Below the pieces are notes generated by a model, which worked only from the letters and a program-made list of their open reading frames with translations, ran no database searches and was not told where the DNA came from. Source: Desulfuromonadaceae bacterium (GTDB taxonomy: Bacteria; Desulfobacterota; Desulfuromonadia; Geobacterales; Pseudopelobacteraceae). From it: a stretch of 64,000 nucleotides of DNA. The stretch is from NCBI GenBank assembly GCA_028688955.1, contig JAQTXD010000004.1:8249-72248 (forward strand), in the 5' to 3' direction. The position numbers were made by a program, and so were the translations under genes. Positions within the stretch are counted from its first letter, which is position 1. Each line of letters opens with the position of its first letter. Positions 1-64,000 of this stretch are shown here, one piece after another.

Positions 1-1114
1 TAATCCACTCCGTCGGAAAACGGACAATTGTACGGTTAAAAAGCTCCCGGGGAGCGATGATACAGTGGCGCTGAGTGCGGAGTTCCATGGATAGGTCCAG
101 AGGTTTCGCATCATTTTCGTCCTGCCATTCGTCATCATCCCATTCATCGATGTCAGATCCATCCAATGTTTCGTCCAGTTCTTCGAAGACCGTTTCCCAT
201 TTTTTCCAGGCAACATTATCTGAAACCGGCATAACAACCCCGGAAGCAGCATCGAACAGCATCTCTCCATGTATGACCGTTGTCGCCGGAAGCGGTGTCC
301 CGTCCGCAAAGGATCGGGAAATATGGACATCTGCGCCGCGGATATCAAAGATTATTCCGGCAGAGCACGGCGAGTCATTGCAATACGTAAGGGTCGTTTC
401 GACACCATCACCGGTGCGAAACACGATCGGGTAAAGTCCGTTGCTCATCTGGTGGAACACCCTGAAATAGCGTTCAGTCGACTCATAAAAATAATGTGAC
501 GCCAGAAAACGCGCAAGTTCCGTTGGCAGACCGTGGGATGTCCAGCCGTATACCGTTTCATCTCCACGTCTAATACTGCCGCGAACGCTGTTGCCCTGTC
601 CGCTCTGCTCAATCAGAAGTCGATATTTGGGGAGTTTTGTCCTGGCTGGAGCGGGCAGATTCACCGCCGCTTTTATAAGAGAAAGCGGTGTCCCCGCTGT
701 TGTGTGAGCGGGGGGTGTCTGGGTGCCAGGCCCCTGTTCAATGAAGCGTCGCATATCCTGAAGCATTTGCTGGTTAAAGCGGATCTGTGTCAGGCTTTCC
801 GGTGAGATCACCCGCTTGAGCGTTGCCCAGGCAATTACCACGTGGGGACAATTCCGGGCCGGTTGCCACAGATAGCAGGTGCAGGTGGTTAAAAGCCGGC
901 TACCGTCGAGAAGAAGTGTCGTCCGGGCGCCACCGGAAAATCGGACAACCAGCGCTGATTTATCCTGATTGAAGAGCGCTGTTACGAGGGTGTTCCCTTT
1001 GCACGCTTCAAAGCCGGAGATCAGATGACTTTTGGCAGCGACCGAGTAAATGTCATTGGAACTATAACCCTTTATTTTTTCCAGAAGCGGCGAAGTGGTG
1101 GACGGTTGATCCAT
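1..1114 (-). CDS. SWIM zinc-finger protein, N-terminal 371 codons (C-terminus lies off the left edge). Possibly the N-terminal region of an SNF2-helicase-associated protein.
   Basis: Not in the supplied ORF track because it has no stop inside the window. Frame checked by hand: ATG at 1112-1114, in-frame upstream stop at 1118-1120, and no TTA/CTA/TCA triplet in that frame down to position 2. Translation starts MDQPSTTSPLLEKIKGYSS and contains CTCYLWQPARNCPH, a CxC-x(n)-CxH SWIM signature. Confidence 0.6.
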   Translation of the reverse strand, partial: MDQPSTTSPLLEKIKGYSSNDIYSVAAKSHLISGFEACKGNTLVTALFNQDKSALVVRFSGGARTTLLLDGSRLLTTCTCYLWQPARNCPHVVIAWATLKRVISPESLTQIRFNQQMLQDMRRFIEQGPGTQTPPAHTTAGTPLSLIKAAVNLPAPARTKLPKYRLLIEQSGQGNSVRGSIRRGDETVYGWTSHGLPTELARFLASHYFYESTERYFRVFHQMSNGLYPIVFRTGDGVETTLTYCNDSPCSAGIIFDIRGADVHISRSFADGTPLPATTVIHGEMLFDAASGVVMPVSDNVAWKKWETVFEELDETLDGSDIDEWDDDEWQDENDAKPLDLSMELRTQRHCIIAPRELFNRTIVRFPTEWI

Positions 1115-1257
1115 GGTCTAGTCCTGTATGCTCAGGTTGTGCCAGTGTGTATTGTTCAGCTTTTTGGGGGATCGATAGTACTATGATTTACCGGTGAGAT
1201 ACAGACAAAGAATATGCACCAATTTATTTTCCTGTTTCTGCCGCTGCTGTTGGCCAC

Positions 1258-2238
1258 TCACCCGCTCCACATAAGTGCCGCCCACCATGCAGCTACGACT
1301 GTGATTCCGGAGAAAGCCGCCAGGAGGAGATTGAGAATGGTCCCGGGGCGCCCGTATTTCCCCACCAGGAATTCCACTTCTACCCCCAGAAATATGCCGG
1401 TAAAAAAACCGAACAGGTGCGCGCCGAGGTCGGTATTTTCCCCTTCGGTACCAAGAATAGCCAGCAGCGCCAATCCGGCTGCAACCGGGATGAACCAGCG
1501 TCTCCGCATATGCTGGCGATCGCGCACAATGCTGATCGCCGCCAGAATTCCCACCGCACCGAACACCGCGGTAGAGGCGCCGACCGAGCGGTGATCAGGT
1601 GACTGAACCCAGGCATTGATCGCATTGCCGATGGTTCCGGAGGCCAGCAGCAGGCTCCAGGCCAGTCCGGAGCCGAGATCCCGGCAGAGCAGCAGAATAA
1701 AGGTCCCGCCGATTGCCAGATTGCTGATCAGGTGTACCGGGCCTGCGTGCAGGGTCAGGGCCGTTACGCACTGCCACCACTGGCCGGCCCTGATGCTTGA
1801 CGCGTGGGCAGTGCCCAGTTCCTGCAGGTCGAGTATGCCATGTCCGGGAAGTGAAAGGCCGATAAGAGTCAGGTTATGGAAGGTTGCCAGCAGGATCAAT
1901 ATCGATACCGTTGGCAGGGTGTTTTCGACCAGTCGACGTGCCGTCGGGGCCGGAGGCGGCCAGTTCCGGTTCGCTTCTTCATACAGACGCAGTTCACGGC
2001 GGGCACTTTCCAGATGGTATTCCGGCACCAGCAGTCGCCAGGCGGTTCCGTCGGATTCAATGCTGCAGGGTATGGCGCGGGAATCCAGCACGAGCGCCCA
2101 GGAGTGCGCCTGCTGTCTGGTCAGAACGACGCTGCCGTTCGACAAAGACACCGGATGCCAGGCGATTTTGACCTCTTCACTCTCTGTTGCGAAAAAATCC
2201 ATACAGCGACTATAAGCACGGGATTCAATAAATGCCAC
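1258..2238 (-). CDS. Rhomboid-family intramembrane serine protease
   Basis: 326-aa ORF. The C-terminal half is polytopic and carries HAGPVHLISN (HxxxN) and GASTAVFG (GxSxxxxG) rhomboid signatures. A soluble N-terminal domain of about 100 aa precedes it. The start is GTG; an alternative ATG lies at 2202. Confidence 0.8.
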   Translation of the reverse strand: MAFIESRAYSRCMDFFATESEEVKIAWHPVSLSNGSVVLTRQQAHSWALVLDSRAIPCSIESDGTAWRLLVPEYHLESARRELRLYEEANRNWPPPAPTARRLVENTLPTVSILILLATFHNLTLIGLSLPGHGILDLQELGTAHASSIRAGQWWQCVTALTLHAGPVHLISNLAIGGTFILLLCRDLGSGLAWSLLLASGTIGNAINAWVQSPDHRSVGASTAVFGAVGILAAISIVRDRQHMRRRWFIPVAAGLALLAILGTEGENTDLGAHLFGFFTGIFLGVEVEFLVGKYGRPGTILNLLLAAFSGITVVAAWWAALMWSG

Positions 2239-2384
2239 GTCTCCGTAAAAAAAGTAATGTGACAGAATAAATCGGGCTCACACAGGGCGAACCTCAAATA
2301 TTGTGAGCACGTATTGAACAAGCGCTGATATAAGGTATAGTCACGTCTTACCGTATTCATTTTGCCGGCACAAGGATTCGAGTT

Positions 2385-3500
2385 ATGCGCTCTCAGTCAC
2401 CCCTCTCCAGGATCCTTCTCTTTACCTGTCTCGTGTTGCTCTGTGCCTGCAACAAACAGGAACCGGTACGTCTCGGCTTCATCGGAGGGCTTACCGGCAA
2501 GGTTGCAGATCTCGGCGTGGCCGGTCGCAACGGTGTCCAGCTGGCCATTGAACAGCGTAACGCGGCCGGGGGAATTAATGGACATCCTGTTGAGCTGATC
2601 GTCAGAGATGACGAGCAGAACCCGGATACCGCCAGGCGCGTAGCGGGAGAGCTGATTCGTGAGAATATAGAGCTGATTATCGGCCCGATGACAAGCAGTA
2701 TTGCCATGGCTGTCCTTCCGCAAATCAACGCTTCCAAAAGTATCCTGCTGAGTCCGACCGTGACGACGACGGAGCTCTCCGGTAAGGACGATAATTTTCT
2801 CCGGGTCATCGGCGCGACCACCAGCTACGCCGCCAAGAACGCCCGTTTTCTGTTCGAGAAGCGTGGTGTCCGCACGGTTGCCGTCATTTATGACATCAAC
2901 AACGCATCATATACCGAAAGCTGGCTTACTAATTTTCGCGCTGCATTCACATCCCTCGGTGGAAAAATTGTCCTGATTAAAAAGTATCCGTCGAACAAAG
3001 ACACCGTTTTTCAGCCACTGGTCGTGGATCTGCTGGCCGCAAAAGCTGACTCCGTACTGATAATCAGCAATGCTGTTGATTCCGCCATGATCTGCCAGCA
3101 GATTCACAAGATTGCGCCGGGCCAGCGCATTGCCATGTCGGAATGGGCATCCACGGAGCGTTTTATTGAACTGGCCGGGACGGCGGCTGAAGGAGTCGTG
3201 GTGTCCCAGTTTCTTGACAGGAACGACACATCGCAGCGGTTTCGGGATTTTATCACGGCGTATCGCAGCCGTTTCAACCAGGACCCCGGTTTTGCCGGTG
3301 TTGCCGGTTATGACGCGGCACTGGTTGCGCTTGACGCCATAACCCTGTGCAGTAAAGGTGCGAGTCTCAAGGATACTATCATTACAAAAAAGAGCTTTCC
3401 CGGACTTCAGCAGCCGCAGAACTTTGACCGCTTCGGTGATGCAAGCCGTAAGACCTTTGTCAGTGTCATCAAAGGAAATCAGTACAGTACTGCGGAGTAA
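2385..3500 (+). CDS. Periplasmic ligand-binding lipoprotein, PBP type 1 (LivK/AmiC-like Leu/Ile/Val-binding family)
   Basis: 371 aa. The signal peptide has a lipobox-like LLCAC. The sequence RLGFIGGLTGKVADLGVAGRNGVQLAIEQRNAAGGINGHPVELIVRDD is typical of ABC-type branched-chain amino-acid/amide binding proteins. The stop lies 2 nt before the kinase start. Confidence 0.8.
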   Translation: MRSQSPLSRILLFTCLVLLCACNKQEPVRLGFIGGLTGKVADLGVAGRNGVQLAIEQRNAAGGINGHPVELIVRDDEQNPDTARRVAGELIRENIELIIGPMTSSIAMAVLPQINASKSILLSPTVTTTELSGKDDNFLRVIGATTSYAAKNARFLFEKRGVRTVAVIYDINNASYTESWLTNFRAAFTSLGGKIVLIKKYPSNKDTVFQPLVVDLLAAKADSVLIISNAVDSAMICQQIHKIAPGQRIAMSEWASTERFIELAGTAAEGVVVSQFLDRNDTSQRFRDFITAYRSRFNQDPGFAGVAGYDAALVALDAITLCSKGASLKDTIITKKSFPGLQQPQNFDRFGDASRKTFVSVIKGNQYSTAE

Positions 3501-3502
3501 CA

Positions 3503-6121
3503 ATGTCTATTCAGCCGTTACGCCGAATTCTCGTGTTCCAGTCTGCCGCGGCAATTATTCTGCCGTTTGCGGTAGTGCTTTTTTTCGGTCTTCTCTGGGC
3601 AGTACCCCAGGTCAGAAAAGATGCCGGGACACGCCAGGTTCAACTTGCCAATATTGTCGGCATGCAGGTGGAGAGATACCTTGAAACCGGTGCGGCTATT
3701 GTCAGAGCTGCCGGTGCAATGCCGCGCGGTGATCAGCAGTACCTTACGTCCCTCCTCGATTCGACCGATTCGTTGAGCAGTCTGTACGAAATATCTGCTG
3801 ATGGTACGGTAACCCTGGCCGCACTTCACAAAAATCATCGTGCTCATCTGAACGATCAGATCGGCCTCAATCTCTCTCGCAACCCTCTATTCCTTGACGT
3901 AATGAAGTATAATAAACCGCGCTGGTCAAAAATATTTCTTTCGGTGGTCGGTGGGGGGCTGGTCGCTGCGTACGGCGTCCCGGGGGATGGTGTAACAGTC
4001 ATTGGTGAAATTGACCTGGCACATCTTATTACGTTTCTCAAGCTTATCAGCACAGAAAACGAACTGCTTATTCTTATCGTTGACCATAACGGTCAGGTCA
4101 TTGCCGATAACAGTGGGCGCTTCACGGCGCAACAACTGAACATTGGAAATCACCCGCTGGTTCGTGACGGGATATCGACAGATGCTCCGACTACCGGACG
4201 GTTTGACTTCTCCGGAACAGCCATGACCGGGAGCATGATTCAAATCCAGAGTGTGGACTGGCATGTCATTGTTGCTAAGGCGAATTCATCTCTCTATCGT
4301 ACTCCGCTGTCGGTCACGCTGATTGTGTTGTCCGGAATACTGATCGCTGTCTGCTGCGGTATTTTCGCTTCTGTTTATCTGGCTCGCAAGCTGTCAAGGC
4401 GCTTTAACGACCTTGCACATCTTGCTCAGGATATTGCTCAAGGGGGCAATCCTGACAATTGGCCCACCTCGGCAATTTCAGAATTTAATCAGCTGTCTGA
4501 AAATCTGCAGGTGATGGCAACTGAACTGCGCAGGCAGGACATGATAATGCGGGAGAGCGAGGAGCGCTATCGTACACTGGTTGATAACATCCCGCTTGGA
4601 ATTGCTCTCATTGATTGTGACTATAAAATAATCATGGTGAATACAACTCAGGCGGCACTGTTTGCCCACTCCAGAGAGTGGTTCATTGGTCGTAATTGTT
4701 ATGACACGTTCGAAAAGCGAGATGAAACCTGTCCGCATTGCCCGCGATCACATTCACTTGCTACCGGTAGTGTTGCCCAGACTGAGACGGAAGTAACAAA
4801 GGCAGACGGTCGCACAATTGCGGTTCGGATCAGTTCCGTACCGCTTTTCGGGCCATCCGGGGAGTCAACCGGCTTTATCGAGGTGCTTGAAGATATTACG
4901 GACACAAAGCGCGCCGAAGAAGAAAAACTGACGCTGGAAAAACAGCTCCTCCATGCCCAGAAACTGGAAAGTCTCGGGGTACTGGCAGGAGGCATCGCTC
5001 ACGATTTCAACAATATCCTTACCGCCATCATCGGCAATGCCGACCTGGCTCTGATGCGGCTCAACAGGGAATCTCCGGCAGTTGACAACCTGCATCGTAT
5101 TGAACAGGCGGCATCCCGGGCTGCCGATCTTGCCAGGCAGATGCTCGCATATTCGGGAAAGGGGAAGTTTGTCGTTGAGAACATCAACCTGAATATCCTC
5201 CTCGAAGAGATGCTGCATATGCTGGAAGTTTCGATTTCAAAAAAGGCGGTGCTGCGACTCAACACACATCAGCAACTTCCACTGGTGGAGGCAGATGCCA
5301 CCCAGATGCGCCAGATCATTATGAACCTGGTGATCAATGCCTCGGAAGCGATCGGCGACAAAAGCGGTGTCATTGCCATTACCACCGGCTGCATGGAGTG
5401 CGACCGGAGTTATTTGAAAGATGTCTGGCTTGATGAAAATCTTATCAATGGCCTGTATGTCTACCTTGAAATAGTCGATAACGGTTGCGGTATGAATCGT
5501 GAAACACTGGCAAAGCTGTTCGATCCCTTCTACACAACCAAATTTACCGGCAGAGGTCTGGGAATGGCGGCGGTACTCGGCATCGTGCGGGGGCATAAGG
5601 GAGCGATCAAGGTCTACAGCGAGGTGGGCAAAGGAACCTCTTTCAAAATTCTGCTGCCTGCATCAGGTAAACCGGCGGAGATTTTTAACGGAGCCTCACC
5701 CCCTGATAATTGGCATGGGACCGGTACGGTGCTGCTGGTTGACGATGAGGAAACCATTCGCGCCATCGGAGCCGAAATGCTGAGGGTACTCGGGTTTACG
5801 ACGATAACGGCAGAGGATGGACGAGCGGGACTGAACGCCTATACGGAGAATCCGGGTATTAGTTTTGTTATCCTCGACCTGACCATGCCGCATATGGATG
5901 GTGAACAGTGTTACAGTGAGTTGCGGCGGCTGAATCCTGACGTCAAAGTAATCATATCCAGCGGCTACAACGAGCAGGAGGTTACACAGAAATTTATCGG
6001 TAAGGGACTGGCCGGATTTGTCCAGAAACCGTACAAGCTGAGTGTCCTCAAAGAGGTAATCAGGAATATCTCTCCATCGTGCACGCTCACTACACAGGAG
6101 GATTGCGATGACCGTACATAG
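3503..6121 (+). CDS. Hybrid sensor histidine kinase (TM, periplasmic Cache-like domain, TM, HAMP, PAS, HisKA, HATPase_c, receiver)
   Basis: 872 aa. Two hydrophobic segments flank a sensor region of about 250 aa. PAS segment: YRTLVDNIPLGIALID. H-box: GGIAHDFNNILTAIIGNADLAL. G-box: FTGRGLGMAAVLGIV. C-terminal receiver: VLLVDDEE...ILDLTMPHMDG...KP. Confidence 0.85.
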   Translation: MSIQPLRRILVFQSAAAIILPFAVVLFFGLLWAVPQVRKDAGTRQVQLANIVGMQVERYLETGAAIVRAAGAMPRGDQQYLTSLLDSTDSLSSLYEISADGTVTLAALHKNHRAHLNDQIGLNLSRNPLFLDVMKYNKPRWSKIFLSVVGGGLVAAYGVPGDGVTVIGEIDLAHLITFLKLISTENELLILIVDHNGQVIADNSGRFTAQQLNIGNHPLVRDGISTDAPTTGRFDFSGTAMTGSMIQIQSVDWHVIVAKANSSLYRTPLSVTLIVLSGILIAVCCGIFASVYLARKLSRRFNDLAHLAQDIAQGGNPDNWPTSAISEFNQLSENLQVMATELRRQDMIMRESEERYRTLVDNIPLGIALIDCDYKIIMVNTTQAALFAHSREWFIGRNCYDTFEKRDETCPHCPRSHSLATGSVAQTETEVTKADGRTIAVRISSVPLFGPSGESTGFIEVLEDITDTKRAEEEKLTLEKQLLHAQKLESLGVLAGGIAHDFNNILTAIIGNADLALMRLNRESPAVDNLHRIEQAASRAADLARQMLAYSGKGKFVVENINLNILLEEMLHMLEVSISKKAVLRLNTHQQLPLVEADATQMRQIIMNLVINASEAIGDKSGVIAITTGCMECDRSYLKDVWLDENLINGLYVYLEIVDNGCGMNRETLAKLFDPFYTTKFTGRGLGMAAVLGIVRGHKGAIKVYSEVGKGTSFKILLPASGKPAEIFNGASPPDNWHGTGTVLLVDDEETIRAIGAEMLRVLGFTTITAEDGRAGLNAYTENPGISFVILDLTMPHMDGEQCYSELRRLNPDVKVIISSGYNEQEVTQKFIGKGLAGFVQKPYKLSVLKEVIRNISPSCTLTTQEDCDDRT
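4892..6040. repeat. Copy 1 of a ~1.15-kb paralogous duplication (transmitter plus receiver module of the kinases)
   Basis: Colinear with 9679-10827 at a constant offset of 4787 nt. A hand-counted 60-nt sample (4981-5040 vs 9768-9827) gave 50/60 identical. The protein modules look more than 80 percent identical by eye. Confidence 0.8.
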
Positions 6122-6785
6122 CGCAGATCGTGCTCTGGAAGCCTATCTGAAGGCACTTTTCGATACTGATAAACCAACTGCACTGAGGATTGTCCAGAAC
6201 GCGCTTGACGGTGGGATGACTCCCGAGAAGGTCGTTTTCGACATCATTATCCCGGGCATGGAGCGGATGGTTGGCGGGATGATTTCCGACAATCTGGTTA
6301 CGCTGTCCCAACATTTTCTGGCGGCGCAGATCGCTGAGGAGGTTGTTGACCGGCTGATTCCCCTGTTTGCATCTGTCCCCAAAATTCGCGGCCACGTCGT
6401 CATCGGCACCAGTCACGGCGATTTTCACGGACTTGGCAAGAAGATCGTCATCGGCTGCCTGCGGGCCAGTATGTTTGAAATTACCGATCTGGGAATTAAT
6501 GTCAACCCGGAGCGTTTTGTTGATGAGGCGGTTGCCGCTGGCGCAGAGGTTATCGCCATATCCTCCATGATGGTTCACACCGCTACCGGGGAGTTCGGAG
6601 CGAAGCAGGTGCGCCGGATTCTTAAGAGCCGCGGGCTGGAGGGGAGGCTACGCATCATTGTCGGCGGTGCACCATACCGTTTTCATGACAACCTGTTTCG
6701 TGAGGTCGGGGCTGATGCCTGGGCTGACAGTGCAGCGGAGGCGCCTGCCGTTGTGGCACGTCTGGTGCGAGAGGTGCGATCATGA
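6108..6785 (+). CDS. Corrinoid (cobalamin)-binding protein, MtaC/MtbC-like methyltransferase cognate corrinoid protein
   Basis: 225 aa with an N-terminal helical cap plus a Rossmann B12-binding domain. DxHxxG is present as GDFHGLG, and the downstream GG motif as IVGGAP. AGGAGGA RBS at 6096-6102. Overlaps the kinase stop by 14 nt. Confidence 0.8.
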   Translation: MTVHSADRALEAYLKALFDTDKPTALRIVQNALDGGMTPEKVVFDIIIPGMERMVGGMISDNLVTLSQHFLAAQIAEEVVDRLIPLFASVPKIRGHVVIGTSHGDFHGLGKKIVIGCLRASMFEITDLGINVNPERFVDEAVAAGAEVIAISSMMVHTATGEFGAKQVRRILKSRGLEGRLRIIVGGAPYRFHDNLFREVGADAWADSAAEAPAVVARLVREVRS

Positions 6786-7813
6786 GCATCGGTATGGAGC
6801 GTTTCGGGGCACTGATGAGCGGTCAGATACCGGACCGGGTACCGATAATCTGCAACCTGCTCGATCAAGGCGCACAGGAATTAGGAATTTCGCTGCGTGA
6901 GTATTATTCCCGGGGTGACTTTGTTGCTGAGGGGCAGCTGCGCATGCGTGAAAAATACGGGTATGATACCCTGTTGGGGATGTTCTACTCAGCCCTGGAG
7001 GCGGAGATACTCGGCTGCAAGAGCATAGTCTATGCTGCTGATGGGCCTCCCAATGTCGGCCACCTGGTTATCCGCACGCCGGAAGATATCAAAAAGCTGC
7101 AACTGCCGGAGGAGTTGAATGAACATCCGCGTTTCCGTGAACTTGCAGCCTGTATCGGGATCATGAAGCGGGAATCGGCCGGGCGTTGGCCGGTGCTTGG
7201 TGTCGTGACGGCGTCGTTCTCATTGCCGGCCATGCTGATGGGTATCGGCCAATGGCTGGATCTTTTTCTGAGTGGCGACCCGCGGTTGCGTGACCAGCTT
7301 CTGGAACTCTGCTCTCATTTTTGTTCCCGCCAGATCGCCGCACTGCGCGAGGCGGGTGCCGATCTCATTGTCTATGTGAATCCGGTGGCATCGGCGACCT
7401 TCATTCCGCCGCACAAATCCCGGGAGCTGGCGCTTCCCTGGGTGATTAAGGACCTGGAGCAGCAGGGTCCTGCCGGCGTGGTGTTCTTCAACGGCGGAGG
7501 CCGGATTAATCCGATCCTGGCCGACCTGCAGACGGATACCGGAATCGGTGCCTATTATCTTAATCCGTTTGATGATATCATCGAAGCACGGCGCATTCTG
7601 GGGCCCCAGGCGCTGATTGCCGGAGCAATCAACGATATCAGGCTCATAGACTGGACTCCGGACGAAATCGATCAGGAAGTGGAGCGGATCATGGGGGCCG
7701 GAAAGCAGGGGGGCGGCTTTCTTTTCGGTACGTTGTTGATGCCATACCGGATTCCCGAAGACAACATAAGGGCGCTGGTGGACGCGGCCATCAAACATGG
7801 CAGCTATGCATAG
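6782..7813 (+). CDS. Uroporphyrinogen-decarboxylase (URO-D) family protein, MtaA/CmuA-like methyltransferase
   Basis: 343 aa. The N-terminus ERFGALMSGQIPDRVPIICNLL resembles MtaA/MtbA-type proteins. ATGA overlap with the corrinoid gene. I could not see the HxC...C zinc site expected for thiol-methylating MtaA enzymes (see findings). Confidence 0.7.
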   Translation: MSIGMERFGALMSGQIPDRVPIICNLLDQGAQELGISLREYYSRGDFVAEGQLRMREKYGYDTLLGMFYSALEAEILGCKSIVYAADGPPNVGHLVIRTPEDIKKLQLPEELNEHPRFRELAACIGIMKRESAGRWPVLGVVTASFSLPAMLMGIGQWLDLFLSGDPRLRDQLLELCSHFCSRQIAALREAGADLIVYVNPVASATFIPPHKSRELALPWVIKDLEQQGPAGVVFFNGGGRINPILADLQTDTGIGAYYLNPFDDIIEARRILGPQALIAGAINDIRLIDWTPDEIDQEVERIMGAGKQGGGFLFGTLLMPYRIPEDNIRALVDAAIKHGSYA

Positions 7814-7822
7814 GGATGGCGT

Positions 7823-8410
7823 ATGAGTGAGGTGGAACGATTAATCGGCTGCGGTATTCTTGGCAAGGAGATTCGTTATCTGGCCGAAAAAAACGGCTGG
7901 AATCTGGCGATGACGTTTCTCCCCTCCGGCCTGCACGTAGACTTTGGAAAACTTCGCATTTCTCTGGAAAAAACGTTACAATTTCATGCCGGTGAGGCTG
8001 CCGTTGTATTTTACGGTGCCTGTCATCCCTGCATGGAGCATATTCTGGATGCTGCCCATGTTATCCGCACCGCGGGCCAGAATTGCGTTGATATCTACCT
8101 GGGACACGAGATGTTCTGTCGCGAGCTGGAGCAGGGCGCGTTTTTTTTGTTTGAAGATTGGGCGCTGCACTGGGACACTATTGTCGGTGCTGTTATCCCG
8201 GGCAGCCCGGAAATAATGCGGAGCATTTTCCGCGGTGCCCATACCTATATACTGGCGATTCGCACCCCCTGCTCGGCTGATTTCAGTGCTGAGGCGGAGG
8301 CCGTGAGCGCCATGACGACACTTGACCTGCGCTGGGTAGACGTAGGGCTTGAACATCTCGAAGCAAATCTTGTGGAGACGCTTTTCCGCGCTAAGGCAGG
8401 AGCACAATGA
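7823..8410 (+). CDS. DUF1638-like protein (family usually found beside corrinoid methyltransferase genes)
   Basis: 195 aa. Recognised from memory of the family (about 200 aa, conserved Cys/His-containing segments such as FYGACHPCMEHIL) and from its classical position after a corrinoid/URO-D pair. Needs HMM confirmation. Confidence 0.55.
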   Translation: MSEVERLIGCGILGKEIRYLAEKNGWNLAMTFLPSGLHVDFGKLRISLEKTLQFHAGEAAVVFYGACHPCMEHILDAAHVIRTAGQNCVDIYLGHEMFCRELEQGAFFLFEDWALHWDTIVGAVIPGSPEIMRSIFRGAHTYILAIRTPCSADFSAEAEAVSAMTTLDLRWVDVGLEHLEANLVETLFRAKAGAQ

Positions 8411-10869
8411 TACCTGACGGACAACTCACCCATGAAAAAATTGCTGAACTCGAACAGCGCATTTCTGAATTGGCGCAAAGCAAGGCGCGGCTTGAACTGC
8501 TTAACCGTCTGCTGACCAGTCTCAGTGAAGTTGCCGGACTTGATAACATGGTGCAGCATATTCTCAACGTCCTGATGCAGACCATTGGTGCGGCCAATAT
8601 ATCGATAATTTTCCGGGTGGGCGACAATTGGCGGTACCGGGATGTCTTCGGGGCGAGCGGACTGTTTCAGGAATCCGACAACCCGGATGTCGTCACCGCG
8701 CTGGCCGACGGCAAACCGGTGCGGATCAGCCAGGGCGTACTGCAGGACGTATCCGCCGGTGAAGCCGATTTGATACAGGTAGAGGAGTGGATATATCCGC
8801 TGGTGTCTCAGGAACGAAAAATTGGTGCCATCTGCATGGACGGTATGCAGTTCTCCGATACCGGTATCTTCAAGGAACTCATCCCCTTTTTCGTGTATGC
8901 CGGTCTGATGCTGGACAACGAAATTTCAAATTATTCCCTTCTGTCGGAAGCGCACCAGCGTCTGCAGGATTCGGAAACCCTCTACCGGACCCTGTTTGAC
9001 GAGTCGCCGGCAGGAGTAGTGCTCTGGAGCGTTCCCGATCTCAGGCCGCTGCAGTTCAATACTGCAGCCCATGCACAGCTTGACTATACCCGGGAAGAGT
9101 TTGCCGGCCTGACCGTCTCGGATTTTGAAGCGGCCAAGAGTGCAGCTGATATGGAAGATACCTCTGTAATCCTGCGGCGGGACGGGATTGTCAATTTTGA
9201 GACGATACATCGAACCAAGGGGGGTGATATCCGCTCGATGGCTATTACCCTGCGGATGATCGAATTGAGTGGAGAGCCGTGTGTCATCGCACTGCACCGG
9301 GATATTACGGAAATGAACCGGACACGGGCCTCTTTGGAGGAGAATCGCCGGTTTCTGGCCGATATTATCGAATACAGCGGCATGCTGATAGCGGTTAAGG
9401 ATCGGGAGGGGCACTATGAGATAGTCAACCGGAAATGGGAGGAAGTTACCGGACTGTCTCGCAGTGAAGCCATTGGCAAAACTGATGAAGAGCTGTTTCC
9501 CGGATCGAGTGGCAAACTGTTCCGGGCAAACGATCTGGAAGTTATTGAGGGGGATTGCTGCATCGAGAGGGAGGAATACTTTGATGATGCCGTGAAAGGC
9601 CGCCAGTATGGAATTTCGACAAAGTTTCCCCTGAAAGCCGCAGACGGCACGATCAGTGGGCTCTGTCTCATGAGTACGGATATTACAGACCGGAAGCGTT
9701 CGGAGGAAGAGCGGCTGAATCTTGAAAAACAGCTCCTCCATTCACAGAAACTTAAAAGCCTGGGCGTGTTGGCCGGCGGCATTGCCCATGACTTCAACAA
9801 CATCCTCACCGCCATCATCGGCAATGCCGATCTGGCCCTGATGCGCATCAACAAGGAATCACCGGCGGTGGACAACCTGCATCGCATTGAACATGCCGCC
9901 GCCCGTGCGGCCGACCTCGCCAAACAGATGCTTGCCTATTCCGGAAAGGGCAAGTTCGTGGTCGAGAATATAAACCTGAACGTCCTGCTGGAAGATATGC
10001 TGCACATGCTGGAAGTCTCCATTTCAAAAAAAGCGGTGCTGCGGCTCAACCCCCATCAGCAACTCCCGGTGGTAGAGGCAGATGCGACCCAGATCCGCCA
10101 GATCGTCATGAATCTGGTGATCAACGCTTCGGAAGCGATTGGTGACAAAAGCGGCGTTATTGCCATTACAACCGGATGTATCGACTGTAACCGGAATTAT
10201 CTGGAAGATGTCTGGCTGGATGAGAATCTGAACGATGGTCTGTATGTGTATCTGGAAATTGCTGATACCGGATGCGGCATGGATAAGGAGACTCTGTCCA
10301 AGCTGTTTGATCCTTTTTTTACGACGAAATTTACCGGTAGAGGTCTTGGTATGGCTGCTGTACTCGGTATCGTACGAGGGCACAAGGGTGCTATCAAGGT
10401 TTACAGCGAGCAGAATAAAGGCACCACCTTCAAGATTCTGCTTCCTTCATCTGGCAAACCGCCCGAAGTTTTCAACGGTACCTCTCCCGGCAACGCATGG
10501 CACGGCAACGGGGTTGTACTGCTGGTCGATGACGAAGAAACCATTCGTGGCCTCGGCATTCAGATGTTGAAAGAGATCGGCTTTAGCGCCATCACCGCCG
10601 ATGACGGCAGAGAGGCGCTGGAGATTTTCAAATCCAGGGATGACATTGCTTTTGTTATCCTTGATCTTACCATGCCGCATATGGATGGCGAGCAATGTTT
10701 CCGTGAGTTACGGCAGCTGAATCCGGACGTCAAGGTAATCATGTCCAGCGGTTTTAACGAGCAGGAAGTGACGCAGAAGTTCATCGGCAAGGGGTTGGCC
10801 GGCTTCCTGCAGAAACCGTATAAGCTGTCGACACTCCAGTCTACGATTCAAAAAGTATTAAAACAGTAA
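8407..10869 (+). CDS. Cytoplasmic hybrid sensor histidine kinase (coiled coil, GAF, PAS, PAS, HisKA, HATPase_c, receiver)
   Basis: 820 aa with no TM segment. GAF-like N-terminal region, then two PAS-like segments (YRTLFDESPAGVVLW; FLADIIEYSGMLIAVKD). The H-box, ATPase and receiver are near-identical to those of the 3503-6121 kinase. ATGA overlap with the DUF1638 gene. Confidence 0.85.
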   Translation: MIPDGQLTHEKIAELEQRISELAQSKARLELLNRLLTSLSEVAGLDNMVQHILNVLMQTIGAANISIIFRVGDNWRYRDVFGASGLFQESDNPDVVTALADGKPVRISQGVLQDVSAGEADLIQVEEWIYPLVSQERKIGAICMDGMQFSDTGIFKELIPFFVYAGLMLDNEISNYSLLSEAHQRLQDSETLYRTLFDESPAGVVLWSVPDLRPLQFNTAAHAQLDYTREEFAGLTVSDFEAAKSAADMEDTSVILRRDGIVNFETIHRTKGGDIRSMAITLRMIELSGEPCVIALHRDITEMNRTRASLEENRRFLADIIEYSGMLIAVKDREGHYEIVNRKWEEVTGLSRSEAIGKTDEELFPGSSGKLFRANDLEVIEGDCCIEREEYFDDAVKGRQYGISTKFPLKAADGTISGLCLMSTDITDRKRSEEERLNLEKQLLHSQKLKSLGVLAGGIAHDFNNILTAIIGNADLALMRINKESPAVDNLHRIEHAAARAADLAKQMLAYSGKGKFVVENINLNVLLEDMLHMLEVSISKKAVLRLNPHQQLPVVEADATQIRQIVMNLVINASEAIGDKSGVIAITTGCIDCNRNYLEDVWLDENLNDGLYVYLEIADTGCGMDKETLSKLFDPFFTTKFTGRGLGMAAVLGIVRGHKGAIKVYSEQNKGTTFKILLPSSGKPPEVFNGTSPGNAWHGNGVVLLVDDEETIRGLGIQMLKEIGFSAITADDGREALEIFKSRDDIAFVILDLTMPHMDGEQCFRELRQLNPDVKVIMSSGFNEQEVTQKFIGKGLAGFLQKPYKLSTLQSTIQKVLKQ
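9679..10827. repeat. Copy 2 of the ~1.15-kb paralogous duplication (transmitter plus receiver module)
   Basis: See 4892-6040. Same length and no indels detected by eye along the protein alignment. Confidence 0.8.
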
Positions 10870-10937
10870 CGACTATTTCAAACGTTTGTCCCACGTGGCA
10901 CGGCTCATGCTATCTCCCGGTACAGGGGGATACATTT

Positions 10938-11504
10938 ATGAGTAGATCAATACTGATTTGTGATGACGAACCGCTCATCAGAACGAACCTGAAGAGTATG
11001 TTGGTTGATCTCGGTTTTGATGAGATCCTGGAATGCGGAGACGGCGCAAAAGCCGTTGAGCTGGCGTTGGCAAGCTTTCCCGATATTGCGATTCTTGATG
11101 TTTCCATGCCCGGAATGGATGGCATAAGCGCTGCGATCGAGATCAGAAAAAAACTGAAAATCCCCATCATGCTGCTGACCAGCGCCTGTGACGGCGCGAC
11201 TGTAAAACGGGCATCTGCAAGCGGGATTGCCGCTTATTTAACCAAACCCCTCCGCCAGCAGGACCTGTTGCCTGCCATAGAGATAGCCCTGCAGCACACA
11301 GAAGCGATTGAAGAGTTGAAAGAAAAAATCGATGATCTGCACGAGCTGATTGAGAATCGTAAGGTCATTGAAAAAGCCAAGGGTTTGATAATGGAAAAGA
11401 ACCACTTGTCTGAGGCGGAGGCGTATCGCGCCATGCAGAAAACGGCAATGGACAAGCGGAAAACTCTGCTGCAGGTTGCAGGGGGCATTTTGAAGGAAGG
11501 GTAG
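10938..11504 (+). CDS. ANTAR-domain response regulator (receiver plus RNA-binding antiterminator output; AmiR/NasT/GnfR type)
   Basis: 188 aa. Receiver: ILICDDEP...ILDVSMPGMDG...TKP. A coiled linker is followed by an ANTAR helix bundle: RKVIEKAKGLIMEKNHLSEAEAYRAMQKTAMDKRKTL. Confidence 0.85.
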   Translation: MSRSILICDDEPLIRTNLKSMLVDLGFDEILECGDGAKAVELALASFPDIAILDVSMPGMDGISAAIEIRKKLKIPIMLLTSACDGATVKRASASGIAAYLTKPLRQQDLLPAIEIALQHTEAIEELKEKIDDLHELIENRKVIEKAKGLIMEKNHLSEAEAYRAMQKTAMDKRKTLLQVAGGILKEG

Positions 11505-11507
11505 CCA

Positions 11508-11547
11508 TTCACACAGAGACGCAGGCGGTAGCAGGCGCCTCTGTGTG
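11508..11547. terminator. Intergenic hairpin between the convergent ANTAR regulator and draG genes (possible bidirectional terminator)
   Basis: TCACACAGAG (11508-11517) pairs perfectly with CTCTGTGTGA (11538-11547). No clear T-tract follows. Confidence 0.4.
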
Positions 11548-11570
11548 ATCAATTTAGAACAGTTACATCA

Positions 11571-12491
11571 TTAAAATCTTCTCCCCGCCGGGCTCTCCGC
11601 AATCAGACGTTCTGCCACGATCTCAATTTCAGCAATCACTTTTGCATCCATTTTCTTTATCCAGCGTTTCGGTATTCCCTCCATGCCGTAATAGGCACCT
11701 GCCAGCATCCCGCAGATGGCACCGGTCGTATCGGCATCGGCACCTTGATTGACGGTTCCAACCAGGCACTCTTCAAAGCTCTTCCCCCGGAAAAACCAGT
11801 GAAACACCGTCTGCATGGTATCAACTACATAACCGGTCGCAAGGCCGCGGTACGGTTCAAAGTTGAACGTTGGAAATCTGAGCAGCAGTCCGTCAACATG
11901 GCGGCGCAGACGGCTTTTTTCCGCTCCGCAGAGCGCCATGTGCAGAAGTTGCCCCAGGCAGAGGCAGGCGGCATCGGATACCGGGTTGTTATGGGTGATG
12001 TGGGCCTGCTCGATGACATACTGTTTGAGCAGCTCACCATCAGGGAGAGAAAAGAGGACTGCGGGAAGGAGGCGCATGGCAGCGCCGTTGCCGGCATCCC
12101 ACTCGTTTTGCGGTGCTTCCAGTCGTCCGTGGAGAAGATAGGCGCGGATGCCCTTGCGGCAGGTATCGCCGCAGTCAACCGGACGTGACTTGAGCCAGGC
12201 GGCAAAGTTGTCAGCGACCGCCGTCAGTGACCATCCCTGACTTTTAATAATAGCCCGGGCGATACAAAGCGCCATTTCGGTATCATCAGTGACCTGTCCC
12301 GGCTTTAAACGCAGCCAGCCACCGCCGATAATGTCACGGAATGTGCCGTATTTTGAAGCAATCTCAGAGGCGGTCATGAATTCGACCGTGGCACCCAGAG
12401 CATCACCGATCGCCATACCGATAAAGGCGGCCCGTGCACGGTCGTGAATTTCTTCAAGGTTGTACTGGATAAACATGGGTACCCCATACAT
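11571..12491 (-). CDS. draG: ADP-ribosyl-(dinitrogen reductase) glycohydrolase DraG
   Basis: 306 aa. Long blocks match my recollection of Rhodospirillum rubrum DraG: GDALGATVEFMT, GGGWLRLKPGQVTDDTEM, WLKSRPVDCGDTCR, DAGNGAAMR, ITHNNPVSDAAC, YVVDTMQTV, NQGADADTTGAICGMLAGAYYG. An alternative start lies at 12476. Confidence 0.8.
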   Translation of the reverse strand: MYGVPMFIQYNLEEIHDRARAAFIGMAIGDALGATVEFMTASEIASKYGTFRDIIGGGWLRLKPGQVTDDTEMALCIARAIIKSQGWSLTAVADNFAAWLKSRPVDCGDTCRKGIRAYLLHGRLEAPQNEWDAGNGAAMRLLPAVLFSLPDGELLKQYVIEQAHITHNNPVSDAACLCLGQLLHMALCGAEKSRLRRHVDGLLLRFPTFNFEPYRGLATGYVVDTMQTVFHWFFRGKSFEECLVGTVNQGADADTTGAICGMLAGAYYGMEGIPKRWIKKMDAKVIAEIEIVAERLIAESPAGRRF

Positions 12492-12702
12492 TAAAAACAG
12501 TGAGTAGTTGAGTAACGGAGAAAATCTCCCTGCAAGGAATACTCCGACACCAATATGCTTAAATTGTGTGCACTTTGTGTACGGGAAGGAGACGGTACGC
12601 TGTTTACACTGACAAACAATTGCGCTCAGTGTTTCTGCCAGGTTTTGTCTGATGCTCAGTTGCCCTGTGTTTTAAAGGGTTTGATGTGTTGTCCTGGCAA
12701 GA

Positions 12703-12718
12703 TGGCACACTCTATGCT
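12703..12718 (+). promoter_or_regulatory. Sigma-54 (-24/-12) promoter of the nifB operon
   Basis: TGGCAC-ACTCT-ATGCT against consensus TGGCAC-N5-TTGCW. The GG/GC spacing is correct, and the element lies 79 nt upstream of the nifB ATG. Confidence 0.7.
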
Positions 12719-12735
12719 CTATCAACTTCAGCAAT

Positions 12736-12747
12736 GGCAACGACGCC
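12736..12747 (+). promoter_or_regulatory. Candidate ANTAR-target stem-loop (3-bp stem, hexaloop AACGAC) overlapping the 5' arm of the leader terminator
   Basis: GGC-AACGAC-GCC has A at loop position 1 and G at position 4, as in described ANTAR substrates. Its 3' half (12743-12747) is also part of the terminator stem. A convincing second hexaloop hairpin was not found. Confidence 0.3.
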
Positions 12748-12780
12748 CGCGGGATTTTTCCTGTGGGCGTTTTTTATTTT
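12743..12780 (+). terminator. Intrinsic terminator inside the nifB 5' leader (attenuator)
   Basis: ACGCCCGCGGG (12743-12753) pairs with CCTGTGGGCGT (12760-12770): 11 bp including 2 G-U pairs. The loop is ATTTTT and TTTTTATTTT follows. The element lies between the sigma-54 promoter and the nifB start codon at 12797. Confidence 0.7.
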
Positions 12781-12796
12781 GGAAGGAGCATAAATT

Positions 12797-13666
12797 ATGG
12801 CAACTGCATGTGAAATGAAGGACAAAATCCAGGGACATCCCTGCTTCGGCGGTAACCATCACAAAAACGGCCGTATGCATCTGGCCGTGGCGCCCAAGTG
12901 CAATATCAAATGCGGCTATTGCTCACGCAAGCACGACTGCGCCAACGAATCACGCCCCGGCGTTACCAGCCGTATTCTTACTCCTCAGGAAGCGATTGAA
13001 AAAGTGCGGGAAGTCATGGCCAGCCCGATCGCCGGTCCGATTATCAAGGTTGTCGGTATCGCCGGTCCCGGAGATCCGCTTGCCAACGAAGAGACCTTTG
13101 AGACCTTTGAGATGGTTAAAAAAGAATTTCCCCACCTGATGCTCTGCCTCAGCACCAATGGGCTGCTGCTGCCGGAATCAATAGACCGTCTGTATGAAAT
13201 GGGGTTGCACAGTCTGACTGTTACCATTAACGCAGTCGACCCGGAAATCGGTGCCCAGATTTACCGCCATGTTATCTATCACGGTACGCATTACACTGGT
13301 GTTGAAGGGGCAGAAATACTTATCGCCAACCAGTTTGCGGGGCTCAAGCGGGCGGGTGGACTTGGTCTCACCATAAAGGTTAATTCGGTCCTCATACCGG
13401 GAGTCAACGACGATCAGCTGCCGTTGATAGCCAAACGGGTCAAGGAGTTGGGGGCTTTCGTCATGAATATCATGCCGATTATTCCCCAGGCTGAACTGGC
13501 ACACATTGTACCACCAACCGAGGAGCGTGTCGCGGCACTCCGTTCAGCGAACGAGAACATTATCGGTCAATTTGCCCATTGCAAGCAGTGCCGTGCCGAT
13601 GCGATCGGCCTAATCGGTCAGGACCTCAACGTAACAATAGCCGAGGCGGCTTGTCCGACGCCATGA
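12797..13666 (+). CDS. nifB: Nitrogenase FeMo-cofactor biosynthesis radical SAM protein NifB (short form, radical SAM domain only)
   Basis: 289 aa. HPCFGGNHHKNGRMHLAVAPKCNIKCGYCSRKHDCANESRPGV is the NifB signature, including the CxxxCxxC cluster. There is no NifX-like C-terminal extension. Confidence 0.9.
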   Translation: MATACEMKDKIQGHPCFGGNHHKNGRMHLAVAPKCNIKCGYCSRKHDCANESRPGVTSRILTPQEAIEKVREVMASPIAGPIIKVVGIAGPGDPLANEETFETFEMVKKEFPHLMLCLSTNGLLLPESIDRLYEMGLHSLTVTINAVDPEIGAQIYRHVIYHGTHYTGVEGAEILIANQFAGLKRAGGLGLTIKVNSVLIPGVNDDQLPLIAKRVKELGAFVMNIMPIIPQAELAHIVPPTEERVAALRSANENIIGQFAHCKQCRADAIGLIGQDLNVTIAEAACPTP

Positions 13667-14484
13667 CAATTGAACCGTTCTGCACAGAGGAGATACCGGC
13701 ATTCCTGGCTTTGGCGGAAGCTGAACAGTGGGTGGCAGAATCATGGGAATTTGAATTTCTTCTCTCTGCGTTCCCCCAGGGGTGCTTTACCGCACGTGGG
13801 AGTGATGGAGAAGCGGTTGGATTTGTAACCTCTCTGCATCATCGGCTGAGCGGATGGATCGGCAATCTGATCGTTGCGGGGGAACAGCGGGGGAAGAGGA
13901 TCGGGCAACGGCTGTTTGGTGCCGCTCTTGAGGCACTTCGCGGGGCCGGTGCTGAAACGTACTGGCTGACCGCCTCTAAATCAGGTCAACCGCTCTATGA
14001 AAAGTATGGATTTACCCGTACTGATACCATCATCCGCTGGATCGGTAAAGGACGCCAGAAGCATGGTGGGCTCAATGATTTCGGATCAGGCACTCTGAAT
14101 GCCCCGGCCATCGATCTCGACCGCCTCTCCTGGGGCGATCAGCGAGACATGCTGCTGGCAGCGACAGTGGGGCGGGGGAACGTATTACAGGATGAATCAG
14201 GTTTTATTTCACTGCAGCCGTGTGGCGATTCGGTACAGATCGGGCCGTTTGCCGCAGGCAGCGTGAAATGTGCGGAGCATCTTTTTGAGGACGCCATCAG
14301 AACCGTTGCATTGGGCACAAAGATTGTACTGGATGCGCCCGTTTCAAACCGGGCGGCGCTCCGAATTTTCAACCATGGGAAAATGAGGATAGCAGGAAGT
14401 ACCGAACTGATGTATGCGGGCAGGAAACCTGACTATCGACCGGAGTTGGTTTACGGGCTGGCAACGATGGGGAGCTGCGGGTAG
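13663..14484 (+). CDS. GNAT-family N-acetyltransferase (GNAT domain plus C-terminal extension)
   Basis: Start chosen at ATG 13663, which forms an ATGA overlap with the nifB stop. The track ORF from 13579 would overlap nifB by 88 nt. The acetyl-CoA motif region is IVAGEQRGKRIGQRLF (Q/RxxGxG/A type). Confidence 0.7.
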   Translation: MTIEPFCTEEIPAFLALAEAEQWVAESWEFEFLLSAFPQGCFTARGSDGEAVGFVTSLHHRLSGWIGNLIVAGEQRGKRIGQRLFGAALEALRGAGAETYWLTASKSGQPLYEKYGFTRTDTIIRWIGKGRQKHGGLNDFGSGTLNAPAIDLDRLSWGDQRDMLLAATVGRGNVLQDESGFISLQPCGDSVQIGPFAAGSVKCAEHLFEDAIRTVALGTKIVLDAPVSNRAALRIFNHGKMRIAGSTELMYAGRKPDYRPELVYGLATMGSCG

Positions 14485-14511
14485 CTGCGGTACCTCAAGG
14501 GGGAGGAAATC

Positions 14512-15657
14512 ATGAACGGACGACATGACATTATAATTGACGACACGACCCTTCGCGACGGAGAACAGACCGCCGGAGTGGTTTTTTCAAAGCGCGAAAA
14601 AATAGCGATTGCCCGCATGCTCGACTCCATTGGAGTTGGTGAGATTGAGTGCGGAATCCCGGCAATGGGGAAAGAAGAACAGGACAGTATTCGTACGCTC
14701 GTTGATCTGGGCTTGAATGCCCGTCTGATTACCTGGAACCGGGCGCTGGTGCCTGAAATACAGGCGAGCATCGCCTGCGGTGTGCAGGCGGTAGACATTT
14801 CGCTTTCCGTATCAGACCAGATGATCGTTCACAAACTGCGTAAAGACCGCGAGGCGGTCAGAGAACAGTTGAAGGTCGCCCTCGGTTTTGCAAAACAGCA
14901 TAATCTCTATGTGTCCGTCGGCGGTGAAGATGCCAGCCGTGCAGACATGGCTTTCCTGGTTGAACTGATGGAAATTACCCGCACCCTGGGCGGTGATCGT
15001 TTCCGTTTCTGTGACACCCTGGGTATACTGGATCCGTTTACCATGTTTGACAAAGTATCGTTTCTGCGAGCGGCGGTACCTGATGTCGATATCGAAGTGC
15101 ACACCCACAACGACCTGGGGATGGCAACAGCCAACGCCATTGCCGGTATCCGTGCCGGTGCGAAGTTTGTCAACACGACGATTAACGGCCTGGGTGAGCG
15201 GGCGGGAAACGCAGCGCTTGAAGAGGTCGTAATGGGATTGAAGCATGCCTGCGGTATTGAAACCGGCATAGACACCCACCGTTTTCGTGAAATGTCACTG
15301 TTTGTTGCCAAAGCGTCCGATCGGCCGCTCTCCGCTTCCAAGCCGGTGGTCGGGTCACGGGTCTTTGCGCATGAATCGGGACTTCATGCCGATGGTATCA
15401 TCAAAGACCCACGCAATTATGAAGGGTTTGACCCGGCGGATGTCGGCTCGTCCCGCAGTATTCTGGTTGGCAAACATTCCGGCACCGGTGGCCTGATCGA
15501 ACGTTATCGCAGTATGGGTATTACGATTGGCCGTAAACAGGCGGATGTGCTCCTGGAACGTACGCGAAGCATGTCATGCACCCGCAAACGTGACCTGACA
15601 AATTGTGAATTGATGGCCATTTATTTTGGCGAAGAAGGGCTGCCGAAGGCAGCATAA
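14512..15657 (+). CDS. nifV: Homocitrate synthase NifV
   Basis: 381 aa. IIDDTTLRDGEQTAGVVF and HTHNDLGMATANAIAG are HMGL-like/IPMS-family motifs. The length and nif context fit NifV. Confidence 0.85.
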   Translation: MNGRHDIIIDDTTLRDGEQTAGVVFSKREKIAIARMLDSIGVGEIECGIPAMGKEEQDSIRTLVDLGLNARLITWNRALVPEIQASIACGVQAVDISLSVSDQMIVHKLRKDREAVREQLKVALGFAKQHNLYVSVGGEDASRADMAFLVELMEITRTLGGDRFRFCDTLGILDPFTMFDKVSFLRAAVPDVDIEVHTHNDLGMATANAIAGIRAGAKFVNTTINGLGERAGNAALEEVVMGLKHACGIETGIDTHRFREMSLFVAKASDRPLSASKPVVGSRVFAHESGLHADGIIKDPRNYEGFDPADVGSSRSILVGKHSGTGGLIERYRSMGITIGRKQADVLLERTRSMSCTRKRDLTNCELMAIYFGEEGLPKAA

Positions 15658-15668
15658 GGGGAGAGACC

Positions 15669-15905
15669 ATGTGTGAAGCGGGAACTAATTTTGTTGCGAT
15701 TGCCGATGCGGCGCAACTGTTGGAAACAACCGAGGTGCGGGTGCTGATGATGCTCAAGAAAGATGAGCTGCAGGGGAAGCAGGTGGATGGCGCATGGTAT
15801 GTCGACAGGTCATCGCTGAAACTCTGTGAAAAACCGAAAGCTGCTGATATTGTCAGACCGGGCGGTTGCGGCGGCGGCTGCGGCAGCGGCTGCGGCGGGC
15901 ACTAA
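15669..15905 (+). CDS. Small excisionase/MerR-like HTH protein with a C-terminal Cys/Gly tail
   Basis: 78 aa. FVAIADAAQLLETTEVRVLMMLKKDELQGKQVDGAWYVDRSSL resembles HTH_17-type domains. The tail is RPGGCGGGCGSGCGGH, encoded by a GGC/TGC triplet tract at 15861-15900. GGGGAGAG RBS. Lies 11 nt after nifV. Confidence 0.5.
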   Translation: MCEAGTNFVAIADAAQLLETTEVRVLMMLKKDELQGKQVDGAWYVDRSSLKLCEKPKAADIVRPGGCGGGCGSGCGGH

Positions 15906-15919
15906 ACAGCGGAGGGCCT

Positions 15920-16210
15920 ATGCCACTCATTGTCAAAGCATCTGATTTTAAATTTAAATATCCACGGGACATTGAAAATCGCGAACAGCCCAAGTTCATC
16001 GGTCTGCCTGACCCTGCTCCGTTCAACCGCGATGACCTCTATGATATTCTGCCGATGATGACCGCTGTCATGGAAGAACTGGGGAGCGAGGATGGCGAGG
16101 TTCTGAACCTCCTGGAAGACCTGCTGAACCAGATGCCGCGATTTGTTTCCACCCGTGGCGAGGTGTTCGATTACCTGCAGGGATCGGCGAGGGAATGCTT
16201 GAGACCGTAG
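15920..16210 (+). CDS. Hypothetical protein (96 aa), family not recognised
   Basis: Start chosen at ATG 15920 behind a GGAGGG RBS. The track start at 15866 would overlap the previous gene and adds an Arg-rich junk-like N-terminus. The stop overlaps the macrodomain gene start by 16 nt. Confidence 0.45.
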   Translation: MPLIVKASDFKFKYPRDIENREQPKFIGLPDPAPFNRDDLYDILPMMTAVMEELGSEDGEVLNLLEDLLNQMPRFVSTRGEVFDYLQGSARECLRP

Positions 16211-16626
16211 GCGATATCTGGGAATACATATCTGCAGGCATAATTGCGATCACAACCAACGGGTCGCTCACCGGGAATGGGCGGGCGATCTTTGGCCGTG
16301 GGGTGGCGAGACAGGCGTCACGTAGATATCCGCAGCTGGCTGAAAAATTAGGCACATTGCTGGCAGAACAGGGCAGCCACGTGTTTGACCTTGGTTGCGG
16401 TATTGTTACTTTTCCGGTTGAGGAAACGCCCTGGTCGCTCCCGGACCTGCGCATCATCGCACGCTCAGCCCAGGAATTACGGGCATTGGCTGATATATGC
16501 GGATGGCAGCATATTATTGTTCCCCGACCGGGTTGCGGTGGCGGGGGTCTTGCATGGAGAGATGTACGGCCGCTGCTTGAGCCATGGTTTGACGAACGTT
16601 TTATCGTTATCAGCCAGCAGGAATAA
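16195..16626 (+). CDS. Macrodomain protein, TARG1/OARD1-like (predicted ADP-ribose binding or ADP-ribosyl hydrolase)
   Basis: 143 aa. GDIWEY...IAITTNG...GRGVARQ...VPRPGCGGGGLAWRDV parallels, from memory, the human TARG1 pattern GDLF...MPRIGCGLDRLQWENV. Confidence 0.65.
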   Translation: MLETVGDIWEYISAGIIAITTNGSLTGNGRAIFGRGVARQASRRYPQLAEKLGTLLAEQGSHVFDLGCGIVTFPVEETPWSLPDLRIIARSAQELRALADICGWQHIIVPRPGCGGGGLAWRDVRPLLEPWFDERFIVISQQE

Positions 16627-16698
16627 ATTAATACCTGCTGACTATTCTGAACAGGTATGTATATTTAGACTGAAATTTATGAACAAAAGGAGTGCGCC

Positions 16699-18144
16699 AT
16701 GTCCAACGCCGGTCTTCAGGGGAACAAACCCCGCACCCCCTATCACGAGTTTTACGCTGATGATTTCACGCCTCGTGACCACTACCGGCTGTTGTGGGAT
16801 AATATCAGGGCCACCGGTAACAGTGCCCTTGAGGCAAAAGCCCACGAGTCGCAGCTGGCGCTGCAGGCTGAGGGTGTAACCTTCACGGTATATGGGGAGA
16901 GTGAGGAAGGGATCGAACGCATCTGGCCCTTCGACCTGATCCCGCGCATCATTACCGCCCAGGAGTGGGTCAAGATCGAACTGGGTCTTAAACAGCGGGT
17001 GCGGGCTCTGAACCACTTCCTCGGGGATCTCTACGGCGAACAGCGCATAATCAAGGACGGGGTCATACCCCCGGAGCTTATCTATCAGGGGCGGGACTTC
17101 CGTCGTGAGATCGTCGGCATCGTGCCGCAGCGGGGGATCTATACCCATGTCAGCGGTATTGATATTATCCGTGATGAAAAAGGTGAGTTCCTGATTCTTG
17201 AAGATAATCTGCGTACACCATCCGGTGTCTCCTATATGATCGAGAACCGGGTCATAGAGCGGCGGATCATGCCGGAATTTTTCAATAAATACCGCGTACG
17301 CCGTGTTGAACACTACCCGTCCCTGCTGCTCGCCGCCCTGCGCGGGCTCTCACCGCGCGGTAAGGACAACGCCGAGATCGTGCTGCTGACCCCCGGTATC
17401 TACAACTCGGCCTATTTCGAGCACACCTTCCTTGCCAAGGAAATGGGTATTGAACTGGCCGAGGGGCGTGACATGGTCGTGGTCAACGATATTGTCTACC
17501 TGAAAACCACTACCGGTCTGCAACGGGTGGACGTGATCTACCGCCGTATCGACGATGATTTTCTTGATCCACTGGTGTTCCGCTCTGACTCCTCCCTGGG
17601 CATCGCCGGGGTAATTAATGCCTGGAGGGCGGGGAACGTTGCGATTGTCAATGCACCCGGCAGCGGCATTGCCGATGATAAGGCGGTGTACCCGTACGTG
17701 CCGGACATTATCCGCTACTACCTCGGCCAGGAACCGATCCTCAATAATGTGCATACCTACCAGATGACCAACAAGTCAGATCGTGAGTATGTTTTCGACA
17801 ACATGGAGCGGATGGTGATCAAGGCGGTCAGCGAATCCGGTGGCTACGGCATGCTCATGGGACCTTCATCGACCCCCGCTTCGCGGAAAGAGTTCATGGA
17901 TCTGGTGCTGGAGAATCCGCGCAACTATATCGCCCAGCAGGTTGTCTATCTCTCCCGTCACGTCTGCTATATGGATGGTGAGCTGGAAGCCAGGCATCTG
18001 GATCTGCGTCCGTACGTGATTTATGGCGACGATATTGAGGTCGTTCCTGGTGGGCTGACCAGGGTGGCACTTCGCAAGGGTTCGCTGGTTGTTAACTCAT
18101 CTCAGGGTGGCGGCAGCAAAGATACGTGGGTATTGGCTGAGTAA
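16699..18144 (+). CDS. Circularly permuted ATP-grasp type 2 protein (COG2308-type amidoligase)
   Basis: 481 aa. Its N-terminus, length and position upstream of alpha-E and transglutaminase genes match the conserved COG2308-COG2307-COG1305 triad. Confidence 0.8.
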   Translation: MSNAGLQGNKPRTPYHEFYADDFTPRDHYRLLWDNIRATGNSALEAKAHESQLALQAEGVTFTVYGESEEGIERIWPFDLIPRIITAQEWVKIELGLKQRVRALNHFLGDLYGEQRIIKDGVIPPELIYQGRDFRREIVGIVPQRGIYTHVSGIDIIRDEKGEFLILEDNLRTPSGVSYMIENRVIERRIMPEFFNKYRVRRVEHYPSLLLAALRGLSPRGKDNAEIVLLTPGIYNSAYFEHTFLAKEMGIELAEGRDMVVVNDIVYLKTTTGLQRVDVIYRRIDDDFLDPLVFRSDSSLGIAGVINAWRAGNVAIVNAPGSGIADDKAVYPYVPDIIRYYLGQEPILNNVHTYQMTNKSDREYVFDNMERMVIKAVSESGGYGMLMGPSSTPASRKEFMDLVLENPRNYIAQQVVYLSRHVCYMDGELEARHLDLRPYVIYGDDIEVVPGGLTRVALRKGSLVVNSSQGGGSKDTWVLAE

Positions 18145-18158
18145 GGAGGAGGAATATC

Positions 18159-19094
18159 ATGTTAAGTCGTATAGCCGATTCTATGTATTGGATGGCCCGT
18201 TATCTGGAGCGGGCCGGGGAAACCGCCCGTCTGATGGAGATCAACCTGCTCTATCTGGTTGAGGCGGAAGAGGATATGGGCGAAGAGGACAAATGGCGGC
18301 CGATCCTGCAGATAAACTCATCGGAGCCGCTCTATGACGAACAGTTCGGCGGCGGCATCAGTACGCCGCGCGTGTTGCAGTTTATCAGTGCCGGACGTTC
18401 AAATCCCAGCTCCATCCGCACCTGCCTGCGTCTTTTCCGGGAGAATGCCCGGGTTGCGCGCGATCGCATTTCCAAAGAGATGTGGGAGGCGGTCAATGAA
18501 ATCTGGATGAACTTTGACGAACGGCTGAAGGGATCATTGACTCCTGAACGGGCCGGAGCCATTTTTGTTGAGTTACGCAACCAGGTGGCGCGCTTTAACG
18601 GATTGGTTGCCTCCACCATGATGCGTGGCGAGGCGTATGCGTTCTACCAGCTGGGGGGATGTCTCGAACGTGCCGACATGACCGCCCGTACACTTGATAT
18701 CAAGTATCATATTATTCTGCCTGATCTCTCCATGGTTGGATCTGCGCTAGACTATTACCAGTGGGCTGCCCTGCTCAAATCATTGTCCGGATTCGAAGCG
18801 TTCCGGCGCAATTACCATTCTGCCTTCATGCCGGCAGACGTCGCCGAATTTGTTGTTCTTAACCGTGAATTCCCCCGGTCGATCGTTTTTTCCGTGAAGC
18901 ATATGGGCGGGGCCCTGCAGGCGATTGGCCTGGAGAACAAGGCGGCGACCGAGGCGGCGTTTCAGAGTCTGAGTGAATCGGTAGAGGTGACCGTGAAGCA
19001 GATATTCGATAACGGTCTGCACGAATACCTGGATGAATTGCTGCGACGACTGTCACTGCTCCACGGTGCTCTGGCGGAAGAATTTTTTCAATAG
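18159..19094 (+). CDS. Alpha-E domain protein (COG2307)
   Basis: 311 aa. The N-terminus MLSRIADSMYWMARYLERAGETARL is the characteristic alpha-E family start. Confidence 0.8.
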   Translation: MLSRIADSMYWMARYLERAGETARLMEINLLYLVEAEEDMGEEDKWRPILQINSSEPLYDEQFGGGISTPRVLQFISAGRSNPSSIRTCLRLFRENARVARDRISKEMWEAVNEIWMNFDERLKGSLTPERAGAIFVELRNQVARFNGLVASTMMRGEAYAFYQLGGCLERADMTARTLDIKYHIILPDLSMVGSALDYYQWAALLKSLSGFEAFRRNYHSAFMPADVAEFVVLNREFPRSIVFSVKHMGGALQAIGLENKAATEAAFQSLSESVEVTVKQIFDNGLHEYLDELLRRLSLLHGALAEEFFQ

Positions 19095-19191
19095 GGGGGA
19101 CACCGCGCGTGCCCTCGATGCAACATCCCGGTGTCGGTAACTCCGGGGCGGTGTGCTGCTGTTGCCGTACCTGAAACCAGAGGAGAAGTAC

Positions 19192-20070
19192 ATGCGGTAT
19201 CTTATAGAACACGAAACGATCCTTGAGTATCCTCAGATGGTCCGTGAACATCATGTTGAGCTGCGTCTGGCACCACGCGCGGACGGGCATCAAAAGGTTC
19301 TTTCCTGCGCCATGGAAACGGAACCGGACGCAGAAATGGCGTCCTATTTCGATTATTTTGGTAATCGGGTGGATTATTTCTGCGTGATCCAGCCACACAC
19401 CCGTCTCGTGACGCGTTTGAAGAGCGAAGTGGAAACCCTGCAGCAGAACCCGTTCAATTTTGAGGCGATAGCAGCAGTCGACGAACAGGAATGGTTGCAA
19501 AAAACAATTCGGCGCACCCCTCCGATGAACGATTATGTTCTTCATCGCAGTCTGTTGACACCGTCAGCTATGAAGCTGGCCGAAGCGGTCGCGTGTGCTT
19601 TCCCAAGACGTGATAGCGAGCAACCGGTGCTGGATTCGCTTATGGCGTTGCTGGAGTGGGTACCATCGGTGCTGGAGTATCGATCCGGCAGTACTGAGGT
19701 CCACGGCTCATTAACCGCTGCTGTGCGTCAGGGGGGCGGAGTCTGCCAGGATTTTGCCCATCTTTTCATCACTGTGGCACGCTCATGGGGAGTTCCCGCT
19801 CGCTATGTCATGGGGTATCTTGATCCCGGCATCAGTCAGGTTGGTGAACCGCTGGCAACCCACGCCTGGGCAGAGGTTCTGGTACCGGGTGCCGGATGGA
19901 TCGGCTTTGACGCAACCCATAACCTGTTGGCGAATGATCACTATGTAGCGGTTGCGGTCGGTCGGGACTCCTACGATGCTGCACCCCAACGTGGCAGCTT
20001 TAAAGGGGAGCCATCAGGTGAACTGCCGACAGTAACAGTAACGATGCAGGGACAGGGCCAGGAACAGTAG
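19192..20070 (+). CDS. Transglutaminase-like cysteine peptidase family protein (Bact_transglu_N plus transglutaminase core)
   Basis: Start chosen at ATG 19192 behind a GAGGAG RBS (MRYLIEHET...). The catalytic Cys context is GGGVCQDFAHLF, with His/Asp in HAWAEVLVPGAGWIGFDATHN. Confidence 0.85.
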   Translation: MRYLIEHETILEYPQMVREHHVELRLAPRADGHQKVLSCAMETEPDAEMASYFDYFGNRVDYFCVIQPHTRLVTRLKSEVETLQQNPFNFEAIAAVDEQEWLQKTIRRTPPMNDYVLHRSLLTPSAMKLAEAVACAFPRRDSEQPVLDSLMALLEWVPSVLEYRSGSTEVHGSLTAAVRQGGGVCQDFAHLFITVARSWGVPARYVMGYLDPGISQVGEPLATHAWAEVLVPGAGWIGFDATHNLLANDHYVAVAVGRDSYDAAPQRGSFKGEPSGELPTVTVTMQGQGQEQ

Positions 20071-20168
20071 GACGGATTCCTGACAGTACTTTTTTCTCCA
20101 CGTTTCCTGCTTCACCGTGGTATTTTCTGCCCAATATGAACTAACCTGAAATCCTGAAAGAGACAACG

Positions 20169-21143
20169 ATGTCCGCACCACAATCCATGAAAATAGAAAC
20201 ATTCTTTACCATAGAGATGCCATACCGTGAGCGGATGGATATCCGTCGCACCGTATTTACGGGCGGCGATGGCCCCCGGGTTGCCGTTACTGCCGGAATT
20301 CACGGTGATGAGCTCGAGGGTCTCTATGTCTGTCACCGGTTGGCCGTCTGGCTGGACGAGCTGCAGCGGACTTCTCCCGGAGCCCTGCGCGGAAGCGTTG
20401 AGCTGTACCCGGCGATAAACACTCTGGGGCTTGATACCTTGACCCGTGGTCTGCCGGTTTTCGACACCGACCTCAACCGCGCATTTCCCGGTTCTCCGGG
20501 AGGACCGCTTCCTGAGCGGCTGGCGGCAGCACTGATGACGGAGCTTTCAGGGGCAGCACTGGTGGTTGATATCCATGCCAGCAATATTTATCTGCGTGAA
20601 ATTCCCCAGGTGCGTATCAACCAGGAGTTTGACGACCTGCTGGTTCCGATTGCCCAACGCATGAACCTGGATCTGATCTGGCTGCACGGTGCGGCGACGG
20701 TGCTGGAAACCACCGTCGCCCACAGTCTCAACAGTTGTGGCACCCCCTGTCTTGTTGCGGAAATGGGGGTCGGCATGCGTATTACTCCGGAATACTGCGA
20801 TCAACTGGTTGCGGGGATCCTGACGGTCTGGAAGGATTTGGGTGCTTTTGCTCCTGATGTGGTCGTTCCTGTGGTGGATCATGCTCCGCTGATCGCCGAC
20901 GACAGCAATGTCCATTATCTCAATGCCCAGACATCCGGCATGTTCATTCCGGCTGCGGCTCACTGGACTGATGTGCGCTGCGGAGAAATCCTCGGTACGA
21001 TTGTCTCGCCGTTTCGGAGTGAAATCCTTTCCGAAGTACGTTCGCCGGTGGACGGCGTTCTTTTTACGCTGCGGGAATATCCGCTGGTATACGAAGGATC
21101 GCTTATGGCACGGGTTATGGCACGGAAAGGGGGGAGATCATGA
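20169..21143 (+). CDS. Succinylglutamate desuccinylase/aspartoacylase (AstE/AspA, M14-like) family zinc hydrolase, copy 1
   Basis: 324 aa. The metal and active-site motifs are present: GIHGDELEG, DLNRAFPG and DIHAS. Confidence 0.75.
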   Translation: MSAPQSMKIETFFTIEMPYRERMDIRRTVFTGGDGPRVAVTAGIHGDELEGLYVCHRLAVWLDELQRTSPGALRGSVELYPAINTLGLDTLTRGLPVFDTDLNRAFPGSPGGPLPERLAAALMTELSGAALVVDIHASNIYLREIPQVRINQEFDDLLVPIAQRMNLDLIWLHGAATVLETTVAHSLNSCGTPCLVAEMGVGMRITPEYCDQLVAGILTVWKDLGAFAPDVVVPVVDHAPLIADDSNVHYLNAQTSGMFIPAAAHWTDVRCGEILGTIVSPFRSEILSEVRSPVDGVLFTLREYPLVYEGSLMARVMARKGGRS

Positions 21144-22084
21144 TTCGCAATCTGCTCTGCATGACCGCTCCGGTACGGGAAGGGTTTGACATCCCGTATC
21201 ATGAAATTGGCCCCAAATCTTCAAACCCCGCTGTTGCCCTGGTTGCCGGACTGCATGGTGATGAGCTCAACGGCATCTTCATCCTGTCTCGCCTGGCCGA
21301 TTTTTTAAATTGCGTTGAAGCCGGGAAGTATCCGGAGTTGAAACTGGTTAAGCGGGTGTTGATCATCCCCGCTGTCAACGTGCTGGGTGTCAATCTGCGT
21401 ACGCGTACCTGGCCCTTCGATAAATCGGATATCAACCGCATGTTTCCCGGCAGCACCACCGGTGAAACGACCCAGCGCATCGCGTATGCGGTGCTGGAGG
21501 CGACGAAACGTGCCGAGTACCGCATCGATATTCACACCGCCAGCAACGATTTCGAGGAAATCCCGCAGGTGCGTCTCCACGGGCCGACTGATGCAGAACG
21601 TGCAACGGCACGGCAGTTCGGACTTCCGGCGGTGATGGAACGTTCACTTTCACCGGTTTTTACCACAACCATGATGCATTCGTGGAAGGTATGGCCTGGT
21701 CAGAGCTTTGTCATGCGGGTGGGGCGCGGCAGTGCCGTCCAGTTGGACCACTGCCAGAGAGTCTTTCGGGCAATGGTCTCGTTTCTGGGCAGGATAGGTG
21801 TGCTGGAAGGGGTCGAGATTGCAATCGAAGATGAGGAGGTCTGCTGTTTTGACAAGGCAAGCGCCTTCCGTGTCTACGCAGAAAAAGCCGGTACCTTCGT
21901 TTCCGACAGCCAGGTTGGTCGCTGGGTACGGGCGGGCCAGGAGCTGGGGTATATCTACGACAGCTTTGCCGGCAATGTGATTGAAAAGGTTGTTGCCCCT
22001 GTAGCCGGTCTGCTGACCGGCATCCGCCGCCATCCGCTGCTGTTTGAGGGAGACCTGATTCTGCGGGTTAACAGAAAGGCTTGA
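21140..22084 (+). CDS. Succinylglutamate desuccinylase/aspartoacylase (AstE/AspA, M14-like) family zinc hydrolase, copy 2
   Basis: 314 aa. Motifs GLHGDELNG, DINRMFPG and DIHTAS are present. ATGA overlap with copy 1. Confidence 0.75.
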   Translation: MIRNLLCMTAPVREGFDIPYHEIGPKSSNPAVALVAGLHGDELNGIFILSRLADFLNCVEAGKYPELKLVKRVLIIPAVNVLGVNLRTRTWPFDKSDINRMFPGSTTGETTQRIAYAVLEATKRAEYRIDIHTASNDFEEIPQVRLHGPTDAERATARQFGLPAVMERSLSPVFTTTMMHSWKVWPGQSFVMRVGRGSAVQLDHCQRVFRAMVSFLGRIGVLEGVEIAIEDEEVCCFDKASAFRVYAEKAGTFVSDSQVGRWVRAGQELGYIYDSFAGNVIEKVVAPVAGLLTGIRRHPLLFEGDLILRVNRKA

Positions 22085-22090
22085 AACCAG

Positions 22091-22777
22091 ATGCTGCATA
22101 TTATTCAGAATGATCCGGACGTTCCGCCGGGGAATATACTGCATGATTGTACCATCCCGTATAGTGTCCATCACCCTTACCGAGGCGAACGTCTCCCGGA
22201 AGTTGGTGAAATATCGGCATTAATCGTAATGGGGGGGGCAATGGGAGCAAATGACGACAGTCGCCACCCGTTCCTCGCAGATCTCAAGAGCCTTATTCGA
22301 ACAGTCGTAACAGACAAAATTCCCTATCTGGGCATCTGCCTTGGCGGGCAGTTGCTGGCGGCAGCATTGGGGGGATCGGTTGTTTCAAGGCGGTGGGAGG
22401 AGTTGGGCTTTTTGAGCGTTTCACTGACACGGGATGGTGCGGCGGATCCTCTTTTCGATGGAATATCTACGGAATTCACCACCTTTCAGTGGCATCACGA
22501 CAGCTTTGATATTCCCGCCGGCGGTGTGCTGCTGGCAACGTCGCCGGACTGTCCTCACCAGGCGTTTCGTTTCGGTGATTCTGCGTGGGGATTACAGTTT
22601 CACCCGGAGGTGACCGGACAGATTATCCGTGAGTGGTGCGGGTGGGATGCGGCAACGCGGTTAAAAGCTGATGAACTTGTGTGCATGTTCGAAAAACATA
22701 GTGACAACTACTGCACAATCTCCCGGCACCTCATGGGAAATTTTCTCCTGAAAGCCGGTATGAGTTCACTGTCCTGA
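22091..22777 (+). CDS. Class I glutamine amidotransferase-like protein (GATase1)
   Basis: 228 aa. The nucleophile elbow is YLGICLGGQLL and the His/Glu pair lies in LQFHPE. Lies 6 nt after the preceding gene. Confidence 0.8.
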   Translation: MLHIIQNDPDVPPGNILHDCTIPYSVHHPYRGERLPEVGEISALIVMGGAMGANDDSRHPFLADLKSLIRTVVTDKIPYLGICLGGQLLAAALGGSVVSRRWEELGFLSVSLTRDGAADPLFDGISTEFTTFQWHHDSFDIPAGGVLLATSPDCPHQAFRFGDSAWGLQFHPEVTGQIIREWCGWDAATRLKADELVCMFEKHSDNYCTISRHLMGNFLLKAGMSSLS

Positions 22778-22781
22778 TACC

Positions 22782-22801
22782 GCAGGGTAGTGTGTCCCTG
22801 C
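22782..22801. terminator. Weak hairpin between the convergent GATase and cowN genes
   Basis: GCAGGG (22782-22787) pairs with CCCTGC (22796-22801) around an 8-nt loop. No strong T-tract follows. Confidence 0.3.
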
Positions 22802-22811
22802 CCTTTCCGGA

Positions 22812-23117
22812 TCAGCAGCTCTCCGCCTCGATCTGTTCCAGTAATGCCAGTGCCGGCTGATCGTCATATTGTTCAAATAACTCACTGATATTGTTTATGT
22901 ATGCATGGATCAGGAACAGCTCGTCAAGACATCTCCCGTTGTTTTCATCCGGTTTTCCAACCCGCTCCAGCTTGTCTTTGAACATCTCCCAGAAGCGGTT
23001 GCTCTTGAGCGGGTCATCAATATGGTATCGCAGCATTTCAATCAGCCTCCGCGAGTTATTATCTCCGTCAATGCCGACAAATGACACATATCGGTTCGGC
23101 TTAGCTCTCAGCTGCAT
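22812..23117 (-). CDS. cowN: N2-fixation sustaining protein CowN (CO tolerance of nitrogenase)
   Basis: 101 aa from ATG 23117, which has a GGGGAGG RBS 4 nt upstream. [39 protein letters not shown] and the acidic C-terminus ending ESC fit my recollection of the CowN family. The 152-aa track version adds a junk-like N-terminus that overlaps the upstream gene. Confidence 0.65.
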
Positions 23118-23430
23118 CTGACCTCCCCGCTTTTGACCCGCAACCGCAGGCACCACAGGTGCAGATACGTTCGCCGCACTCCCGGCAGCCCGGATTCTGC
23201 GGGTCGCGTCCGTCAACGGTGAGGCCGCAGAAAGGACAGATATAGCGGTAAAATGAAAATCTGCAGTCACGACAGTACAGCATCTTATCGTTGTCAGGCT
23301 TGGGAATGATATGGATAGAACCGCAGATCAGACAGATCTGTGCCGCTTCAGGTACGTTCCTGATGCCGTCACGGTGAGTACGGTATTTTTCAAACAGTTT
23401 TTTTGCACGCTCTCTCTCAAGTGGTTCCAT
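23101..23430 (-). CDS. Cys-rich zinc-ribbon protein (109 aa), co-oriented with cowN and overlapping it
   Basis: Start chosen at ATG 23430, which has a GGGAGG RBS (23437-23442) 6 nt upstream. Contains 13 Cys, including the CxxC pairs CLIC, CRDC, CPFC and CREC, and a terminal CTCGACGC. The stop overlaps the cowN start by 17 nt. Confidence 0.55.
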
Positions 23431-23453
23431 AGGCATCCTCCCAAAATCAGCCA

Positions 23454-23469
23454 TGCACCATTCGGGCCA
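23454..23469 (-). promoter_or_regulatory. Candidate sigma-54 promoter for the Cys-rich gene/cowN operon
   Basis: The minus strand reads TGGCCC-GAATG-GTGCA with correct GG/GC spacing. The element ends about 24 nt upstream of the chosen ATG (23430), just before the RBS. Confidence 0.4.
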
Positions 23470-23484
23470 TATTCGGCGATGCTC

Positions 23485-23523
23485 AGACAATCACAACTGC
23501 GCATCAGACAGTCTGCATTGTCT
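23485..23523. promoter_or_regulatory. Nested inverted repeats in the cowN-operon/tetR divergent region (possible activator or repressor site)
   Basis: AGACAAT (23485-23491) and ATTGTCT (23517-23523) flank the palindrome CAGAC-A-GTCTG (23505-23515). Confidence 0.3.
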
Positions 23524-23557
23524 CAAAAATATGTTGACATCCATAGTGGAAAAAGGT

Positions 23558-23583
23558 ACTCGGAATGAACGTTCATTCCGAGT
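23558..23583. promoter_or_regulatory. 26-bp perfect palindrome, probable TetR operator
   Basis: ACTCGGAATGAAC/GTTCATTCCGAGT ends 16 nt upstream of the tetR ATG. TTGACA lies at 23534-23539, 17 nt before TACTCG, so the palindrome would overlap the -10 region. Confidence 0.6.
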
Positions 23584-23599
23584 ATTGTGGGGTTGATGT

Positions 23600-24175
23600 A
23601 TGGCAAAGCTGGACAAGCGAGATGAAATAGTTCGTGCCGCCCTGGAACTTATTGCCGAGCACGGCTTTCACGGTGCTCCAATGGCAATGATTGCCGAACG
23701 GGCAAGTGTTGGCGCCGGGACAATCTACCGTTATTTTGAAAACAAGGATGTCATGATAACGGAGCTTTTCCGGGAAATAGAAGAACGGAACTATCCGATT
23801 CTCAAGGCGGGATATGCTCCTGACCAGCCGCTTCGCGAGCGGTTTTTTCACCTGTGCACCGCACTTATGCACTATTTTATTGAAAATCCGCTTGATTTCC
23901 GGTTCATCGAGCAGTTTTTCAACTCACCCTACGGAGTGGCACATCGACGGGACAAGCTATTGGGGACAAAAGAAGGGTGCGATGTATTTAAGGAACTCTT
24001 TGAAGATGGACTCAGTCGGCAGGTTATGAAGGATCTTCCGCTTGTCATCCTCTTTGATCTGGCTTTCGGGCCGATTTTAGCGGTGGCGCGTGACCATATA
24101 CTCAGCTTCATTGTTCTGGATGATGTTTTGATCGCCAGGACGGTTGAAGCGTGCTGGGATGCCATAAAGCGGTAG
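23600..24175 (+). CDS. TetR/AcrR-family transcriptional repressor
   Basis: 191 aa with an N-terminal HTH (IVRAALELIAEHGFHGAPMAMIAERASVGAGTIYRYFENKD). Positioned directly upstream of the RND pump genes. Confidence 0.85.
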   Translation: MAKLDKRDEIVRAALELIAEHGFHGAPMAMIAERASVGAGTIYRYFENKDVMITELFREIEERNYPILKAGYAPDQPLRERFFHLCTALMHYFIENPLDFRFIEQFFNSPYGVAHRRDKLLGTKEGCDVFKELFEDGLSRQVMKDLPLVILFDLAFGPILAVARDHILSFIVLDDVLIARTVEACWDAIKR

Positions 24176-24231
24176 TTCAAATGATAGAGCAATGTTACTT
24201 GAAAAATAATTCCAACGTGTCGAGGTACAGC

Positions 24232-25422
24232 ATGCATCACTCATTCAGCAGGATATCTGTTTACATTGCGGGCACACTTGTTGCCGCTCTTTCTCTCGCC
24301 GGCTGCAGTAAGCCAAAGCCGGCTGCTCCTCCGTCAGGACCACCGGAAGTCGGCATTATCACGATCAAACCGGAAAAAGTAGTACTTACCACGGAACTCT
24401 CCGGGCGAACAATTCCCCGGCAGATTGCCGAGGTACGTCCCCAGGTGAGCGGCATTATCCTGAAGCGACTGTTTACCGAGGGAAGTGATGTGAGCGCGGG
24501 ACAGCCGCTCTATCAGATTGATTCTGCAACCTTTGAGGCGGCATATGCCAGTGCTAAAGCCGCTCAGGCACGGGTGGAGGCAAATCTCGTTTCGCTCCGG
24601 CTCACCGAGGGTCGCTATCGTGATCTGGTGAAAATAAAGGCTGTCAGCCGGCAGGATTACGACAATGCATCCGCACAGCTGAAGCAGGCAGAAGCAGAAC
24701 TCGCAGCTGCAAAAGCAGCGGTAGAGACCGCCCGGATCAATGTGGCCTACAGCAAGGTGACTGCTCCGATTTCCGGGAGGATAGGCCGGTCAAACGTGAC
24801 CAACGGGGCTCTGGTGACCGCCAGCCAGCCGACGGCCCTGGCAACGATCCAGCAGCTTGACTCGATGTATGTGGATATGACTCAATCGACAGCAGACCTT
24901 CTCAAACTTCGCCAGAACCTTGCCAGCGGCGTTTTGAAAAAAAGCAGTTCGGCGCAGGTCAAGCTGCTCCTGGAGGACGGTTCTGCCTATCCAGTACCGG
25001 GAACGCTTAAATTTTCTGAGGTTACGGTAGATCCGAGCACCGGCTCCGTTACACTGCGTGCGGTATTCCCCAACCCCAAACAATTTCTTCTTCCGGGCAT
25101 GTTTGTTCGCGCGATTCTGGTAGACGGAGTGCAGGAAAACGCCATTCTTGTCCCGCAACGGGGGGTGACGCGGAATCCGAAGGGTGATGCTGTCGTCATG
25201 CTTGTCGGGGCCGAGGAAAAGGCAGAACCTCGTCCGATCAAGGTTGTCAGAACGGTGGGTAACAGCTGGCTGGTCAGTGATGGGCTGAAGGCGGGAGATC
25301 GTGTCATTCTGGAAGGGTTGCAGAAGGCGCGACCGGGAACACCGGTAAAAGCGGTCCCGTTTGGCAGCGCACCGGCGGTAGCCCCTGCCGGTTCACCGCA
25401 ACCACCAGCAGCAAAAAAATAA
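24232..25422 (+). CDS. RND efflux membrane fusion (periplasmic adaptor) lipoprotein, AcrA/MexA-like
   Basis: Start chosen at ATG 24232 (MHHSFSRISVYIAGTLVAALSLAGC, with lipobox LAGC). Coiled-coil hairpin and beta-barrel regions are typical of the HlyD/AcrA family. Confidence 0.85.
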   Translation: MHHSFSRISVYIAGTLVAALSLAGCSKPKPAAPPSGPPEVGIITIKPEKVVLTTELSGRTIPRQIAEVRPQVSGIILKRLFTEGSDVSAGQPLYQIDSATFEAAYASAKAAQARVEANLVSLRLTEGRYRDLVKIKAVSRQDYDNASAQLKQAEAELAAAKAAVETARINVAYSKVTAPISGRIGRSNVTNGALVTASQPTALATIQQLDSMYVDMTQSTADLLKLRQNLASGVLKKSSSAQVKLLLEDGSAYPVPGTLKFSEVTVDPSTGSVTLRAVFPNPKQFLLPGMFVRAILVDGVQENAILVPQRGVTRNPKGDAVVMLVGAEEKAEPRPIKVVRTVGNSWLVSDGLKAGDRVILEGLQKARPGTPVKAVPFGSAPAVAPAGSPQPPAAKK

Positions 25423-25434
25423 AGGAGCCGTTCC

Positions 25435-28400
25435 ATGCCTAAATTTTTCATTAATCGCCCGATTTTTGCCTGGGTGATCGCCATCATGGTTATGCTGGTC
25501 GGGCTTCTCTCAATCAAGAAACTGCCGGTTTCCCAGTATCCGCAGATTGCTCCGCCGCAAATAGCCATCAATGCCGTGTATCCGGGGGCATCAGCCCAGA
25601 CCGTGCAGGATACGGTTACCCAGGTTATCGAACAGAAGCTGAATGGAATCGACAACCTGATCTATATGTCCTCTACCAGCGACTCGGCCGGGGCGGTAAG
25701 CATCACCCTGACTTTCAAGGCAGGTACCGACCCCAATATTGCCCAGGTTCAGGTGCAGAACAAACTGCAGCTTGCCGTGCCGCTCCTCCCCCAGATTGTC
25801 CAGCGTTCGGGGATTCAGGTTGTTAAGTCCACCAGGAACTTCCTGCTGATCGTCGGTCTCGTCTCAGAAGACGGCACCATGGACCGCAACTCCCTGACTG
25901 ACTACATGGTTTCCAACCTTCAGGAAATCATCAGCCGACTGGAAGGGGTGGGTGAGTTACAGGTGTTTGGTACTCAGAATGCCATGCGGATCTGGGTAAA
26001 CCCTGCCAAGCTGAACAACTTCCACATGACTACCAACGATGTTATTGCAGCGCTGCAGTCACAAAACGCCCAGGTATCGGCAGGACAGTTCGGTGGCATA
26101 CCGGCTAACCAGGGACAGCAGCTCAATGCAACCGTCAATGCCCGATCGCTCCTCCAAACCACGGAGCAGTTTGATGCCATCATCCTGCGCACGAACAGTG
26201 ACGGCTCTACTGTCAGGCTCAGGGATGTGGCTGAAAGTAAAATCGGCACGGAGAACTATGAGATTCAGTCGTACTACAACGGGAAACCGCTGGGGGGGAT
26301 GGCGATCCGTCTGGCCTCCGGTGCCAATGCACTGGAAACCGGTAACCGGATCAAAGCCAAGATGGAAGAGCTTTCAAAATATTTCCCTGCCGGTATGAAG
26401 GTCGTCTATCCCTACGATTCTACCCCCTTCGTCAAGATATCCATAGAAGAGGTTGTGCAGACCTTGATCGAGGCGGTCTTCCTTGTTTTTATCATCATGT
26501 TCCTTTTTCTGCAGAACATTCGCGCTACGCTGATCCCGACGATCGCGGTGCCGGTGGTTCTCCTCGGTACCATGGGGGTGCTGGCTGCAAGCGGCTACTC
26601 GATCAACACCCTGACCATGTTTGCTCTGGTTATCGTCATCGGACTGCTGGTTGACGACGCCATCGTTGTTGTCGAAAACGTGGAACGTATCATGAGCGAG
26701 GAAGGACTTTCACCCAAAGAGGCAACAATCAAGTCCATGGGGCAGATTACCAGCGCCCTCTGGGGTATTGCCACCGTACTGACGGCGGTTTTCCTCCCCA
26801 TGGCCTTCTTTCCGGGATCTACCGGCGTTATCTACCGGCAGTTTTCCGTCACAATCATCTCTGCCATGATCCTCTCGGTGATGGTAGCCATGATCCTGAC
26901 CCCTGCTCTCTGCGCCACCCTGCTCAAGCCGGTTGCAAAGGGGCACCATGCCGGCGAGACAGGCTGGTTTGCCTGGTTCTTCCGCTACTTCAACCGGGCA
27001 TTTGAATTCTGCCGGCACAATTACGAAGGGATTGTCGGTCGCTCATTCAATAAGCCGGTGCGCTATCTGGTGATCTACGGAGGTATTGTTGCCGTCATGG
27101 CGTATGTCTTTCTGCATCTTCCCACATCATTTCTACCGGATGAGGACCAGGGGTTCATAATCTGTCAGGTTCAGTTGCCGGCAGGTGCAACACAGGAGCG
27201 CACCATTCAGGTCATACGTCAGCTGGAAAAGCATTTCCTCGAAAAAGAATCCAAAACCGTGCAAGGTGTCATAACCGTGGCCGGGTTCAGTTTTGCCGGT
27301 CGGGGGCAGAATATGGGGCTTGCATTTGTCAGACTCAAGGATTGGAAGGTGCGACAAACCCCTGATCTGAAAGCCGCTGCGATTGCCGGCCGGGCTATGG
27401 GAGCGTTTTCGAAATTCAGGGACGGCCTTGCTTTTGCCTTCTCGCCACCGGCAGTACTTGAACTGGGGGTGGCAAACGGTTTTGACTTCCAGTTGCAGGA
27501 TCGTGGCGGGTTGGGGCATGAAAAACTGATGGAGGCGCGCAACATGCTTCTTGGTATGGCCATGAAAAACCCTAAACTGATGGCAGTGCGCCCCAACGGT
27601 CAGGATGACTCTCCCCAGTTCAAGCTCGACATTGACGATGTGCGGGCCGGCGCCCAGGGAGTATCTCAGGCGGATATCAACAACGTTCTTTCAACCGCGT
27701 GGGGGAGTTCATACGTTAACGACTTCATACAGAACGGCCGGGTCAAGAAGGTCTACCTCCAGTCGGATGCCCGTTACCGTATGGTACCGGAAGATATTAA
27801 CAGCTGGTATGTCAGCAACAAGAGCGGTCAGATGGTGCCGTTCTCGGCATTTGCCACTGCCCGTTGGCAGTACGGTTCTCCGCGCCTGGAACGCTACAAC
27901 GGCATTCCATCCGTTGAGGTTCTTGGACAGGCCGCACCGGGGATAAGCACCGGGGAAGCGATGGTCGAGGTGGAAAAGATGGCCGCCCAGCTGCCGCCGG
28001 GAGTCGGCTACGAATGGACCGGTCTTTCCTACGAGGAGCGGAACGCCGGTGCCCAGGCGCCGGCGCTTTATGCGATCTCGCTTCTTGTCGTGTTCCTCTC
28101 CGTTGCGGCGCTGTACGAGAGCTGGACGATTCCTTTCGTCAACCTGCTGATGCTGCCGCTTGGATTGGTGGGGGCGGTCGTTGCGGTTAAACTGCGGATG
28201 TTCCCGAATGATGTCTATCTGCAGATCGGCCTGCTCACAACGGTCGGTCTCTCAACCAAGAACGCAATCCTGATCATCCAGTTCATCAAGGAGCAGATGC
28301 ATCAAGGGCACGAGCTGGTCGAGGCGACCCTGACGGCGGTGAGAATTCGGCTTCGTCCGGTCATTATGACCTCGCTGGCGTTCTTTTTCGGTACCCTTCC

Positions 28401-28602
28401 GCTGGCGCTTACCAAGGGGGCCGGTGCCGCAGCCCAGAACGCTATCGGCAGCGCCGTTACCGGCGGGTTGCTCTCGGCAACGTTCATCGACCTGATATTC
28501 ATCCCGTTTTTCTTTGTTCTGGTCTCGCGACTGTTCGGCCGGAAGAAGTACGTACCTCATGTCGAAGAGCCCGCACCAGTTACTGCTTCGGAGGTACACT
28601 GA
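25435..28602 (+). CDS. RND multidrug efflux permease, AcrB/MexB family
   Basis: 1055 aa. The N-terminus [41 protein letters not shown] is canonical for the HAE1 family. Confidence 0.95.
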
Positions 28603-28603
28603 T

Positions 28604-30040
28604 ATGAAACTGACACGATGCATACTGACCACCCGGTTCCTCGTTATGGGACTCGCATTCTCTCTTGGCGGCTGTGCCACCATGGCACCCACGTATACCC
28701 CGCCGGTAGCTCCGGTTCCCGCCGCCCTGCCGGGTATACCGGAGAACAGGAGTGAGGCGGCACAAGTAGTGGAGAAGCCGTTTGCCGAAATTCCCTGGAG
28801 TGAGTTTTTTGGTGACCAGAGGCTGCGTAGCCTGATTACGCTGGCGTTGAAGAATAACCGCGACCTTCGCGTCGCCGCTCTCAATATTGAGCGGTTTCGG
28901 GCGTTATATCAGATACGGAGTGCGGATCAGCTGCCGAAGGTGGATGCCTCCGCGGGTGCCGCTTATCAGCGGATTCCTGCCGGTCTGACCGGGCGCGGGA
29001 GTGCCATGACGACACATCAATACACGGTCAGCGCCGGGCTTGTCTCATACGAACTGGATCTGTTCGGGCGCGTACAGAGTCTCAAGGACCAGGCCCTTGA
29101 ACAGTTTCTTGCCACTGAACAGGCGCAGCGCAGCGTCCAGATCAGTCTGGTTTCCCAGGTTGCCTCAACGTGGCTGAACCTTGCCGCCGACCGTGAACGC
29201 TTACAGCTTGCGCAAGAAACATTAACCAGCCAGCAGGAATCATACAATTTGACCAGGAGCCGTTTTGAAGCCGGAGTTTCAAATTCACTCGCCCTGAATC
29301 AGGCCCAGACCACTGTTGACGCTGCTCGGGTTGACATTGCCCGGTACACCACCCTGACAATGCAGGACGAAAATGCCCTCAACTTCCTGGTAGGCTCTCA
29401 GGTCCCGGCAGAGCTGTTGCCGAATGCGCTTACCGAAACGGTGACCACGATGAAATACCCGGCTCCGGGACTTTCATCGGACGTACTGCTGCGGCGTCCG
29501 GATATCCTTCAGGCTGAAGGGCAGCTTAAGGGATTAAATGCAAATATCGGCGCTGCACGGGCAGCGTTTTTCCCAAGGATCACATTGGTATCGTCAGTCG
29601 GTTTCGGTAGTAGCGAGCTTTCCGGTCTGTTTAAAGGTGATGCCTTTGCCTGGAGCTTCCTGCCGCGAATATCACTTCCCCTGTTTGATGGTGGCAGCAA
29701 CAAAGCCAACCTGAAGGTTGCAGAGGTCGATCGCGATATTGCCGTGGCGCAGTACGAAAAGACCATCCAATCGGCCTTTCGGGAGGTGGCAGATGCATTC
29801 GCCCAAATGGGGACGATCAATGATCTCGTTGCCGCCCAGAAATCGCTCGTCGCTGCCACGGATGAAAGCTATCGACTCTCCCAGGCGCGATTTGACAAAG
29901 GGGTTGACAGCTACCTGCAGGTTCTCGACGCTCAGCGTGCACTCTACGGTGCTCAGCAGAACCTGATTACGACACGACTTACGCGAATATCCAATCTGGT
30001 GACACTGTATAAGGTACTTGGGGGCGGGGGGAGAGACTGA
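28604..30040 (+). CDS. RND efflux outer-membrane factor lipoprotein (NodT/OprM family)
   Basis: Start chosen at ATG 28604 (MKLTRCILTTRFLVMGLAFSLGGC, with lipobox), 1 nt after the permease stop. Two OEP repeats are present. Confidence 0.85.
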   Translation: MKLTRCILTTRFLVMGLAFSLGGCATMAPTYTPPVAPVPAALPGIPENRSEAAQVVEKPFAEIPWSEFFGDQRLRSLITLALKNNRDLRVAALNIERFRALYQIRSADQLPKVDASAGAAYQRIPAGLTGRGSAMTTHQYTVSAGLVSYELDLFGRVQSLKDQALEQFLATEQAQRSVQISLVSQVASTWLNLAADRERLQLAQETLTSQQESYNLTRSRFEAGVSNSLALNQAQTTVDAARVDIARYTTLTMQDENALNFLVGSQVPAELLPNALTETVTTMKYPAPGLSSDVLLRRPDILQAEGQLKGLNANIGAARAAFFPRITLVSSVGFGSSELSGLFKGDAFAWSFLPRISLPLFDGGSNKANLKVAEVDRDIAVAQYEKTIQSAFREVADAFAQMGTINDLVAAQKSLVAATDESYRLSQARFDKGVDSYLQVLDAQRALYGAQQNLITTRLTRISNLVTLYKVLGGGGRD

Positions 30041-30138
30041 GTTGTTTTTCGGTCCTCCAGCAGTCAAGTTCCCCTTTGCATTTCAAGTCCATTACTGTAT
30101 ATATTTATATCACTTATTGTCGCACCAAAGGAATTTAC

Positions 30139-30900
30139 GTGGTTCAGGCACTTGGACATACAACAATTGGAATTATTCGTGATCTTGGGCGGGTAGGCTG
30201 GTTTTTACTCTATTCGCTGTACATGATCTTTCGGCGGCCGGGCGGTGTTGTGCACGTTCTGAAACAGGTACGTTTCATAGGTACGAAATCGCTGTTTGTC
30301 ATTGTCCTCACCGCCGCATTTACCGGAATGGTCCTCGGTTTACAGGGATATTACACCCTGACCAAGTTTGGTTCCGAGGGGATGCTGGGAACGGCGGTGG
30401 CGCTTTCTCTCATCCGGGAGCTTGGCCCGGTACTCGCCGCCCTGATGGTGACCGGTCGGGCAGGTAGCGCAATTACTGCAGAAATCGGCATCATGCGTAT
30501 TACCGAACAGATCGACGCCTTGGAAACCATGGCACTTGACCCCTTCAAGTATCTGGTCACACCGAAGTTTATTGCCGCCATGATATCTCTGCCATTGTTA
30601 TGTGCAATTTTTGATGTGATCGGTATCTACGGGGGGTGGCTGGTAGGTGTCAAACTGCTGGGAGTAAACCCCGGTGCCTATTTTTATGAGATGGAGAAAT
30701 CGGTTGTCTGGCGCGACGTCTACTCCGGTTTCGTGAAGTCATTTTCCTTCGGTCTGATAATCGCCTGGATTGGCTGTTACAAAGGCTATTATGCCGGTCA
30801 CGGTGCGGAAGGAGTTTCCAAGGCGACAACCGAGTCGGTTGTTCTGACATCCGTTATAATTCTGGTGTGGGACTATTTCCTCACTTCGGTGCTGCTCTGA
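30139..30900 (+). CDS. mlaE: MlaE-type ABC transporter permease (phospholipid/toluene-tolerance transport)
   Basis: Start chosen at GTG 30139 behind AAAGGAA. The segments ELGPVLAALMVTGRAGSAITAEIGIMRITEQIDALETMALDP are the MlaE/Ttg2B signature. Confidence 0.8.
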   Translation: MVQALGHTTIGIIRDLGRVGWFLLYSLYMIFRRPGGVVHVLKQVRFIGTKSLFVIVLTAAFTGMVLGLQGYYTLTKFGSEGMLGTAVALSLIRELGPVLAALMVTGRAGSAITAEIGIMRITEQIDALETMALDPFKYLVTPKFIAAMISLPLLCAIFDVIGIYGGWLVGVKLLGVNPGAYFYEMEKSVVWRDVYSGFVKSFSFGLIIAWIGCYKGYYAGHGAEGVSKATTESVVLTSVIILVWDYFLTSVLL

Positions 30901-30901
30901 T

Positions 30902-31648
30902 ATGATTACACTACGCAATATACACAAGTCGTTTGGCGCGCAAAAAGTGCTTGATGGTCTTGACCTTGATATACCGGATGGAAAAATTACCGCTATTATC
31001 GGGCCCAGTGGCGAAGGCAAGAGTGTCCTGCTGAAGCATCTGATCGGGCTGCTGCAGCCTGACAGCGGCACAGTCGAGGTTGATGGCGAAAATATTGTCG
31101 CTGTGCGCCGTTCGGAATTGAACCGGATTCGTGAAAAATTCGGCATGCTGTTCCAGAACGTGGCCCTGTTTGATTCAATGACCGTTTTTGAAAATGTTGC
31201 CTTTCCTTTAGAAGAAAAAACATCATTTTCAAAAGAGGAGATCAGGGGCAAGGTTCTCGCGGCCCTTGAGGATGTCGGTCTGAAGAACATCGAAAAAAAG
31301 TTCCCCGATGAACTTTCCGGCGGCATGAAAAAACGTGTCGGACTGGCGCGGGCGGTGGTACTCAATCCGAAGATCATCCTCTTTGATGAACCGACTACCG
31401 GGCTTGACCCGATCATAAAGCGGGCAATTCATCAGCTTATTAAGGACACTCACGCCAAGTTCGGCTTTACGGCGGTGATCGTGTCACACGAAATACCGGA
31501 GATATTTGATGTTGCCCAAAATGTTGCCATGCTGTTTCGGGGTAAAATATTGCAGCACGGGACTTCGGACGATATAAAGAACTCGACTCATCCTGCAATC
31601 AGGCAGTTCATCAGTGGCAGTCTTGACGGCCCGATTCAGATGGTTTAG
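30902..31648 (+). CDS. mlaF: MlaF-type ABC transporter ATP-binding protein
   Basis: 248 aa. Walker A is GPSGEGKS, the signature motif is LSGGMKKR, and Walker B is ILFDEP. Confidence 0.85.
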   Translation: MITLRNIHKSFGAQKVLDGLDLDIPDGKITAIIGPSGEGKSVLLKHLIGLLQPDSGTVEVDGENIVAVRRSELNRIREKFGMLFQNVALFDSMTVFENVAFPLEEKTSFSKEEIRGKVLAALEDVGLKNIEKKFPDELSGGMKKRVGLARAVVLNPKIILFDEPTTGLDPIIKRAIHQLIKDTHAKFGFTAVIVSHEIPEIFDVAQNVAMLFRGKILQHGTSDDIKNSTHPAIRQFISGSLDGPIQMV

Positions 31649-31664
31649 CGCAGAGGGGTGCTCT

Positions 31665-32114
31665 ATGAATATGGTAAAACTGGAAATGATGGTAGGCACG
31701 TTTATGTTGATCGGCATTCTTTGTCTTGGGTATGTATCGATCAAGCTGGGCAAATTGGAATTTGGCGGCGGTGATTTTTATTCTGTCTCTGCAGGTTTTG
31801 ATTCGGTTTCCGGGTTGAAGCCGGGGGCACGGGTTGAAGTTGCTGGGGTTGAGGTCGGCAAGGTCGACCGGATAACCCTTGACGCTAAAACCGGCGATCG
31901 GGCAGTGGCCTATCTTAAAATCAAGACCGGTGTGAAACTCACGGATGATGTAATTGCTTCAGTGCGCACAAGTGGAATTATTGGCGACAAATTTATCAAA
32001 CTTCGTCCCGGTGGTTCTGACGTTATGCTGAAGAATAATGATAAGATTCGTGAAACCGAATCAGCCATTGATATTGAAGAGTTGGTCAGCAAGTTTATTC
32101 ACGGCAAAGTATAG
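31665..32114 (+). CDS. mlaD: MlaD-type MCE-domain protein
   Basis: Start chosen at ATG 31665 behind GAGGGG. An N-terminal TM helix is followed by an MCE domain (GLKPGARVEVAGVEVGKVDRI). Confidence 0.8.
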   Translation: MNMVKLEMMVGTFMLIGILCLGYVSIKLGKLEFGGGDFYSVSAGFDSVSGLKPGARVEVAGVEVGKVDRITLDAKTGDRAVAYLKIKTGVKLTDDVIASVRTSGIIGDKFIKLRPGGSDVMLKNNDKIRETESAIDIEELVSKFIHGKV

Positions 32115-32143
32115 GGCCCATCCTTACTAACAGGAATTAAACA

Positions 32144-33526
32144 ATGAAATCTTTTGTATGTACCTGCATAGTTTCTTTGACGCTGCTGACCGGCGCAGGA
32201 ACCGGTTTTGCAGGCGATGCTCCGAAACCCCAAACGGTCATGACTCTGGATGAATGCATCCGCCTGGCACTGAAAGCCGCGCCTGAACTGGGCGAAGCAC
32301 AGAGTGACATTGCCCTGGCAACCAGCAAACTGGATGAGGCAAAGTCATACCGCTATCCGCAGCTGCAGCTGACAACACTTGTCGGACCGGCACCGACGGC
32401 CTATCGATCGGATCTTTCTCCAAGTGTCCAGACCGACAGGGCATTCAGCTTCAAGGAACTCACCTGGTTTACCAGTGCCGATGCGACGATTATACAGCCG
32501 CTCTATACCTTTGGGAAAATCTCTGAAAACATGAAGGCCGCCACTCACGGCATCGAAGTTGATCGATCCCGCAAGGAGCAGCGGGCTAACGAGATCATCC
32601 AGAAAGTTCATGAATATTACAGTGGCCTGCTGCTTGCTCGCGAGATGAAGGAACTGGTACTTGAAATTGAGGAAATTCTCATCAAATCCCGTGAAAAAGC
32701 CCGCAAGCTATTGGAACAGGGGTCTGACTCGGTCGATGAAGTTGATCTCTATAAACTTGATGCCTTCTCCGGTATAGCGACAAAATACCTTGAAGAGGCA
32801 AAGAAGGGCGAGGCACTTGCCCTTGCGGCACTGAAGGCACGTATGGGGATGCCGGCCGATACCGAATTGGTTACCGGGACAGAGCGCCTTGTAATAATGG
32901 AGTCCGATAATACTCCTACACTGGAAAGCTTTCTTGAAAAGGCAGCTGCCAGACGTCACGAACACCACCAGATTTCAGAGGGACTCAAAGCACGTACGGC
33001 TCTTGTCGAGGCGGCAAAAGCAAACTACTATCCCGACATTTTTCTGGGTGCTCTTGCCTCGTGGGCCTACGCAGATGAACGTGATCGGATTGACAACCCG
33101 TATATCACCGACCCGTTCAAGCATGTTATAGGTGGAGTTGCCCTAGGTGTGCGCTGGAAGCTTGATTTTGGCATAACCGGAGCGAAGGTAGCAGCAGAAC
33201 GCGCACAGTACAACCGGCTTCTCAGCACGAAGGAGTACGCCGACATAAACATTCCGCTTCAGGTCAAGAAGTACTACCTTGATCTGATCGAAGCCAGAAA
33301 CAGTGCCTATGCAACGAGGGGTGCCTATCTGAATGCGAAAAAATGGACCGTTACGGCTGTTGCAAACTTTGATTTCGGCATGGGGCCTGCCAAGGATATT
33401 TTTGAAGCGCTACAGGCGTATTCAACCATGCGAGCCGACTATTTCAGATCAATCTACAACTATCAAATTGCCATGGCCAATCTGGACTATGCTACAAGCG
33501 AGCCTTTACCCATTCATGAAAAATAA
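32144..33526 (+). CDS. TolC-like outer membrane efflux protein (OEP family) embedded in the mla operon
   Basis: 460 aa with a signal peptide. LTLDECIRLALKAAPEL-type OEP repeat starts occur twice. Confidence 0.75.
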   Translation: MKSFVCTCIVSLTLLTGAGTGFAGDAPKPQTVMTLDECIRLALKAAPELGEAQSDIALATSKLDEAKSYRYPQLQLTTLVGPAPTAYRSDLSPSVQTDRAFSFKELTWFTSADATIIQPLYTFGKISENMKAATHGIEVDRSRKEQRANEIIQKVHEYYSGLLLAREMKELVLEIEEILIKSREKARKLLEQGSDSVDEVDLYKLDAFSGIATKYLEEAKKGEALALAALKARMGMPADTELVTGTERLVIMESDNTPTLESFLEKAAARRHEHHQISEGLKARTALVEAAKANYYPDIFLGALASWAYADERDRIDNPYITDPFKHVIGGVALGVRWKLDFGITGAKVAAERAQYNRLLSTKEYADINIPLQVKKYYLDLIEARNSAYATRGAYLNAKKWTVTAVANFDFGMGPAKDIFEALQAYSTMRADYFRSIYNYQIAMANLDYATSEPLPIHEK

Positions 33527-33541
33527 TCCGGAGGATTCAAA

Positions 33542-34132
33542 ATGCTGAAACGAATTTTAGTGGTGCTGGCGGCAGTAACCTTTTTAGCTTCAGCCGCCTA
33601 TGCAGGCCCGACGGAAGATGTGAAAAAAACGGTTGATGAAGTTGTACGTATTGTGTCTGACAAGGATCTGAAAAGAAATGAAACAAAGCATCGCCAGGCT
33701 CTGAAAAAGTCTATAAGCGTCATTTTCGACTATTCTGAAATGGCAAAGCGCTCGCTTGGTAAACACTGGAACGTACGTAGCGCTGCTGAAAAAAAACAGT
33801 TTGCCGACCTTTTTGCGACGCTGCTTGAAAATTCATACGCCAGCAAAATCGAGTCATACAATAATGAAAAGATCGTCTACCTCAAAGAAAGCCTGGACGG
33901 TGATTACGCAGAAGTTAAATCCAAGGTTGTCACAGCGGCTCGAGATGAGTTTACGCTTGATTACCGTTTGTTCAAGCATGACGGCAAATGGAAGGTGTAC
34001 GACGTTGTTATCGAAGGGGTAAGCCTTGTTTCAAACTATCGCAGCCAATTCAATAAAATAATCACCGCAAATGGTTATGATAAACTTGTAACAAAACTGC
34101 AGAGCAAAAATGAGGAATTGAAGGCACCCTGA
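33542..34132 (+). CDS. mlaC: MlaC/Ttg2D-type periplasmic phospholipid-binding protein
   Basis: 196 aa with a signal peptide. FDYSEMAKRSLGKHW...KKQFADLFATLLENSYASKIESY...WKVYDVVIEGVSLVSNYRSQF is typical of the family. Confidence 0.75.
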   Translation: MLKRILVVLAAVTFLASAAYAGPTEDVKKTVDEVVRIVSDKDLKRNETKHRQALKKSISVIFDYSEMAKRSLGKHWNVRSAAEKKQFADLFATLLENSYASKIESYNNEKIVYLKESLDGDYAEVKSKVVTAARDEFTLDYRLFKHDGKWKVYDVVIEGVSLVSNYRSQFNKIITANGYDKLVTKLQSKNEELKAP

Positions 34133-34324
34133 GTGGTGTGAATTGTCTTGACACCCGCTTTATTGCTGTGTTAAACGACTCGGGCACGCAGTTTCGGAAC
34201 TTTTTGCAGAACGTTGCAAGTTGCACGTTTGACCAGGCTTTGCGCTTTTCCTGCATCAGACTCCAGAAACTTTAGCGGTAACTAAGGGCTCCGGCACCAA
34301 GCCGGACAGAAAAGGAGGCAGGAA

Positions 34325-34525
34325 ATGGCACAGGGTAAAGTAAAATGGTTTAACGACACAAAAGGATTTGGTTTCATTGAGCAGGAGGGTGGCGAAGACG
34401 TTTTCGTTCACTTCTCCGCAATTGGCGGTGAAGGTTTTAAATCGCTTGCAGAGGGTGATTCGGTAACGTTTGAAATCACTCAGGGTCCGAAAGGCCTACA
34501 GGCGGCTAATGTTATTAAGAAGTAG
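34325..34525 (+). CDS. Cold-shock protein, CspA family
   Basis: 66 aa. [14 protein letters not shown] (RNP1) and VFVHFSAI (RNP2) are present. Confidence 0.95.
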
Positions 34526-34555
34526 ATGTAACCGGTATTCGTAAGTATTTTCTCG

Positions 34556-34583
34556 AGCCCGCTGATTTCAGCGGGCTTTTTTT
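34556..34583. terminator. Bidirectional intrinsic terminator between csp and ygiQ
   Basis: AGCCCGCTG (34556-34564) pairs with CAGCGGGCT (34569-34577) around a 4-nt ATTT loop, followed by TTTTTT. The 3' arm overlaps the last codons of the minus-strand gene. Confidence 0.8.
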
Positions 34584-36391
34584 ACGCTGATTTTTCTCCG
34601 CTGTGGCGGCACAGGGCCCTTTGTGCTTCTTGTCTCTGCTCCACCGAGCAGTCCGATCTCGTTTTCGCGCCCCAACTCCTTCAATGCTTCCAAAACCTTG
34701 CCCCGTTCTGCAGGTATGTGCCACAACAGAAGAGATTTCTGCAATCCCTTCTCACGATCGCTTGTTGCCGTATAAACCCGCTTTCCGGTCATCGGATCAA
34801 GTCCGCTGTAGAACATGCAGGTGGCAATCGTACCTGGAGTAGGGGTGAAATCCTGCACCTGCTCCACCTGCATCCCCATTTTTTTGAGCACCAGTGTTAA
34901 TTCCAGCATATCGGCCAGCGTGCAGCCCGGATGTCCGGAAATAAGGTACGGTACAATATATTGACGCTTGTTGATCCTGTCGCATTCTGCCCGGAATTTT
35001 GCAAAAAACGTTTCAAACGATTTTCTGCCGGGTTTGCGCATGATATCCGTGACACGATCAACCAGATGCTCAGGCGCAATTTTCAGCAGACCACTGACAT
35101 GGTGACCGGTCAGTTCACTGAAATAGGAGGGCTGCCGTTCAAGCAGGTCATAACGCACTCCTGATGAAACTGCAGTATGCCGCACTCCCGCAAGAGCCCG
35201 TGCCGCCTGCAAGAGTGACGTCGCTGGTTTGTCACCGGTACGGAGATTGGCGCAGATATTCGGGAAAATACAGCTTTCCCGCTGGCATTTTTGCATCGCC
35301 TCCGGGTTGCTGCAGCCAAGACCGTACATGTTGGCGGTTGGCCCGCCAATGTCACTGACGGTCCCGCGAAACCATGATTTTCGAACCATAGCCGAGATTT
35401 CTGTGAGAACGGACTCTTTGCTGCGTGACTGGATCGTTTTGCCCTGGTGCATGGTGATGGCACAGAACGCACAGCCTCCAAAACATCCGCGATGGCTGGT
35501 GACGGAGGTTTTGATCTGTTCCCAGGCGGGAATTGTTTCGGTATACGACGGGTGCGGAGACTTTTCAAACGGCAGGGCGTAGACTGCATCCATTTCATGT
35601 TCTGAAAGCGGCATCGCCGGTGGATTACAGATCAGCGACCGGTTGCCGTGCCGTTGAAGAACTATCCCGGCCGACCAGGGATTCTGCTGGAGGTACGCAA
35701 GTCGGAATGCCTCGGCAAATTTCTCTTTGGAGGCAGCAATTTCCTCATAGGACGGGATTGTCAGATGGGTGCTGTCTTCAGGGATACCGCTGATATACGC
35801 ACTTCCCCGTACATCACGGATACTTCCCAGCTTCTCACCATCACGCATTCGCGTGGCGACTTCCAGAACAGCCCGTTCGGCCATGCCGTAGATCAGTAGA
35901 TCAGCTTTTGCATCAAACAGAATTGAGCGGCGTACCTTATTTTCCCAAAAGTCATAATGTGCAAAACGACGCAGTGAGGCTTCTATGCCGCCAATCACAA
36001 CAGGTATGTCTTTAAAAGCCTCCTTCAGGCGGGAGGTATAAATCATGGTGGCGCGGTTTGGACGGGATCCATGGCGATTGCCGGGTGTGTAGGCGTCGTC
36101 GTGACGCAGTTTGCGGGCGGGGGTGTAATGGGCTACCATCGAGTCCATAGCCCCGGCTGACACTGCAAAGAACAGTCGCGGACGGCCGAGGATCAGAAAT
36201 GATGTTTTTGAGCGCCAGTCCGGTTGTGCGATGATGCCTACCCGAAACCCGTGGGATTCCAGCCATCGAGCCAGCAGCGGTACGCCGAAGGAGGGGTGGT
36301 CGATATACGCGTCGCCGTTAACAAAGATAATATCGAGTTCGTTCCAGCCTCGAGCACGCATTTCTTCCTGAGTTGTTGGTATGAATGGCAT
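34568..36391 (-). CDS. ygiQ: YgiQ-family (UPF0313) radical SAM protein
   Basis: 607 aa. The N-terminus [34 protein letters not shown] is the YgiQ N-terminal domain signature. The radical SAM cluster is CFGGCAFC. Confidence 0.85.
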
Positions 36392-36394
36392 AGG

Positions 36395-37435
36395 TCAGGG
36401 GAACAACGCTAATCCATCAAGCCCCATTGTTTCGGGAAATCCGCAGACCAGATTCATATTCTGAACCGCCTGACCTGAAGCACCTTTTACAAGATTATCT
36501 ATCGCGGAAACGACAATTATCCGCCCGGTACGGACATCAACCAGTGGAGCAATGTCGCAGAAATTTGAGCCGCGAACGAATGCCGTTGATGGAAGTGCAC
36601 CGTTTCCGAGGATTCGCACAAACGGTTCGCTGGCGTAGAAATCCTGGTAGAGTTGACAAATCGTCTCGCTGCTGATTGACTTCAGCGAAGAGGCATAGAT
36701 TGTAGAAAGAATACCTCTGTCCATAGGTACGAGGTGCGGGGTAAAGGTTATTTTTAGCGGTTCCCCGGCGAGCAGGGACAGCTCCTGCTCGATTTCTGGC
36801 GTGTGTCGATGTACGCCGCCGACACCGTAGGCTTTATATCCCTCGTTGACTTCACAGTAGAGACTGTCGACTTTGGCAGACCGTCCGGCACCGGTGACGC
36901 CGGAGGCAGAATCGGCAATGATGCTGGAAAGGTCGATCAGCCCCTTTTTCAGTAGCGGAGCCAGGCCGAGAATGATGCTTGTCGGGTAGCATCCGGGGTT
37001 GGCAACAAGCTTCGCACTTTTGATCCTGTTTCGTCTCAGTTCAGGCAATCCATACACCGCCTTTTTCAGATTGGCGGGATTGAGATGCTGTTCATACCAT
37101 TCGCCGTAAACAGCGGGATCGGATAGACGGTAGTCTGCCGACAGGTCAATTACTTTCCTGCCGAGCTTGAGGAAGGTCGGCACAACCTCCATAGCGGCTT
37201 TATGTGGCAGTGCGGTAAAGATAATATCCGCCTTTTCAGCAATCCGTACCGGCTCAAGATTCTCAAGTACAATGTCGCACCGCCCACGCAGGGTCGGGAA
37301 AACATCGGAAATACGCCTGCCGGCACTCTGCTCGGAAGTCAGGCAGGTTACCGCAACCTCCGGATGACAATGAAGGATCCGGATTAATTCAAGCCCGGTG
37401 TAGCCGCTGGCCCCGACGATAGCAATTTTCAGCAT
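36395..37435 (-). CDS. argC: N-acetyl-gamma-glutamyl-phosphate reductase
   Basis: Start chosen at ATG 37435 behind AAGGAG ([14 protein letters not shown]...). The catalytic segment is PGCYPTS. Confidence 0.9.
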
Positions 37436-37519
37436 GTTCGTAACTCCTTTCACCTATAAAAAAAGGGAAACCCTTGCGGATTTCCCTTTGTAACATACCA
37501 GTGTAGTCTAATCCAGCGA

Positions 37520-37912
37520 TTAACGCTTGGAGAACTGGAAACGGGCGCGGGCTGCTTTCCTGCCGTATTTCTTACGCTCTTTAATACGTGAGTCGCGGGT
37601 GATAAAACCGGCTTTCTTGAGAACGCCACGCAGTTCAGGCTCATGCAGCAGCAGTGCTTTGGTGATGCCGTGCTTGATAGCGCCGGCCTGGCCAGTATCG
37701 CCACCCCCTGAAACAGTTACGAAGACATCAAAAATACCGACTTTTTCAACCAGTTCAAACGGCTGACGAACAACCATTTTAGAGGTTTCACGGCCGAAGT
37801 ATTCGTCAAGAGTTTTGTGGTTGACGGTAAACGTACCTACACCGGGCTTAAGCCAAACACGAGCAATTGAGGTCTTGCGCTTGCCTGTTCCATAATAACT
37901 AACTGCTGCCAT
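37520..37912 (-). CDS. rpsI: 30S ribosomal protein S9
   Basis: 130 aa with [12 protein letters not shown] and C-terminal [18 protein letters not shown]. Confidence 0.95.
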
Positions 37913-37934
37913 ATCGTTTTCTCCTTAGTGAATA

Positions 37935-38363
37935 TTAAAGTGCCAGATTTTTTGGCATCTGAGCTGCGTGTGGGTGGTTTGGTCCCGCGTAGATTTTAAG
38001 CTTGCTGAGCATGGCCCGGGCAAGTTTATTCTTGGGAAGCATCCCTTTGACAGCTTTTTTGATGAGCTCTTCCGGTTTTTTCTCAAGCAGCTTACCGGCT
38101 GTAGTTTCCTTCAGTCCACCAACGTATCCGGAGTGACTGTAATACATTTTGTCGGCTAACTTGCGGCCAGTCAGGGCGATCTTCTCTGCGTTCACAACAA
38201 TGACAAAGTCACCGGTATCAACGCTGGGAGTGTAGAGAGCCTTGTTTTTGCCGCGAAGAACATTCGCAATCTGGGTTGAAATACGTCCCAACACAGCATC
38301 CTGTGCATCAACAATATACCAGTCACGCTTTACATCTACCGCTTTCGCTACTTCTGTTTTCAT
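37935..38363 (-). CDS. rplM: 50S ribosomal protein L13
   Basis: 142 aa with [29 protein letters not shown]. Confidence 0.95.
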
Positions 38364-38562
38364 AAATTCCCCGCCCGTCGGTGCAACCTGTAGAGACTAC
38401 AGGCCATGATTTTTTTGAAGAGGCATAACTTACTGAAAGAGCGTGATCGTGTCAAGGGAAAAATTTTCAGGATAACGAAATGGTTTCATCAATGTTGTAT
38501 CAACACAGATTTCGTGATACAAACGCGCGGCAATTATCATTTATTTCGGAGTTTGTATTCAT

Positions 38563-38850
38563 ATGCAGATGACAACAGCAGACGTAGAGCATGTCGCCCG
38601 CCTGGCCAGGCTGGAGTTCACTTCCGGTGAAAAGGAGTTGTTCGCCGGGCAGATGGCGGCAATTCTCGGGTATGTGGAAAAATTGAAGGAGCTGAACACT
38701 GACGGCATTGTGCCGACTTCCCACGCCGTGCCGATGGAAAACGCGTTCCGTGAGGATGTGGTCCGCCCTTCAATCGGCCAGGAAAACGCGTTGCGTAATG
38801 CACCTGACCGCGACGGCTCCTTTTTCGCCGTACCAAAAGTTATAGAATAA
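38563..38850 (+). CDS. gatC: Asp/Glu-tRNA amidotransferase subunit C
   Basis: 95 aa. [34 protein letters not shown] is typical GatC. Confidence 0.9.
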
Positions 38851-38869
38851 CGCGGGGATATCTACAATT

Positions 38870-40324
38870 ATGACTATTTCTGATTTGACCATTCATGCAC
38901 TTCACTCCGCATTGAAGAATAAGCAGATTTCATCTGTGGAAGCCACGACCGCAATGCTGGAGCGGATCAACTCCGTTGAACCCCAGGTCTGCTCATTCAT
39001 TACGGTGACATCTGAGCAGGCTCTGGCCGACGCCCGTGCTGCAGACAAGCGGATCGCATCCGGCGATTGCCAGCCACTGACCGGGATACCGCTTGCCATT
39101 AAGGACATCTTTCTGACGGAAGGAATCCGTACCACCTGCGGTTCCCGTATTCTTGAGAGCTTCATCCCGCCCTACAGCGCCAGCTCCTGGGAAAAACTGA
39201 AGGCCCAGGGTACGGTTCTGCTTGGAAAGTTGAATCAGGATGAATTCGCCATGGGATCCTCCAACGAATCCAGCGCCTATGGCATAACCAGAAACCCCTG
39301 GGACATCTCCTGCATCCCGGGGGGGTCATCGGGAGGATCAGCTGCGGCGGTGGCGGCCCGGGAAGCGGTCGCAACGCTCGGCACTGACACCGGGGGGTCG
39401 ATTCGCCAGCCGGCCTCCCACTGCGGTTGTGTCGGATTGAAACCGACGTATGGCCGGGTTTCCCGTTACGGTGTTATTGCGTACGCCTCTTCGCTGGATC
39501 AGGTCGGACCGTTGACCCGGGACGTGGCCGATTGTGCCCTTATGCTTGAAGCAATTGCCGGTCATGATCCCAAGGACTCTACCAGTGTTGATACTTCGGT
39601 GCCGAAATATAGCGCCGGTCTGGCGAGTGGCGTAAAGGGGCTCAAAATCGGTCTTCCGAAAGAATATTTTATCGACGGTCTTGATCCGGACGTACAGCAC
39701 GCGATGACGGCCGCCATAGAAACCTATCGCCGCCTCGGTGCGGAATTTGTGGATATTTCCCTGCCGCATACCGATTATGCGGTTGCAACCTACTATCTCA
39801 TTGCGACGGCTGAAGCCAGCTCAAATCTTGCCCGCTATGACGGCGTTCGTTTCGGACATCGTGCCGAGGCCGCCGGCCTGCTGGACATGTATACCAAAAG
39901 TCGCAGTGAAGGCTTTGGTACCGAGGTCAAGCGCCGCATCATGCTTGGCACCTATGCACTGTCATCCGGTTATTATGATGCGTATTACGTCAAGGCCCAG
40001 AAAGTGCGAACCCTGATCATGAACGATTTCATGAGTGCATTTTCGCATGTTGATGTCATGCTGACACCGGTCGCACCAACCCCGGCATTCAAGATCGGCG
40101 AAAAAATAAATGATCCATTGCAGATGTATCTTTCCGATATTTTCACTATTCCGGTCAACCTTGCCGGTACCTGTGCCATGTCGCTTCCGGCCGGTTTTTC
40201 CGCACACGGCCTTCCGATTGGGCTGCAGCTGATCGGCAAGCCGTTTGCTGAAGAAACTATTCTGCGGGCTGGCTATGCATTCGAGCAGGCCACCGAGTGG
40301 CACACCAGAAAAGCATCGATTTAA
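38870..40324 (+). CDS. gatA: Asp/Glu-tRNA amidotransferase subunit A
   Basis: 484 aa with the amidase signature [13 protein letters not shown]. Confidence 0.95.
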
Positions 40325-40339
40325 CTTCCGGAGCATACT

Positions 40340-41782
40340 ATGAAATACCAGCCAGTCATCGGCCTTGAAGTCCATGTCCAGCTTCTGACCGACACCAAAA
40401 TATTCTGCGGCTGCTCGACAACATTCGGCGCCAATCCTAACTCTCAGACCTGCCCGGTCTGCCTGGGAATGCCGGGGGCGTTACCGGTGCTCAATAAAAA
40501 AGTGGTGGAATTTGCCATCAAGGCCGGCCTCTCCACGAACTGCTCGATCACCCCGCGGAGTATTTTTGCCCGTAAAAATTACTTTTACCCTGATCTTCCC
40601 AAAGGGTATCAGATCAGCCAGTTTGAAGATCCAATCTGCCAGCATGGGTGGCTGGATATCAAAATTACGGGAGATGAGCTGAAACGGATCGGCATAACCC
40701 GCATCCACATGGAAGAAGATGCGGGAAAACTGGTGCATGGCGAGCTGTCCGGTTCGAGTGACGGTTCGGGAGTGGATCTCAACCGTGCCTGTACCCCGCT
40801 TCTGGAAGTCGTGTCCGAACCGGATCTCCGTTCCTCTGATGAAGCTGTTACCTATCTGAAACAGCTGCACCAGATTGTCACCTGGCTCGGCATCTGCGAC
40901 GGCAATATGGAAGAGGGGAGTTTCCGGTGTGACGCCAACGTATCCGTTATGCCGGTAGGGTCAGATACCCTCGGTACGCGGGCTGAAATCAAGAATGTCA
41001 ATTCCTTCAAATTCGTCAAGCAGGCTATCGAATATGAAATACAACGGCAGATTGACCTGATAGAAGATGGCGGTACGGTCGTCCAGGAAACGCGGCTTTT
41101 TGATCCGAACAGCGGCAAAACCCGCTCAATGCGCAGTAAAGAAGAGGACCACGATTACCGCTATTTTCCCGATCCGGATCTGGTGCCGCTGGTGATCAGC
41201 GACGACTGGGTGGCCCGCTCGCGGAGTGAACTGCCGGAATTGCCGGAACAGCGCCAGCAGCGCTTCATGAACGAGTTGGGGCTGCCCGCCTATGACGCAG
41301 AAGTACTGACGGCGAGCCGTGCACTTGCTGATTACTTTGAAGCCGGCGTTGCTGCAGGCAGCAATGCCAAGGCGGTCGGAAACTGGATAATGGGTGAAAT
41401 TACCCGGTCTCTCAATGACAGCGGGACGTCGATTGAGGAGTGCCCGGTGACTCCGGCGCAGTTGGCGGAATTATTAAAACTGATAGATAGCGGTGTTATT
41501 TCAGGCAAGATAGCCAAAACTGTATTCGATGAAATGTGGAAAAGCGGTAAAGCGCCGCAGATAATCGTCGAAGAACAGGGATTGGTGCAGGTATCCGACA
41601 GTGGCGCGCTTGAAACCATCATCAACGAAATAATGACTGCAAACGCCGGGCAGGTCGAAGAATATCGCGGCGGCAAGGAAAAAGTGTTCGGCTTCTTTGT
41701 CGGGCAGGTCATGAAAGCAAGTAAAGGAAAAGCGAATCCGTCGGTCGTTAACGAACTGCTGCTGGATAAACTAAAGGGGTAG
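40340..41782 (+). CDS. gatB: Asp/Glu-tRNA amidotransferase subunit B
   Basis: 480 aa with [23 protein letters not shown] and a C-terminal GatB/YqeY domain. Confidence 0.95.
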
Positions 41783-41795
41783 GACGGAGGTTGGT

Positions 41796-42158
41796 ATGAG
41801 CCGGACGGTGATGATTGTCGATGACTCTCTTTTCATGCGCAAAATACTGCGCGGGATTCTTACTGAGATGGGATACACCGTAGCTGCCGAGGCGGCAAGC
41901 GGCATTGAAGCCATGAGAAACCTGCATACCAGCCACCCGGACATTATCCTCCTTGACATCATCCTGCCTGATTCAAACGGTCTCGACCTTCTGGAGTCAA
42001 TTATCAGCGCCTGCCCGGACTCTACCGTCGTTGTCTGCTCTTCGATCGGTCAACAGCCGGTTATTCAGAAATCCCTCGATCTCGGTGCCAAGGCGTTCAT
42101 TCAAAAACCATTCACCCCTGAAAAAGTCGGCGAAGTACTGGAAAGCCTGGTGCTCTAA
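41796..42158 (+). CDS. CheY-like single-domain response regulator
   Basis: 120 aa. VMIVDDS...LLDIILPDSNG...KP. Lies 13 nt after gatB and overlaps cheA in TAATG. Confidence 0.8.
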   Translation: MSRTVMIVDDSLFMRKILRGILTEMGYTVAAEAASGIEAMRNLHTSHPDIILLDIILPDSNGLDLLESIISACPDSTVVVCSSIGQQPVIQKSLDLGAKAFIQKPFTPEKVGEVLESLVL

Positions 42159-43786
42159 TGGACATGTCCCCCTACCGGGAACTGTTTGTATCTGAGGCTA
42201 ACGGCCATCTTGCCGCGTTCAGTGAACTGATAGTACGTCTTGAGGATTCCCCCGGCGACAGCGAGGCGATTGCGGAGCTTTTCCGCCACGCCCATTCAAT
42301 GAAGGGGATGGCGGCAACCATGGGATATGAGCAGATTGTTGCCATTGCTCATCTTATGGAGAACCATTTGAGCCGCGTTCGCAGCGGGGAATGGCTGCTG
42401 CTGCCGGCTCTGACCGACCTGTTGCTCGGAGGCGGGGATACGCTGGCCCGTTTGCTCGCGGGTATTGAGGCGGGGAATGACGCCTGTGAAAACACCGCCG
42501 GGCTGGTTGAACGCCTGGCCGCCTTTGATATTGCAACTGAAACGGTAACGCCAAACCCGATGGCTCCTCCACTCGACGGCGACGCCCCCCCTCCTGAAGC
42601 GGCAGCTCCCGCACAGCAGCAATTCCGCCAGACCGATTCATTCAAAACTATCCGTATAAAAACCGAGACTCTTGACCGTCTGGTCAATATCACCGGGGAA
42701 TTGATCACCAATCGATACCGCCTGTCAAAGTGCATCTCTGCTGCTGATGGTGCCGAATGCCGCGAGCCGCTCCAGCAGCTGACGTCGCTGTTGCGGAACC
42801 TGCGCGATGAAGTGTTCAAAGCACGTATGCTCCCGTTTTCTTTTATTGCCGACCGTTTCCCGCGTCTTGTCCGTGACCTGGCCCGCAAACAGGGGAAGGA
42901 GGTTACGTTTCAGCTCGCTGGAAAAGATATCGAACTGGATCGCGGTATTCTGGAGGAAATAGCTGAACCGATTGTTCATATTCTGCGGAATGCGGTTGAT
43001 CATGGGCTGGAAACGGCGGACGACCGGGTGAGCGCGGGTAAGCCGTTTGGCGGCGCGATCACCCTGACGGTAAGCCGCGACAAGGACCATGTGGAAATTG
43101 TTGTTGCCGATGATGGTCGCGGTATGGACCCGGAGCGTTTAAAGGCCAAGGGAGTCGAAAAGGGCCTCCTCTCGGCTGAGCAGGCCGCCCGTATGACGTC
43201 TCACGAGGCATATCAGCTGATCTGCACACCGGGGTTCTCAACAGCTGCAACCGTTACTGACATCTCAGGGAGGGGAGTCGGCATGGATGCTGTCCGGTCG
43301 GCCGTGCATGCGCTGACCGGCTCCCTGGCTATTCAATCGCAGTGTGGCCAGGGAAGCCGTTTTGTGATACGACTGCCGATAACGGTTTCTATTATTCATG
43401 CCCTTATTGTCCAGAGTGGGCCATTCGAGATTGCGTTTCCCCTGAATGTCGTCTTACGCACTCTTGAGCTGAAGCATTCCGAAATCAGCGAGGAGTCCGG
43501 CACTGCCGTGATCACGCTGAACAATCTTCCGCTTCCGCTCCGGAGTCTGCGACAGGTGCTGAATCTGCCGCCGATACCTGAAAAAGAGAACCAGCTGCTG
43601 CCGGTGGTTGTCTGCGATGTCGGCGGAACTCTGCTCGCTTTCAGTGCCGATCGTATCTCCGGACAGCAGGAAATATTTGTCCGGCCGCTCTGCTCGCCGC
43701 TTTCACAGCTGCGGGGGGTGACCGGTGCCACCGTTACCGGTGATGGGCGGGTGCTGTTCATCGTTGATGCCGTCGCACTTGCCTGA
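42158..43786 (+). CDS. cheA: CheA-type chemotaxis histidine kinase (Hpt, dimerisation, HATPase_c, CheW-like; no obvious P2 domain)
   Basis: 542 aa. Hpt: FRHAHSMKGMAATMG. Kinase core: HILRNAVDHGLE...DDGRGMD...GRGVGMDAV. The C-terminal CheW-like domain follows. Confidence 0.85.
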   Translation: MDMSPYRELFVSEANGHLAAFSELIVRLEDSPGDSEAIAELFRHAHSMKGMAATMGYEQIVAIAHLMENHLSRVRSGEWLLLPALTDLLLGGGDTLARLLAGIEAGNDACENTAGLVERLAAFDIATETVTPNPMAPPLDGDAPPPEAAAPAQQQFRQTDSFKTIRIKTETLDRLVNITGELITNRYRLSKCISAADGAECREPLQQLTSLLRNLRDEVFKARMLPFSFIADRFPRLVRDLARKQGKEVTFQLAGKDIELDRGILEEIAEPIVHILRNAVDHGLETADDRVSAGKPFGGAITLTVSRDKDHVEIVVADDGRGMDPERLKAKGVEKGLLSAEQAARMTSHEAYQLICTPGFSTAATVTDISGRGVGMDAVRSAVHALTGSLAIQSQCGQGSRFVIRLPITVSIIHALIVQSGPFEIAFPLNVVLRTLELKHSEISEESGTAVITLNNLPLPLRSLRQVLNLPPIPEKENQLLPVVVCDVGGTLLAFSADRISGQQEIFVRPLCSPLSQLRGVTGATVTGDGRVLFIVDAVALA

Positions 43787-43912
43787 ATCGGGCGAAAATG
43801 CATACTGAAACGGTTGCGACTGTCGTACATATATGGCAGAATCCCGGACTGGCGCGCCAGTGCCGGCACCTCATGACAGAATGAAATCAGCGCTGCTGAG
43901 AAAGGCCTTACA

Positions 43913-44623
43913 ATGTTAAAAATATGTACCCTGTTCCTGTCGATGCTGCTCTGTAGCAGCCCGCTGTTTGCCGCATCGCCTCATGCATCGCTCAAGGAAG
44001 TTGTCTCGGCTCTTGAAAAGGGCTACGCCGGTCTGCAGGATGTGCAGGCTGATTTCTCCCAGAGGACTTCCCTCTCTGCCGTTAACCGTGAACAAAAAGG
44101 GAATGGTGAAGTACTGCTGAAGCGACCCGCGTCGGCAACGGCCATGTTCCGCTTCAACTACTCAAAGCCGAAGCAGCAGATCATTTCCAACGGCACTCAG
44201 GTCTGGTTTTATACTCCGGAAAATAAGCAGGTGATGGTCAACAGTGTTGCCGCAATGTTTGCCGGGGGTAATTCGATTGCGCTTTCATACCTGACCGGTC
44301 TCGGTCACGTTTCCCGCGATTTTGAAATCGCTTTCGCAGCTGAACCGCAGGATAAAAACGGTAATTACCAACTCGAACTGACGCCGAAAAAAGCGAGTCC
44401 GGTGCTGGCAAAACTTCAGCTGACCGTATCTGCCGAAGCCGTGGCGCAGATTCAGGCGTCAGGAAATGTCAAAGATGTATTTCCGATCGTATCGTCGATC
44501 GTCCATGACGCCGGTGGTAACAGAACCCGGATTGATTACAGCCGGGCGCGGGTCAACAGGGGACTCGACAACGGAAAATTCAATTTTAAAATCCCGAAAG
44601 GGGTCGAGATCATAAAACCGTAA
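43913..44623 (+). CDS. LolA-like outer-membrane lipoprotein carrier family protein
   Basis: 236 aa with a signal peptide and the LolA-like pattern ADFSQRTSL...GEVLLKRP...[31 protein letters not shown]. Confidence 0.6.
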
Positions 44624-44729
44624 AGAATTATTATTTGACACGGAGATTCAGGATGTTCAGGGAGAGGCGTTAACACCCGTACTTCCCGCTTTCCCGGTAA
44701 CTCTGTGCACTTACTTACAGGAGGTGTGT

Positions 44730-45215
44730 ATGCCGTCATTCGATATCGTTTCAAAAGTGGATATGCAGGAAGTCGACAATGCCGTAAATCAGGCGATCAA
44801 GGAAATTGGCCAGCGCTACGATTTCAAGGGCTCAAAAAGTCAGATCACACCGGAAAAGGATTCCGTCAAGATCCTCTCTGATGATGACTACAAGTTGAAA
44901 GCGGTTGTGGATGTGCTGCAATCCAAATTCATGAAGCGTAATATCTCGATAAAAGCTCTGCAATACGGGAAGGTAGAACCGGCTTCAGGAGGCATGGTCC
45001 GTCAGATCATCACAGTTCAGCAGGGGATCTCGAAGGAAAAGGCCAAAGAACTTATCTCCGTTATCAAGGAGAGCAAGCTCAAGGTACAGGCGCAGATTCA
45101 GGATGATCAGGTCCGGGTAACCGGGAAAAACCGTGATGACCTTCAGGATGCGATCCAGTTGTTGAAGGGGAGTGATCTTGATATTGAGCTGCAATTCACC
45201 AATTTCAGGGAATAG
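44730..45215 (+). CDS. yajQ: YajQ-family (UPF0234) nucleotide/c-di-GMP-binding protein
   Basis: Start chosen at ATG 44730 behind [41 protein letters not shown] is the canonical YajQ N-terminus. Confidence 0.85.
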
Positions 45216-45520
45216 TCCCTATAATCCGGTGGTGTTTGAACTGCCGGTTCCTGGGGTAATCTGTTTGGCACCATGCCGTTAAACTGGCGATCATCCGCTT
45301 CGGATCGATCGCCAGAATTGTTTCCGGCATTCATAATATGAACGATCAGCAGGGTGCATTTTGCTTGAGCACGTGTATTCCCGTACGGGATCTCTCTCCT
45401 TTTGCGGAAAGGATGTGCACCGAAATGGTGGTTTTTTGATTGAGGCAGGTGCCATAAAACGAATTTACGGTATACTACCGTTCAGGGATATATTCAGTAC
45501 ATAAAAGGGGCACTGCACGC

Positions 45521-47161
45521 ATGAGCATCAAAACAAAAATAATGATCATTTTGCTGGTTGGTTGCATATCGGTCACCGTTGCAGGTGTTTTCGGACTTGT
45601 TGGGATGAAGTCTGCGGATAATGACATCGAATTGATTTACAGGGAGAACCTGACCAACATTACGCAAATCAGCCGCATCATGGAGTTGATGGGCGACAAC
45701 AGGATCCAGCTGCTGCTGGCTCTGCAGCATAACCCGGATAACCCGATAATCGCCAAAATGCACGACCATGCCACTGAGACACATCTTAACTCAGTCGAAA
45801 AAAATATCGAGGAGATTGGCTCTCTCTGGAAAGAATACACCAGTGGAGGACTCAATGCTGATGAACAGCGATTGGCCAATGATTTTGCTGAGAAAAGGGA
45901 TCGTTTCGTCAAGGAAGGTCTGTTGCCGGTGCGAGACCTGATCCTTGCCGGACAATATGAAAAAGCAAACGAGCTGACGATAACCAAAGTCAACCCGTTA
46001 TTCAAGGCAGCTAAAGAACCTGCTCAAAAACTGTATGACAATGAAAAAGGGCAGGCGAAAAAATCGTTTGAAAATGCAAGCAGCAGATACCACACGACAC
46101 TGGTGCTGGTTATCAGTGCCATCATCGCTGCGATCCTGATTTCGCTCGTACTCGGCATCATGATCATCCGCTCCATATCAACCGCCACATCGCTTCTTAT
46201 CGGAGTCAGCAGTGCCATGGCGCAGGGGGACCTGTCACGGCGTGTCCGCCTGACGACGACAGACGAACTGGGAACCATCGGGAAGTCATTTGATATCATG
46301 GCGGATTCATTCAGCCAGGCGTTGGCCAAGGTTTCTGAAAGTGCCAACCAGGTATCGGCATCGGCAAGCCAGGTTCAGTGCACTGCAGAGAGAATCGCTA
46401 CCGGGGCGGAGGAGGTTGCTGCCCAGACAGGAACCGTGGCAACTGCAGGTGAAGAGATGTCGGCAACGTCAGGCGACATTGCCCAGAACTGCCAAATGGC
46501 TGCAGAGGGGGCACAGCGTGCATCGCAGGCTGCCAGTAACGGGGCAGAGGTCGTTCGCCATACCGTCGAGGGAATCAGATTCCGTGGCGCAAAAACGCGT
46601 GAAAATGCACTTATAATCGAATCACTGGGGACCCGTTCCGACCAGATCGGTGCAATCGTGGCGACCATTGAGGATATTGCAGACCAGACCAATCTGCTGG
46701 CGCTGAACGCCGCAATCGAGGCGGCCCGCGCTGGAGAGCAGGGTCGCGGGTTTGCGGTAGTTGCCGATGAAGTCCGTAATCTTGCAACAAGAACAACAAG
46801 TGCAACGAAGGAAATCGGTGAGATGATCAGGGCTATTCAGACCGAAACAAAACAGGCGATTGTCTCCATGGAAGAAGGTGTCAGGGGAACCGAGCGAGGC
46901 GCTACGGAGGCTGCACAATTGGAGACATCACTTAATGATATCCTTTGCCAGATAAATGATGTTGCCATGCAGGTAAATCAGATTGCCACCGCCGCTGAGG
47001 AGCAGACCGCTACCACCAGCGAGATATCCAGCAATATGATGCAGATCACCGAAGTAGTGCAGCAGACCTCTCAGGGAGCGCATGAGTCTGCCATCGCGGC
47101 AGCCCGGTTGAGTGGAAATGCGGAGGAGCTGCAGCGACTGGTGCGGCAGTTCAAGTTGTAA
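45521..47161 (+). CDS. Methyl-accepting chemotaxis protein (4-helix-bundle sensor, HAMP, MA domain)
   Basis: 546 aa with the highly conserved signalling hairpin [37 protein letters not shown]. Confidence 0.9.
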
Positions 47162-47272
47162 CAGGTCGTGCCCTGTCCGGCCGGGCCTTCATACCGCTCG
47201 TTCAACGTTGATTACATGTTGCTGAAAAGATGCATGAAATATAACTTTATACCCCTATAAAAGGAGACCTGC

Positions 47273-47773
47273 ATGTCTACACAAGCGCTCGTGAAAGTCG
47301 ACACCGGCACGCAGCATGACGAACTGATCCAATTGGTCAGTTTTATGCTGGCTGATGAAGAGTATGGTGTTGAAGTACTCAAAGTCCGCGAAATTATCCG
47401 CATGCCGACCATTACCAAGATGCCTAACGTACCGCAACATGTTGAGGGGATCATAAATTTGCGTGGCAAGGTCATCCCTATCATTTCCATGCGCAGGCGC
47501 TTCAACCTGATGGAGAGTGAAAACAGCAGCCAGACGCGTATCATTATCATGGACGTCATCGGTAATCTGACCGGATTCATTGTGGATGCCGTCTCTGAAG
47601 TCATCCGGATCCACAGCAGCGAGATTCAGCCACCCCCTTCGATGGCGCTTTCCGGGGGCATCGGGCAGGAATTTATCACCGGCGTATTCAACCACGCTGA
47701 TCGCCTGCTGATCATTATGGATATTGACCGTATGTTTTCAGAGGAGGAGCGGACGGTTTTTGGTGAGTTTTGA
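47273..47773 (+). CDS. cheW: CheW coupling protein
   Basis: 166 aa. LVSFMLADEEYGVEVLKVREIIRM...INLRGKVIPII is typical CheW. Confidence 0.9.
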   Translation: MSTQALVKVDTGTQHDELIQLVSFMLADEEYGVEVLKVREIIRMPTITKMPNVPQHVEGIINLRGKVIPIISMRRRFNLMESENSSQTRIIIMDVIGNLTGFIVDAVSEVIRIHSSEIQPPPSMALSGGIGQEFITGVFNHADRLLIIMDIDRMFSEEERTVFGEF

Positions 47774-47842
47774 CGTAGTTCCGCTGAAGACAGGGATTGG
47801 CATCTGATAATATCGATCAAACGGGTTCCTCATGGGGTATGT

Positions 47843-48177
47843 ATGGGAAAGGTTGTCATTGAAAATCTTGAAGCCGGCATGGTACTGGCCGGTGATGTTA
47901 TCGATCGGTCCGGGCGGATGCTGCTGGGAGCCGGTGCAGAACTGAATCAAAAGCATCTGATATCTTTCGCACGTGGGGTGTGCCGGAGGCTGACATTGTC
48001 GGCCACGGAAGTGATGATGTCGCAGACCAGATACCGGCGGACATCGACCTGTCTGCCCTGTCCAAAGCTGAAGAGGAGCTGGCCCACCTGTTCCGTCACA
48101 CGAACCGCCTTCACCCTGCCATAATAGAGATTATGCGGCTTGCCGCCATCAGGAAGGTTCAGCATGTCACGGTCTGA
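47843..48177 (+). pseudogene. Small conserved-looking gene split by an apparent -1 frameshift near 47966-47970
   Basis: The frame starting at 47843 reads MGKVVIENLEAGMVLAGDVIDRSGRMLLGAGAELNQKHLISF and then degenerates into an R/C/S/T-rich tail. The -1 frame is open from 47896 and continues protein-like as (F)RTWGVPEADIVGHGSDDVADQIPADIDLSALSKAEEELAHLFRHTNRLHPAIIEIMRLAAIRKV, up to 48177. Confidence 0.5.
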
Positions 48178-49039
48178 CCGCCTCGCCGTCTCTCTTGCCC
48201 GACTAGTTGAAGAGACCAGCACCGTCTATTCTCTCCCCCTGTTTTATGAGCGCCTGAATGAGGTGATCAATCATCCCCGCAGTTCCATTGACGATATTTC
48301 AAAAGTTATCACCGAAGACCAGGGACTTGCTGCACGTTTGCTACGACTGGCCAACAGCCCCATGTTCGGGTGCTACGCACAGGTGGAATCAATAACGAAA
48401 GCTGCCACTATCATCGGTATCCAGCAATTGCGGGATCTGGCACTGGGAGTTTCCGTTATGGGGGTATTCAAGGGGATCCCGAAAGACCTGCTGAATATGA
48501 CCGCGTTCTGGCGTCACAGTATTGCCTGCGGTACTGTTGCCCGCTGTCTTGCCGTGTATCGGCGCGAGTCCAATGTCGAACGGCTCTTTGTTGCAGGTAT
48601 GCTCCATGATATGGGCCAGGTTGTTCTGGCTGCTGCCCTGCCGGAGGCGAGCCGCGCTATTCTGGACGAGCAGTGTGAAACCGGCGGGCTCTATCTGGAA
48701 CTGGAACGGCGACATCTGGGCTTTGACCATGCCGAGTTGGGCGGGGCAGTGCTGAAAAAATGGAAAATTCCGGCGAGTATTGCCGAGCCGGTTGCCTGTC
48801 ATCACAACCCGGGCTCAGCCGAACAGTTCCGGACTGAAACAGCTCTGGTTCATGTTGCCGATATCATATGTCATGCAATGGAGCTGGGGCAGGGCGCAGA
48901 GTGGGTTGTTCCACCGCTCGACGAGCCTGCCTGGGATCGGCTGGGATTGTCACCACACTTGCTGTCTGCAGTCATAAAACAGTCGGAATCACAACTGGAG
49001 GGGGCATTTTCAATCCTCTCGGGAGGATCAGATGACTGA
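48164..49039 (+). CDS. HDOD-domain signalling protein
   Basis: Start chosen at ATG 48164 behind AGGAAGG (the track start is 48140). The HDOD pattern is LPLFYERLNEVINHPRSSIDDISKVITEDQGLAARLLRLANSPMFG...AGMLHDMGQVVL. Confidence 0.8.
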   Translation: MSRSDRLAVSLARLVEETSTVYSLPLFYERLNEVINHPRSSIDDISKVITEDQGLAARLLRLANSPMFGCYAQVESITKAATIIGIQQLRDLALGVSVMGVFKGIPKDLLNMTAFWRHSIACGTVARCLAVYRRESNVERLFVAGMLHDMGQVVLAAALPEASRAILDEQCETGGLYLELERRHLGFDHAELGGAVLKKWKIPASIAEPVACHHNPGSAEQFRTETALVHVADIICHAMELGQGAEWVVPPLDEPAWDRLGLSPHLLSAVIKQSESQLEGAFSILSGGSDD

Positions 49040-51224
49040 GCAGAGCGTGACCGGATCAACACAGTATCTGCAGGAAAGGGTCAGCTATCTGGAAGAGGCC
49101 AACCAGCGCTTCCTGTCAATATTAGAAATACTGGCATCCAGCAGTGAGTTTCAGGACGATCTCAGTCGTGCCACAAACGGCAATGGAATTTTTACGGCAA
49201 CAGCAAGCCAGTTGATGAGGCTTTTCCCGTTTCAGTCCGTCGGCTTTCTTGACAGCCAGTCTGACGGCAGCTTCGAACTGGTGGTATCTGCTCCAGCGGA
49301 GGTGCACGACGACCTGCAGACTCTCGTTGAAGCGTGCATGATGGATGGCACGTTTGCCTGGGCGCTTAACCGTAATCAGGCGATCCTGATTCCGATGGAA
49401 ACAGGTGAAACCATGCTGCTGCAAGCGGTGGCTACCCGGTCTCGTGTCAGGGGGATGTGTGCCGCAATGTTGCCGGTAAGTTCAACCACACTGGACGCCG
49501 CCTCTCTCAATGCCCTCTCGATCGTTCTGTATTCGTGCGCCTATGCTCTTGAAAGCACCACACTGTATGGATTGTTGCGCGAGCACACCCAGCATCTCGA
49601 GGAGCGGGTGCAGCTGAGGACGCAGGATCTGGAAGAGGCCCGTCGGCAGGCTGAGTCGGCCAGCCTTGCTAAAAGCGACTTCCTGGCCAACATGAGCCAT
49701 GAAATCCGTACCCCCATGAACGGCATCATGGGAATGACCGAGTTGATGCTTCAGGGGGGGCTTTCGCCCCAGAAGGAAAGACAGTATCTTCGAGCCATCA
49801 AGGATTCTGCCGACAGTCTGATGTTGATAATTAATGATATTTTGGACTTTTCAAAAATCGAAGCGGGTAAATTTACGTTGGAGGAAACCCCGTTCAGGCT
49901 CCGGGATGCCCTGGAACGCTGCCTCAGCGGACTCGTGGTGAGAGCTGAAGCGAAGGGGCTCATGATCTCTCTGGACGTTGATGCCGGAGTTCCTGCCTGC
50001 ATGGTGGGGGACCCGGGACGGCTGCGCCAGATACTGACAAACCTGATCGGAAATGCGATAAAATTCTGTCAGCAGGGTCAGATATCTGTCGCCGTGGGGG
50101 TTGAGTTTGCCGTGGAAGACGCGGTTGTGCTGCACATTCGTGTGACGGATACCGGTATCGGCATTGCCGAAGAGGCATGCAGCCGGATATTTGAACAGTT
50201 TGAACAGGCCGACAGTTCCACTACGAGAAAATTCGGAGGAACCGGGCTTGGTCTGGCAATCAGCAAGAAACTGGTGGAACTGATGAATGGCACGATCTGG
50301 GTGGAGAGTAAACTCGGGGTGGGGAGTACATTTCATTTTACCGCCCACCTCCTGGTGGGGAATGAAGATCAGCTACCGGTCGAGAGTGAATCTGCTTCCG
50401 TACCAGTAACGCACGAGCATACTCCGCTCACGATTCTTGTTGCTGATGATGTGGAAATCAACCGCGCCCTGGTGCTGGCCATACTGGAGCCGTATGGCCA
50501 CCGGATTACCTGTGTGGAAAATGGGAGGATGGCACATGATGCGTACATTTCCACGCGCTTTGATGTTGTGCTGATGGATGTGCAGATGCCGGAAACGGAC
50601 GGGCTGCAGGCTGCCCGGGCAATCCGGGAATATGAGCGCGCCACGGGGCGGACGGTTCCTGTGCCGATTATTGCCATGACCGCGTTTGCCGGAAACGAGG
50701 ACCGCCAGATCTGCATCAATGCGGGTATGGATGAATATCTGTCCAAACCGGTTAAACCGGACCAGCTGCTGCATCTGTTGCATAAATTCAGTCATCCTGC
50801 AGAAACCGCCGGAACTGCGGCAGATGAGATCTCTGCGGAAGCGGTGCCGAAAATGCCGTCCGGGCCTGAAGGTGATCTGGGGGAGGCTTTTGATCGGTCC
50901 GAACTGCTGGCTCGTCTGGGTGGTCGACCCGAATTGATTCCCCGTTTTGTCGATCTCTTCTGCAAAGGGGCCGTAACACAGATTGCGGAGCTTACTGCCG
51001 CACTTGCGGCTGAAGATGTTGATGCCGTACGGAAACATGCACATGGCGTCAAGGGAGCGGCCGGAAATATTGCTGCCATGCGGATGCATCATATTGCTGC
51101 GAAGATGGAACAAAAGGCGAAAGAGGGTGATCTTTCGGATGCTGCGCAGCGTTTGGAGCAGCTGCAGTGGGAATTCCGTGCATTCACCGAGGCTGTTACT
51201 GCCTCATCTGGGAATACGGCATGA
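49032..51224 (+). CDS. Hybrid sensor histidine kinase (GAF-like N-terminus, HisKA, HATPase_c, receiver, Hpt)
   Basis: 730 aa. H-box: [18 protein letters not shown]. ATPase: [18 protein letters not shown]. Receiver: ILVADDVE...[11 protein letters not shown]...KP. C-terminal Hpt: [15 protein letters not shown]. Confidence 0.85.
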
Positions 51225-51288
51225 CAGCTATTGACGCATGCGATCTTTGGAATTGCATCATGTAACAGACGTGATCGGAGAAAAAGCC

Positions 51289-52395
51289 ATGTTTGATGAA
51301 GTGACAATACTGACTGTCGACGATGATGACTTCGTTCAGGAAATGCTGGGGGTCATGCTTTCCGAACTCGACTGCAGGATTATCAGGGCGGCTAATGGCC
51401 GGCAGGCTCTGGAATTACTTGAATCTGAGCCGCAGATCGATCTTGTGCTGCTGGACCTGGAAATGCCGGTTATGGATGGCTACGATACGCTAACGCGCGT
51501 CAAGCAGAGCTCCCTGTGGCGGGATATACCGGTTATCGTTGTTACCGGGGAAAAAGAGAACGTGACCCGTACCCTTGCCCTGGGGGCCAATGATTTCATC
51601 TCCAAACCATATAACCCAGAAGAACTGCGACTCCGGGCCATGAATCATGTCCGCAGTAAGAAATTGTCAGATTTGGCAAAAGATATGAGCAGAGTTCTGG
51701 AGGAGGAGGTGGTCAGGAAAACAGCTTCTCTGAACAAAGCTCTTGAACTGTCAAAAAATGCTGAGTATGAGATTTCGCTGCGTCTGGGTCGGGCAGCAGA
51801 ATTCCGGGATCAGGAGACCGGCCTGCATACCCGTCGCATCAGTGAACTTTCCAGGGAACTGGCATTCCTGGCAGGAGTACCTGACGACCAGTGCAACATT
51901 CTGCTTTTCGCATCCCCGTTACATGATGTCGGTAAAATCGGTATTCCGGACAGGATTCTGCTCAAGCCGGGCAAACTTGACGAAACTGAATTTGAAATTA
52001 TGAAAACCCATACCTCCATAGGCGGCACTATACTGTCCGATTCCGAGCGGTATCCCGTTATTGAAGCGGGTGGCATTATTGCCATGCAGCATCACGAAAA
52101 ATGGAATGGCAGCGGGTATCCTTCAGGTCTCAAGGGAGAGGAAATTCATCTCTTCGCCCGTATAGTTTCCATTGTTGATGTTTTTGATGCCCTCTCGTCT
52201 GATCGTCCCTATAAAAAGGCATTTTCGCTTGAGACTACGATTCGGATCATGGAAGAAGGACGCGGTGAGCTTTTTGATCCGAGCCTTCTCACCATTTTTA
52301 TGCGTAACGTCGACGACTTTGTTACCATCAGAGAGAAATTGAGAGATGTGCCTGAAGTGTTGGTGCAGGAGTGTGATAGTGAGAAAAAGGAGTGA
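51289..52395 (+). CDS. Response regulator with HD-GYP output domain (RpfG-like c-di-GMP phosphodiesterase)
   Basis: Start chosen at ATG 51289 behind GGAGAAAAA. Receiver: ILTVDDDD...LLDLEMPVMDG...KP. HD-GYP motifs: HDVGKIGIPD and HHEKWNGSGYP. Confidence 0.85.
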   Translation: MFDEVTILTVDDDDFVQEMLGVMLSELDCRIIRAANGRQALELLESEPQIDLVLLDLEMPVMDGYDTLTRVKQSSLWRDIPVIVVTGEKENVTRTLALGANDFISKPYNPEELRLRAMNHVRSKKLSDLAKDMSRVLEEEVVRKTASLNKALELSKNAEYEISLRLGRAAEFRDQETGLHTRRISELSRELAFLAGVPDDQCNILLFASPLHDVGKIGIPDRILLKPGKLDETEFEIMKTHTSIGGTILSDSERYPVIEAGGIIAMQHHEKWNGSGYPSGLKGEEIHLFARIVSIVDVFDALSSDRPYKKAFSLETTIRIMEEGRGELFDPSLLTIFMRNVDDFVTIREKLRDVPEVLVQECDSEKKE

Positions 52396-52438
52396 TGGGC
52401 TGGATATACAAAACGGCAGAAAATTGACTTCACAAACA

Positions 52439-52474
52439 AAAATAAAGACCGCTCCTCGGAGTGGTCTTTATTTG
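52439..52474. terminator. Bidirectional intrinsic terminator between the HD-GYP regulator and nifEN
   Basis: AAAGACCGCTC pairs with GAGTGGTCTTT (one G-U pair) around a CTCG loop. It is flanked by AAATA on the left and ATTTG on the right. Confidence 0.7.
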
Positions 52475-52526
52475 TTGCCCGGAAGAGTCACCGTCCGGAA
52501 GCGATATAGGTAAACTATGAAGTCCT

Positions 52527-55286
52527 TTAGTTGTGCGCCAGTTTCTGTGCCTCCTTGGCGTTTGCCTGAAACAGGTTGGCGGTTTCGAATACCAGGTTGA
52601 GAGTACCGCGGTAACCGACCCACATTTTCTGGTGGGACCCAAGCCGGTCGAATACCGGCAGTCCGGCCCGCAGGTGTGCGCCGATTTTGAGCTTGCCGGC
52701 TGCCTGGCGACCATTTGAGTTGGCCACAATCATATCGGCGCCAACCGCTGCCACTTCCAGATCCTCTAAATCCCCGACACTGACATTCGCGCTGGGAAGG
52801 TCATGCAGGCCACGGGTGCGGGTAGCAGACAGCGCCGCCTGTATGTCACATCCCATACCGGCGAGGAAGTTGGTCAATGTTTTGAGGTTGTCAGACTCCA
52901 GAGCGAGTGCAACTTTTTTATTACCGAACTGATAGTGGCTATCAACCATGGCGTCCATCAGGCGGCTGCGCCAGCGGCGATGTTTATCCGGGATCGGACA
53001 GCTGCTGATTGCGGCAAGGACCTGCATGAAACGGTCGGTCTCTGCCAGTCCGGTCAGTGAGGTGAAGCCGTAGGCCGGGACAGCGAATTTTTCCTTCAGC
53101 TTGAGAGCCGCCTTGGCCAGTGAATCGCCGATGTACAGCGTTGCGCAGCTGCGCCCGGCTTTTTTGAGGTCAGTAATTGTAATGCCGCCGGTTGACAGCG
53201 GTGAGACAACTTCGTCGATATGGCCGTCCATGGCATTGGAAATATCAGGAATTGTCAGCACTGTCAGCCCGAATGATTCAACCAGCTCTTTGAGTTCTTC
53301 CACATCCGCCGGGGTCAGATGGGCTCCGGGCAGCAGGTTTACCTGCCCCGCTATCGTACTGCCACCTTCCGGCAGACTGGAGACGATCGCCTCCACCGCG
53401 GCGGCGTATCCCTCCTGCATCGAACCGCAGTAATCAGGCGTAGAGGCCCAGATAACCGGGACAGAATCATGTTCCGGATGTTCCTCACGGAACTGCTTGA
53501 TGACGTTGTTGACGTCATCTCCCATTGTTTCCGTCAGTCCGGTTGTCATAACCCCGACCACTTCGGGATGAAACTTTTCTATTACCCGCCCGATCCCCTT
53601 TTTCAGATTTTCCCACCCGCCAAAAATTGCACTGTCCTCGCTCATGGCGGTGGCGTTCAGGGCGATTGATTCCTTGTAATGCCGTGACAATTGCAGTCGG
53701 ATAAAGGTTGAACACCCCTGGGCGCCATGGAGCAGGCCAAGCATGTTGTCGATCCCCAGATATGCCATGGTGGCGCCCAGCGCAGGTGAGTTTTTCTGCG
53801 GGTTGACCGTGGCACACTTCGTCGGCACTTTAACCCGGGAGGCAGATATGTCTTCAGCCAGAAATGTTTCAGCATGACAGGCGCTTGCTGCCAGATCGGC
53901 TGCCAATTCATCATCCTTTTTCTCCCAGGGTGCAGGTTTGTTCAGCACCGGCCAGATCGGATTGTTGACAGTCATATCAAGCTGCCGTGAAAACGTCACC
54001 ATCCCCTCATAGCCGGCATAGGGGTGCGAGCGCCCATGGTTTATGTCCATAAACGGGGTCTTGGTTTTGAGCGCCAGAAACTTCGTCTTGCCGCCGGCCA
54101 CAATCAGGTCGGGCATTTTTGCATGCATAACCGCCAGCAGTCCTGCTGTTGAGGTGTCTTCAATGATGTGGGCATCCTTGTGCATCAACCCCTTCATGCG
54201 GTAGAAATCTTCCAGGGTCGAATTCTGGGTGCCGGCGGCGAGTACTTCCACCCCCAGCTCGCGGAGGGAGTTGACCATCGACCAGGTTTTTACCCCGCCG
54301 GTAAACAGCACTGATGTTTTACCTTCCAGTCTGGCCCGATAGGGAGCAATGGCCGTCCGGCACTTATTCTCTTCTTCCTCGATGAGACGTTCGACCCGGT
54401 CCTGCATGGTCCGCTTTTCCAGACCATTGACAATGTTGTCCAGTTCACGGGCGATATCACGAAGCGCTTTGGCAGTGTCGGTCATGCCGTAGAATGATTC
54501 TTCCAGGTAGGGCATGCCGTAAGTTCTCTGCATCTTTTTGGCAAGATTGGTAAGTGATTTGGAACAGATGATGATGTTAAGTTTGGCCCGGTGGGCGTAG
54601 CGCAGCTCCTCAAATTTGGAATCGCCGCTGAAGCAGGAAAGAACCTGGATTCCCAGTTTGTCAAAAAGCGGCAGCATGCCCCACAAATCTCCGGCAATAT
54701 TGTATTCACCAATGAGGTTAATCGGGTATTCACCCAACGTCGGCGGTTCGGTCGTGCCGATCACGTATTTGAACAGGATCTCGCCGGCAAGACGATTGCC
54801 GATATTCTTGTCGCCGATAAAGCCGGGCGTGTTGACCGGAATAATCGGGATGGCAACTTTGTCCTGGGCAGCCGCACAAACAGACTCCACATCGTCACCG
54901 GTCATGGCGGTAACGCAGGTAGCATAGACGAAGATGGCTCGTGCCTGAACCTTGTACCGTTCAGCCAGGTCGAGGATCGCCTTGTAAAGTTTCTTCTCAC
55001 CGCCGAAAATAACATCATTTTCAAGCATTTCGGTTGTAAAGCCGCGGCGGTAGAGCTGGGCGTCCGAGGAGCGCGCACCCCGGTTGTCCCAGGAGTTGCC
55101 GGCACAGCCGATCGGGCCGTGCACCAGATGGATGGCGTCGGTGATCGGCATCAGTACGACCCGTGCACCATCATAGGCGCAGGAACGTTCGGTGCCTTCT
55201 CCCGGTTCAGATTTTTTGCAGAATTTGGGTGCACCCTTGTCGTTAGTTTCGCAATCGGTTACATCGTAATAGTCGGGTTTAGCCAT
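52527..55286 (-). CDS. nifEN: Fused NifE-NifN nitrogenase FeMo-cofactor assembly scaffold
   Basis: 919 aa. The N-terminal half is NifE-like (CAYDGARVVLMPITDAIHLVHGPIGCAGNSWDNRG). The C-terminal half is NifN-like (NPQKNSPALGATMAYLGIDNMLGLLHGAQGCSTF). It is a single uninterrupted frame with a GGAGA RBS. Confidence 0.9.
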   Translation of the reverse strand: MAKPDYYDVTDCETNDKGAPKFCKKSEPGEGTERSCAYDGARVVLMPITDAIHLVHGPIGCAGNSWDNRGARSSDAQLYRRGFTTEMLENDVIFGGEKKLYKAILDLAERYKVQARAIFVYATCVTAMTGDDVESVCAAAQDKVAIPIIPVNTPGFIGDKNIGNRLAGEILFKYVIGTTEPPTLGEYPINLIGEYNIAGDLWGMLPLFDKLGIQVLSCFSGDSKFEELRYAHRAKLNIIICSKSLTNLAKKMQRTYGMPYLEESFYGMTDTAKALRDIARELDNIVNGLEKRTMQDRVERLIEEEENKCRTAIAPYRARLEGKTSVLFTGGVKTWSMVNSLRELGVEVLAAGTQNSTLEDFYRMKGLMHKDAHIIEDTSTAGLLAVMHAKMPDLIVAGGKTKFLALKTKTPFMDINHGRSHPYAGYEGMVTFSRQLDMTVNNPIWPVLNKPAPWEKKDDELAADLAASACHAETFLAEDISASRVKVPTKCATVNPQKNSPALGATMAYLGIDNMLGLLHGAQGCSTFIRLQLSRHYKESIALNATAMSEDSAIFGGWENLKKGIGRVIEKFHPEVVGVMTTGLTETMGDDVNNVIKQFREEHPEHDSVPVIWASTPDYCGSMQEGYAAAVEAIVSSLPEGGSTIAGQVNLLPGAHLTPADVEELKELVESFGLTVLTIPDISNAMDGHIDEVVSPLSTGGITITDLKKAGRSCATLYIGDSLAKAALKLKEKFAVPAYGFTSLTGLAETDRFMQVLAAISSCPIPDKHRRWRSRLMDAMVDSHYQFGNKKVALALESDNLKTLTNFLAGMGCDIQAALSATRTRGLHDLPSANVSVGDLEDLEVAAVGADMIVANSNGRQAAGKLKIGAHLRAGLPVFDRLGSHQKMWVGYRGTLNLVFETANLFQANAKEAQKLAHN

Positions 55287-55403
55287 AATTAGTCTCCAGG
55301 TCAGCCAGATACGTAAAACAGATCAGCACGTCAGTGGTACGTGAACGTGAATAGCGTCATTGCCGTAGATAGCGGTATATTGGTCCGGCGGTTACATTCT
55401 TTT

Positions 55404-55419
55404 AGCACGTGCCATGCCA
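55404..55419 (-). promoter_or_regulatory. Candidate sigma-54 promoter of nifEN
   Basis: The minus strand reads TGGCAT-GGCAC-GTGCT with correct GG/GC spacing, about 118 nt upstream of the nifEN ATG. Confidence 0.55.
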
Positions 55420-55619
55420 ACGGGGGAAAAAGCTGTAACCTCGCTGAACACAGGCAGATTTGTGTCTGGTTACAGAGGTGGGGAGAGATGTGTGCTTGTT
55501 TTTTATGCAGATGTGACGCTGTGATTAAAAGAAAGGAGAAACCTGCTTGCATACCCGCGTAATTTAGAGTAGATTCTGGCAGATTTTTCATATATTCCAA
55601 AATATTAAGGTATTATCAC

Positions 55620-56465
55620 GTGAAAAAATATTCTGTACGTGCATATTGTCTGGTTGTTATGACCGCTCTGCTGCTGAACATGCCCTGTGTCGGCCTGGCC
55701 GCTGAAACCATACGCATCAATGGATCCGGCAGTGCCCTTGATATGATGAAGCCGATAATTGCGGCTTTTCAGAATACCAACAAAAACATCACGATTGTAA
55801 TGGAAAAACCTCTCGGCAGCTCCGGTGCACTTAAAGCATTGCTGGCCGGAGCTCTGGATGTTGTGTTGAGCAGCAAGCAGCTGAAACCGGAAGATGTTGC
55901 CAGGGGAGCCCGCCTGGAGGTATATGGCAAGACTCCACTGGTTTTGATTGCAGAAAAAAATGTCCGCATAACGAACATCACTTCCAGGGAACTCGAAAAT
56001 ATATATACCGGGAAAACAACAAAATGGCCAAACGGCGAAGTCATCCGCCTGGTCCTGCGTCCACAGGAGGATATTGACAGTAAAATAATCGCCTCTCTTT
56101 CCCCGGGAATGGCACAGGCCATGACTACGGTCAGGTCCCGTCCCGGCATGATCGTGGCGGTTACCGACCCGGAGGCGTTTTCCGCCGTCTCGAAAACTCC
56201 CGGAGGGCTTGGGGCAACCGGAATGACCAGCATCATTGTCGAAAAAATTCCGGTTACCTCATTTTCGTTGAATGGTGTAACTGCAAATCCCCGGACTCTC
56301 GCCGACGGTACCTACCAGCTTTCGAAAGAAATCAGCATTGTGACCACCGCAAAAACACCCGCTGCTGCCAATAGACTGATACACTTCATGCACTCAGCGC
56401 AAGGGCGGGCTATTGCCGCCAGGAACGGCGTTCTCGTGACTTCCGGAGCAGCGGCTCTTAAATGA
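55620..56465 (+). CDS. PstS-like (PBP_like_2) periplasmic anion-binding protein
   Basis: 281 aa with a GTG start and a signal peptide. IRINGSGSALDMMKPI...GSSGALKALLAGALDV is typical of phosphate-binding-protein-like domains. Confidence 0.7.
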   Translation: MKKYSVRAYCLVVMTALLLNMPCVGLAAETIRINGSGSALDMMKPIIAAFQNTNKNITIVMEKPLGSSGALKALLAGALDVVLSSKQLKPEDVARGARLEVYGKTPLVLIAEKNVRITNITSRELENIYTGKTTKWPNGEVIRLVLRPQEDIDSKIIASLSPGMAQAMTTVRSRPGMIVAVTDPEAFSAVSKTPGGLGATGMTSIIVEKIPVTSFSLNGVTANPRTLADGTYQLSKEISIVTTAKTPAAANRLIHFMHSAQGRAIAARNGVLVTSGAAALK

Positions 56466-58648
56466 ACCCGGCAAACAGTCCCATTGAAAAGCTGATTCTC
56501 ATTCTTGCCTGGGGTCTCTCCTCTCTGATTGCCGTGGTGGTTCCGGCAGCCTTTTTTTTTGTTTCTCACCAAAGCCTGAAGAGCTCACTTATCTCCCAGA
56601 CTGAACTTACGGTAAGTGCGGTAAACGGCATCATTCTTTCCAATCCGAAAATGTGGAGATTTGAAGAGGTCAGACTTTCTGAACTGCTTGAGCGGCGGGC
56701 GATGGATGAGGTTCAGCAGGTCGTGCAGATTACTGGTCTCTCGGGTGAACTTATCGCGACAAACAGCATCCACCTCTCCCCGCCGGTAACCGAATATGCT
56801 CGGGAAATCCACGATGCAGGCGCAGTAATCGGCCGCGTTACGGTAGCCCGTTCGCTCCGGCCGCTGCTGCAAAGAACGGCAATAATCACTGCAGGCTCGA
56901 TCATCTGCTCGGCTCTCATGTTCTTCTTTTTCCGGGCATTACCACTTCGTGTCGTTAAAAAAGCATTTCAGACGCTGCGGGAGAGCGAAAAGAAATATCG
57001 TTCCCTCTATGAAGCCATGAATGAAGGTATGGCGCTGCACCACATAGTGCTGGACGATAGAGGGAGTATTGCCACTATTACGGTGGTTGACATCAATCCG
57101 AGTTTTAAGTCCATGTTTCATGAAAGGCTCGGGATTGTAGGCAGCAACAGTTTCGAGTTGTTTGGAGAAACGTTCCGGGAATATGTCTCCGAGCACCTGT
57201 TGATTCTTGGCATGGGTGAGACCATTTCGTTTGAACTGGAGTTGCCCGGCACCGGAAATTTTTACAACGTTCAGGCTTTTTCTCCCGACCAGGGACTGAT
57301 TGCAACGTTGCTCGAAGACGTCACCGAAAGCAGGAAATCGGAACAGCAGATTCAAAAGATGGCGTACTTTGACACCTTGACCGGGCTTCCCAACCGGGCC
57401 CTGTTTCTTGACCGCATCAATCAGGCCTTAGCCCTTGCAGACCGGGATGAGGCCGGTCTGGCGGTGCTTTTTATCGATCTGGACCGCTTCAAAAATATTA
57501 ATGATACCCTGGGACATTCGGTCGGTGACCTCCTGCTGATTGAGGTCGCCCAGCGCCTCGGTCAGCACCTCCGCATCAGCGATACCCTGGCCCGCCTCGG
57601 TGGTGATGAGTTTGTCGTTGTCATAACGAAACTCGGTGAGCAGATGAATGTAACCTCCATAGCCCAGAAACTGATCGACTCGATTCAGACCCCTTTTGAC
57701 ATCAAGGGAAATGAACTGCATGTTTCTGCCAGCATTGGCATTGCGTTATATCCGGAGGATGGAGTTACAGCCGAAAACCTCATCAAACATGCAGATATGG
57801 CGATGTACTCGTCCAAGGAGTCAGGCCGTAATGCATATAGTTTCTTTTCCCCGGCCATGAACCAGAAAGCGATCATGCGCATGGAGAAAGAGACGGGGTT
57901 GCGCCACGCTCTGGAGCGGGGGGAATTTTTCATCGAGCTTCAGCCGATCATCTGTGCAGTAACGGGAACCGTAGCAGCAGCTGAGGCGCTCGTCCGCTGG
58001 CAGCATCCCGTCCATGGCAGAATTCCGCCCAATGATTTCATCTTTCTGGCCGAGGAAACAGGCCTGATTCTTCCTTTGGGCGAATGGGTGCTGCGGACGG
58101 TGTGCAGTACCATGAAAACCTGGAGTGATGCAGGCCTCCCTCTGATCAGGTTTTGCGTCAACGTTTCCAGCCGGCAGATTGAACAACAGAATTTTCCGGA
58201 GGTTGTGCGTTCGGTCTTGCTGGAAACAGGCGCCAATGCCGCCCAGCTTGAGATCGAGCTGACCGAAAGCTGCCTGGTTACCAACTTTGACGGCAGCATC
58301 CCGGATATATTCGGAATGCGGGATTGGGGAGTTACTATCGCCATTGATGACTTTGGCACCGGCTATTCGTCACTGGGCTATATTAAAACCCTGCCCATTG
58401 ATCATATCAAAATAGACAAATCATTTGTTGATGAGATCAGTACGAATTTTCAGGATCAGGCGATCGTGGAGGCGATCATCGCCATGTCACAAAAGCTCGG
58501 CATCAGGAATATTGCCGAAGGGGTCGAAACACGAGAGCAGCTGGAATTTCTCCAGAAACAGGGATGCGGCGAAATTCAGGGGTACTATTTCCACCGCCCG
58601 TTGTCACTTGAGGCATTTGAAACGTTGCTAAGGGAGCAGGTGGAATAG
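56462..58648 (+). CDS. Membrane-anchored PAS-GGDEF-EAL protein (diguanylate cyclase/phosphodiesterase)
   Basis: 728 aa. Two TM segments flank a periplasmic region of about 120 aa, followed by a PAS domain. The GGDEF motif is intact (RLGGDEFVVV) and the EAL motif is intact (EALVRWQHP). ATGA overlap with the binding-protein gene. Confidence 0.9.
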   Translation: MNPANSPIEKLILILAWGLSSLIAVVVPAAFFFVSHQSLKSSLISQTELTVSAVNGIILSNPKMWRFEEVRLSELLERRAMDEVQQVVQITGLSGELIATNSIHLSPPVTEYAREIHDAGAVIGRVTVARSLRPLLQRTAIITAGSIICSALMFFFFRALPLRVVKKAFQTLRESEKKYRSLYEAMNEGMALHHIVLDDRGSIATITVVDINPSFKSMFHERLGIVGSNSFELFGETFREYVSEHLLILGMGETISFELELPGTGNFYNVQAFSPDQGLIATLLEDVTESRKSEQQIQKMAYFDTLTGLPNRALFLDRINQALALADRDEAGLAVLFIDLDRFKNINDTLGHSVGDLLLIEVAQRLGQHLRISDTLARLGGDEFVVVITKLGEQMNVTSIAQKLIDSIQTPFDIKGNELHVSASIGIALYPEDGVTAENLIKHADMAMYSSKESGRNAYSFFSPAMNQKAIMRMEKETGLRHALERGEFFIELQPIICAVTGTVAAAEALVRWQHPVHGRIPPNDFIFLAEETGLILPLGEWVLRTVCSTMKTWSDAGLPLIRFCVNVSSRQIEQQNFPEVVRSVLLETGANAAQLEIELTESCLVTNFDGSIPDIFGMRDWGVTIAIDDFGTGYSSLGYIKTLPIDHIKIDKSFVDEISTNFQDQAIVEAIIAMSQKLGIRNIAEGVETREQLEFLQKQGCGEIQGYYFHRPLSLEAFETLLREQVE

Positions 58649-58689
58649 CGCTGGCGGGAATGCAGGAGTTTTTGCGATCGGCAGTGTTA

Positions 58690-60981
58690 TTACGCCCGTT
58701 CCAGTCCGGCAAACCGGAGCATAAGTTTTTTGGGCCCGACCGAGTTAAACCAGACGATCACCTTCTGCCCCTCATCCTCTCCCTCAATTTTTCGCACGAC
58801 GCCGACTCCAAACTTTCCGTGGCGCACTTTCATGCCGATGTAGACGCCATTCCCCTCGTCAGCTGGCTCCGGGATTGTTTCAATCTCGTCAATAAAAGCT
58901 CCGGCAATGGCGGCAAGGTTATGGTCGGGAACGACCGTTTCCGGGCAGGATGGAGCCGCACTTTCATTCCGCATACGCCCTGCAGTGCCGAACTGACACC
59001 GATCGGCGGCGGAGGGATAGGGTATGGCAAACGGCGCGTGACCGGAGCCTGTGGACGAATCGCCACTGTCATCCAGTAATGCCGGGGGTATATCCTTCAG
59101 AAAACGCGACGGCGGGTTGCACTGCTCCTGGCCGAACAGGTATCTCCGGCGGGCATTGAGGAGGTAGAGGCGTTCGCGGGCACGGGTCATGCCGACGTAG
59201 CAGAGGCGGCGTTCCTCTTCCATGCCATCCAGATCGTCCAGGGAACGGGCGTGGGGAAATAGGCGCTCCTCCATGCCGATTATGAATACCGCTTTGAACT
59301 CGAGTCCCTTGGCGGCGTGCAGTGTCATGAGCGTGACCGACGGTTGTCCGGCCTCGCCCTGCTCCAGATCGGAAACCAGTGATACCTGCTCCAGAAATTC
59401 CGATAATCCCGCGTCGGGGTTTTTTTCGCTGAATTCCTCAATCGCTGCAAGCAGCTGTTCAAGGTTTTCAAGCCGTTCGGCATCGTCTTCGTCGCGACTG
59501 TTCTTCAGGCGATCAAGATAGCCGCTCCGTTGCATGATCAGCCGTGCCAGCCCAGCCAGGCTTTCGCGAGAGGCGGTTTGGCGGAAATCCTCCAGCAGGG
59601 CAGCAAATGCGGTGACCTTGCTCCGGGGTGACGCGCTCAACAGACCATCCCTGGTTGCGTCCTGCAGGGCGGCGAAAAAAGTGCCGCCTTGTTGGGCCGC
59701 CTGCAATGAAATCCTGTCTACCGTCGTCGTGCCGATGCCTCGGGGCGGGACGTTAATGATGCGCTTCAGCGATACCTCATCCGCCGGGTTGTCCAGCACC
59801 CGCAGGTAGGCGAGGATATCCTTGACCTCCATCCGGGAATAGAAGCGGACGCCGCCGACAATATGGTAGGGAAGCGCATTTCCGACCAGCGCCTCCTCAA
59901 TCAGGCGCGACTGGGCATTGGTGCGGTAAAATACCGCCATCTCTTCAAGCAGGACGCTGCTGCAGCGCAGACGGGAGATCTCGCGGCTGACAAAGCGTGC
60001 TTCGTCCCGGTCGGATTCGACCCGCTCGTAGCGGATCTTTTCGCCAGTCGGATTTTCTGTCCAGAGTGTCTTTCCCTTCCGCCCGAAGTTCTGCTTGACG
60101 ACTTCACCCGCTGCCGCCAGGATTGTTGCCGTGGATCGGTAGTTCTGTTCCAGACGAATGATTTTAACGCCGGGGAAATCTTTCTCGAATTCAAGGATGT
60201 TGCGGATGTCGGCCCCGCGCCAGGAATATATCGACTGATCGTCGTCTCCAACTACACAGAGATTTTTGCGTTCCCCCGCCAACAGACGGATCAGGTTGTA
60301 CTGCACCGGGTTGGTGTCCTGATATTCATCCACCAGCAGCCACTGGAATCGCTCCCGGTAGTAGGAACAAACCTCAGGGAAATATGTCAGAAGGCGCACT
60401 GTCTGGATAATCATGTCGCCGAAATCAAGGGCGTTGCATTTTTTGAGGCGCTCCTGATAGACGCTGTAAATCTCGACGACTTTCTTGTTGTAGACATCGC
60501 CAGGCGCTATGGAGCCGATATCCTCCGGAAAGAGGCCACGGTTTTTGAAGTCGTCAATCCTCCCGGAAACCGTCTTGGCGGTAAAGCGCCTTTCATCCAG
60601 ATTCATTTCAGCGATGACATCTTTCAGCAAGCGGTCGCTATCGCGGTCGTCATAAATGGCAAAAGACGATAGGAAGCCGAGGTGGTGAATGTCGCGGCGC
60701 AGGATACGGCTGCAGGCGGCATGGAAGGTCGATATGAGTGGCAGCTCTCCACCTCCCATAAGTTTGCCGACTCGCTCGGCCATCTCCCGCGCAGCCTTAT
60801 TGGTAAAGGTCACTGCCATAATGTTCCACGGGCGGACGCCCCGTTCACAGATCAGCCAGGCGATGCGGTTGGTGATAACGCGGGTCTTGCCGGAGCCGGC
60901 GCCGGCAAGAATCAGCAGTGGTCCTTCGCCATGCAGTACGGCTTCCTTCTGGGGGGGGTTGAGATTGGAAAGTAGGTTCAT
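58690..60981 (-). CDS. UvrD/PcrA-family ATP-dependent DNA helicase
   Basis: 763 aa. LNPPQKEAVLHGEGPLLILAGAGSGKTRVITNRIAWL (Walker A), LLVDEYQDTN, and a C-terminal Tudor-like tail. Confidence 0.9.
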   Translation of the reverse strand: MNLLSNLNPPQKEAVLHGEGPLLILAGAGSGKTRVITNRIAWLICERGVRPWNIMAVTFTNKAAREMAERVGKLMGGGELPLISTFHAACSRILRRDIHHLGFLSSFAIYDDRDSDRLLKDVIAEMNLDERRFTAKTVSGRIDDFKNRGLFPEDIGSIAPGDVYNKKVVEIYSVYQERLKKCNALDFGDMIIQTVRLLTYFPEVCSYYRERFQWLLVDEYQDTNPVQYNLIRLLAGERKNLCVVGDDDQSIYSWRGADIRNILEFEKDFPGVKIIRLEQNYRSTATILAAAGEVVKQNFGRKGKTLWTENPTGEKIRYERVESDRDEARFVSREISRLRCSSVLLEEMAVFYRTNAQSRLIEEALVGNALPYHIVGGVRFYSRMEVKDILAYLRVLDNPADEVSLKRIINVPPRGIGTTTVDRISLQAAQQGGTFFAALQDATRDGLLSASPRSKVTAFAALLEDFRQTASRESLAGLARLIMQRSGYLDRLKNSRDEDDAERLENLEQLLAAIEEFSEKNPDAGLSEFLEQVSLVSDLEQGEAGQPSVTLMTLHAAKGLEFKAVFIIGMEERLFPHARSLDDLDGMEEERRLCYVGMTRARERLYLLNARRRYLFGQEQCNPPSRFLKDIPPALLDDSGDSSTGSGHAPFAIPYPSAADRCQFGTAGRMRNESAAPSCPETVVPDHNLAAIAGAFIDEIETIPEPADEGNGVYIGMKVRHGKFGVGVVRKIEGEDEGQKVIVWFNSVGPKKLMLRFAGLERA

Positions 60982-61158
60982 CGGGATGTTGTAGCCCGTC
61001 GGTCCTCCAGCGTCAAGTGTAAAGGAATGGCGGCTTTTTACATAAAATAGTCTTGAATGATGGAGCCGCCGGTTTGTAAATCAGTTTATGAATGGTATAT
61101 TACGAAGACAGCGTACCTATAGTTATGATCCATATTTAATTCTCATCGGGAGGTCCGG

Positions 61159-62808
61159 ATGAACGCAAGTATAAAAATGAAACTGATAGGAATTACCTCG
61201 CTACTGCTCATATTGATGATAGCTGTCGGAGTCATGGGGCTGTTCGGATTCTGGCAAAGTAATCAGCAGCTCAGGAAAGTATTTCAGGTCAACATGAAAA
61301 ATGGTGCCATTCTTTCGAAAATTGACGGACTTATGCGGGCAAACCGGATTCAGATGCTCCTTGCCCTCCAACATGACACAAGCAGCGAGTTCAGCGCCCT
61401 GCACGACCATTCGACATCCCAGCATACGGATCTTGCAAAAAAATATATGGCTGAAATAGATCAATTATGGAGTGAATATTCCGCCCGATTGACTGATCAA
61501 AAATCCCGGCAACTTGCTGACAGTTTTCACATGGAGAGAATAAAATATTTCAAGGATGGTATTGAACCTGCGATGGCTGCGGCCTCGTCAGGTGATTTTC
61601 ACGAAGCCTACCGTATTACGTTTGATGTGATTAACCCCACCATCCAGAAAGCCAACAGGGCTATGGAGGCGTTGATGCTGCATGAAGTCTCTCTAGCAGA
61701 AGAGCTGAACGGCTCCAGTCAAAAACGCTTTTCGCTCTATACGGCAACCATCATTGGCTCCATCGTCATTGCCTTTATTGTCGGTCTCTCTTCGGCTCTC
61801 ATTATAGTCTCGTCAATCGGGCGTTCGACTACGATTCTCAAGGAAACCGCACTGCAGCTTGCCTCAGGGAATCTTGTTGCCAGGGCAGCGGTTTCATCGC
61901 AGGATGAATTGGGGGTCATCGCCGGCAGTTTCAATCAGATTGCTGATACGCTTCAATCAGCAATGCAGCGAATCAGTTCCTGTTCCGATTCACTTACGGC
62001 AGCCGCTGCTGAATTACGGACCAGCGCCGAGCAGATTGCGACCGGCTCAGAAAACGTAGCCGCACAGGCAGCAACAGTTGCAACGGCGGGTGAGGAAATG
62101 GCTGCGACTTCGAATGATATTGCCAGAAATTGCGGTATGGCAGTGGAAAGTGCCAACCGTGCCTGCAGCACTGCGACGTCCGGAACCGACATTGTGCAGA
62201 ATACTGTCAGTGGTATGTCGCGTATTGCCGTCAAGGTCCAGGAAAGTACCCGTACTGTTGAACGTCTCGGAGAACGGTCTGACCAGATTGGTGCCATTAT
62301 CGGTACAATAGAAGATATCGCCGATCAGACCAATCTGCTGGCGCTTAACGCTGCCATTGAGGCGGCCCGTGCCGGTGAACAGGGGAGAGGTTTTGCAGTA
62401 GTGGCGGATGAAGTGCGTGCACTGGCAGAACGGACCACGCGGGCAACCAAGGAAATAAGTGGTATGATACAGGCCATCCAGGCTGAAACCCGCAGCGCTG
62501 TCTTAGTTATGGAGGAGGGAGTGCATGAGGTTGACCGCGGTACTGCAGACGCATCCAGTTCCGGCAGGGCACTTGAGGAAATTCTGGCCCAGGTGAATGA
62601 AGTAACCGGACAAATCCATCAGATTGCCACAGCGGCCGAAGAACAGACCGCAACGACAAATGAAATCAGCGGGAATATGCAACAGATCACAGACATCGTA
62701 CAGGAAACTGCCGCCAGTTCTCAGATGACCGCAGCTGCAGCCGGCCGTCTTGCCGACCTTGCCCAGGAGCTGCATGGAATTGTCAACCAGTTTCAGCACA
62801 AGTCTTGA
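61159..62808 (+). CDS. Methyl-accepting chemotaxis protein (paralogue of 45521-47161)
   Basis: 549 aa with the same 4-helix-bundle sensor type (LLALQHD...) and the same signalling hairpin [37 protein letters not shown]. Confidence 0.9.
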
Positions 62809-62841
62809 CTCGATGTAATGGAACGTCATACGAATCCAGAC

Positions 62842-62874
62842 AAATAAAGCCCGGCGCTCTGCCGGGCTTTATTT
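62842..62874. terminator. Bidirectional intrinsic terminator between mcp and gdhA
   Basis: AAATAAAGCCCGGC pairs with GCCGGGCTTTATTT (14 bp) around a GCTCT loop. A/T tracts lie on both sides. Confidence 0.8.
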
Positions 62875-62896
62875 GCATGTCAGACCCTGAAGTGGA

Positions 62897-64000
<1,104 letters not shown>

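Follow-up and report, generated by a model that had tools for sequence, protein, structure and literature searches.

A conserved four-gene module of corrinoid, URO-D-fold, DUF1638, and GAF-domain proteins beside nif genes: a possible corrinoid-state sensor of anaerobic bacteria

Seven open reading frames (ORFs) were located on the + strand between positions 2385 and 11504 of the window, the whole 64-kb stretch of DNA that was analysed (Table 1). From first to last they are joined by a 2-nt gap, a 14-nt overlap, a 4-nt ATGA overlap, a 9-nt gap, a 4-nt overlap, and a 68-nt gap. The recomputed ORFs and junctions match exactly those given in an earlier, sequence-only reading of this DNA, and a Pfam search of all seven proteins, the HMM check proposed in that reading, bore out its domain assignments. 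Directly downstream of the ANTAR gene are draG, encoded on the − strand, then a nifB-like radical SAM gene, and nifV. Farther along the window, at 52527-55286, is a nifEN fusion. The weak promoter candidate 5′ of the first gene would be the start of a six-gene transcript in this MAG. An Rfam search of the window returned no match, and thus no cobalamin riboswitch there.

Table 1. Position, strand, and supporting evidence of features at the locus
Feature	Coordinates	Strand	Evidence
Sigma-70-like promoter candidate, weak	2314..2341	+	TTGAAC-16-TATAGT, 9/12; consensus match alone, no commoner than in shuffles
Type-1 periplasmic binding protein (PBP), probable lipoprotein	2385..3500	+	Pfam Peripla_BP_6 1e-53
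Membrane hybrid histidine kinase HK1	3503..6121	+	dCache_1-HAMP-PAS-HisKA-HATPase_c-REC (Pfam)
Corrinoid protein, module gene 1	6108..6785	+	B12-binding_2 cap and Rossmann B12-binding domain (Pfam); GDFHGLG
URO-D-fold, MtaA/CmuA-like putative corrinoid methyltransferase without zinc ligands, module gene 2	6782..7813	+	Pfam URO-D 1.7e-47
DUF1638 protein, module gene 3	7823..8410	+	Pfam 3.4e-25
GAF-fold input domain of HK2, aa 1-185	8407..8961	+	AF2 model and Foldseek; long helix, GAF core, long helix
Cytoplasmic hybrid histidine kinase HK2, module gene 4	8407..10869	+	GAF-like, PAS, PAS, HisKA, HATPase_c, REC (Pfam; GAF_2 weak)
Sigma-54 (-24/-12) promoter match TGGCACGGCTCATGCT	10896..10911	+	Exact match, inside 68-nt gap 5′ of ANTAR gene
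REC-ANTAR response regulator, GnfR-like	10938..11504	+	Pfam REC and ANTAR
draG (ADP-ribosylglycohydrolase)	11571..12491	-	Match at 1.1e-64
nifB leader	12703..12771	+	Sigma-54 promoter 12703-12718; GnfR-like box GGCAACGACGCC 12736-12747; intrinsic terminator 12742-12771
nifB-like radical SAM gene	12797..13666	+	90% identical counterpart in L001

The order corrinoid, URO-D, DUF1638, GAF N-domain was observed in all 25 of the informative genome loci, defined as those extending past DUF1638. These belong to Geobacterales (the majority), Desulfobacterales, and Spirochaetes, and include Citrifermentans bremense, Geobacter argillaceus, Desulfospira joergensenii, Desulfobacula, and Oceanispirochaeta. 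Since it recurs in every informative related locus, the central gene order is not due to chance. The same four genes were found among unrelated neighbours in metagenome loci L003-L006 and in the isolates Geobacter sp. AOG2 and Pelobacter seleniigenes, and the module junctions at the four loci measured (L039, L041-L043) ranged from a 13-nt overlap to an 8-nt gap. In the reverse test, B12-binding and URO-D genes lay directly upstream of 6/6 distant N-domain carriers (27-33% identical to the query, chosen for their long contigs, and including Acetobacterium and Hydrogenedentes), with DUF1638 present in 5/6; another carrier, P0257, was uninformative, its 3.9-kb contig starting at the gene. The sequence-only reading had tied the corrinoid, URO-D, and DUF1638 genes to the downstream kinase, and linkage in both directions strengthens that tie and broadens it to varied outputs. 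The gene-order survey that it suggested upheld the corrinoid-URO-D-DUF1638-GAF kinase core but not the flanking PBP/Cache kinase and ANTAR genes. Among the informative loci examined, the PBP and the sensor part of HK1 accompany the module only in this MAG and L023, and are lineage-specific neighbours outside the conserved module; ANTAR, draG, and nifB flank it only in this MAG and L001 (= L010). The functional unit is the four genes at 6108-10869, not seven. We lean towards regarding them as one copy of a widespread, self-contained sensory module in anaerobes of at least four named phyla. To our knowledge, all named module hosts are strict anaerobes, and we take them to be inhabitants of sediment and the subsurface. 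No published description of a corrinoid/URO-D/DUF1638/GAF module was found in literature searches aimed at it; a further search yielded only papers on B12 photoreceptors and photoglobin.

The corrinoid protein exceeded the cut-offs of both its Pfam models (PF02607, 35.3 bits; PF02310, 69.4 bits). Its DxHxxG motif is intact as GDFHGLG, as noted previously, with D, H, and G invariant in 30 homologues. The protein is predicted to bind B12 in the His-on mode and would cycle between Co(I) and CH3-Co(III). Its nearest solved structures are methyltransferase corrinoid proteins (1Y80, 7e-22; MttC 7XCN; 4JGI; MtmC 3EZX), and it scored below every NCBIfam cut-off, reaching 101.9 of the 215.3 bits required by TIGR02370 and falling far short of the MtgC, MtbC, and MtaC models. 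The photocobilin structures 8J2W, 8J2X, and 8J2Y are also detectable relatives, at 2e-13 as compared to 7e-22 for the methyltransferase corrinoid proteins; CarH was not among the PDB matches at E ≤ 0.01. When the CarH-type signature GxxW / EH / GxxH / GxxxP (PMC11796333) was compared in a hand register anchored on H69, rather than in a computed alignment to CarH, GxxH alone was kept; the W position is occupied by M58, and EH by Q68-H69.

The URO-D protein matched PF01208 over its full length (162.6 bits), and its best PDB relative by profile alignment was MtaA 4AY7 (1.6e-16). It did not reach the cut-off of TIGR01463 (93.6 bits vs 235.4) or those of the MtaA and MtbA equivalog models (61-67 bits vs 400-600). 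In the alignment to 4AY7, the invariant F/Y-F-N-G-G-G of this clade lies opposite H-I-C-G of MtaA, and a Thr (in G-T-L) opposite the third Cys. Because of these replacements the HxC...C zinc ligands of MtaA appear to be absent, in agreement with what had been read from the sequence by eye. We found 350 homologues of this protein. Its gene is the most conserved of the module, with 48-54% identity when this MAG is compared to the loci of Desulfobacterales and Spirochaetes. Some enzymes of the URO-D fold, such as the MT I enzyme CdmB, are substrate:corrinoid methyltransferases that do without zinc (PMC13222342), and so the URO-D protein could itself be an MT I; the earlier statement that the cassette has no substrate methyltransferase is weakened by this CdmB-like possibility.

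DUF1638 covered profile positions 1-159 of 161 of PF07796 (89.2 bits, cut-off 27). Invariant across phyla are C10, C67-H68-P69, and Q86-N87-C88, and the three Cys and the His may form a metal or redox site. An AF2 model (pLDDT 86.6) has an alpha/beta fold with no significant match in the PDB (best TM 0.39, E 2.4e-3), and thus no function could be read from the fold. In mutants of a split MetH system, loss of DUF1638 caused methionine auxotrophy, as did loss of the RamA-like activase, which links DUF1638 genetically to corrinoid reactivation (PMC5764234; for the auxotrophy also PMC12478193). A RACo activase gene adjoins the corrinoid gene at one related locus, L043; no RACo or RamA homologue was found in the window or at any other examined locus. 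The genetic link of DUF1638 to reactivation and the RACo gene of L043 count against the previous claim that no activase is present. In-frame DUF1638-GAF fusions occur in three representatives (P0350, P0383, and P0386), and such a fusion was seen once in situ, behind corrinoid and URO-D genes. The fusions are the only evidence of a cassette protein touching the GAF domain. Because the Hydrogenedentes locus is without DUF1638, this protein cannot be the sole adaptor.

The N-domain of HK2 is a divergent GAF subfamily. Its AF2 model (pLDDT 90.6) retrieved the GAF domains of PDE5A, Nlh1, PtsP, NifA, and phytochrome by Foldseek with probability 1.0 and TM of 0.5-0.7, and the Pfam GAF_2 score (21.3-24.7 bits) was under the 28.6 cut-off. 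An index-free search of representatives identified 383 proteins that carry it, nearly always at the extreme N-terminus (residues ~8-187); a word-indexed protein search gave two matches. Behind this constant N-domain the architecture varies, with 0-2 PAS domains, HisKA or HisKA_2/HWE, and REC present or not, and the outputs among 84 representatives comprised 54 HATPase_c, three GGDEF, and one SpoIIE. In HK2, H461 and D753 were invariant in a four-sequence alignment, and we read them as the probable phospho-accepting residues. No Cys or His is conserved in the GAF N-domain. Because of this, and because the URO-D protein is without a zinc site, a role for the GAF domain as methyl acceptor (Ada-like or by thiol methylation) was set aside. 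A GAF domain of this kind could bind a small molecule by itself, a point against the sensor reading given below.

Gene linkage, domain content, cofactor motif, zinc loss, fusions, and outputs all point to a corrinoid-state sensor module, a reading to which we assign a probability of roughly 0.55. The corrinoid protein, with B12 bound His-on, would be the sensing element. The zinc-less URO-D methyltransferase would set the state of the cobalt by moving a methyl group between a small molecule and the metal, most likely in the direction of MT I enzymes, from Co(I) to CH3-Co(III). DUF1638 would assist in restoring the active state from oxidised Co(II), together with an activase of the RACo type that adjoins the module at one locus and is presumably encoded elsewhere in other genomes, and would probably serve also as a physical adaptor to the signalling protein. 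The N-terminal GAF-fold domain would then read the state of the complex and act through its long exit helix to switch the output, which in this MAG would be the hybrid kinase, passing phosphate from His461 to Asp753 and then to an Hpt protein and a regulator. Put in full, that the methylation or redox state of cobalt, set by a zinc-free URO-D protein and DUF1638, is read by a GAF domain with control over histidine kinases, c-di-GMP cyclases, and PP2C phosphatases across several phyla is a proposal that we consider evenly balanced. The corrinoid-sensor reading does not account for the reset step, as the module has one methyltransferase and no enzyme on the acceptor side.

The trio could instead be half of a metabolic corrinoid methyltransferase system, with MT II and activase encoded elsewhere; the kinase would sense the substrate through its GAF or PAS domains and control expression of the cassette. 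Regulators commonly adjoin the operons they control, small molecules are the usual ligands of GAF domains, and in the mec cassette the genes for a kinase, a corrinoid protein, a URO-D protein, and a receiver are mixed with those for catabolic methyltransferases (PMC9768040). However, no DNA-binding response regulator consistently accompanies the module at the loci examined, and GGDEF, SpoIIE, and hybrid kinase outputs do not act directly on a promoter. Nor was any MT II, MtaB/MttB/MtgB, transporter, or substrate-specific enzyme present in any locus with called genes, while in the six informative cases examined the GAF N-domain never occurred other than behind the cassette, and it is fused to DUF1638 in the three representatives described above. 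We consider this alternative unlikely.

A redox or oxygen sensor, which we judge similarly improbable, would take oxidation of the strongly reducing Co(I) or loss of CH3-Co(III) as its signal, with the URO-D protein and DUF1638 (with or without RACo) resetting it by reduction and remethylation in the manner of MetH. The anaerobic habit of the named hosts suits such a cue, as do the possible metal or redox site of DUF1638, the RACo gene in L043, and the global nature of hybrid kinase and c-di-GMP outputs. Yet this sensor needs no substrate-specific methyltransferase, and the URO-D gene is the best conserved of the four; the methyl donor for the reset would also need explaining.

More doubtful is the seven-gene unit of the sequence-only reading, where phosphorylation of the ANTAR protein by both the PBP/Cache and the corrinoid-linked kinase would couple a periplasmic ligand and corrinoid state to nif antitermination. 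The gene order is common to one other Desulfuromonadaceae MAG, though its upstream part differs. The transmitter and REC of HK1 and HK2 are 78% identical over 413 aa, so the two probably feed the same partner. Near-identical transmitters, however, also occur on further neighbouring kinases in relatives without an ANTAR gene (L008, L011, L012, L016, and L017), and the ANTAR association is missing from all other informative loci examined. Because both kinases are hybrid (C-terminal REC) and without an Hpt domain by Pfam, nothing implies that they pass phosphate directly to the ANTAR receiver; this, together with the restriction of the flanking genes to this MAG, L001/L010, and L023, argues against convergence of both kinases on the regulator. 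The analogy that had been drawn to AmiC/AmiR is not borne out either. In that system a cytoplasmic PBP sequesters an ANTAR protein with a non-phosphorylated pseudo-receiver. Here the PBP, kin to Liv and urea binding proteins yet far under the cut-offs for those, appears to be exported, with a signal peptide and possible lipobox (…LLCAC) judged by eye, and a Cache kinase follows it; the ANTAR protein has a normal receiver (PF00072, 84.4 bits) with an acidic pocket and the acceptor Asp, D54, again by eye.

The description of the seven genes as one operon conflicts with the 68-nt gap. The sigma-54 match there is exact, as is just one other in the 64 kb, and is kept as TGGCACGCCTCATGCT in L001, the one related genome with the same arrangement; on these grounds the ANTAR gene is predicted to be transcribed from its own promoter. 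By primer extension gnfR likewise has a promoter of its own, assigned as RpoN-dependent (PMC2995071). Part of the likeness to GnfK/GnfR proposed earlier holds, in that a REC-ANTAR gene behind an RpoN-type promoter adjoins nif genes. Most likely the regulator is GnfR-like and has nif leaders as its targets, among them the nifB leader with its candidate ANTAR-type site. The published GnfR box CAGGCAANGGCGCC, with ≤2 mismatches allowed, had no match in the leaders, and its matches elsewhere in the window were close to chance. A shortened core GGCAANGNCGCC is present in the nifB leader, where the box differs from CAGGCAANGGCGCC at three positions, 5′ of a strong terminator hairpin (−27.5 kcal/mol, z = −5.05), and a similar ACGGCAATGACGCT occurs in the nifEN leader. 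The nifB leader of L001 carries the same three elements: sigma-54 promoter, GnfR-like box, and terminator. In favour of the seven-gene reading, GnfR of G. sulfurreducens needs a kinase, and its GnfK is without a sensor domain (PMC2995071). The link between the corrinoid module and the neighbouring nitrogen-fixation regulator is local and probably incidental.

That the module is a B12 photoreceptor, with light cleaving the Co-C bond of methyl-cobalamin, the GAF protein reading the change, and the URO-D protein and DUF1638 rebuilding the cofactor in the dark, is very improbable for hosts that presumably live in sediment and the subsurface, for a protein much closer to methyltransferase corrinoid proteins than to its detectable photocobilin relatives, with CarH unmatched and the GxxW...EH signature unmet in our hand register, and for a module with no photoglobin or bilin domain, even if B12-binding light sensors, established or predicted, do occur in signalling operons with kinases, GGDEF, SpoIIE, and ANTAR (CarH, photoglobin/photocobilin; PMC8717448, PMC11796333).

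If the corrinoid-state sensor reading is true, an enzyme-set corrinoid state would be a new class of sensory input in bacterial signalling, with B12 methyl-transfer chemistry put to use in sensing, and not in metabolism or the detection of light. DUF1638 would gain its first signalling role, alongside its genetic link to corrinoid reactivation, and the roughly 380 representative clusters of the N-domain would make up a new GAF subfamily. Geobacter, Pelobacter, Desulfobacterales, Spirochaetes, Acetobacterium, and others would be feeding the cue into phosphorelay and c-di-GMP networks. The idea can be tested directly in cultured carriers, namely Geobacter sp. AOG2, Pelobacter seleniigenes, Citrifermentans bremense R1, Geobacter argillaceus, and Desulfospira joergensenii.

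Among known systems, the three-component corrinoid systems (MtaABC, MtmBC/MtbA, O-demethylases, and CdmBCA, with RamA/RACo activase) also place a DxHxxG corrinoid protein beside a URO-D-fold methyltransferase, and the DUF1638 of the module and the RACo of L043 likewise point to reactivation of Co(II) to Co(I). The module differs in having one methyltransferase and no MT II, MtaB/MttB/MtgB, or transporter, in its translational coupling, which is with a signalling protein and not with catabolic genes, and in NCBIfam scores under the cut-offs. In the cobalamin sensors CarH/LitR, AerR/PpaA, and photoglobin/photocobilin-B12, a B12-binding protein is the sensing element, as proposed for the module, and the outputs are alike (kinases, GGDEF, SpoIIE, ANTAR). 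Those, however, are light sensors whose B12 domain is fused to or directly binds the effector with no methyltransferase needed, whereas the module is without the CarH signature and conserves a methyltransferase-type corrinoid protein, two enzyme-like partners, and a dedicated GAF domain. GnfK/GnfR of G. sulfurreducens (PMC2995071) shares with this locus a REC-ANTAR gene next to nif with a sigma-54 promoter, and nif leaders with a sigma-54 promoter and a terminator, in which GGCAA-N-G-N-CGCC is a candidate for the shared box. The likeness is limited to gene 10938-11504 and the nif leaders, and does not extend to the corrinoid module; going by its published description, GnfK is a small sensor-less kinase encoded elsewhere, whereas HK1 and HK2 are large hybrid sensor kinases. 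The split methionine synthase of Phaeobacter inhibens (PMC5764234) has DUF1638 beside a B12-binding protein and genetically required for its function, but includes a RamA-like protein and pterin- and homocysteine-binding subunits, and no signalling protein. In the dichloromethane cassette mec, compared here by its description, MecA-MecB-MecC-MecD sets corrinoid and URO-D-family proteins between a sensor kinase and a receiver (PMC9768040); it differs in a kinase with a PocR domain, in the further methyltransferases MecE, MecF, and MecI and a transporter, and in being induced for catabolism. The module described here suggests a fresh look at that corrinoid/URO-D pair between kinase and receiver.

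The sequence-only reading had described seven co-oriented genes, and ORF positions bore out both their placement and their junctions (in order, a 2-nt gap, a 14-nt overlap, an ATGA overlap, a 9-nt gap, an ATGA overlap and a 68-nt gap); HMM searches upheld the domain calls of all seven proteins. Directly downstream in this Desulfuromonadaceae MAG come draG, which is on the minus strand, and then genes for a NifB-like protein, a GNAT protein and NifV; a nifEN fusion is located further along the window. The GNAT ORF as listed begins with TTG and shares 88 nt with the end of the nifB-like gene; in L001, a locus from a related MAG, the GNAT gene was called at only 274 aa, so translation in the window probably begins downstream of the listed TTG.

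Coordinates of features in the window and in fetched relative loci (L numbers)
Feature	Sequence	Position	Strand	Source
Type-1 periplasmic binding protein (PBP)	window	2385-3500	+	Pfam/NCBIfam
HK1, dCache-HAMP-PAS hybrid kinase	window	3503-6121	+	Pfam/NCBIfam
Corrinoid protein, B12-binding_2 + B12-binding	window	6108-6785	+	Pfam/NCBIfam
URO-D protein, full-length match	window	6782-7813	+	Pfam/NCBIfam
DUF1638 protein	window	7823-8410	+	Pfam/NCBIfam
HK2, cytoplasmic hybrid kinase, weak GAF_2 match + two PAS	window	8407-10869	+	Pfam/NCBIfam
REC-ANTAR regulator	window	10938-11504	+	Pfam/NCBIfam
GNAT ORF	window	13579-14484
ATP-grasp to glutamine amidotransferase cluster	window	16699-22777
nifEN fusion	window	52527-55286	-
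nifEN leader	window	55287-55420	-
PBP_like_2 and GGDEF-EAL genes	window	55620-58648
Glutamate dehydrogenase ORF	window	62897-63811	-
Corrinoid protein, 329 aa	L003	9015-10004
Hydrogenedentes module without DUF1638	L040	4203-8622
RACo	L043	2346-3620
DUF1638-GAF fusion, 429 aa	L044	7001-8290

Neighbourhoods of URO-D homologues were inspected, 185,579 species genomes were then scanned once with the clade's own motifs, and every fetched locus was compared with the window proteins by tblastn. All 25 genome loci extending past DUF1638 agreed in gene order: corrinoid protein, URO-D, DUF1638, then a protein headed by a domain like the first ~185 residues of HK2 (the N-domain). They include Citrifermentans bremense R1, Geobacter argillaceus, Pelobacter, Geopsychrobacteraceae, Desulfospira joergensenii, Desulfobacula and two Spirochaetes lineages, with URO-D identity of 85% at the highest and 48% at the lowest. 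The isolates Geobacter sp. AOG2 and Pelobacter seleniigenes carry the four genes on their own amid unrelated genes. The three-gene cassette and the N-domain protein are thus linked as a module. The longer order proposed from the window, with a kinase ahead of the cassette and ANTAR at the end, was conserved in this core but not in its flanks: ANTAR, draG and nifB were found beside the module only in the window MAG and a single relative (the MAG of L001, the same locus as L010), and the PBP and Cache sensor only in the window MAG and L023.

The linkage was also observed in reverse, in six distant N-domain carriers on long contigs (27-33% identity to the query N-domain). B12-binding and URO-D genes lie directly upstream of the N-domain gene in all six, and five also have DUF1638: an Acetobacterium diguanylate cyclase (L039), a 1874-aa multi-GAF/PAS protein (L041), and the carriers at L042, L043 and L044. 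At the sixth, the Hydrogenedentes kinase of L040, DUF1638 is absent and the kinase gene follows the URO-D gene by 59 nt. At the four loci measured (L039, L041-L043), the tightest junction is a 13-nt overlap and the widest an 8-nt gap. In three representative proteins (P0350, P0383 and P0386) DUF1638 and GAF are fused in frame, in the architectures DUF1638-GAF-SpoIIE-HATPase_c_2, DUF1638-GAF and DUF1638-GAF-HisKA-HATPase, and the second of these was observed in place behind corrinoid and URO-D genes at L044. That gene overlaps the next, a HisKA-HATPase gene, by 62 nt, and may therefore be a split or frameshifted DUF1638-GAF-kinase. At L043 the corrinoid gene directly follows a gene for RACo (reductive activator of corrinoid proteins; Raco_middle and RACo_C_ter); RACo was seen beside the module at no other of the 44 loci.

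Searched without an index, 1.84 billion representative proteins yielded 383 carriers, 258 of them at E <= 1e-10. The N-domain behaves like an input domain: it almost always occupies residues ~8-187, in carriers 222-1874 aa long, and is followed by variable regions (zero, one or two PAS domains; a HisKA or HisKA_2/HWE kinase; with or without a receiver). Among 84 of the carriers, HATPase_c is present in 54, a receiver in 21, an HWE-type kinase in 5, GGDEF in 3 and SpoIIE in 1. Its AF2 model is confident (pLDDT 90.6) and places a GAF core between two long helices, the second of them the exit helix; Foldseek matched the model to the GAF domains of PDE5A, Nlh1, PtsP, NifA and phytochrome, and domain alignments contained no conserved Cys or His. 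One carrier, P0250 (1192 aa), also has a PocR sensory domain, a domain reported for MecA, the kinase of the dichloromethane (mec) cassette (PMC9768040).

The best curated (NCBIfam) relatives of the URO-D protein are MtaA/CmuA, at scores far below cut-offs. Profile alignment to MtaA (4AY7) places a clade-invariant FNGGG opposite H-I-C-G and a Thr where the third Cys would be, so the protein lacks the thiol-activating zinc site, as had been suspected when no HxC...C motif could be found. No MT II, transporter or substrate-specific methyltransferase was present in any examined locus with called genes. The earlier claim that a substrate methyltransferase is missing holds to that extent, but zinc-free substrate:corrinoid methyltransferases, CdmB for example (PMC13222342), are known among URO-D-fold enzymes, so the absence of an MtaB/MttB-type enzyme leaves room for substrate-dependent methylation by URO-D itself. 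In DUF1638, residues C10, C67-H68-P69 and Q86-N87-C88 are invariant across phyla; its alpha/beta AF2 model is confident, and a fold search of the PDB found no solved structural relative. In the split B12 methionine synthase of Phaeobacter, DUF1638 mutants are methionine auxotrophs, as are mutants in a RamA-like activase (PMC5764234), and a 2025 study places DUF1638 with reductive recharging of cobalamin (PMC12478193).

We give a probability of about three in four to the general reading of the module as a dedicated sensory module. The trio would form its front end: URO-D would set the methylation state of the corrinoid protein with some methyl donor or acceptor, and DUF1638 with a RACo-type activase would restore the active cobalt state, with DUF1638 probably also docking the complex to the GAF domain, which would switch output via its exit helix. 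That the GAF domain reads corrinoid state we infer at slightly better than even odds, and any particular signal is less certain again. A redox or oxygen sensor is one rival explanation; another is a B12 photoreceptor with enzymatic regeneration. The corrinoid protein, whose DxHxxG motif reads GDFHGLG, has as closest solved relatives the methyltransferase corrinoid proteins (1Y80 at 7e-22, then MttC, 4JGI and MtmC); photocobilins are more distant (2e-13), and CarH was not matched in this comparison with solved structures. The published light-responsive signature GxxW...EH reads M58 and Q68-H69 here, in a register set by hand on H69 rather than computed from a CarH alignment. In L003 the corrinoid protein was called with an N-terminus ~100 aa longer than the usual ~225 aa protein, which may be an additional domain or a wrong start. 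A further rival, in which the N-domain protein is an adjacent regulator of a metabolic half-system, is weakened by three facts: no DNA-binding regulator is conserved with the module, GGDEF and SpoIIE are among the outputs, and DUF1638-GAF fusions occur.

TGGCAC-N6-TGCW has just two exact matches in the 64 kb: the 68-nt gap ahead of the ANTAR gene holds one, the other precedes nifB, and both are kept in L001. The nifB leader contains GGCAACGACGCC ahead of a strong terminator (z = -5); the nifEN leader parallels it: its sigma-54-like site reads TGGCATGGCACGTGCT and its GnfR-like box ACGGCAATGACGCT, and a weak hairpin with a T-run comes after them. The GnfR paper assigned RpoN-type promoters to gnfR and nifH, gave the box as CAGGCAANGGCGCC, and described GnfK as sensor-less and encoded elsewhere (PMC2995071). 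The sigma-54 sites on the ANTAR/nif side of the window match this published picture and the leader boxes resemble the published one, in keeping with the echo of GnfK/GnfR proposed in the sequence-only reading. On this basis the most fitting reading of the ANTAR gene is a nif regulator of the GnfR kind that has a promoter of its own and is next to the module by happenstance in this lineage; the candidate promoter in the 68-nt gap speaks against the seven genes as one unit with ANTAR.

The transmitter and receiver of HK1 and HK2 are 78% identical over 413 aa and their sensor regions are unrelated; further neighbouring hybrid kinases in relatives (L008, L011, L012, L016 and L017) have cores 73-85% identical to that of HK2. 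These identities suggest a paralogous many-sensors-one-pathway family instead of a specific ANTAR link; it looks like an expanded family whose members have exchanged sensors and may share a single Hpt or regulator as target. The rival model in which both kinases converge on ANTAR is unlikely: similarly close transmitters also occur on relatives' other kinases, and among the loci examined ANTAR accompanies the module only here and in L001.

Elsewhere in the window, a conserved cluster with the nif genes on one side and an RND efflux operon on the other encodes a circularly permuted ATP-grasp, Alpha-E and transglutaminase trio, then two AstE/AspA-like genes and a class-I glutamine amidotransferase. 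Divergent from nifEN, the gene for a PBP_like_2 binding protein has an ATGA-type overlap with a GGDEF-EAL gene, another pairing of binding and signalling proteins. The glutamate dehydrogenase ORF enters its N-terminal Pfam domain part-way (profile positions 88-128), and translation therefore probably starts further upstream than the ATG given; gdhA of G. sulfurreducens is a GnfM-repressed gene.

Full-text literature searches found no description of the module. A further search led only to B12 photoreceptor and photoglobin papers (PMC8717448, PMC11796333), and none of the distinct works listed as containing the term DUF1638 deals with signalling. We rate the module as kin to cofactor-based accessory sensors and to B12-based sensing, with a substantial chance that it represents a new sensing principle. 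Among known systems the module stands nearest to corrinoid methyltransferase systems, to B12 photoreceptors and photoglobin operons, to the mec cassette and to GnfR, and it departs from each of these in a defining respect.

Follow-up and report, generated by a model that had tools for sequence, protein, structure and literature searches.

A likely GnfR-type transcription attenuator built on a single ANTAR hexaloop in the nifB leader of a Desulfuromonadaceae bacterium

The window analyzed here, a stretch of 64,000 nucleotides, carries a run of nitrogen-fixation genes next to a gene for an RNA-binding response regulator. On the plus strand, the gene for an 820-aa hybrid kinase with a GAF-PAS-PAS-HisKA-HATPase-REC architecture (8407-10869) ends 68 nt before that of a 188-aa protein (10938-11504) combining a receiver domain (Pfam Response_reg, E = 8e-24) with an ANTAR RNA-binding domain (E = 2e-18). 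On the minus strand, draG (11571-12491; TIGR02662, E = 8e-137) is divergent from nifB. The nifB start codon lies at 12797, where the original prediction had placed it, and the gene (12797-13666, plus strand) encodes a short form of NifB of 289 aa, with a Radical_SAM domain and without the C-terminal NifX-like domain, matching TIGR01290 over positions 4-283 of 441 (E = 8e-102). It is followed on the same strand by a GNAT acetyltransferase gene (13579-14484; Pfam Acetyltransf_1/18), syntenic in relatives and predicted to be cotranscribed with nifB, and, further downstream in the same unit, by the homocitrate synthase gene nifV (14512-15657; TIGR02660, E = 5e-156). The GNAT coordinates are those of the longest open reading frame, starting at 13579; the ATG at 13663, which overlaps the nifB stop codon, is the likelier start. 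The order regulator-draG-nifB-GNAT is kept in seven related metagenome-assembled genomes (MAGs).

Transcription of nifB is predicted to start from a sigma-54 promoter, TGGCACACTCTATGCT, at 12703-12718 on the plus strand. This is an exact match to the element originally proposed (TGGCAC-ACTCT-ATGCT, with the GG at 12704-12705 and the GC at 12716-12717). The 64-kb window holds two exact copies of TGGCAC-N5-WTGCW where 0.26 would be expected, and 4 of 100 shuffled sequences reached two; both copies are intergenic and each is directed toward a gene. With +1 set 12 nt after the C of the -12 element, the convention used throughout for hairpin positions, the predicted start falls at about 12729, giving a leader of 69 bases. 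A Shine-Dalgarno sequence, AGGAG (12784-12788), lies 8 nt 5' of the ATG, and GGAAGGAG is kept within the genus. Comparing the DNA that precedes eight sigma-54 promoters, we found no convincing enhancer site 5' of nifB; four of the eight have a loose word resembling TGCATAAAAA, including a TGCAT-N4-ATGCA palindrome before the ABC binding-protein gene described below.

Between this promoter and the ribosome-binding site lies an intrinsic terminator. The original prediction had an 11-bp stem (12743-12753 with 12760-12770) and a T-rich tail; both are present, and the stem is in fact longer, with 13 pairs (12742-12754 with 12759-12771) closing a UUUU loop and running directly into the U-tract TTTTTTATTTT (12770-12780). 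From +1 to the end of this stem the leader spans 43 nt. The structure ranks first among the terminator-like sites in the interval 8000-20000, and the minimum free energy (MFE) of the leader (-28.8 kcal/mol, z = -4.3) was equalled by none of 200 shuffled sequences. It cannot be the 3' end of a neighboring gene because draG is divergent and starts beside the leader.

Overlapping the 5' arm of the terminator is the hairpin GGC-AACGAC-GCC (12736-12747, plus strand), starting at about +8, which has a 3-bp stem and a hexaloop whose first base is A and whose fourth is G, exactly as first described. It shares with canonical ANTAR targets the A1/G4 hexaloop, the stem of 3 bp or more and the overlap of the 3' part of the hairpin with the terminator: the 5' arm of the terminator opens with six bases that also belong to the hairpin, three from its loop (12742-12744) and three from its 3' arm (12745-12747). 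The canonical pair of hairpins, P1 and P2 with a short linker, does not occur at nifB, where no second A1/G4 hairpin was found between promoter and terminator. Folding with ViennaRNA, as had been suggested, yields both structures, with the terminator prevailing. The lone hairpin (-3.6 kcal/mol) is the MFE structure of the nascent RNA up to 12748, and the 13-bp terminator takes over, at about -25 kcal/mol, once its 3' arm has been transcribed. The proposed mutual exclusivity holds in that 12742-12747 are common to both, and enforcing the small hairpin raises the energy from -25.4 to -13.8 kcal/mol. What then remains of the terminator is a 7-bp stem (12748-12754 with 12759-12765), with six unpaired bases between it and the U-tract. 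A stem of this length spaced in this way from the U-tract has a geometry incompatible with intrinsic termination. As the bare hairpin is also weak, the leader is predicted to be off by default, with the phosphorylated regulator switching nifB on; the lone hairpin leaves about 30 nt of transcription time for the regulator to bind. The suggested covariance scan for ANTAR targets came out negative: at the gathering threshold, Rfam 15 gave no match anywhere in the 64-kb window, the ANTAR-target family included, and under permissive settings 12600-12900 matched families that contain terminators, among them trpB, PyrR and narK, at chance level only (E at least 0.28).

These features recall the nitrogen-fixation genes of Geobacter sulfurreducens (Ueki and Lovley 2010, PMC2995071), which use RpoN promoters activated by GnfL/GnfM and, in a subset, leader terminators: nifH, nifEN-nifX, the Gsul_0938-glnK-amtB operon and the Gsul_2799 operon, the last consisting of a putative radical SAM protein and a putative acetyltransferase. 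In that work, the nifH terminator, the one leader signal assayed, was functional in a reporter behind a heterologous promoter; read-through at nifH needs gnfK and gnfR, and GnfR (GSU2822), a REC-ANTAR protein whose gene is itself under an RpoN promoter, binds CAGGCAANGGCGCC RNA only when phosphorylated by GnfK (GSU0941), a kinase without a sensor domain. The window's nifB-GNAT pair is the orthologue of the Gsul_2799 operon, so that the published system matches down to the target operon, which supports the original prediction of Geobacter-like GnfR control. Positions 12734-12747 read ATGGCAACGACGCC; the box within them, AUGGCAACGACGCC, agrees with CAGGCAANGGCGCC at 10 of 13 specified bases with the core GGCAA-N-G-N-CGCC intact, and the hairpin has 10 of the 11 bases that the published GnfR site GGCAANGGCGCC specifies. 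Drawn as a structure, GGC-AANGGC-GCC, the published GnfR box proves, by its sequence, to be an ANTAR-type hairpin whose hexaloop carries A1 and G4.

The response regulator gene, 1.2 kb away as noted at the outset, has the properties expected of a GnfR orthologue. It has its own sigma-54 (-24/-12) promoter, TGGCACGGCTCATGCT (10896-10911, plus strand), 27 nt 5' of the ATG at 10938, and encodes the only ANTAR domain in the genome (assembly of 3.95 Mb, 99% complete). The protein aligns over its full length with Rv1626 (1s8n, E = 4e-41) and EutV (6wsh/6ww6, E = 3e-34), and the Tyr of its EAY motif aligns with the Tyr of both; on the assumption of a two-residue index offset, this would be the tyrosine that in EutV stacks on loop G4. 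In four sister families, REC-ANTAR genes whose products are 59-64% identical to it over the full length share loci of about 3.9 kb with nifH, a gene that in G. sulfurreducens we take to be GSU2821.

Two kinases could act as the phosphodonor. The first is encoded directly after amtB on another contig, at C94:115763-116545: a 260-aa HisKA-HATPase protein without a sensor domain, whose position and architecture match those of GnfK beside the Gsul_0938 glnK-amtB operon, and which we regard as the probable partner. The second is the adjacent hybrid kinase, which, fed by an upstream corrinoid cassette, might control the regulator and hence nifB in place of the GnfK-like protein. Its gene lies on the same strand only 68 nt upstream, but that gap holds the regulator's own sigma-54 promoter. 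Further, gnfR is retained in 13 related MAGs, and the hybrid kinase gene precedes it in none of these; a single one encodes a kinase of any sort at that place, with 29% identity, whereas draG-nifB-GNAT follows gnfR in 7 of the 13. Because of this separate promoter and the absence of the gene from those MAGs, the hybrid kinase is probably not the partner, and control of nifB through it appears unlikely, if the most serious of the alternatives that we considered.

The comparison with relatives, also suggested at the outset, bears on whether the leader is a regulated element. We extracted nifB leaders from 30 related genomes and aligned 17 of them, 16 from the genus and one from another family; the closest relatives are MAGs labelled Geobacteraceae, Desulfuromonadaceae or Desulfuromonadales. 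Promoter, box and terminator are retained in all 17. The promoter takes the form TGG(C/T)A(C/T)-N5-(A/G)TGC(T/C/A) in every one, and GGCAA, loop G4 (G17 of the alignment) and GCC are invariant. The terminator helix is paired in 95.6% of cells, against 43-56% with slid partners, and covaries, 5 of its 12 aligned pairs being altered on both sides. The 3-bp stem of the small hairpin is invariant within the genus and so offers no covariation there; stem variants seen elsewhere (GUC/GAC, CGC/GCG, GGC/GCU) come in part from searches that required pairing and serve as illustration, not proof.

The same module recurs elsewhere in this genome. Whole-genome scans for the box fused to a downstream hairpin retained six gene leaders, in which the box takes the forms GGCAA-N-G-N-CGCC, GUC-AAAGGC-GAC or GGC-AAUGGA-GCC. 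Besides nifB, where 18 bases separate the -12 GC from the hairpin, these precede nifH (C135:1621, 6.6 kb before the window; GGC-AAAGGC-GCC, 57 bases), nifX (contig C105; GGC-AAAGGC-GCC, 33 bases), a second nifK, nifK2 (C140; GGC-AACGGC-GCC, 43 bases, with a weak U-tail), a gene for an SsuA/urea-type ABC binding protein (C188; GUC-AAAGGC-GAC, 17 bases), and a small open reading frame with a gene for a TIGR01616 nitrogenase-associated protein (C120; GGC-AAUGGA-GCC), for which no promoter was found within 90 nt. A sigma-54 promoter scoring 9-10 of 11 is present at five of the six and a U-tract follows the hairpin in five, the exception being nifK2. A loose-scan match before a DEAD-box helicase gene (C94:39881) was rejected: it has neither a GGCAA box nor a sigma-54 promoter and resembles the terminator of the preceding gene. 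A covariance model built from the 17 nifB leaders (R1) found only the nifB site in this genome; it was left out of the regulon search because it follows the sequence of the nifB terminator too closely to pick up the nifH and nifX modules. Within the window, the nifEN leader (minus strand) has a promoter, TGGCATGGCACGTGCT (55419-55404), and a box, GGCAAUGACGCU (55364-55353), after which no stable terminator was found (z = +1.6); the leader of the glnK-amtB operon has a sigma-54 promoter, and neither a box nor a terminator was found in it.

This distribution weighs against readings in which the regulator plays no part. The leader could be a fixed, unregulated attenuator that damps nifB, or one overridden by a non-ANTAR factor, the 12-mer being a mere part of the terminator. 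Such a reading would explain part of the conservation, since the second half of the 12-mer belongs to the terminator stem, yet GGCAA lies outside that stem, on its 5' side, and is nonetheless invariant in the 17 nifB leaders. It is found again at nifH, nifX and further nitrogen genes, in front of terminators whose sequences differ, and it is exactly this box that RNA binding by GnfR of G. sulfurreducens needs, just as read-through there needs gnfK and gnfR (PMC2995071); we consider a fixed attenuator quite improbable. Even less probable, in our estimate, is a role at the DNA level, the box (+8 to +19) being an operator bound by a repressor or an activator and not an RNA element. Its place just past the start site is one from which repressors can act, and GGC...GCC is a short inverted repeat; the symmetry, however, is limited to the three outer bases, the box lies in every case on the sense strand and is joined to a terminator, but its spacing from the -12 GC ranges between 17 and 57 nt, and the published binding of GnfR is to RNA (PMC2995071). 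Finally, the overlap of a 3-bp A1/G4 hexaloop with an ordinary hairpin is by itself only weakly improbable (about 2% per terminator, by our estimate), and the loose scan for hexaloops overlapping terminators gave 75 matches genome-wide, mostly at irrelevant sites, but near-identical boxes at six nitrogen-related leaders of one genome, conserved across five families, make chance hardly credible. It is this recurrence and conservation that lead us to judge the hairpin real.

Thus, a GnfR-type transcription attenuator very probably controls the nifB-GNAT-nifV operon. By analogy, we infer that the published Geobacter steps would operate in the present organism as follows. Under nitrogen limitation, sigma-54 polymerase, with an enhancer-binding protein, would initiate at about 12729, and the first structure to leave the polymerase would be the 3-bp hexaloop hairpin at +8 to +19, which is expected to be weak without protein. 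By default, the 13-bp terminator would take over the loop and 3' arm, and transcription would stop in the U-tract before the ribosome-binding site is made. Once phosphorylated, the regulator, whose own gene has a sigma-54 promoter, would clamp the hexaloop with its ANTAR dimer, contacting A1 and stacking the tyrosine on G4 if EutV is a guide. The clamped hairpin would withhold 12742-12747 from the terminator, leaving the nonterminating 7-bp remnant, and the polymerase would proceed into nifB. The signal would probably enter through the 260-aa sensor-less kinase by glnK-amtB, which is GnfK-like in both architecture and synteny.

The single hairpin, already pointed out in the original prediction, proves to be a feature of the lineage. 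None of the 16 nifB leaders of the genus has a second hexaloop hairpin, and none of the six leaders of this genome has a convincing P1; AGA-AUCGGU-UUU, a candidate P1 in the nifH leader, is weak and absent from the nifH leaders of relatives. At nifB, a P1 is precluded because the hairpin begins at about +8, leaving no room for it; of the 16 leaders of the genus, 14 have a predicted hairpin start of +6 to +9, and the other two have +15 and +23. Sister families show other arrangements. In family f2, the nifB leader has a P1, CGC-AAYGRC-GCG, at +5/+6, a linker of 9-15 nt, and a P2, GGC-ACYGCR-GCC, overlapping the terminator, which reads as the textbook dual-hexaloop arrangement; in families f3 and f4, the nifB leaders of three genomes (L018, L019 and L022) hold two complete modules in tandem. 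The nifH leaders of five families keep GGC-AA(A/U/G)GGC-GCC and a terminator, to which family f2 adds UAC-AYWGAC-GUA with a 10-nt linker before P2, and families f3 and f4 an extra upstream 5-6-bp hairpin with a GNNGNN hexaloop; in the genus, the nifH leader has GGC-AAAGGC-GCC alone. With some reserve, we lean toward the view that the GnfR regulon of this genus uses a single hexaloop, to which at nifB the +8 position allows no second, while the sister families use dual or tandem forms.

In comparison with known systems, the closest is the GnfK/GnfR cascade of G. sulfurreducens. Both combine RpoN promoters with leader terminators whose 5' arm is overlapped by the box, CAGGCAANGGCGCC there and AUGGCAACGACGCC here, a REC-ANTAR regulator with its own RpoN promoter, a sensor-less kinase gene adjoining glnK-amtB, and, as targets or candidate targets, a radical SAM/nifB plus acetyltransferase operon, nifH and nifX. 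The regulons differ, as in the present genome glnK-amtB is without the module and nifEN without a terminator, and there are two extra candidate targets, the ABC binding-protein gene and the TIGR01616 gene. Relative to the Geobacter-type systems more broadly, gnfR lies beside draG-nifB here and beside nifH in the sister families, and the nifB leader carries one module from +8 where three f3/f4 genomes carry a tandem. The mechanism and even the target operon have been known since 2010 (PMC2995071); what is specific here is the minimal one-hairpin form, the location of gnfR beside draG-nifB and the likely kinase next to amtB. The analysis extends the cascade to an uncultured Geobacteraceae/Desulfuromonadaceae genus and defines its likely regulon from sequence alone, and its one moderately interesting aspect, in our view, is that a sigma-54 transcript begins with an architecture that has room for a single hexaloop only.

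That architecture bears on what has been learned from other ANTAR substrates. Among the papers searched, we found no mechanistic discussion of GnfR apart from the 2010 paper, and GnfR is not mentioned in Ramesh et al. (2012), in the 2022 EutV structure paper or in one 2025 review. With the canonical substrates of EutV (eut), NasR (nasF) and AmiR (amiE) (Ramesh et al. 2012, PMC3369931), the nifB leader shares the A1/G4 hexaloop, the stem of 3 bp or more and the double use of the 3' side of the hairpin as a terminator strand, and EutV, like Rv1626, is a close homologue of the window's regulator. It differs from them in its signal, nitrogen fixation, in its sigma-54 promoter, and in lacking P1 and the 5-12-nt linker, for which there is no room between +1 and +8; for EutV, both P1 and the linker are required for induction (PMC3369931). 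The crystal structure of EutV with RNA shows one ANTAR dimer contacting one hexaloop, with the tyrosine stacking on loop G4, and a minimal single-hexaloop motif was proposed from it (Walshe et al. 2022, PMC8934654); by this measure, one hexaloop, as in the nifB leader, could plausibly make up the whole binding site. The same authors argue that productive antitermination by EutV needs two hexaloops bound successively and expect lone hexaloops mainly where the transcribing polymerase sets no time limit, whereas the present one lies within a cotranscriptional terminator decision. If a lone hairpin suffices there, this would contradict the need for two that was argued from EutV. Compact, with 43 nt from +1 to the last base of the terminator stem, the leader would lend itself to a clean test of whether a single hexaloop is sufficient, and the sister families would complete a natural series of one versus two hairpins, within one bacterial order, for testing the purpose of P1.

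From the gene order on contig C135 of the source genome, the main nitrogenase operon is located 6-7 kb ahead of the window: a gene for a molybdate-type ABC ATPase with ABC_tran and TOBE domains (extracted locus L112, C135:331-1428) immediately precedes the nifH promoter, and nifHDK then follows. Second copies of nifH (91% identical; contig C89:3451-4311) and nifK (nifK2; contig C140:2408) are found on small contigs, and nifK2 has its own sigma-54-like promoter; its GGC-AACGGC-GCC box is fused to a hairpin whose U-tail is poor. These second copies may have entered through assembly contamination, which stands at 5.9%; however, since two nifH copies are also seen in several genomes of the genus, the duplication looks like paralogy.

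Within the window, the nifEN fusion gene (52527-55286, minus strand) is preceded on the same strand by a sigma-54-like promoter, TGGCATGGCACGTGCT (55419-55404), and a GnfR-type box, GGCAAUGACGCU (55364-55353). No stable terminator was detected 3' of this box, and the folding of the leader was no better than that of shuffled sequences (z = +1.6). The nifEN leader may represent an attenuator that has decayed, or else it may serve as a binding site in another role.

Two loci absent from the published Geobacter list are candidate members of the regulon. The first, at C188:48365, encodes an SsuA/urea-type ABC substrate-binding protein and has TGGTACGGCATTTGCT, GUC-AAAGGC-GAC, and a terminator upstream; the second, at C120:24121, comprises a 72-aa ORF and a TIGR01616 nitrogenase-associated protein, with GGC-AAUGGA-GCC and a 15-bp terminator upstream. 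Separately, a TGCAT-AAAA-ATGCA palindrome is located ~140-155 nt upstream of the sigma-54 promoter of the C188 ABC gene. Of eight sigma-54 promoters examined, four (those of the C188 ABC gene, nifEN, nifK2, and nifX) are preceded by this palindrome or by similar TGCATAAAAA words, which may be enhancer-binding-protein sites, and no clear counterpart of these words was seen upstream of nifB in the same set.

Orthologous nifB and nifH leaders are built differently in the sister families, as seen in L023-L025 and L028 from family f2, in L018, L019, and L022 from families f3/f4, and in the nifH leaders L126, L129, L131, L135, L145, and L146. The f2 leaders display dual hexaloops separated by a linker of 9-15 nt. 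In f3/f4, two full attenuators stand in tandem 5' of nifB, whereas the GnfR box of nifH has upstream of it a hairpin of 5-6 bp closed by a GNNGNN hexaloop.

A hybrid GAF-PAS-PAS kinase (8407-10869) is encoded just upstream of the ANTAR regulator gene, gnfR (10938-11504), which possesses a sigma-54 promoter of its own; the apparent gene unit containing this kinase probably ends upstream of gnfR. The hybrid kinase is not retained beside gnfR in 13 related MAGs, 7 of which preserve the order gnfR-draG-nifB-GNAT. The likely kinase of the ANTAR regulator is instead encoded outside the window (C94:115763-116545, minus strand), directly 3' of glnK-amtB: a sensor-less histidine kinase of 260 aa with only HisKA and HATPase domains, which shares both its architecture and its genomic position with GnfK (GSU0941) of G. 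sulfurreducens.

Follow-up and report, generated by a model that had tools for sequence, protein, structure and literature searches.

The closest described relative of the cluster analysed here is the Anbu-type operon, in which a circularly permuted (CP) ATP-grasp ligase, an Alpha-E protein, and a transglutaminase-like protein (the COG2308-COG2307-COG1305 triad) are usually followed by the Ntn-hydrolase Anbu. For it, Iyer et al. (2009) predicted a peptide ligase or tagging system. Piasecka et al. (PMC6376114) state explicitly that the product of the triad is not established; in vitro, the proteins of the Anbu operon gave neither stable complexes nor peptidase activity, and the homologues from M. 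tuberculosis were assayed in 2026 with no result. The canonical triad is up 11-37x under nitrogen limitation in P. putida, ranks with the most strongly NtrC- and sigma-54-dependent genes of B. cenocepacia, and is a core member of the NtrC regulon, beside genes for urea and nitrate assimilation; for Bradyrhizobium, an RpoN site has been predicted. Induction of the Anbu operon by nitrogen starvation has also been reported. The locus we investigated begins with the same three genes in the same order and with intact catalytic residues, shows hints of the same sigma-54 and nitrogen-limitation control, and likewise has no established product. It lacks Anbu, however, and carries in its place an active and a degenerate AstE/AspA-type protein in tandem, followed here by a stand-alone amidotransferase. 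Our preferred reading, held with slightly better than even confidence, is that the first five genes form a variant of the Anbu-type system that makes and breaks a small amide compound under nitrogen limitation.

The window is a stretch of 64,000 nucleotides whose source is a landfill metagenome, for which a search for RNA runs returned none. It contains six co-directional genes on the forward strand (G1 to G6), and a check of open reading frames and Pfam domains placed them exactly where the sequence-only reading had, with the same domains. G1 (16699..18144; 481 aa) is a CP ATP-grasp amide ligase of the COG2308 type (CP_ATPgrasp_2/_1, PF14403/PF04174, E 5e-161). It matches the solved structure 3N6X with an E of 4e-158; 3N6X is itself uncharacterised and was deposited under the name 'putative glutathionylspermidine synthase'. 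G2 (18159..19094; 311 aa) is an Alpha-E helical protein of the COG2307 type (PF04168, E 4e-87), for which no related solved structure was found; in a further difference from the Anbu-type operon, this protein is shortened, to 228 aa, in the versions of the module from gut bacteria. G3 (19192..20070) is a transglutaminase-like enzyme of the COG1305 type (Bact_transglu_N PF08379 and Transglut_core PF01841), whose Cys-His-Asp triad (C198/H237/D253) is kept in 77 of 77 sequences. Its open reading frame (19153-20070) opens at the GTG at 19153, the orthologues are called at 288-292 aa, and translation probably begins at position 19192 with an ATG (292 aa). The assignment of the first three genes to the triad is supported. 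G4 (20169..21143; 324 aa) is a catalytically complete zinc amidohydrolase of the AstE/AspA (M14-like) type (AstE_AspA_cat PF24827, E 8e-24), and G5 (21140..22084; 314 aa; same domain, E 7e-23) is its degenerate paralogue. The catalytic residues of the G1-like ligases, G3, G4, and G6 are intact. The gaps between the genes range from -4 to 98 nt, including the ATGA overlap of G4 and G5 and the 6 nt before G6, both as originally described. No terminator-like sites were detected in the intergenic gaps from the upstream macro-domain gene to G6, and the set may be co-transcribed.

The locus survey covered 80 species-representative genomes with relatives of G4 at 47-87% identity. The order G1-G2-G3-G4-G5 is held in all 55 loci with sufficient flank, the truncated loci agree, and G1 is the opening gene of the module at every locus. 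Carriers belong to at least seven bacterial phyla and include Desulfuromonadales, Thiotrichales, Chromatiales, Myxococcota, Nitrospirota, Spirochaetales, and Treponema, as well as gut Lachnospiraceae, other Bacillota, and Bacteroidales. No further genes recur in the flanks across taxa; in the isolate Anaerostipes faecalis, for example, G1-G5 are embedded among unrelated genes. The two AstE-like genes therefore do belong with the triad, as the sequence-only reading had proposed, and the extended cluster is for the most part no peculiarity of the present genome: G1-G5 are a self-contained five-gene module, to which G6 was added here and which is embedded in a nif region. The analysis turned up no characterised homologous cluster and no product, in agreement with the earlier statement that none is established.

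One might instead assume that two or three unrelated units lie side by side: the triad, a catabolic pair G4/G5 acting on N-acyl amino acids or ectoine-like compounds, and a separate amidotransferase. A marine lineage has the G4-G5 pair with no G1-G3 nearby, so the coupling to the triad is not obligatory; in addition, G6 varies in its presence and can be displaced, and among the NCBIfam models DoeB, from ectoine catabolism, is the best match for both G4 and G5. These matches reach only 50-60 bits, however, far under the cutoff of 402.7. The gaps between the genes are short or the genes overlap, and locus L085 has only a response regulator with an EAL domain (RR-EAL), G1, G4, and G5, in overlapping genes, with G2 and G3 absent, which links G1 directly to the G4/G5 pair. 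The synteny, identical in at least seven phyla whose flanks are otherwise unrelated, largely refutes this explanation for G4/G5, and we consider it very improbable overall.

The conserved order does not extend to G6 (22091..22777; 228 aa), a class I glutamine-amidotransferase-like protein (PF00117, E 2e-20; weaker match to PF07722). Its Cys-His-Glu triad is intact as claimed (C83/H171/E173) and kept in all nine orthologues, but the gene is found only in close Desulfuromonadales relatives (L001-L006, L058, and L084) and, displaced, in L024. It is absent from L007-L023, L082, L083, and all gut loci; L083 is a close relative with the same nifV context. The six-gene order that had been put forward thus holds for the first five genes only, and G6 is a lineage-specific accessory outside the conserved unit.

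The two AstE/AspA-type proteins share 29% identity and differ in their active sites. In G4 the zinc ligands (H45/E48/H136), the general base E198, and N103-R104 are conserved in 100% of 81 orthologues and retained in 33 of 34 more distant ones. Both paralogues keep the HxxE, NR, and DIH motifs, as the sequence-only reading had noted, but the general-base glutamate is missing from G5: in the alignment, E198 of G4 and the glutamate of the 'tELg' motif in PDB 3CDX stand opposite R193. Across about 100 orthologues this position is Y, Q, R, F, T, S, K, or V, and never E. The zinc ligands of G5 are present here, but H39 and H132 are gone in about two thirds of its orthologues. Since the catalytic glutamate is always absent and the zinc ligands are mostly lost, G5 is probably a non-catalytic partner of G4. 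The count of one ligase plus four hydrolase or amidotransferase activities was therefore too high, given that G5 lacks the glutamate in every lineage examined. An alternative explanation, that the catalytic base has shifted, may apply to gut orthologues of G5, which have a D or E five residues downstream of the lost position. The 4-nt overlap, present in 57 of 107 loci, argues that G4 and G5 are translationally coupled. A literature search found no description of an obligate tandem of an active and a dead AstE/AspA protein for this family.

The solved structures closest to G4 are 2QJ8, 3CDX, DoeB, and CphZ, and the AF2 model of G5, of medium confidence (pLDDT 58.7), matches the folds of CphZ, 3CDX, and DoeB. 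With AstE, aspartoacylase, DoeB (the N-acetyl-DABA deacetylase), and CphZ, G4 shares the H-E-H zinc site, the catalytic glutamate, the Asn-Arg motif that binds carboxylate, and a length corresponding to two domains, but it falls far under every equivalog cutoff (50 against 402.7 for DoeB). G5, which also lacks the glutamate, scores 20 against the AstE cutoff of 305.65. The characterised relatives, such as DoeB and CphZ, all cut small N-acyl amino acids or isodipeptides. CphZ (PDB 8EIN), a homodimer with catalytic E251, is a top structural neighbor of the G5 model; its sequence match to G4 and G5 is weak (E about 1e-4) and limited to the N-terminal part. It splits the isodipeptide in cyanophycin turnover, after an ATP-grasp-type ligase (CphA1) has made the isopeptide-linked nitrogen compound and a peptidase (cyanophycinase) has cut it. 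Our module has neither a CphA-type synthetase, the Mur-ligase domains being absent, nor a cyanophycinase, and the resemblance is one of logic and not of membership.

A similar logic is found in the glutathionylspermidine synthetase/amidase GspSA, in which a cysteine amidase of papain-like fold reverses the bond made by an amide ligase of the ATP-grasp type, a pairing also predicted for the module. In the module, however, the two are separate proteins, and the cysteine enzyme is transglutaminase-like instead of CHAP. Our preferred reading resembles these systems in that a small amide containing nitrogen would be made and broken again under regulation: G1, probably with the Alpha-E protein, would use ATP to join a carboxylate and an amine in an amide or isopeptide bond, G3 would cut or transfer that linkage, and a putative heteromer of G4 (the active subunit) and G5 (a subunit that only binds) would hydrolyse the released N-acyl amino acid or isodipeptide to free amino acids. 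G6, where present, might take off an amide or gamma-glutamyl group. The in vitro results for the Anbu-operon proteins, the solitary marine G4-G5 pair, the mismatches in the candidate promoter described below and its location in coding sequence, the possibly shifted base in gut orthologues of G5, and the medium confidence of the G5 model speak against this reading.

The same enzymes could attach and remove a tag, with G1 adding an amino acid or peptide to proteins, possibly to the Alpha-E protein, in a pupylation-like manner, and G3 and the AstE pair de-tagging or trimming. This is a hypothesis published for the triad (Iyer et al. 2009), and the Alpha-E protein is strongly conserved and lacks an enzymatic signature. 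RimK/RimB provides a precedent, an ATP-grasp ligase adding residues to ribosomal protein S6 and a dedicated peptidase removing them, and the EAL-domain regulator at L085 recalls rimA-rimB-rimK; RimK, however, is a classical non-permuted ATP-grasp protein and RimB a retropepsin-like aspartic protease. No target-protein gene conserved in or beside the module was found, every characterised enzyme of the AstE/AspA family has small molecules and not proteins as substrates, and the Anbu-operon proteins showed neither interaction nor peptidase activity. We regard tagging as unlikely.

A secondary metabolite or signal in the form of a small peptide-like compound, built by G1 and matured by G3 and G4 (for example through removal of a protecting or leader residue) with G5 and G6 as accessories, appears quite unlikely. 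Natural products of the dipeptide or peptide kind are often the work of ATP-grasp ligases, the pathways concerned commonly include peptidases that take off protecting groups, and the presence of the module in gut phyla far apart from each other, at about 47-52% identity, suggests that a self-sufficient trait has been transferred horizontally. Nevertheless, neither an exporter nor a precursor-peptide gene nor a tailoring enzyme accompanies the module in a conserved manner, the translations of all six genes look cytoplasmic with no obvious signal-peptide-like N-terminus, and the place of the canonical triad in the core NtrC regulon points to nitrogen economy.

Several lines of evidence tie the module to nitrogen limitation. 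The link had first been suggested from position alone; it holds beyond position, through the NtrC and sigma-54 regulation of the canonical triad, sigma-54-like elements, and the roughly 25 marine loci in which G4-G5 begins 4 nt past an NtrB/NtrC-like gene pair. In the window, nifB (TIGR01290, 341 bits, slightly below the cutoff of 343.65) and nifV (TIGR02660, 520 bits) lie upstream on the same strand and cowN is convergent downstream, which bears out the described flanks; the window also encodes draG and a GnfR-like RR-ANTAR. This position is confined to some Desulfuromonadales. A nif-specific accessory function in nitrogenase maturation, protection, or regulation would fit the shared strand, with no predicted terminator between nifB-nifV and the module, and the several Desulfuromonadales modules that adjoin nifV, cowN, mod genes, nifH, a macro-domain protein, or an ANTAR regulator. 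The close relative L082, however, carries the module outside a nif context, gut and other lineages have unrelated flanks with no cowN detected (and, in the gut loci, no nif genes nearby), and the canonical triad responds to general nitrogen limitation under non-diazotrophic conditions. This makes a nif-specific role the most improbable of the explanations considered.

In Geobacter, nif genes are under RpoN/GnfM control. Under our preferred reading, nitrogen limitation would turn the module on through a sigma-54 promoter and an enhancer-binding protein, of the GnfM/NtrC type in this group. The candidate -24/-12 element, TGGCGGGGGTCTTGCA (16539..16554, forward strand), lies 145 nt 5' of the G1 ATG; its GG and GC are correctly spaced, and it has two mismatches to the sigma-54 element. 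The identical 16-mer occurs in four other loci (L003, L004, L006, and L082). Analogous elements are found 52-75 nt 5' of G1 in five further loci (L007, L009, L011, L023, and L111), and overall sigma-54-like elements upstream of G1 (52-145 nt) are about 7-fold enriched, in at least five independent lineages. Coding constraint could explain the conservation of TGGCGGGGGTCTTGCA; the single case of L082, where the 16-mer is intact though the surrounding macro-domain gene has decayed, argues otherwise. The element lies in the 3' end of that gene (G0; 16195..16626, forward strand; 143 aa), within the codons for the macro-domain motif GCGGGGL. G0 encodes an ADP-ribose-binding protein with a PADLOC match to the DarG N-terminus (8e-8). 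It adjoins G1 in six loci (L001, L003, L004, L006, L058, and L083) and is located elsewhere in L002 and L024; it is a neighbor that accompanies the module among close relatives but lies outside the conserved unit.

The region between 16699 and 22777 of the window holds six co-directional ORFs, and an ORF check together with a Pfam search recovered them with the boundaries and domains that the sequence-only reading had assigned. The first, G1 (16699-18144, +), matches the CP_ATPgrasp_2/_1 ligase families over its full length (PF14403/PF04174, E 5e-161) and is related to the solved homologue PDB 3N6X (E 4e-158), itself uncharacterised. Directly downstream, after a gap of 14 nt, lies the Alpha-E gene G2 (18159-19094, +; PF04168, E 4e-87), followed by the third gene of the COG2308-COG2307-COG1305 triad, the transglutaminase-like G3, which carries Bact_transglu_N and Transglut_core domains. 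G3 ends at 20070 (+) and probably starts at the ATG at 19192, not the GTG at 19153, because its orthologues are called at 288-292 aa; its Cys-His-Asp triad (C198/H237/D253) is kept in 77 of 77 orthologues. Next come two genes with the AstE_AspA_cat domain (PF24827), G4 (20169-21143, +; E 8e-24) and G5 (21140-22084, +; E 7e-23), and a class I GATase of 228 aa, G6 (22091-22777, +; PF00117, E 2e-20). The ATGA overlap between G4 and G5 and the start of G6 6 nt past the end of G5 are as first described, and so is the intact Cys-His-Glu triad of G6 (C83 in GICLGGQ, H171 and E173 in FHPE), which is conserved in nine of nine orthologues. G6 is a stand-alone protein with no synthase domain to receive ammonia, and it falls below every NCBIfam equivalog cutoff (best PRK07053, 145.7 against 250). 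Among solved structures, the closest to G6 are uncharacterised stand-alone GATases and the closest to G3 is a putative cysteine protease; a search by sequence found no solved relative of Alpha-E, and its single-sequence AlphaFold2 model (pLDDT 39.7) is too low in confidence for a reading of the fold. GC content is even throughout the region; the sequence was recovered from a landfill metagenome and belongs to a Desulfuromonadales relative.

A survey by Iyer et al. in 2009 reportedly predicted the triad as a system. Its canonical form usually has the Ntn-hydrolase Anbu as the fourth gene, although Anbu is a frequent, not a universal, companion. Pfam scans that took in all large ORFs between 1.2 and 25.4 kb of the window detected no proteasome or Ntn-hydrolase domain; the triad genes are present here, and the AstE/AspA pair takes the place of Anbu. 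The cluster represents a known kind of system, so far uncharacterised, in a variant form that has a conserved, probable pseudoenzyme partner plus an accessory GATase, and it extends far beyond this one window. Few conserved gene clusters that lack a known product are as widespread as the triad, and no product had been assigned to it in the literature searched to 2026. That search, with the 2009 survey outside the comparison, returned neither a characterised homologous cluster with a known product, which the sequence-only reading had regarded as the finding that would count against it, nor a paper naming AstE-type, transglutaminase and ATP-grasp components together. Piasecka et al. (PMC6376114) left the hypotheses on the Anbu operon unconfirmed, ATP hydrolysis by the ligase being the only activity detected, and in a 2026 preprint the CP ATP-grasp homologues Rv2411c and Rv2567 of M. 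tuberculosis were negative for one candidate activity.

The two AstE/AspA paralogues had been described as both keeping the HxxE, NR and DIH motifs. The motifs are indeed present in both; however, the pair is not equivalent, since G5 lacks the catalytic glutamate. In G4, the zinc-site residues H45, E48 and H136, the N103-R104 pair and E198 are 100% conserved in 81 orthologues. The Glu of 'tELg' in 3CDX lines up with E198, which corresponds to E251 of CphZ, an essential catalytic residue. In G5 of the window the zinc ligands H39/E42/H132 are present and the position aligned with E198 is R193. Neither Glu nor Asp occurs at this position in 78 orthologues, which have Y (49), Q (12), R (11), F or T instead; counted over about 100 orthologues, it is never Glu. 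The zinc His pair of G5 is kept in only about 24 of 78, a proteobacterial and environmental group that includes the window; in the gut group the histidines are replaced by R and A/T. Distant metagenome pairs show the same split, with G4 intact in 33 of 34 and G5 carrying Q/H/Q,T/S at the four sites. In triad-linked lineages G5 retains N99-R100 and the GETTQRIA stretch that follows. Given the missing catalytic Glu, a G5 start that lies 4 nt inside G4 in 57 of 107 loci, and the homodimeric state of CphZ and similar family members, we infer that G5 probably acts as a non-catalytic partner of G4; a pair of this kind, one paralogue active and one dead, would clearly exemplify how bacteria conserve a pseudoenzyme as a partner. 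For G5, the AlphaFold2 model (pLDDT 58.7), used for fold family alone and not for residue-level claims, has CphZ, 3CDX, DoeB and 2QJ8 as its top fold matches. Public sources name G5 an M14 metallopeptidase or deacylase. Neither paralogue belongs to the characterised equivalogs compared, DoeB (TIGR02994) giving 50.5 bits for G4 and 59.7 for G5 against a cutoff of 402.7, and AstE (TIGR03242) giving 19.9 bits for G5 against 305.65.

Relatives of G4 were gathered from one genome per species, and all six proteins were scored in the flanks. At least 553 stretches were confirmed; the module is therefore present in hundreds of species. In the best 80 loci (G4 identity 47-87%), from which the synteny figures are taken, G1-G2-G3-G4-G5 occur in order in 55 of the 55 loci with enough flank, and loci with shorter flanks are consistent with this order. 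A chance juxtaposition of separate units is, in our view, very unlikely to account for such an arrangement, which spans Desulfuromonadales and Geobacteraceae, Thiotrichales, Chromatiales, Myxococcota, Nitrospirota, Spirochaetales and a large gut group (Lachnospiraceae, Ruminococcus, Anaerostipes, Veillonellaceae, Erysipelotrichales, Prevotella and other Bacteroidales, and Treponema). G6, in turn, was seen only in close Desulfuromonadales relatives (L001-L006, L058 and L084). L082 lacks it, as does L083, a locus that otherwise has the window layout (nifV, two small ORFs, G0, G1-G5); in L024 G6 is displaced by 4.7 kb, to a place beside cowN and G0, the macro-domain gene that precedes G1 in the window. 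The distribution of G0 behaves as that of G6. Since the order of G1 to G5 is kept across taxa and G6 and G0 are variable, the conserved unit is one of five genes, with G6 and G0 as local additions. The loss of synteny between the triad and the last three genes, which would have spoken against a six-gene cluster, is thus not seen for G4 and G5 and is seen in part for G6. No further gene family recurs across taxa in the flanks of the loci collected here, and outside Desulfuromonadales no extra conserved gene was found 3' of G5 or 5' of G1.

In gut-type loci of Bacillota, Bacteroidota and Treponema (e.g., L031 8539-9225), Alpha-E is about 228 aa long and its Pfam match is confined to the N-terminal half of the model. 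The isolate Anaerostipes faecalis, whose Alpha-E is likewise shortened to 228 aa, carries the five genes flanked by an integrase/flavin-reductase on one side and a B12 radical-SAM gene on the other; the RNA runs matching this locus are low-coverage fragments of unspecified library type and are not informative on co-transcription. A search for RNA runs containing the window itself returned none. The gut-type G4 proteins of all three phyla are about 47-52% identical to G4 of the window, and this uniformity suggests horizontal spread of the module within gut communities. Carriage on plasmids was considered and rejected, as plasmids hold only generic relatives of less than 30% identity.

When metagenomes were scanned with G4-like proteins of greater divergence, further five-gene modules (L086-L088, L109 and L111) and two other architectures came to light. 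In L085 (4830-9925) a response-regulator-EAL gene is followed by G1, the active G4 and the dead G5 with overlapping junctions, and neither an Alpha-E nor a transglutaminase-like gene is found in the locus. In this minimal three-gene version the AstE pair is therefore tied directly to the ligase, in a layout that recalls rimA-rimB-rimK. About 25 marine metagenome loci (L089-L117, e.g., L113 2500-9904) have ilvE, an FmdB zinc ribbon gene, an NtrB-like kinase, an NtrC-like regulator (TIGR01818, 534 bits against a cutoff of 558.6), G4-G5 and a HemK-like methyltransferase, with a 4-nt gap between the NtrC-like gene and the active/dead pair. G1-G3 (ATP-grasp, Alpha-E, transglutaminase) are absent within 8 kb of these marine pairs, which indicates that G4-G5 can also work without an adjacent triad.

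Control by nitrogen is documented for the canonical system. PP_2685-2688 of P. putida (triad plus Anbu) rises 11-37 fold under nitrogen limitation, I35_5080-5083 of B. cenocepacia (also triad plus Anbu) is in the group of genes that depend most strongly on NtrC and sigma-54, the Bradyrhizobium homologue has a predicted RpoN site upstream, and both Anbu structure papers mention induction under nitrogen starvation. In the collected loci, the density of sigma-54-type -24/-12 elements (GG-N10-GC, 9 or more of 11 consensus bases matched) is 0.37 per kb near the G1 start and 0.054 per kb elsewhere. Independent instances sit 52-75 nt before the G1 ATG in Trichlorobacter (L007), in two Desulfuromonadales/Geobacteraceae MAGs (L009 and L011), in Thiotrichales (L023) and in L111. 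The candidate element of the window, TGGCGGGGGTCTTGCA (16539-16554, +), lies within the 3' end of G0; in L082 (6336-6625) G0 has decayed to frame-shifted fragments, yet the 16-mer inside is unchanged. That sigma-54 and NtrC turn up again and again with the system suggests that it is a branch of the response to nitrogen limitation which has been overlooked.

The flanks are those from which the sequence-only reading had drawn a possible link to nitrogen: nifB, a GNAT gene, nifV, two small ORFs and G0 lie upstream on the same strand, and cowN is convergent downstream. The short-form nifB (289 aa; TIGR01290, 341 bits, just under the 343.65 cutoff) has a better sigma-54 match, TGGCACACTCTATGCT (12703-12718, +), 79 nt upstream; nifV scores 520 bits. 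Geobacter nif genes are controlled by RpoN with GnfL/GnfM and by GnfK/GnfR antitermination. From nifB to G6 the genes follow one another with gaps of -88 to 98 nt, and no terminator-like site occurs in any gap from the element upstream of nifB to G6, so that transcriptional read-through from the nifB-nifV operon into G1-G6 is also possible; sigma-70 and terminator scans gave nothing above shuffle expectation. The position beside nif is lineage-specific, since the module of L082 lies elsewhere in its genome and no nif genes are close to the module in gut loci. A role specific to nif is the explanation to which we give least credence.

The observation itself is confirmed, and its interpretation is partly supported. 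We favour, with moderate confidence, a nitrogen-responsive pathway that makes and breaks a small amide, and hold any specific substrate with much less confidence. G1 with Alpha-E would form an amide bond at the cost of ATP, G3 would cleave or transfer that bond, G4, partnered by the dead G5, would hydrolyse a small N-acyl-amino-acid or isodipeptide fragment, and G6, where present, would take off an amide or gamma-glutamyl group. The make-and-break pathway is favoured by three considerations: every characterised AstE/AspA enzyme acts on small N-acyl-amino-acid or isodipeptide substrates, the ligase and the AstE pair stay together even where G2 and G3 are missing, and the system is associated with nitrogen-limitation control. 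Protein tagging, the original idea and the main rival, we regard as improbable beside these small substrates, and secondary-metabolite synthesis, which comes next, as slightly less probable again. More specifically, and only tentatively, the module may make and recycle a small nitrogen compound held together by an amide or isopeptide bond, serving as reserve, buffer or signal (cf. cyanophycin dipeptides or gamma-glutamyl conjugates), and a dedicated heteromer of one active and one dead AstE-type subunit would degrade it. If so, the substrate of G4 would reveal the product of the COG2308 ATP-grasp/Alpha-E/transglutaminase (Anbu-type) system, and the same chemistry would be at work both in diazotrophs of the environment and in Bacillota and Bacteroidota that are abundant in the gut. 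By logic, the closest systems are cyanophycin turnover, glutathionylspermidine synthetase/amidase and RimK/RimB, although the cluster belongs to none of these families. Pfam finds no CphA-type synthetase or cyanophycinase domain in the cluster, and the AstE-family fold of CphZ is the sole feature shared with cyanophycin metabolism. The AstE variant offers a practical entry: because all characterised members of the G4 family are hydrolases of small N-acyl amino acids or isodipeptides, a compound accumulating in a G4 mutant should be the pathway product or its fragment. The module is open to experiment, as the cultured gut isolates Anaerostipes faecalis and Anaerovibrio slackiae are among its many carriers.

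Several neighbouring genes deserve mention. G0 (16195-16626, +), a 143-aa macro-domain or 'ADP-ribose-binding' protein between the nifV operon and G1, stays close to the module or to cowN in relatives; draG lies in the same region, further upstream, and a role of G0 in ADP-ribosylation control of nitrogenase is conceivable. A defence system was considered and rejected, as no PADLOC model matches G1-G6; G0 alone weakly matches the DarG macro domain. Also further upstream is an ANTAR-domain response regulator (10896-11504, +) resembling the Geobacter nif antiterminator GnfR, with a good sigma-54-type match, TGGCACGGCTCATGCT (10896-10911), ahead of it; directly upstream of G1 in L024 is an ORF with an ANTAR-like end, as read by eye from the alignment. 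The small ORFs after nifV (15669-15905 and 15920-16210, +) match no family, and the first ends in a Cys/Gly-rich tail, GCGGGCGSGCGG. In L083, nifV is likewise followed by ORFs of these sizes; L002 has a relative of the second ahead of G1. Between 3503 and 10869 (+), two large hybrid histidine kinases flank B12-binding, URO-D/MtaA-like and DUF1638 genes, which looks like a corrinoid methyltransferase-like set within a signalling locus. After cowN, 23600-28602 (+) encodes a TetR-family regulator, an HlyD-type membrane-fusion protein and a 1055-aa ORF, presumably an RND pump; this set appears unrelated to the module.
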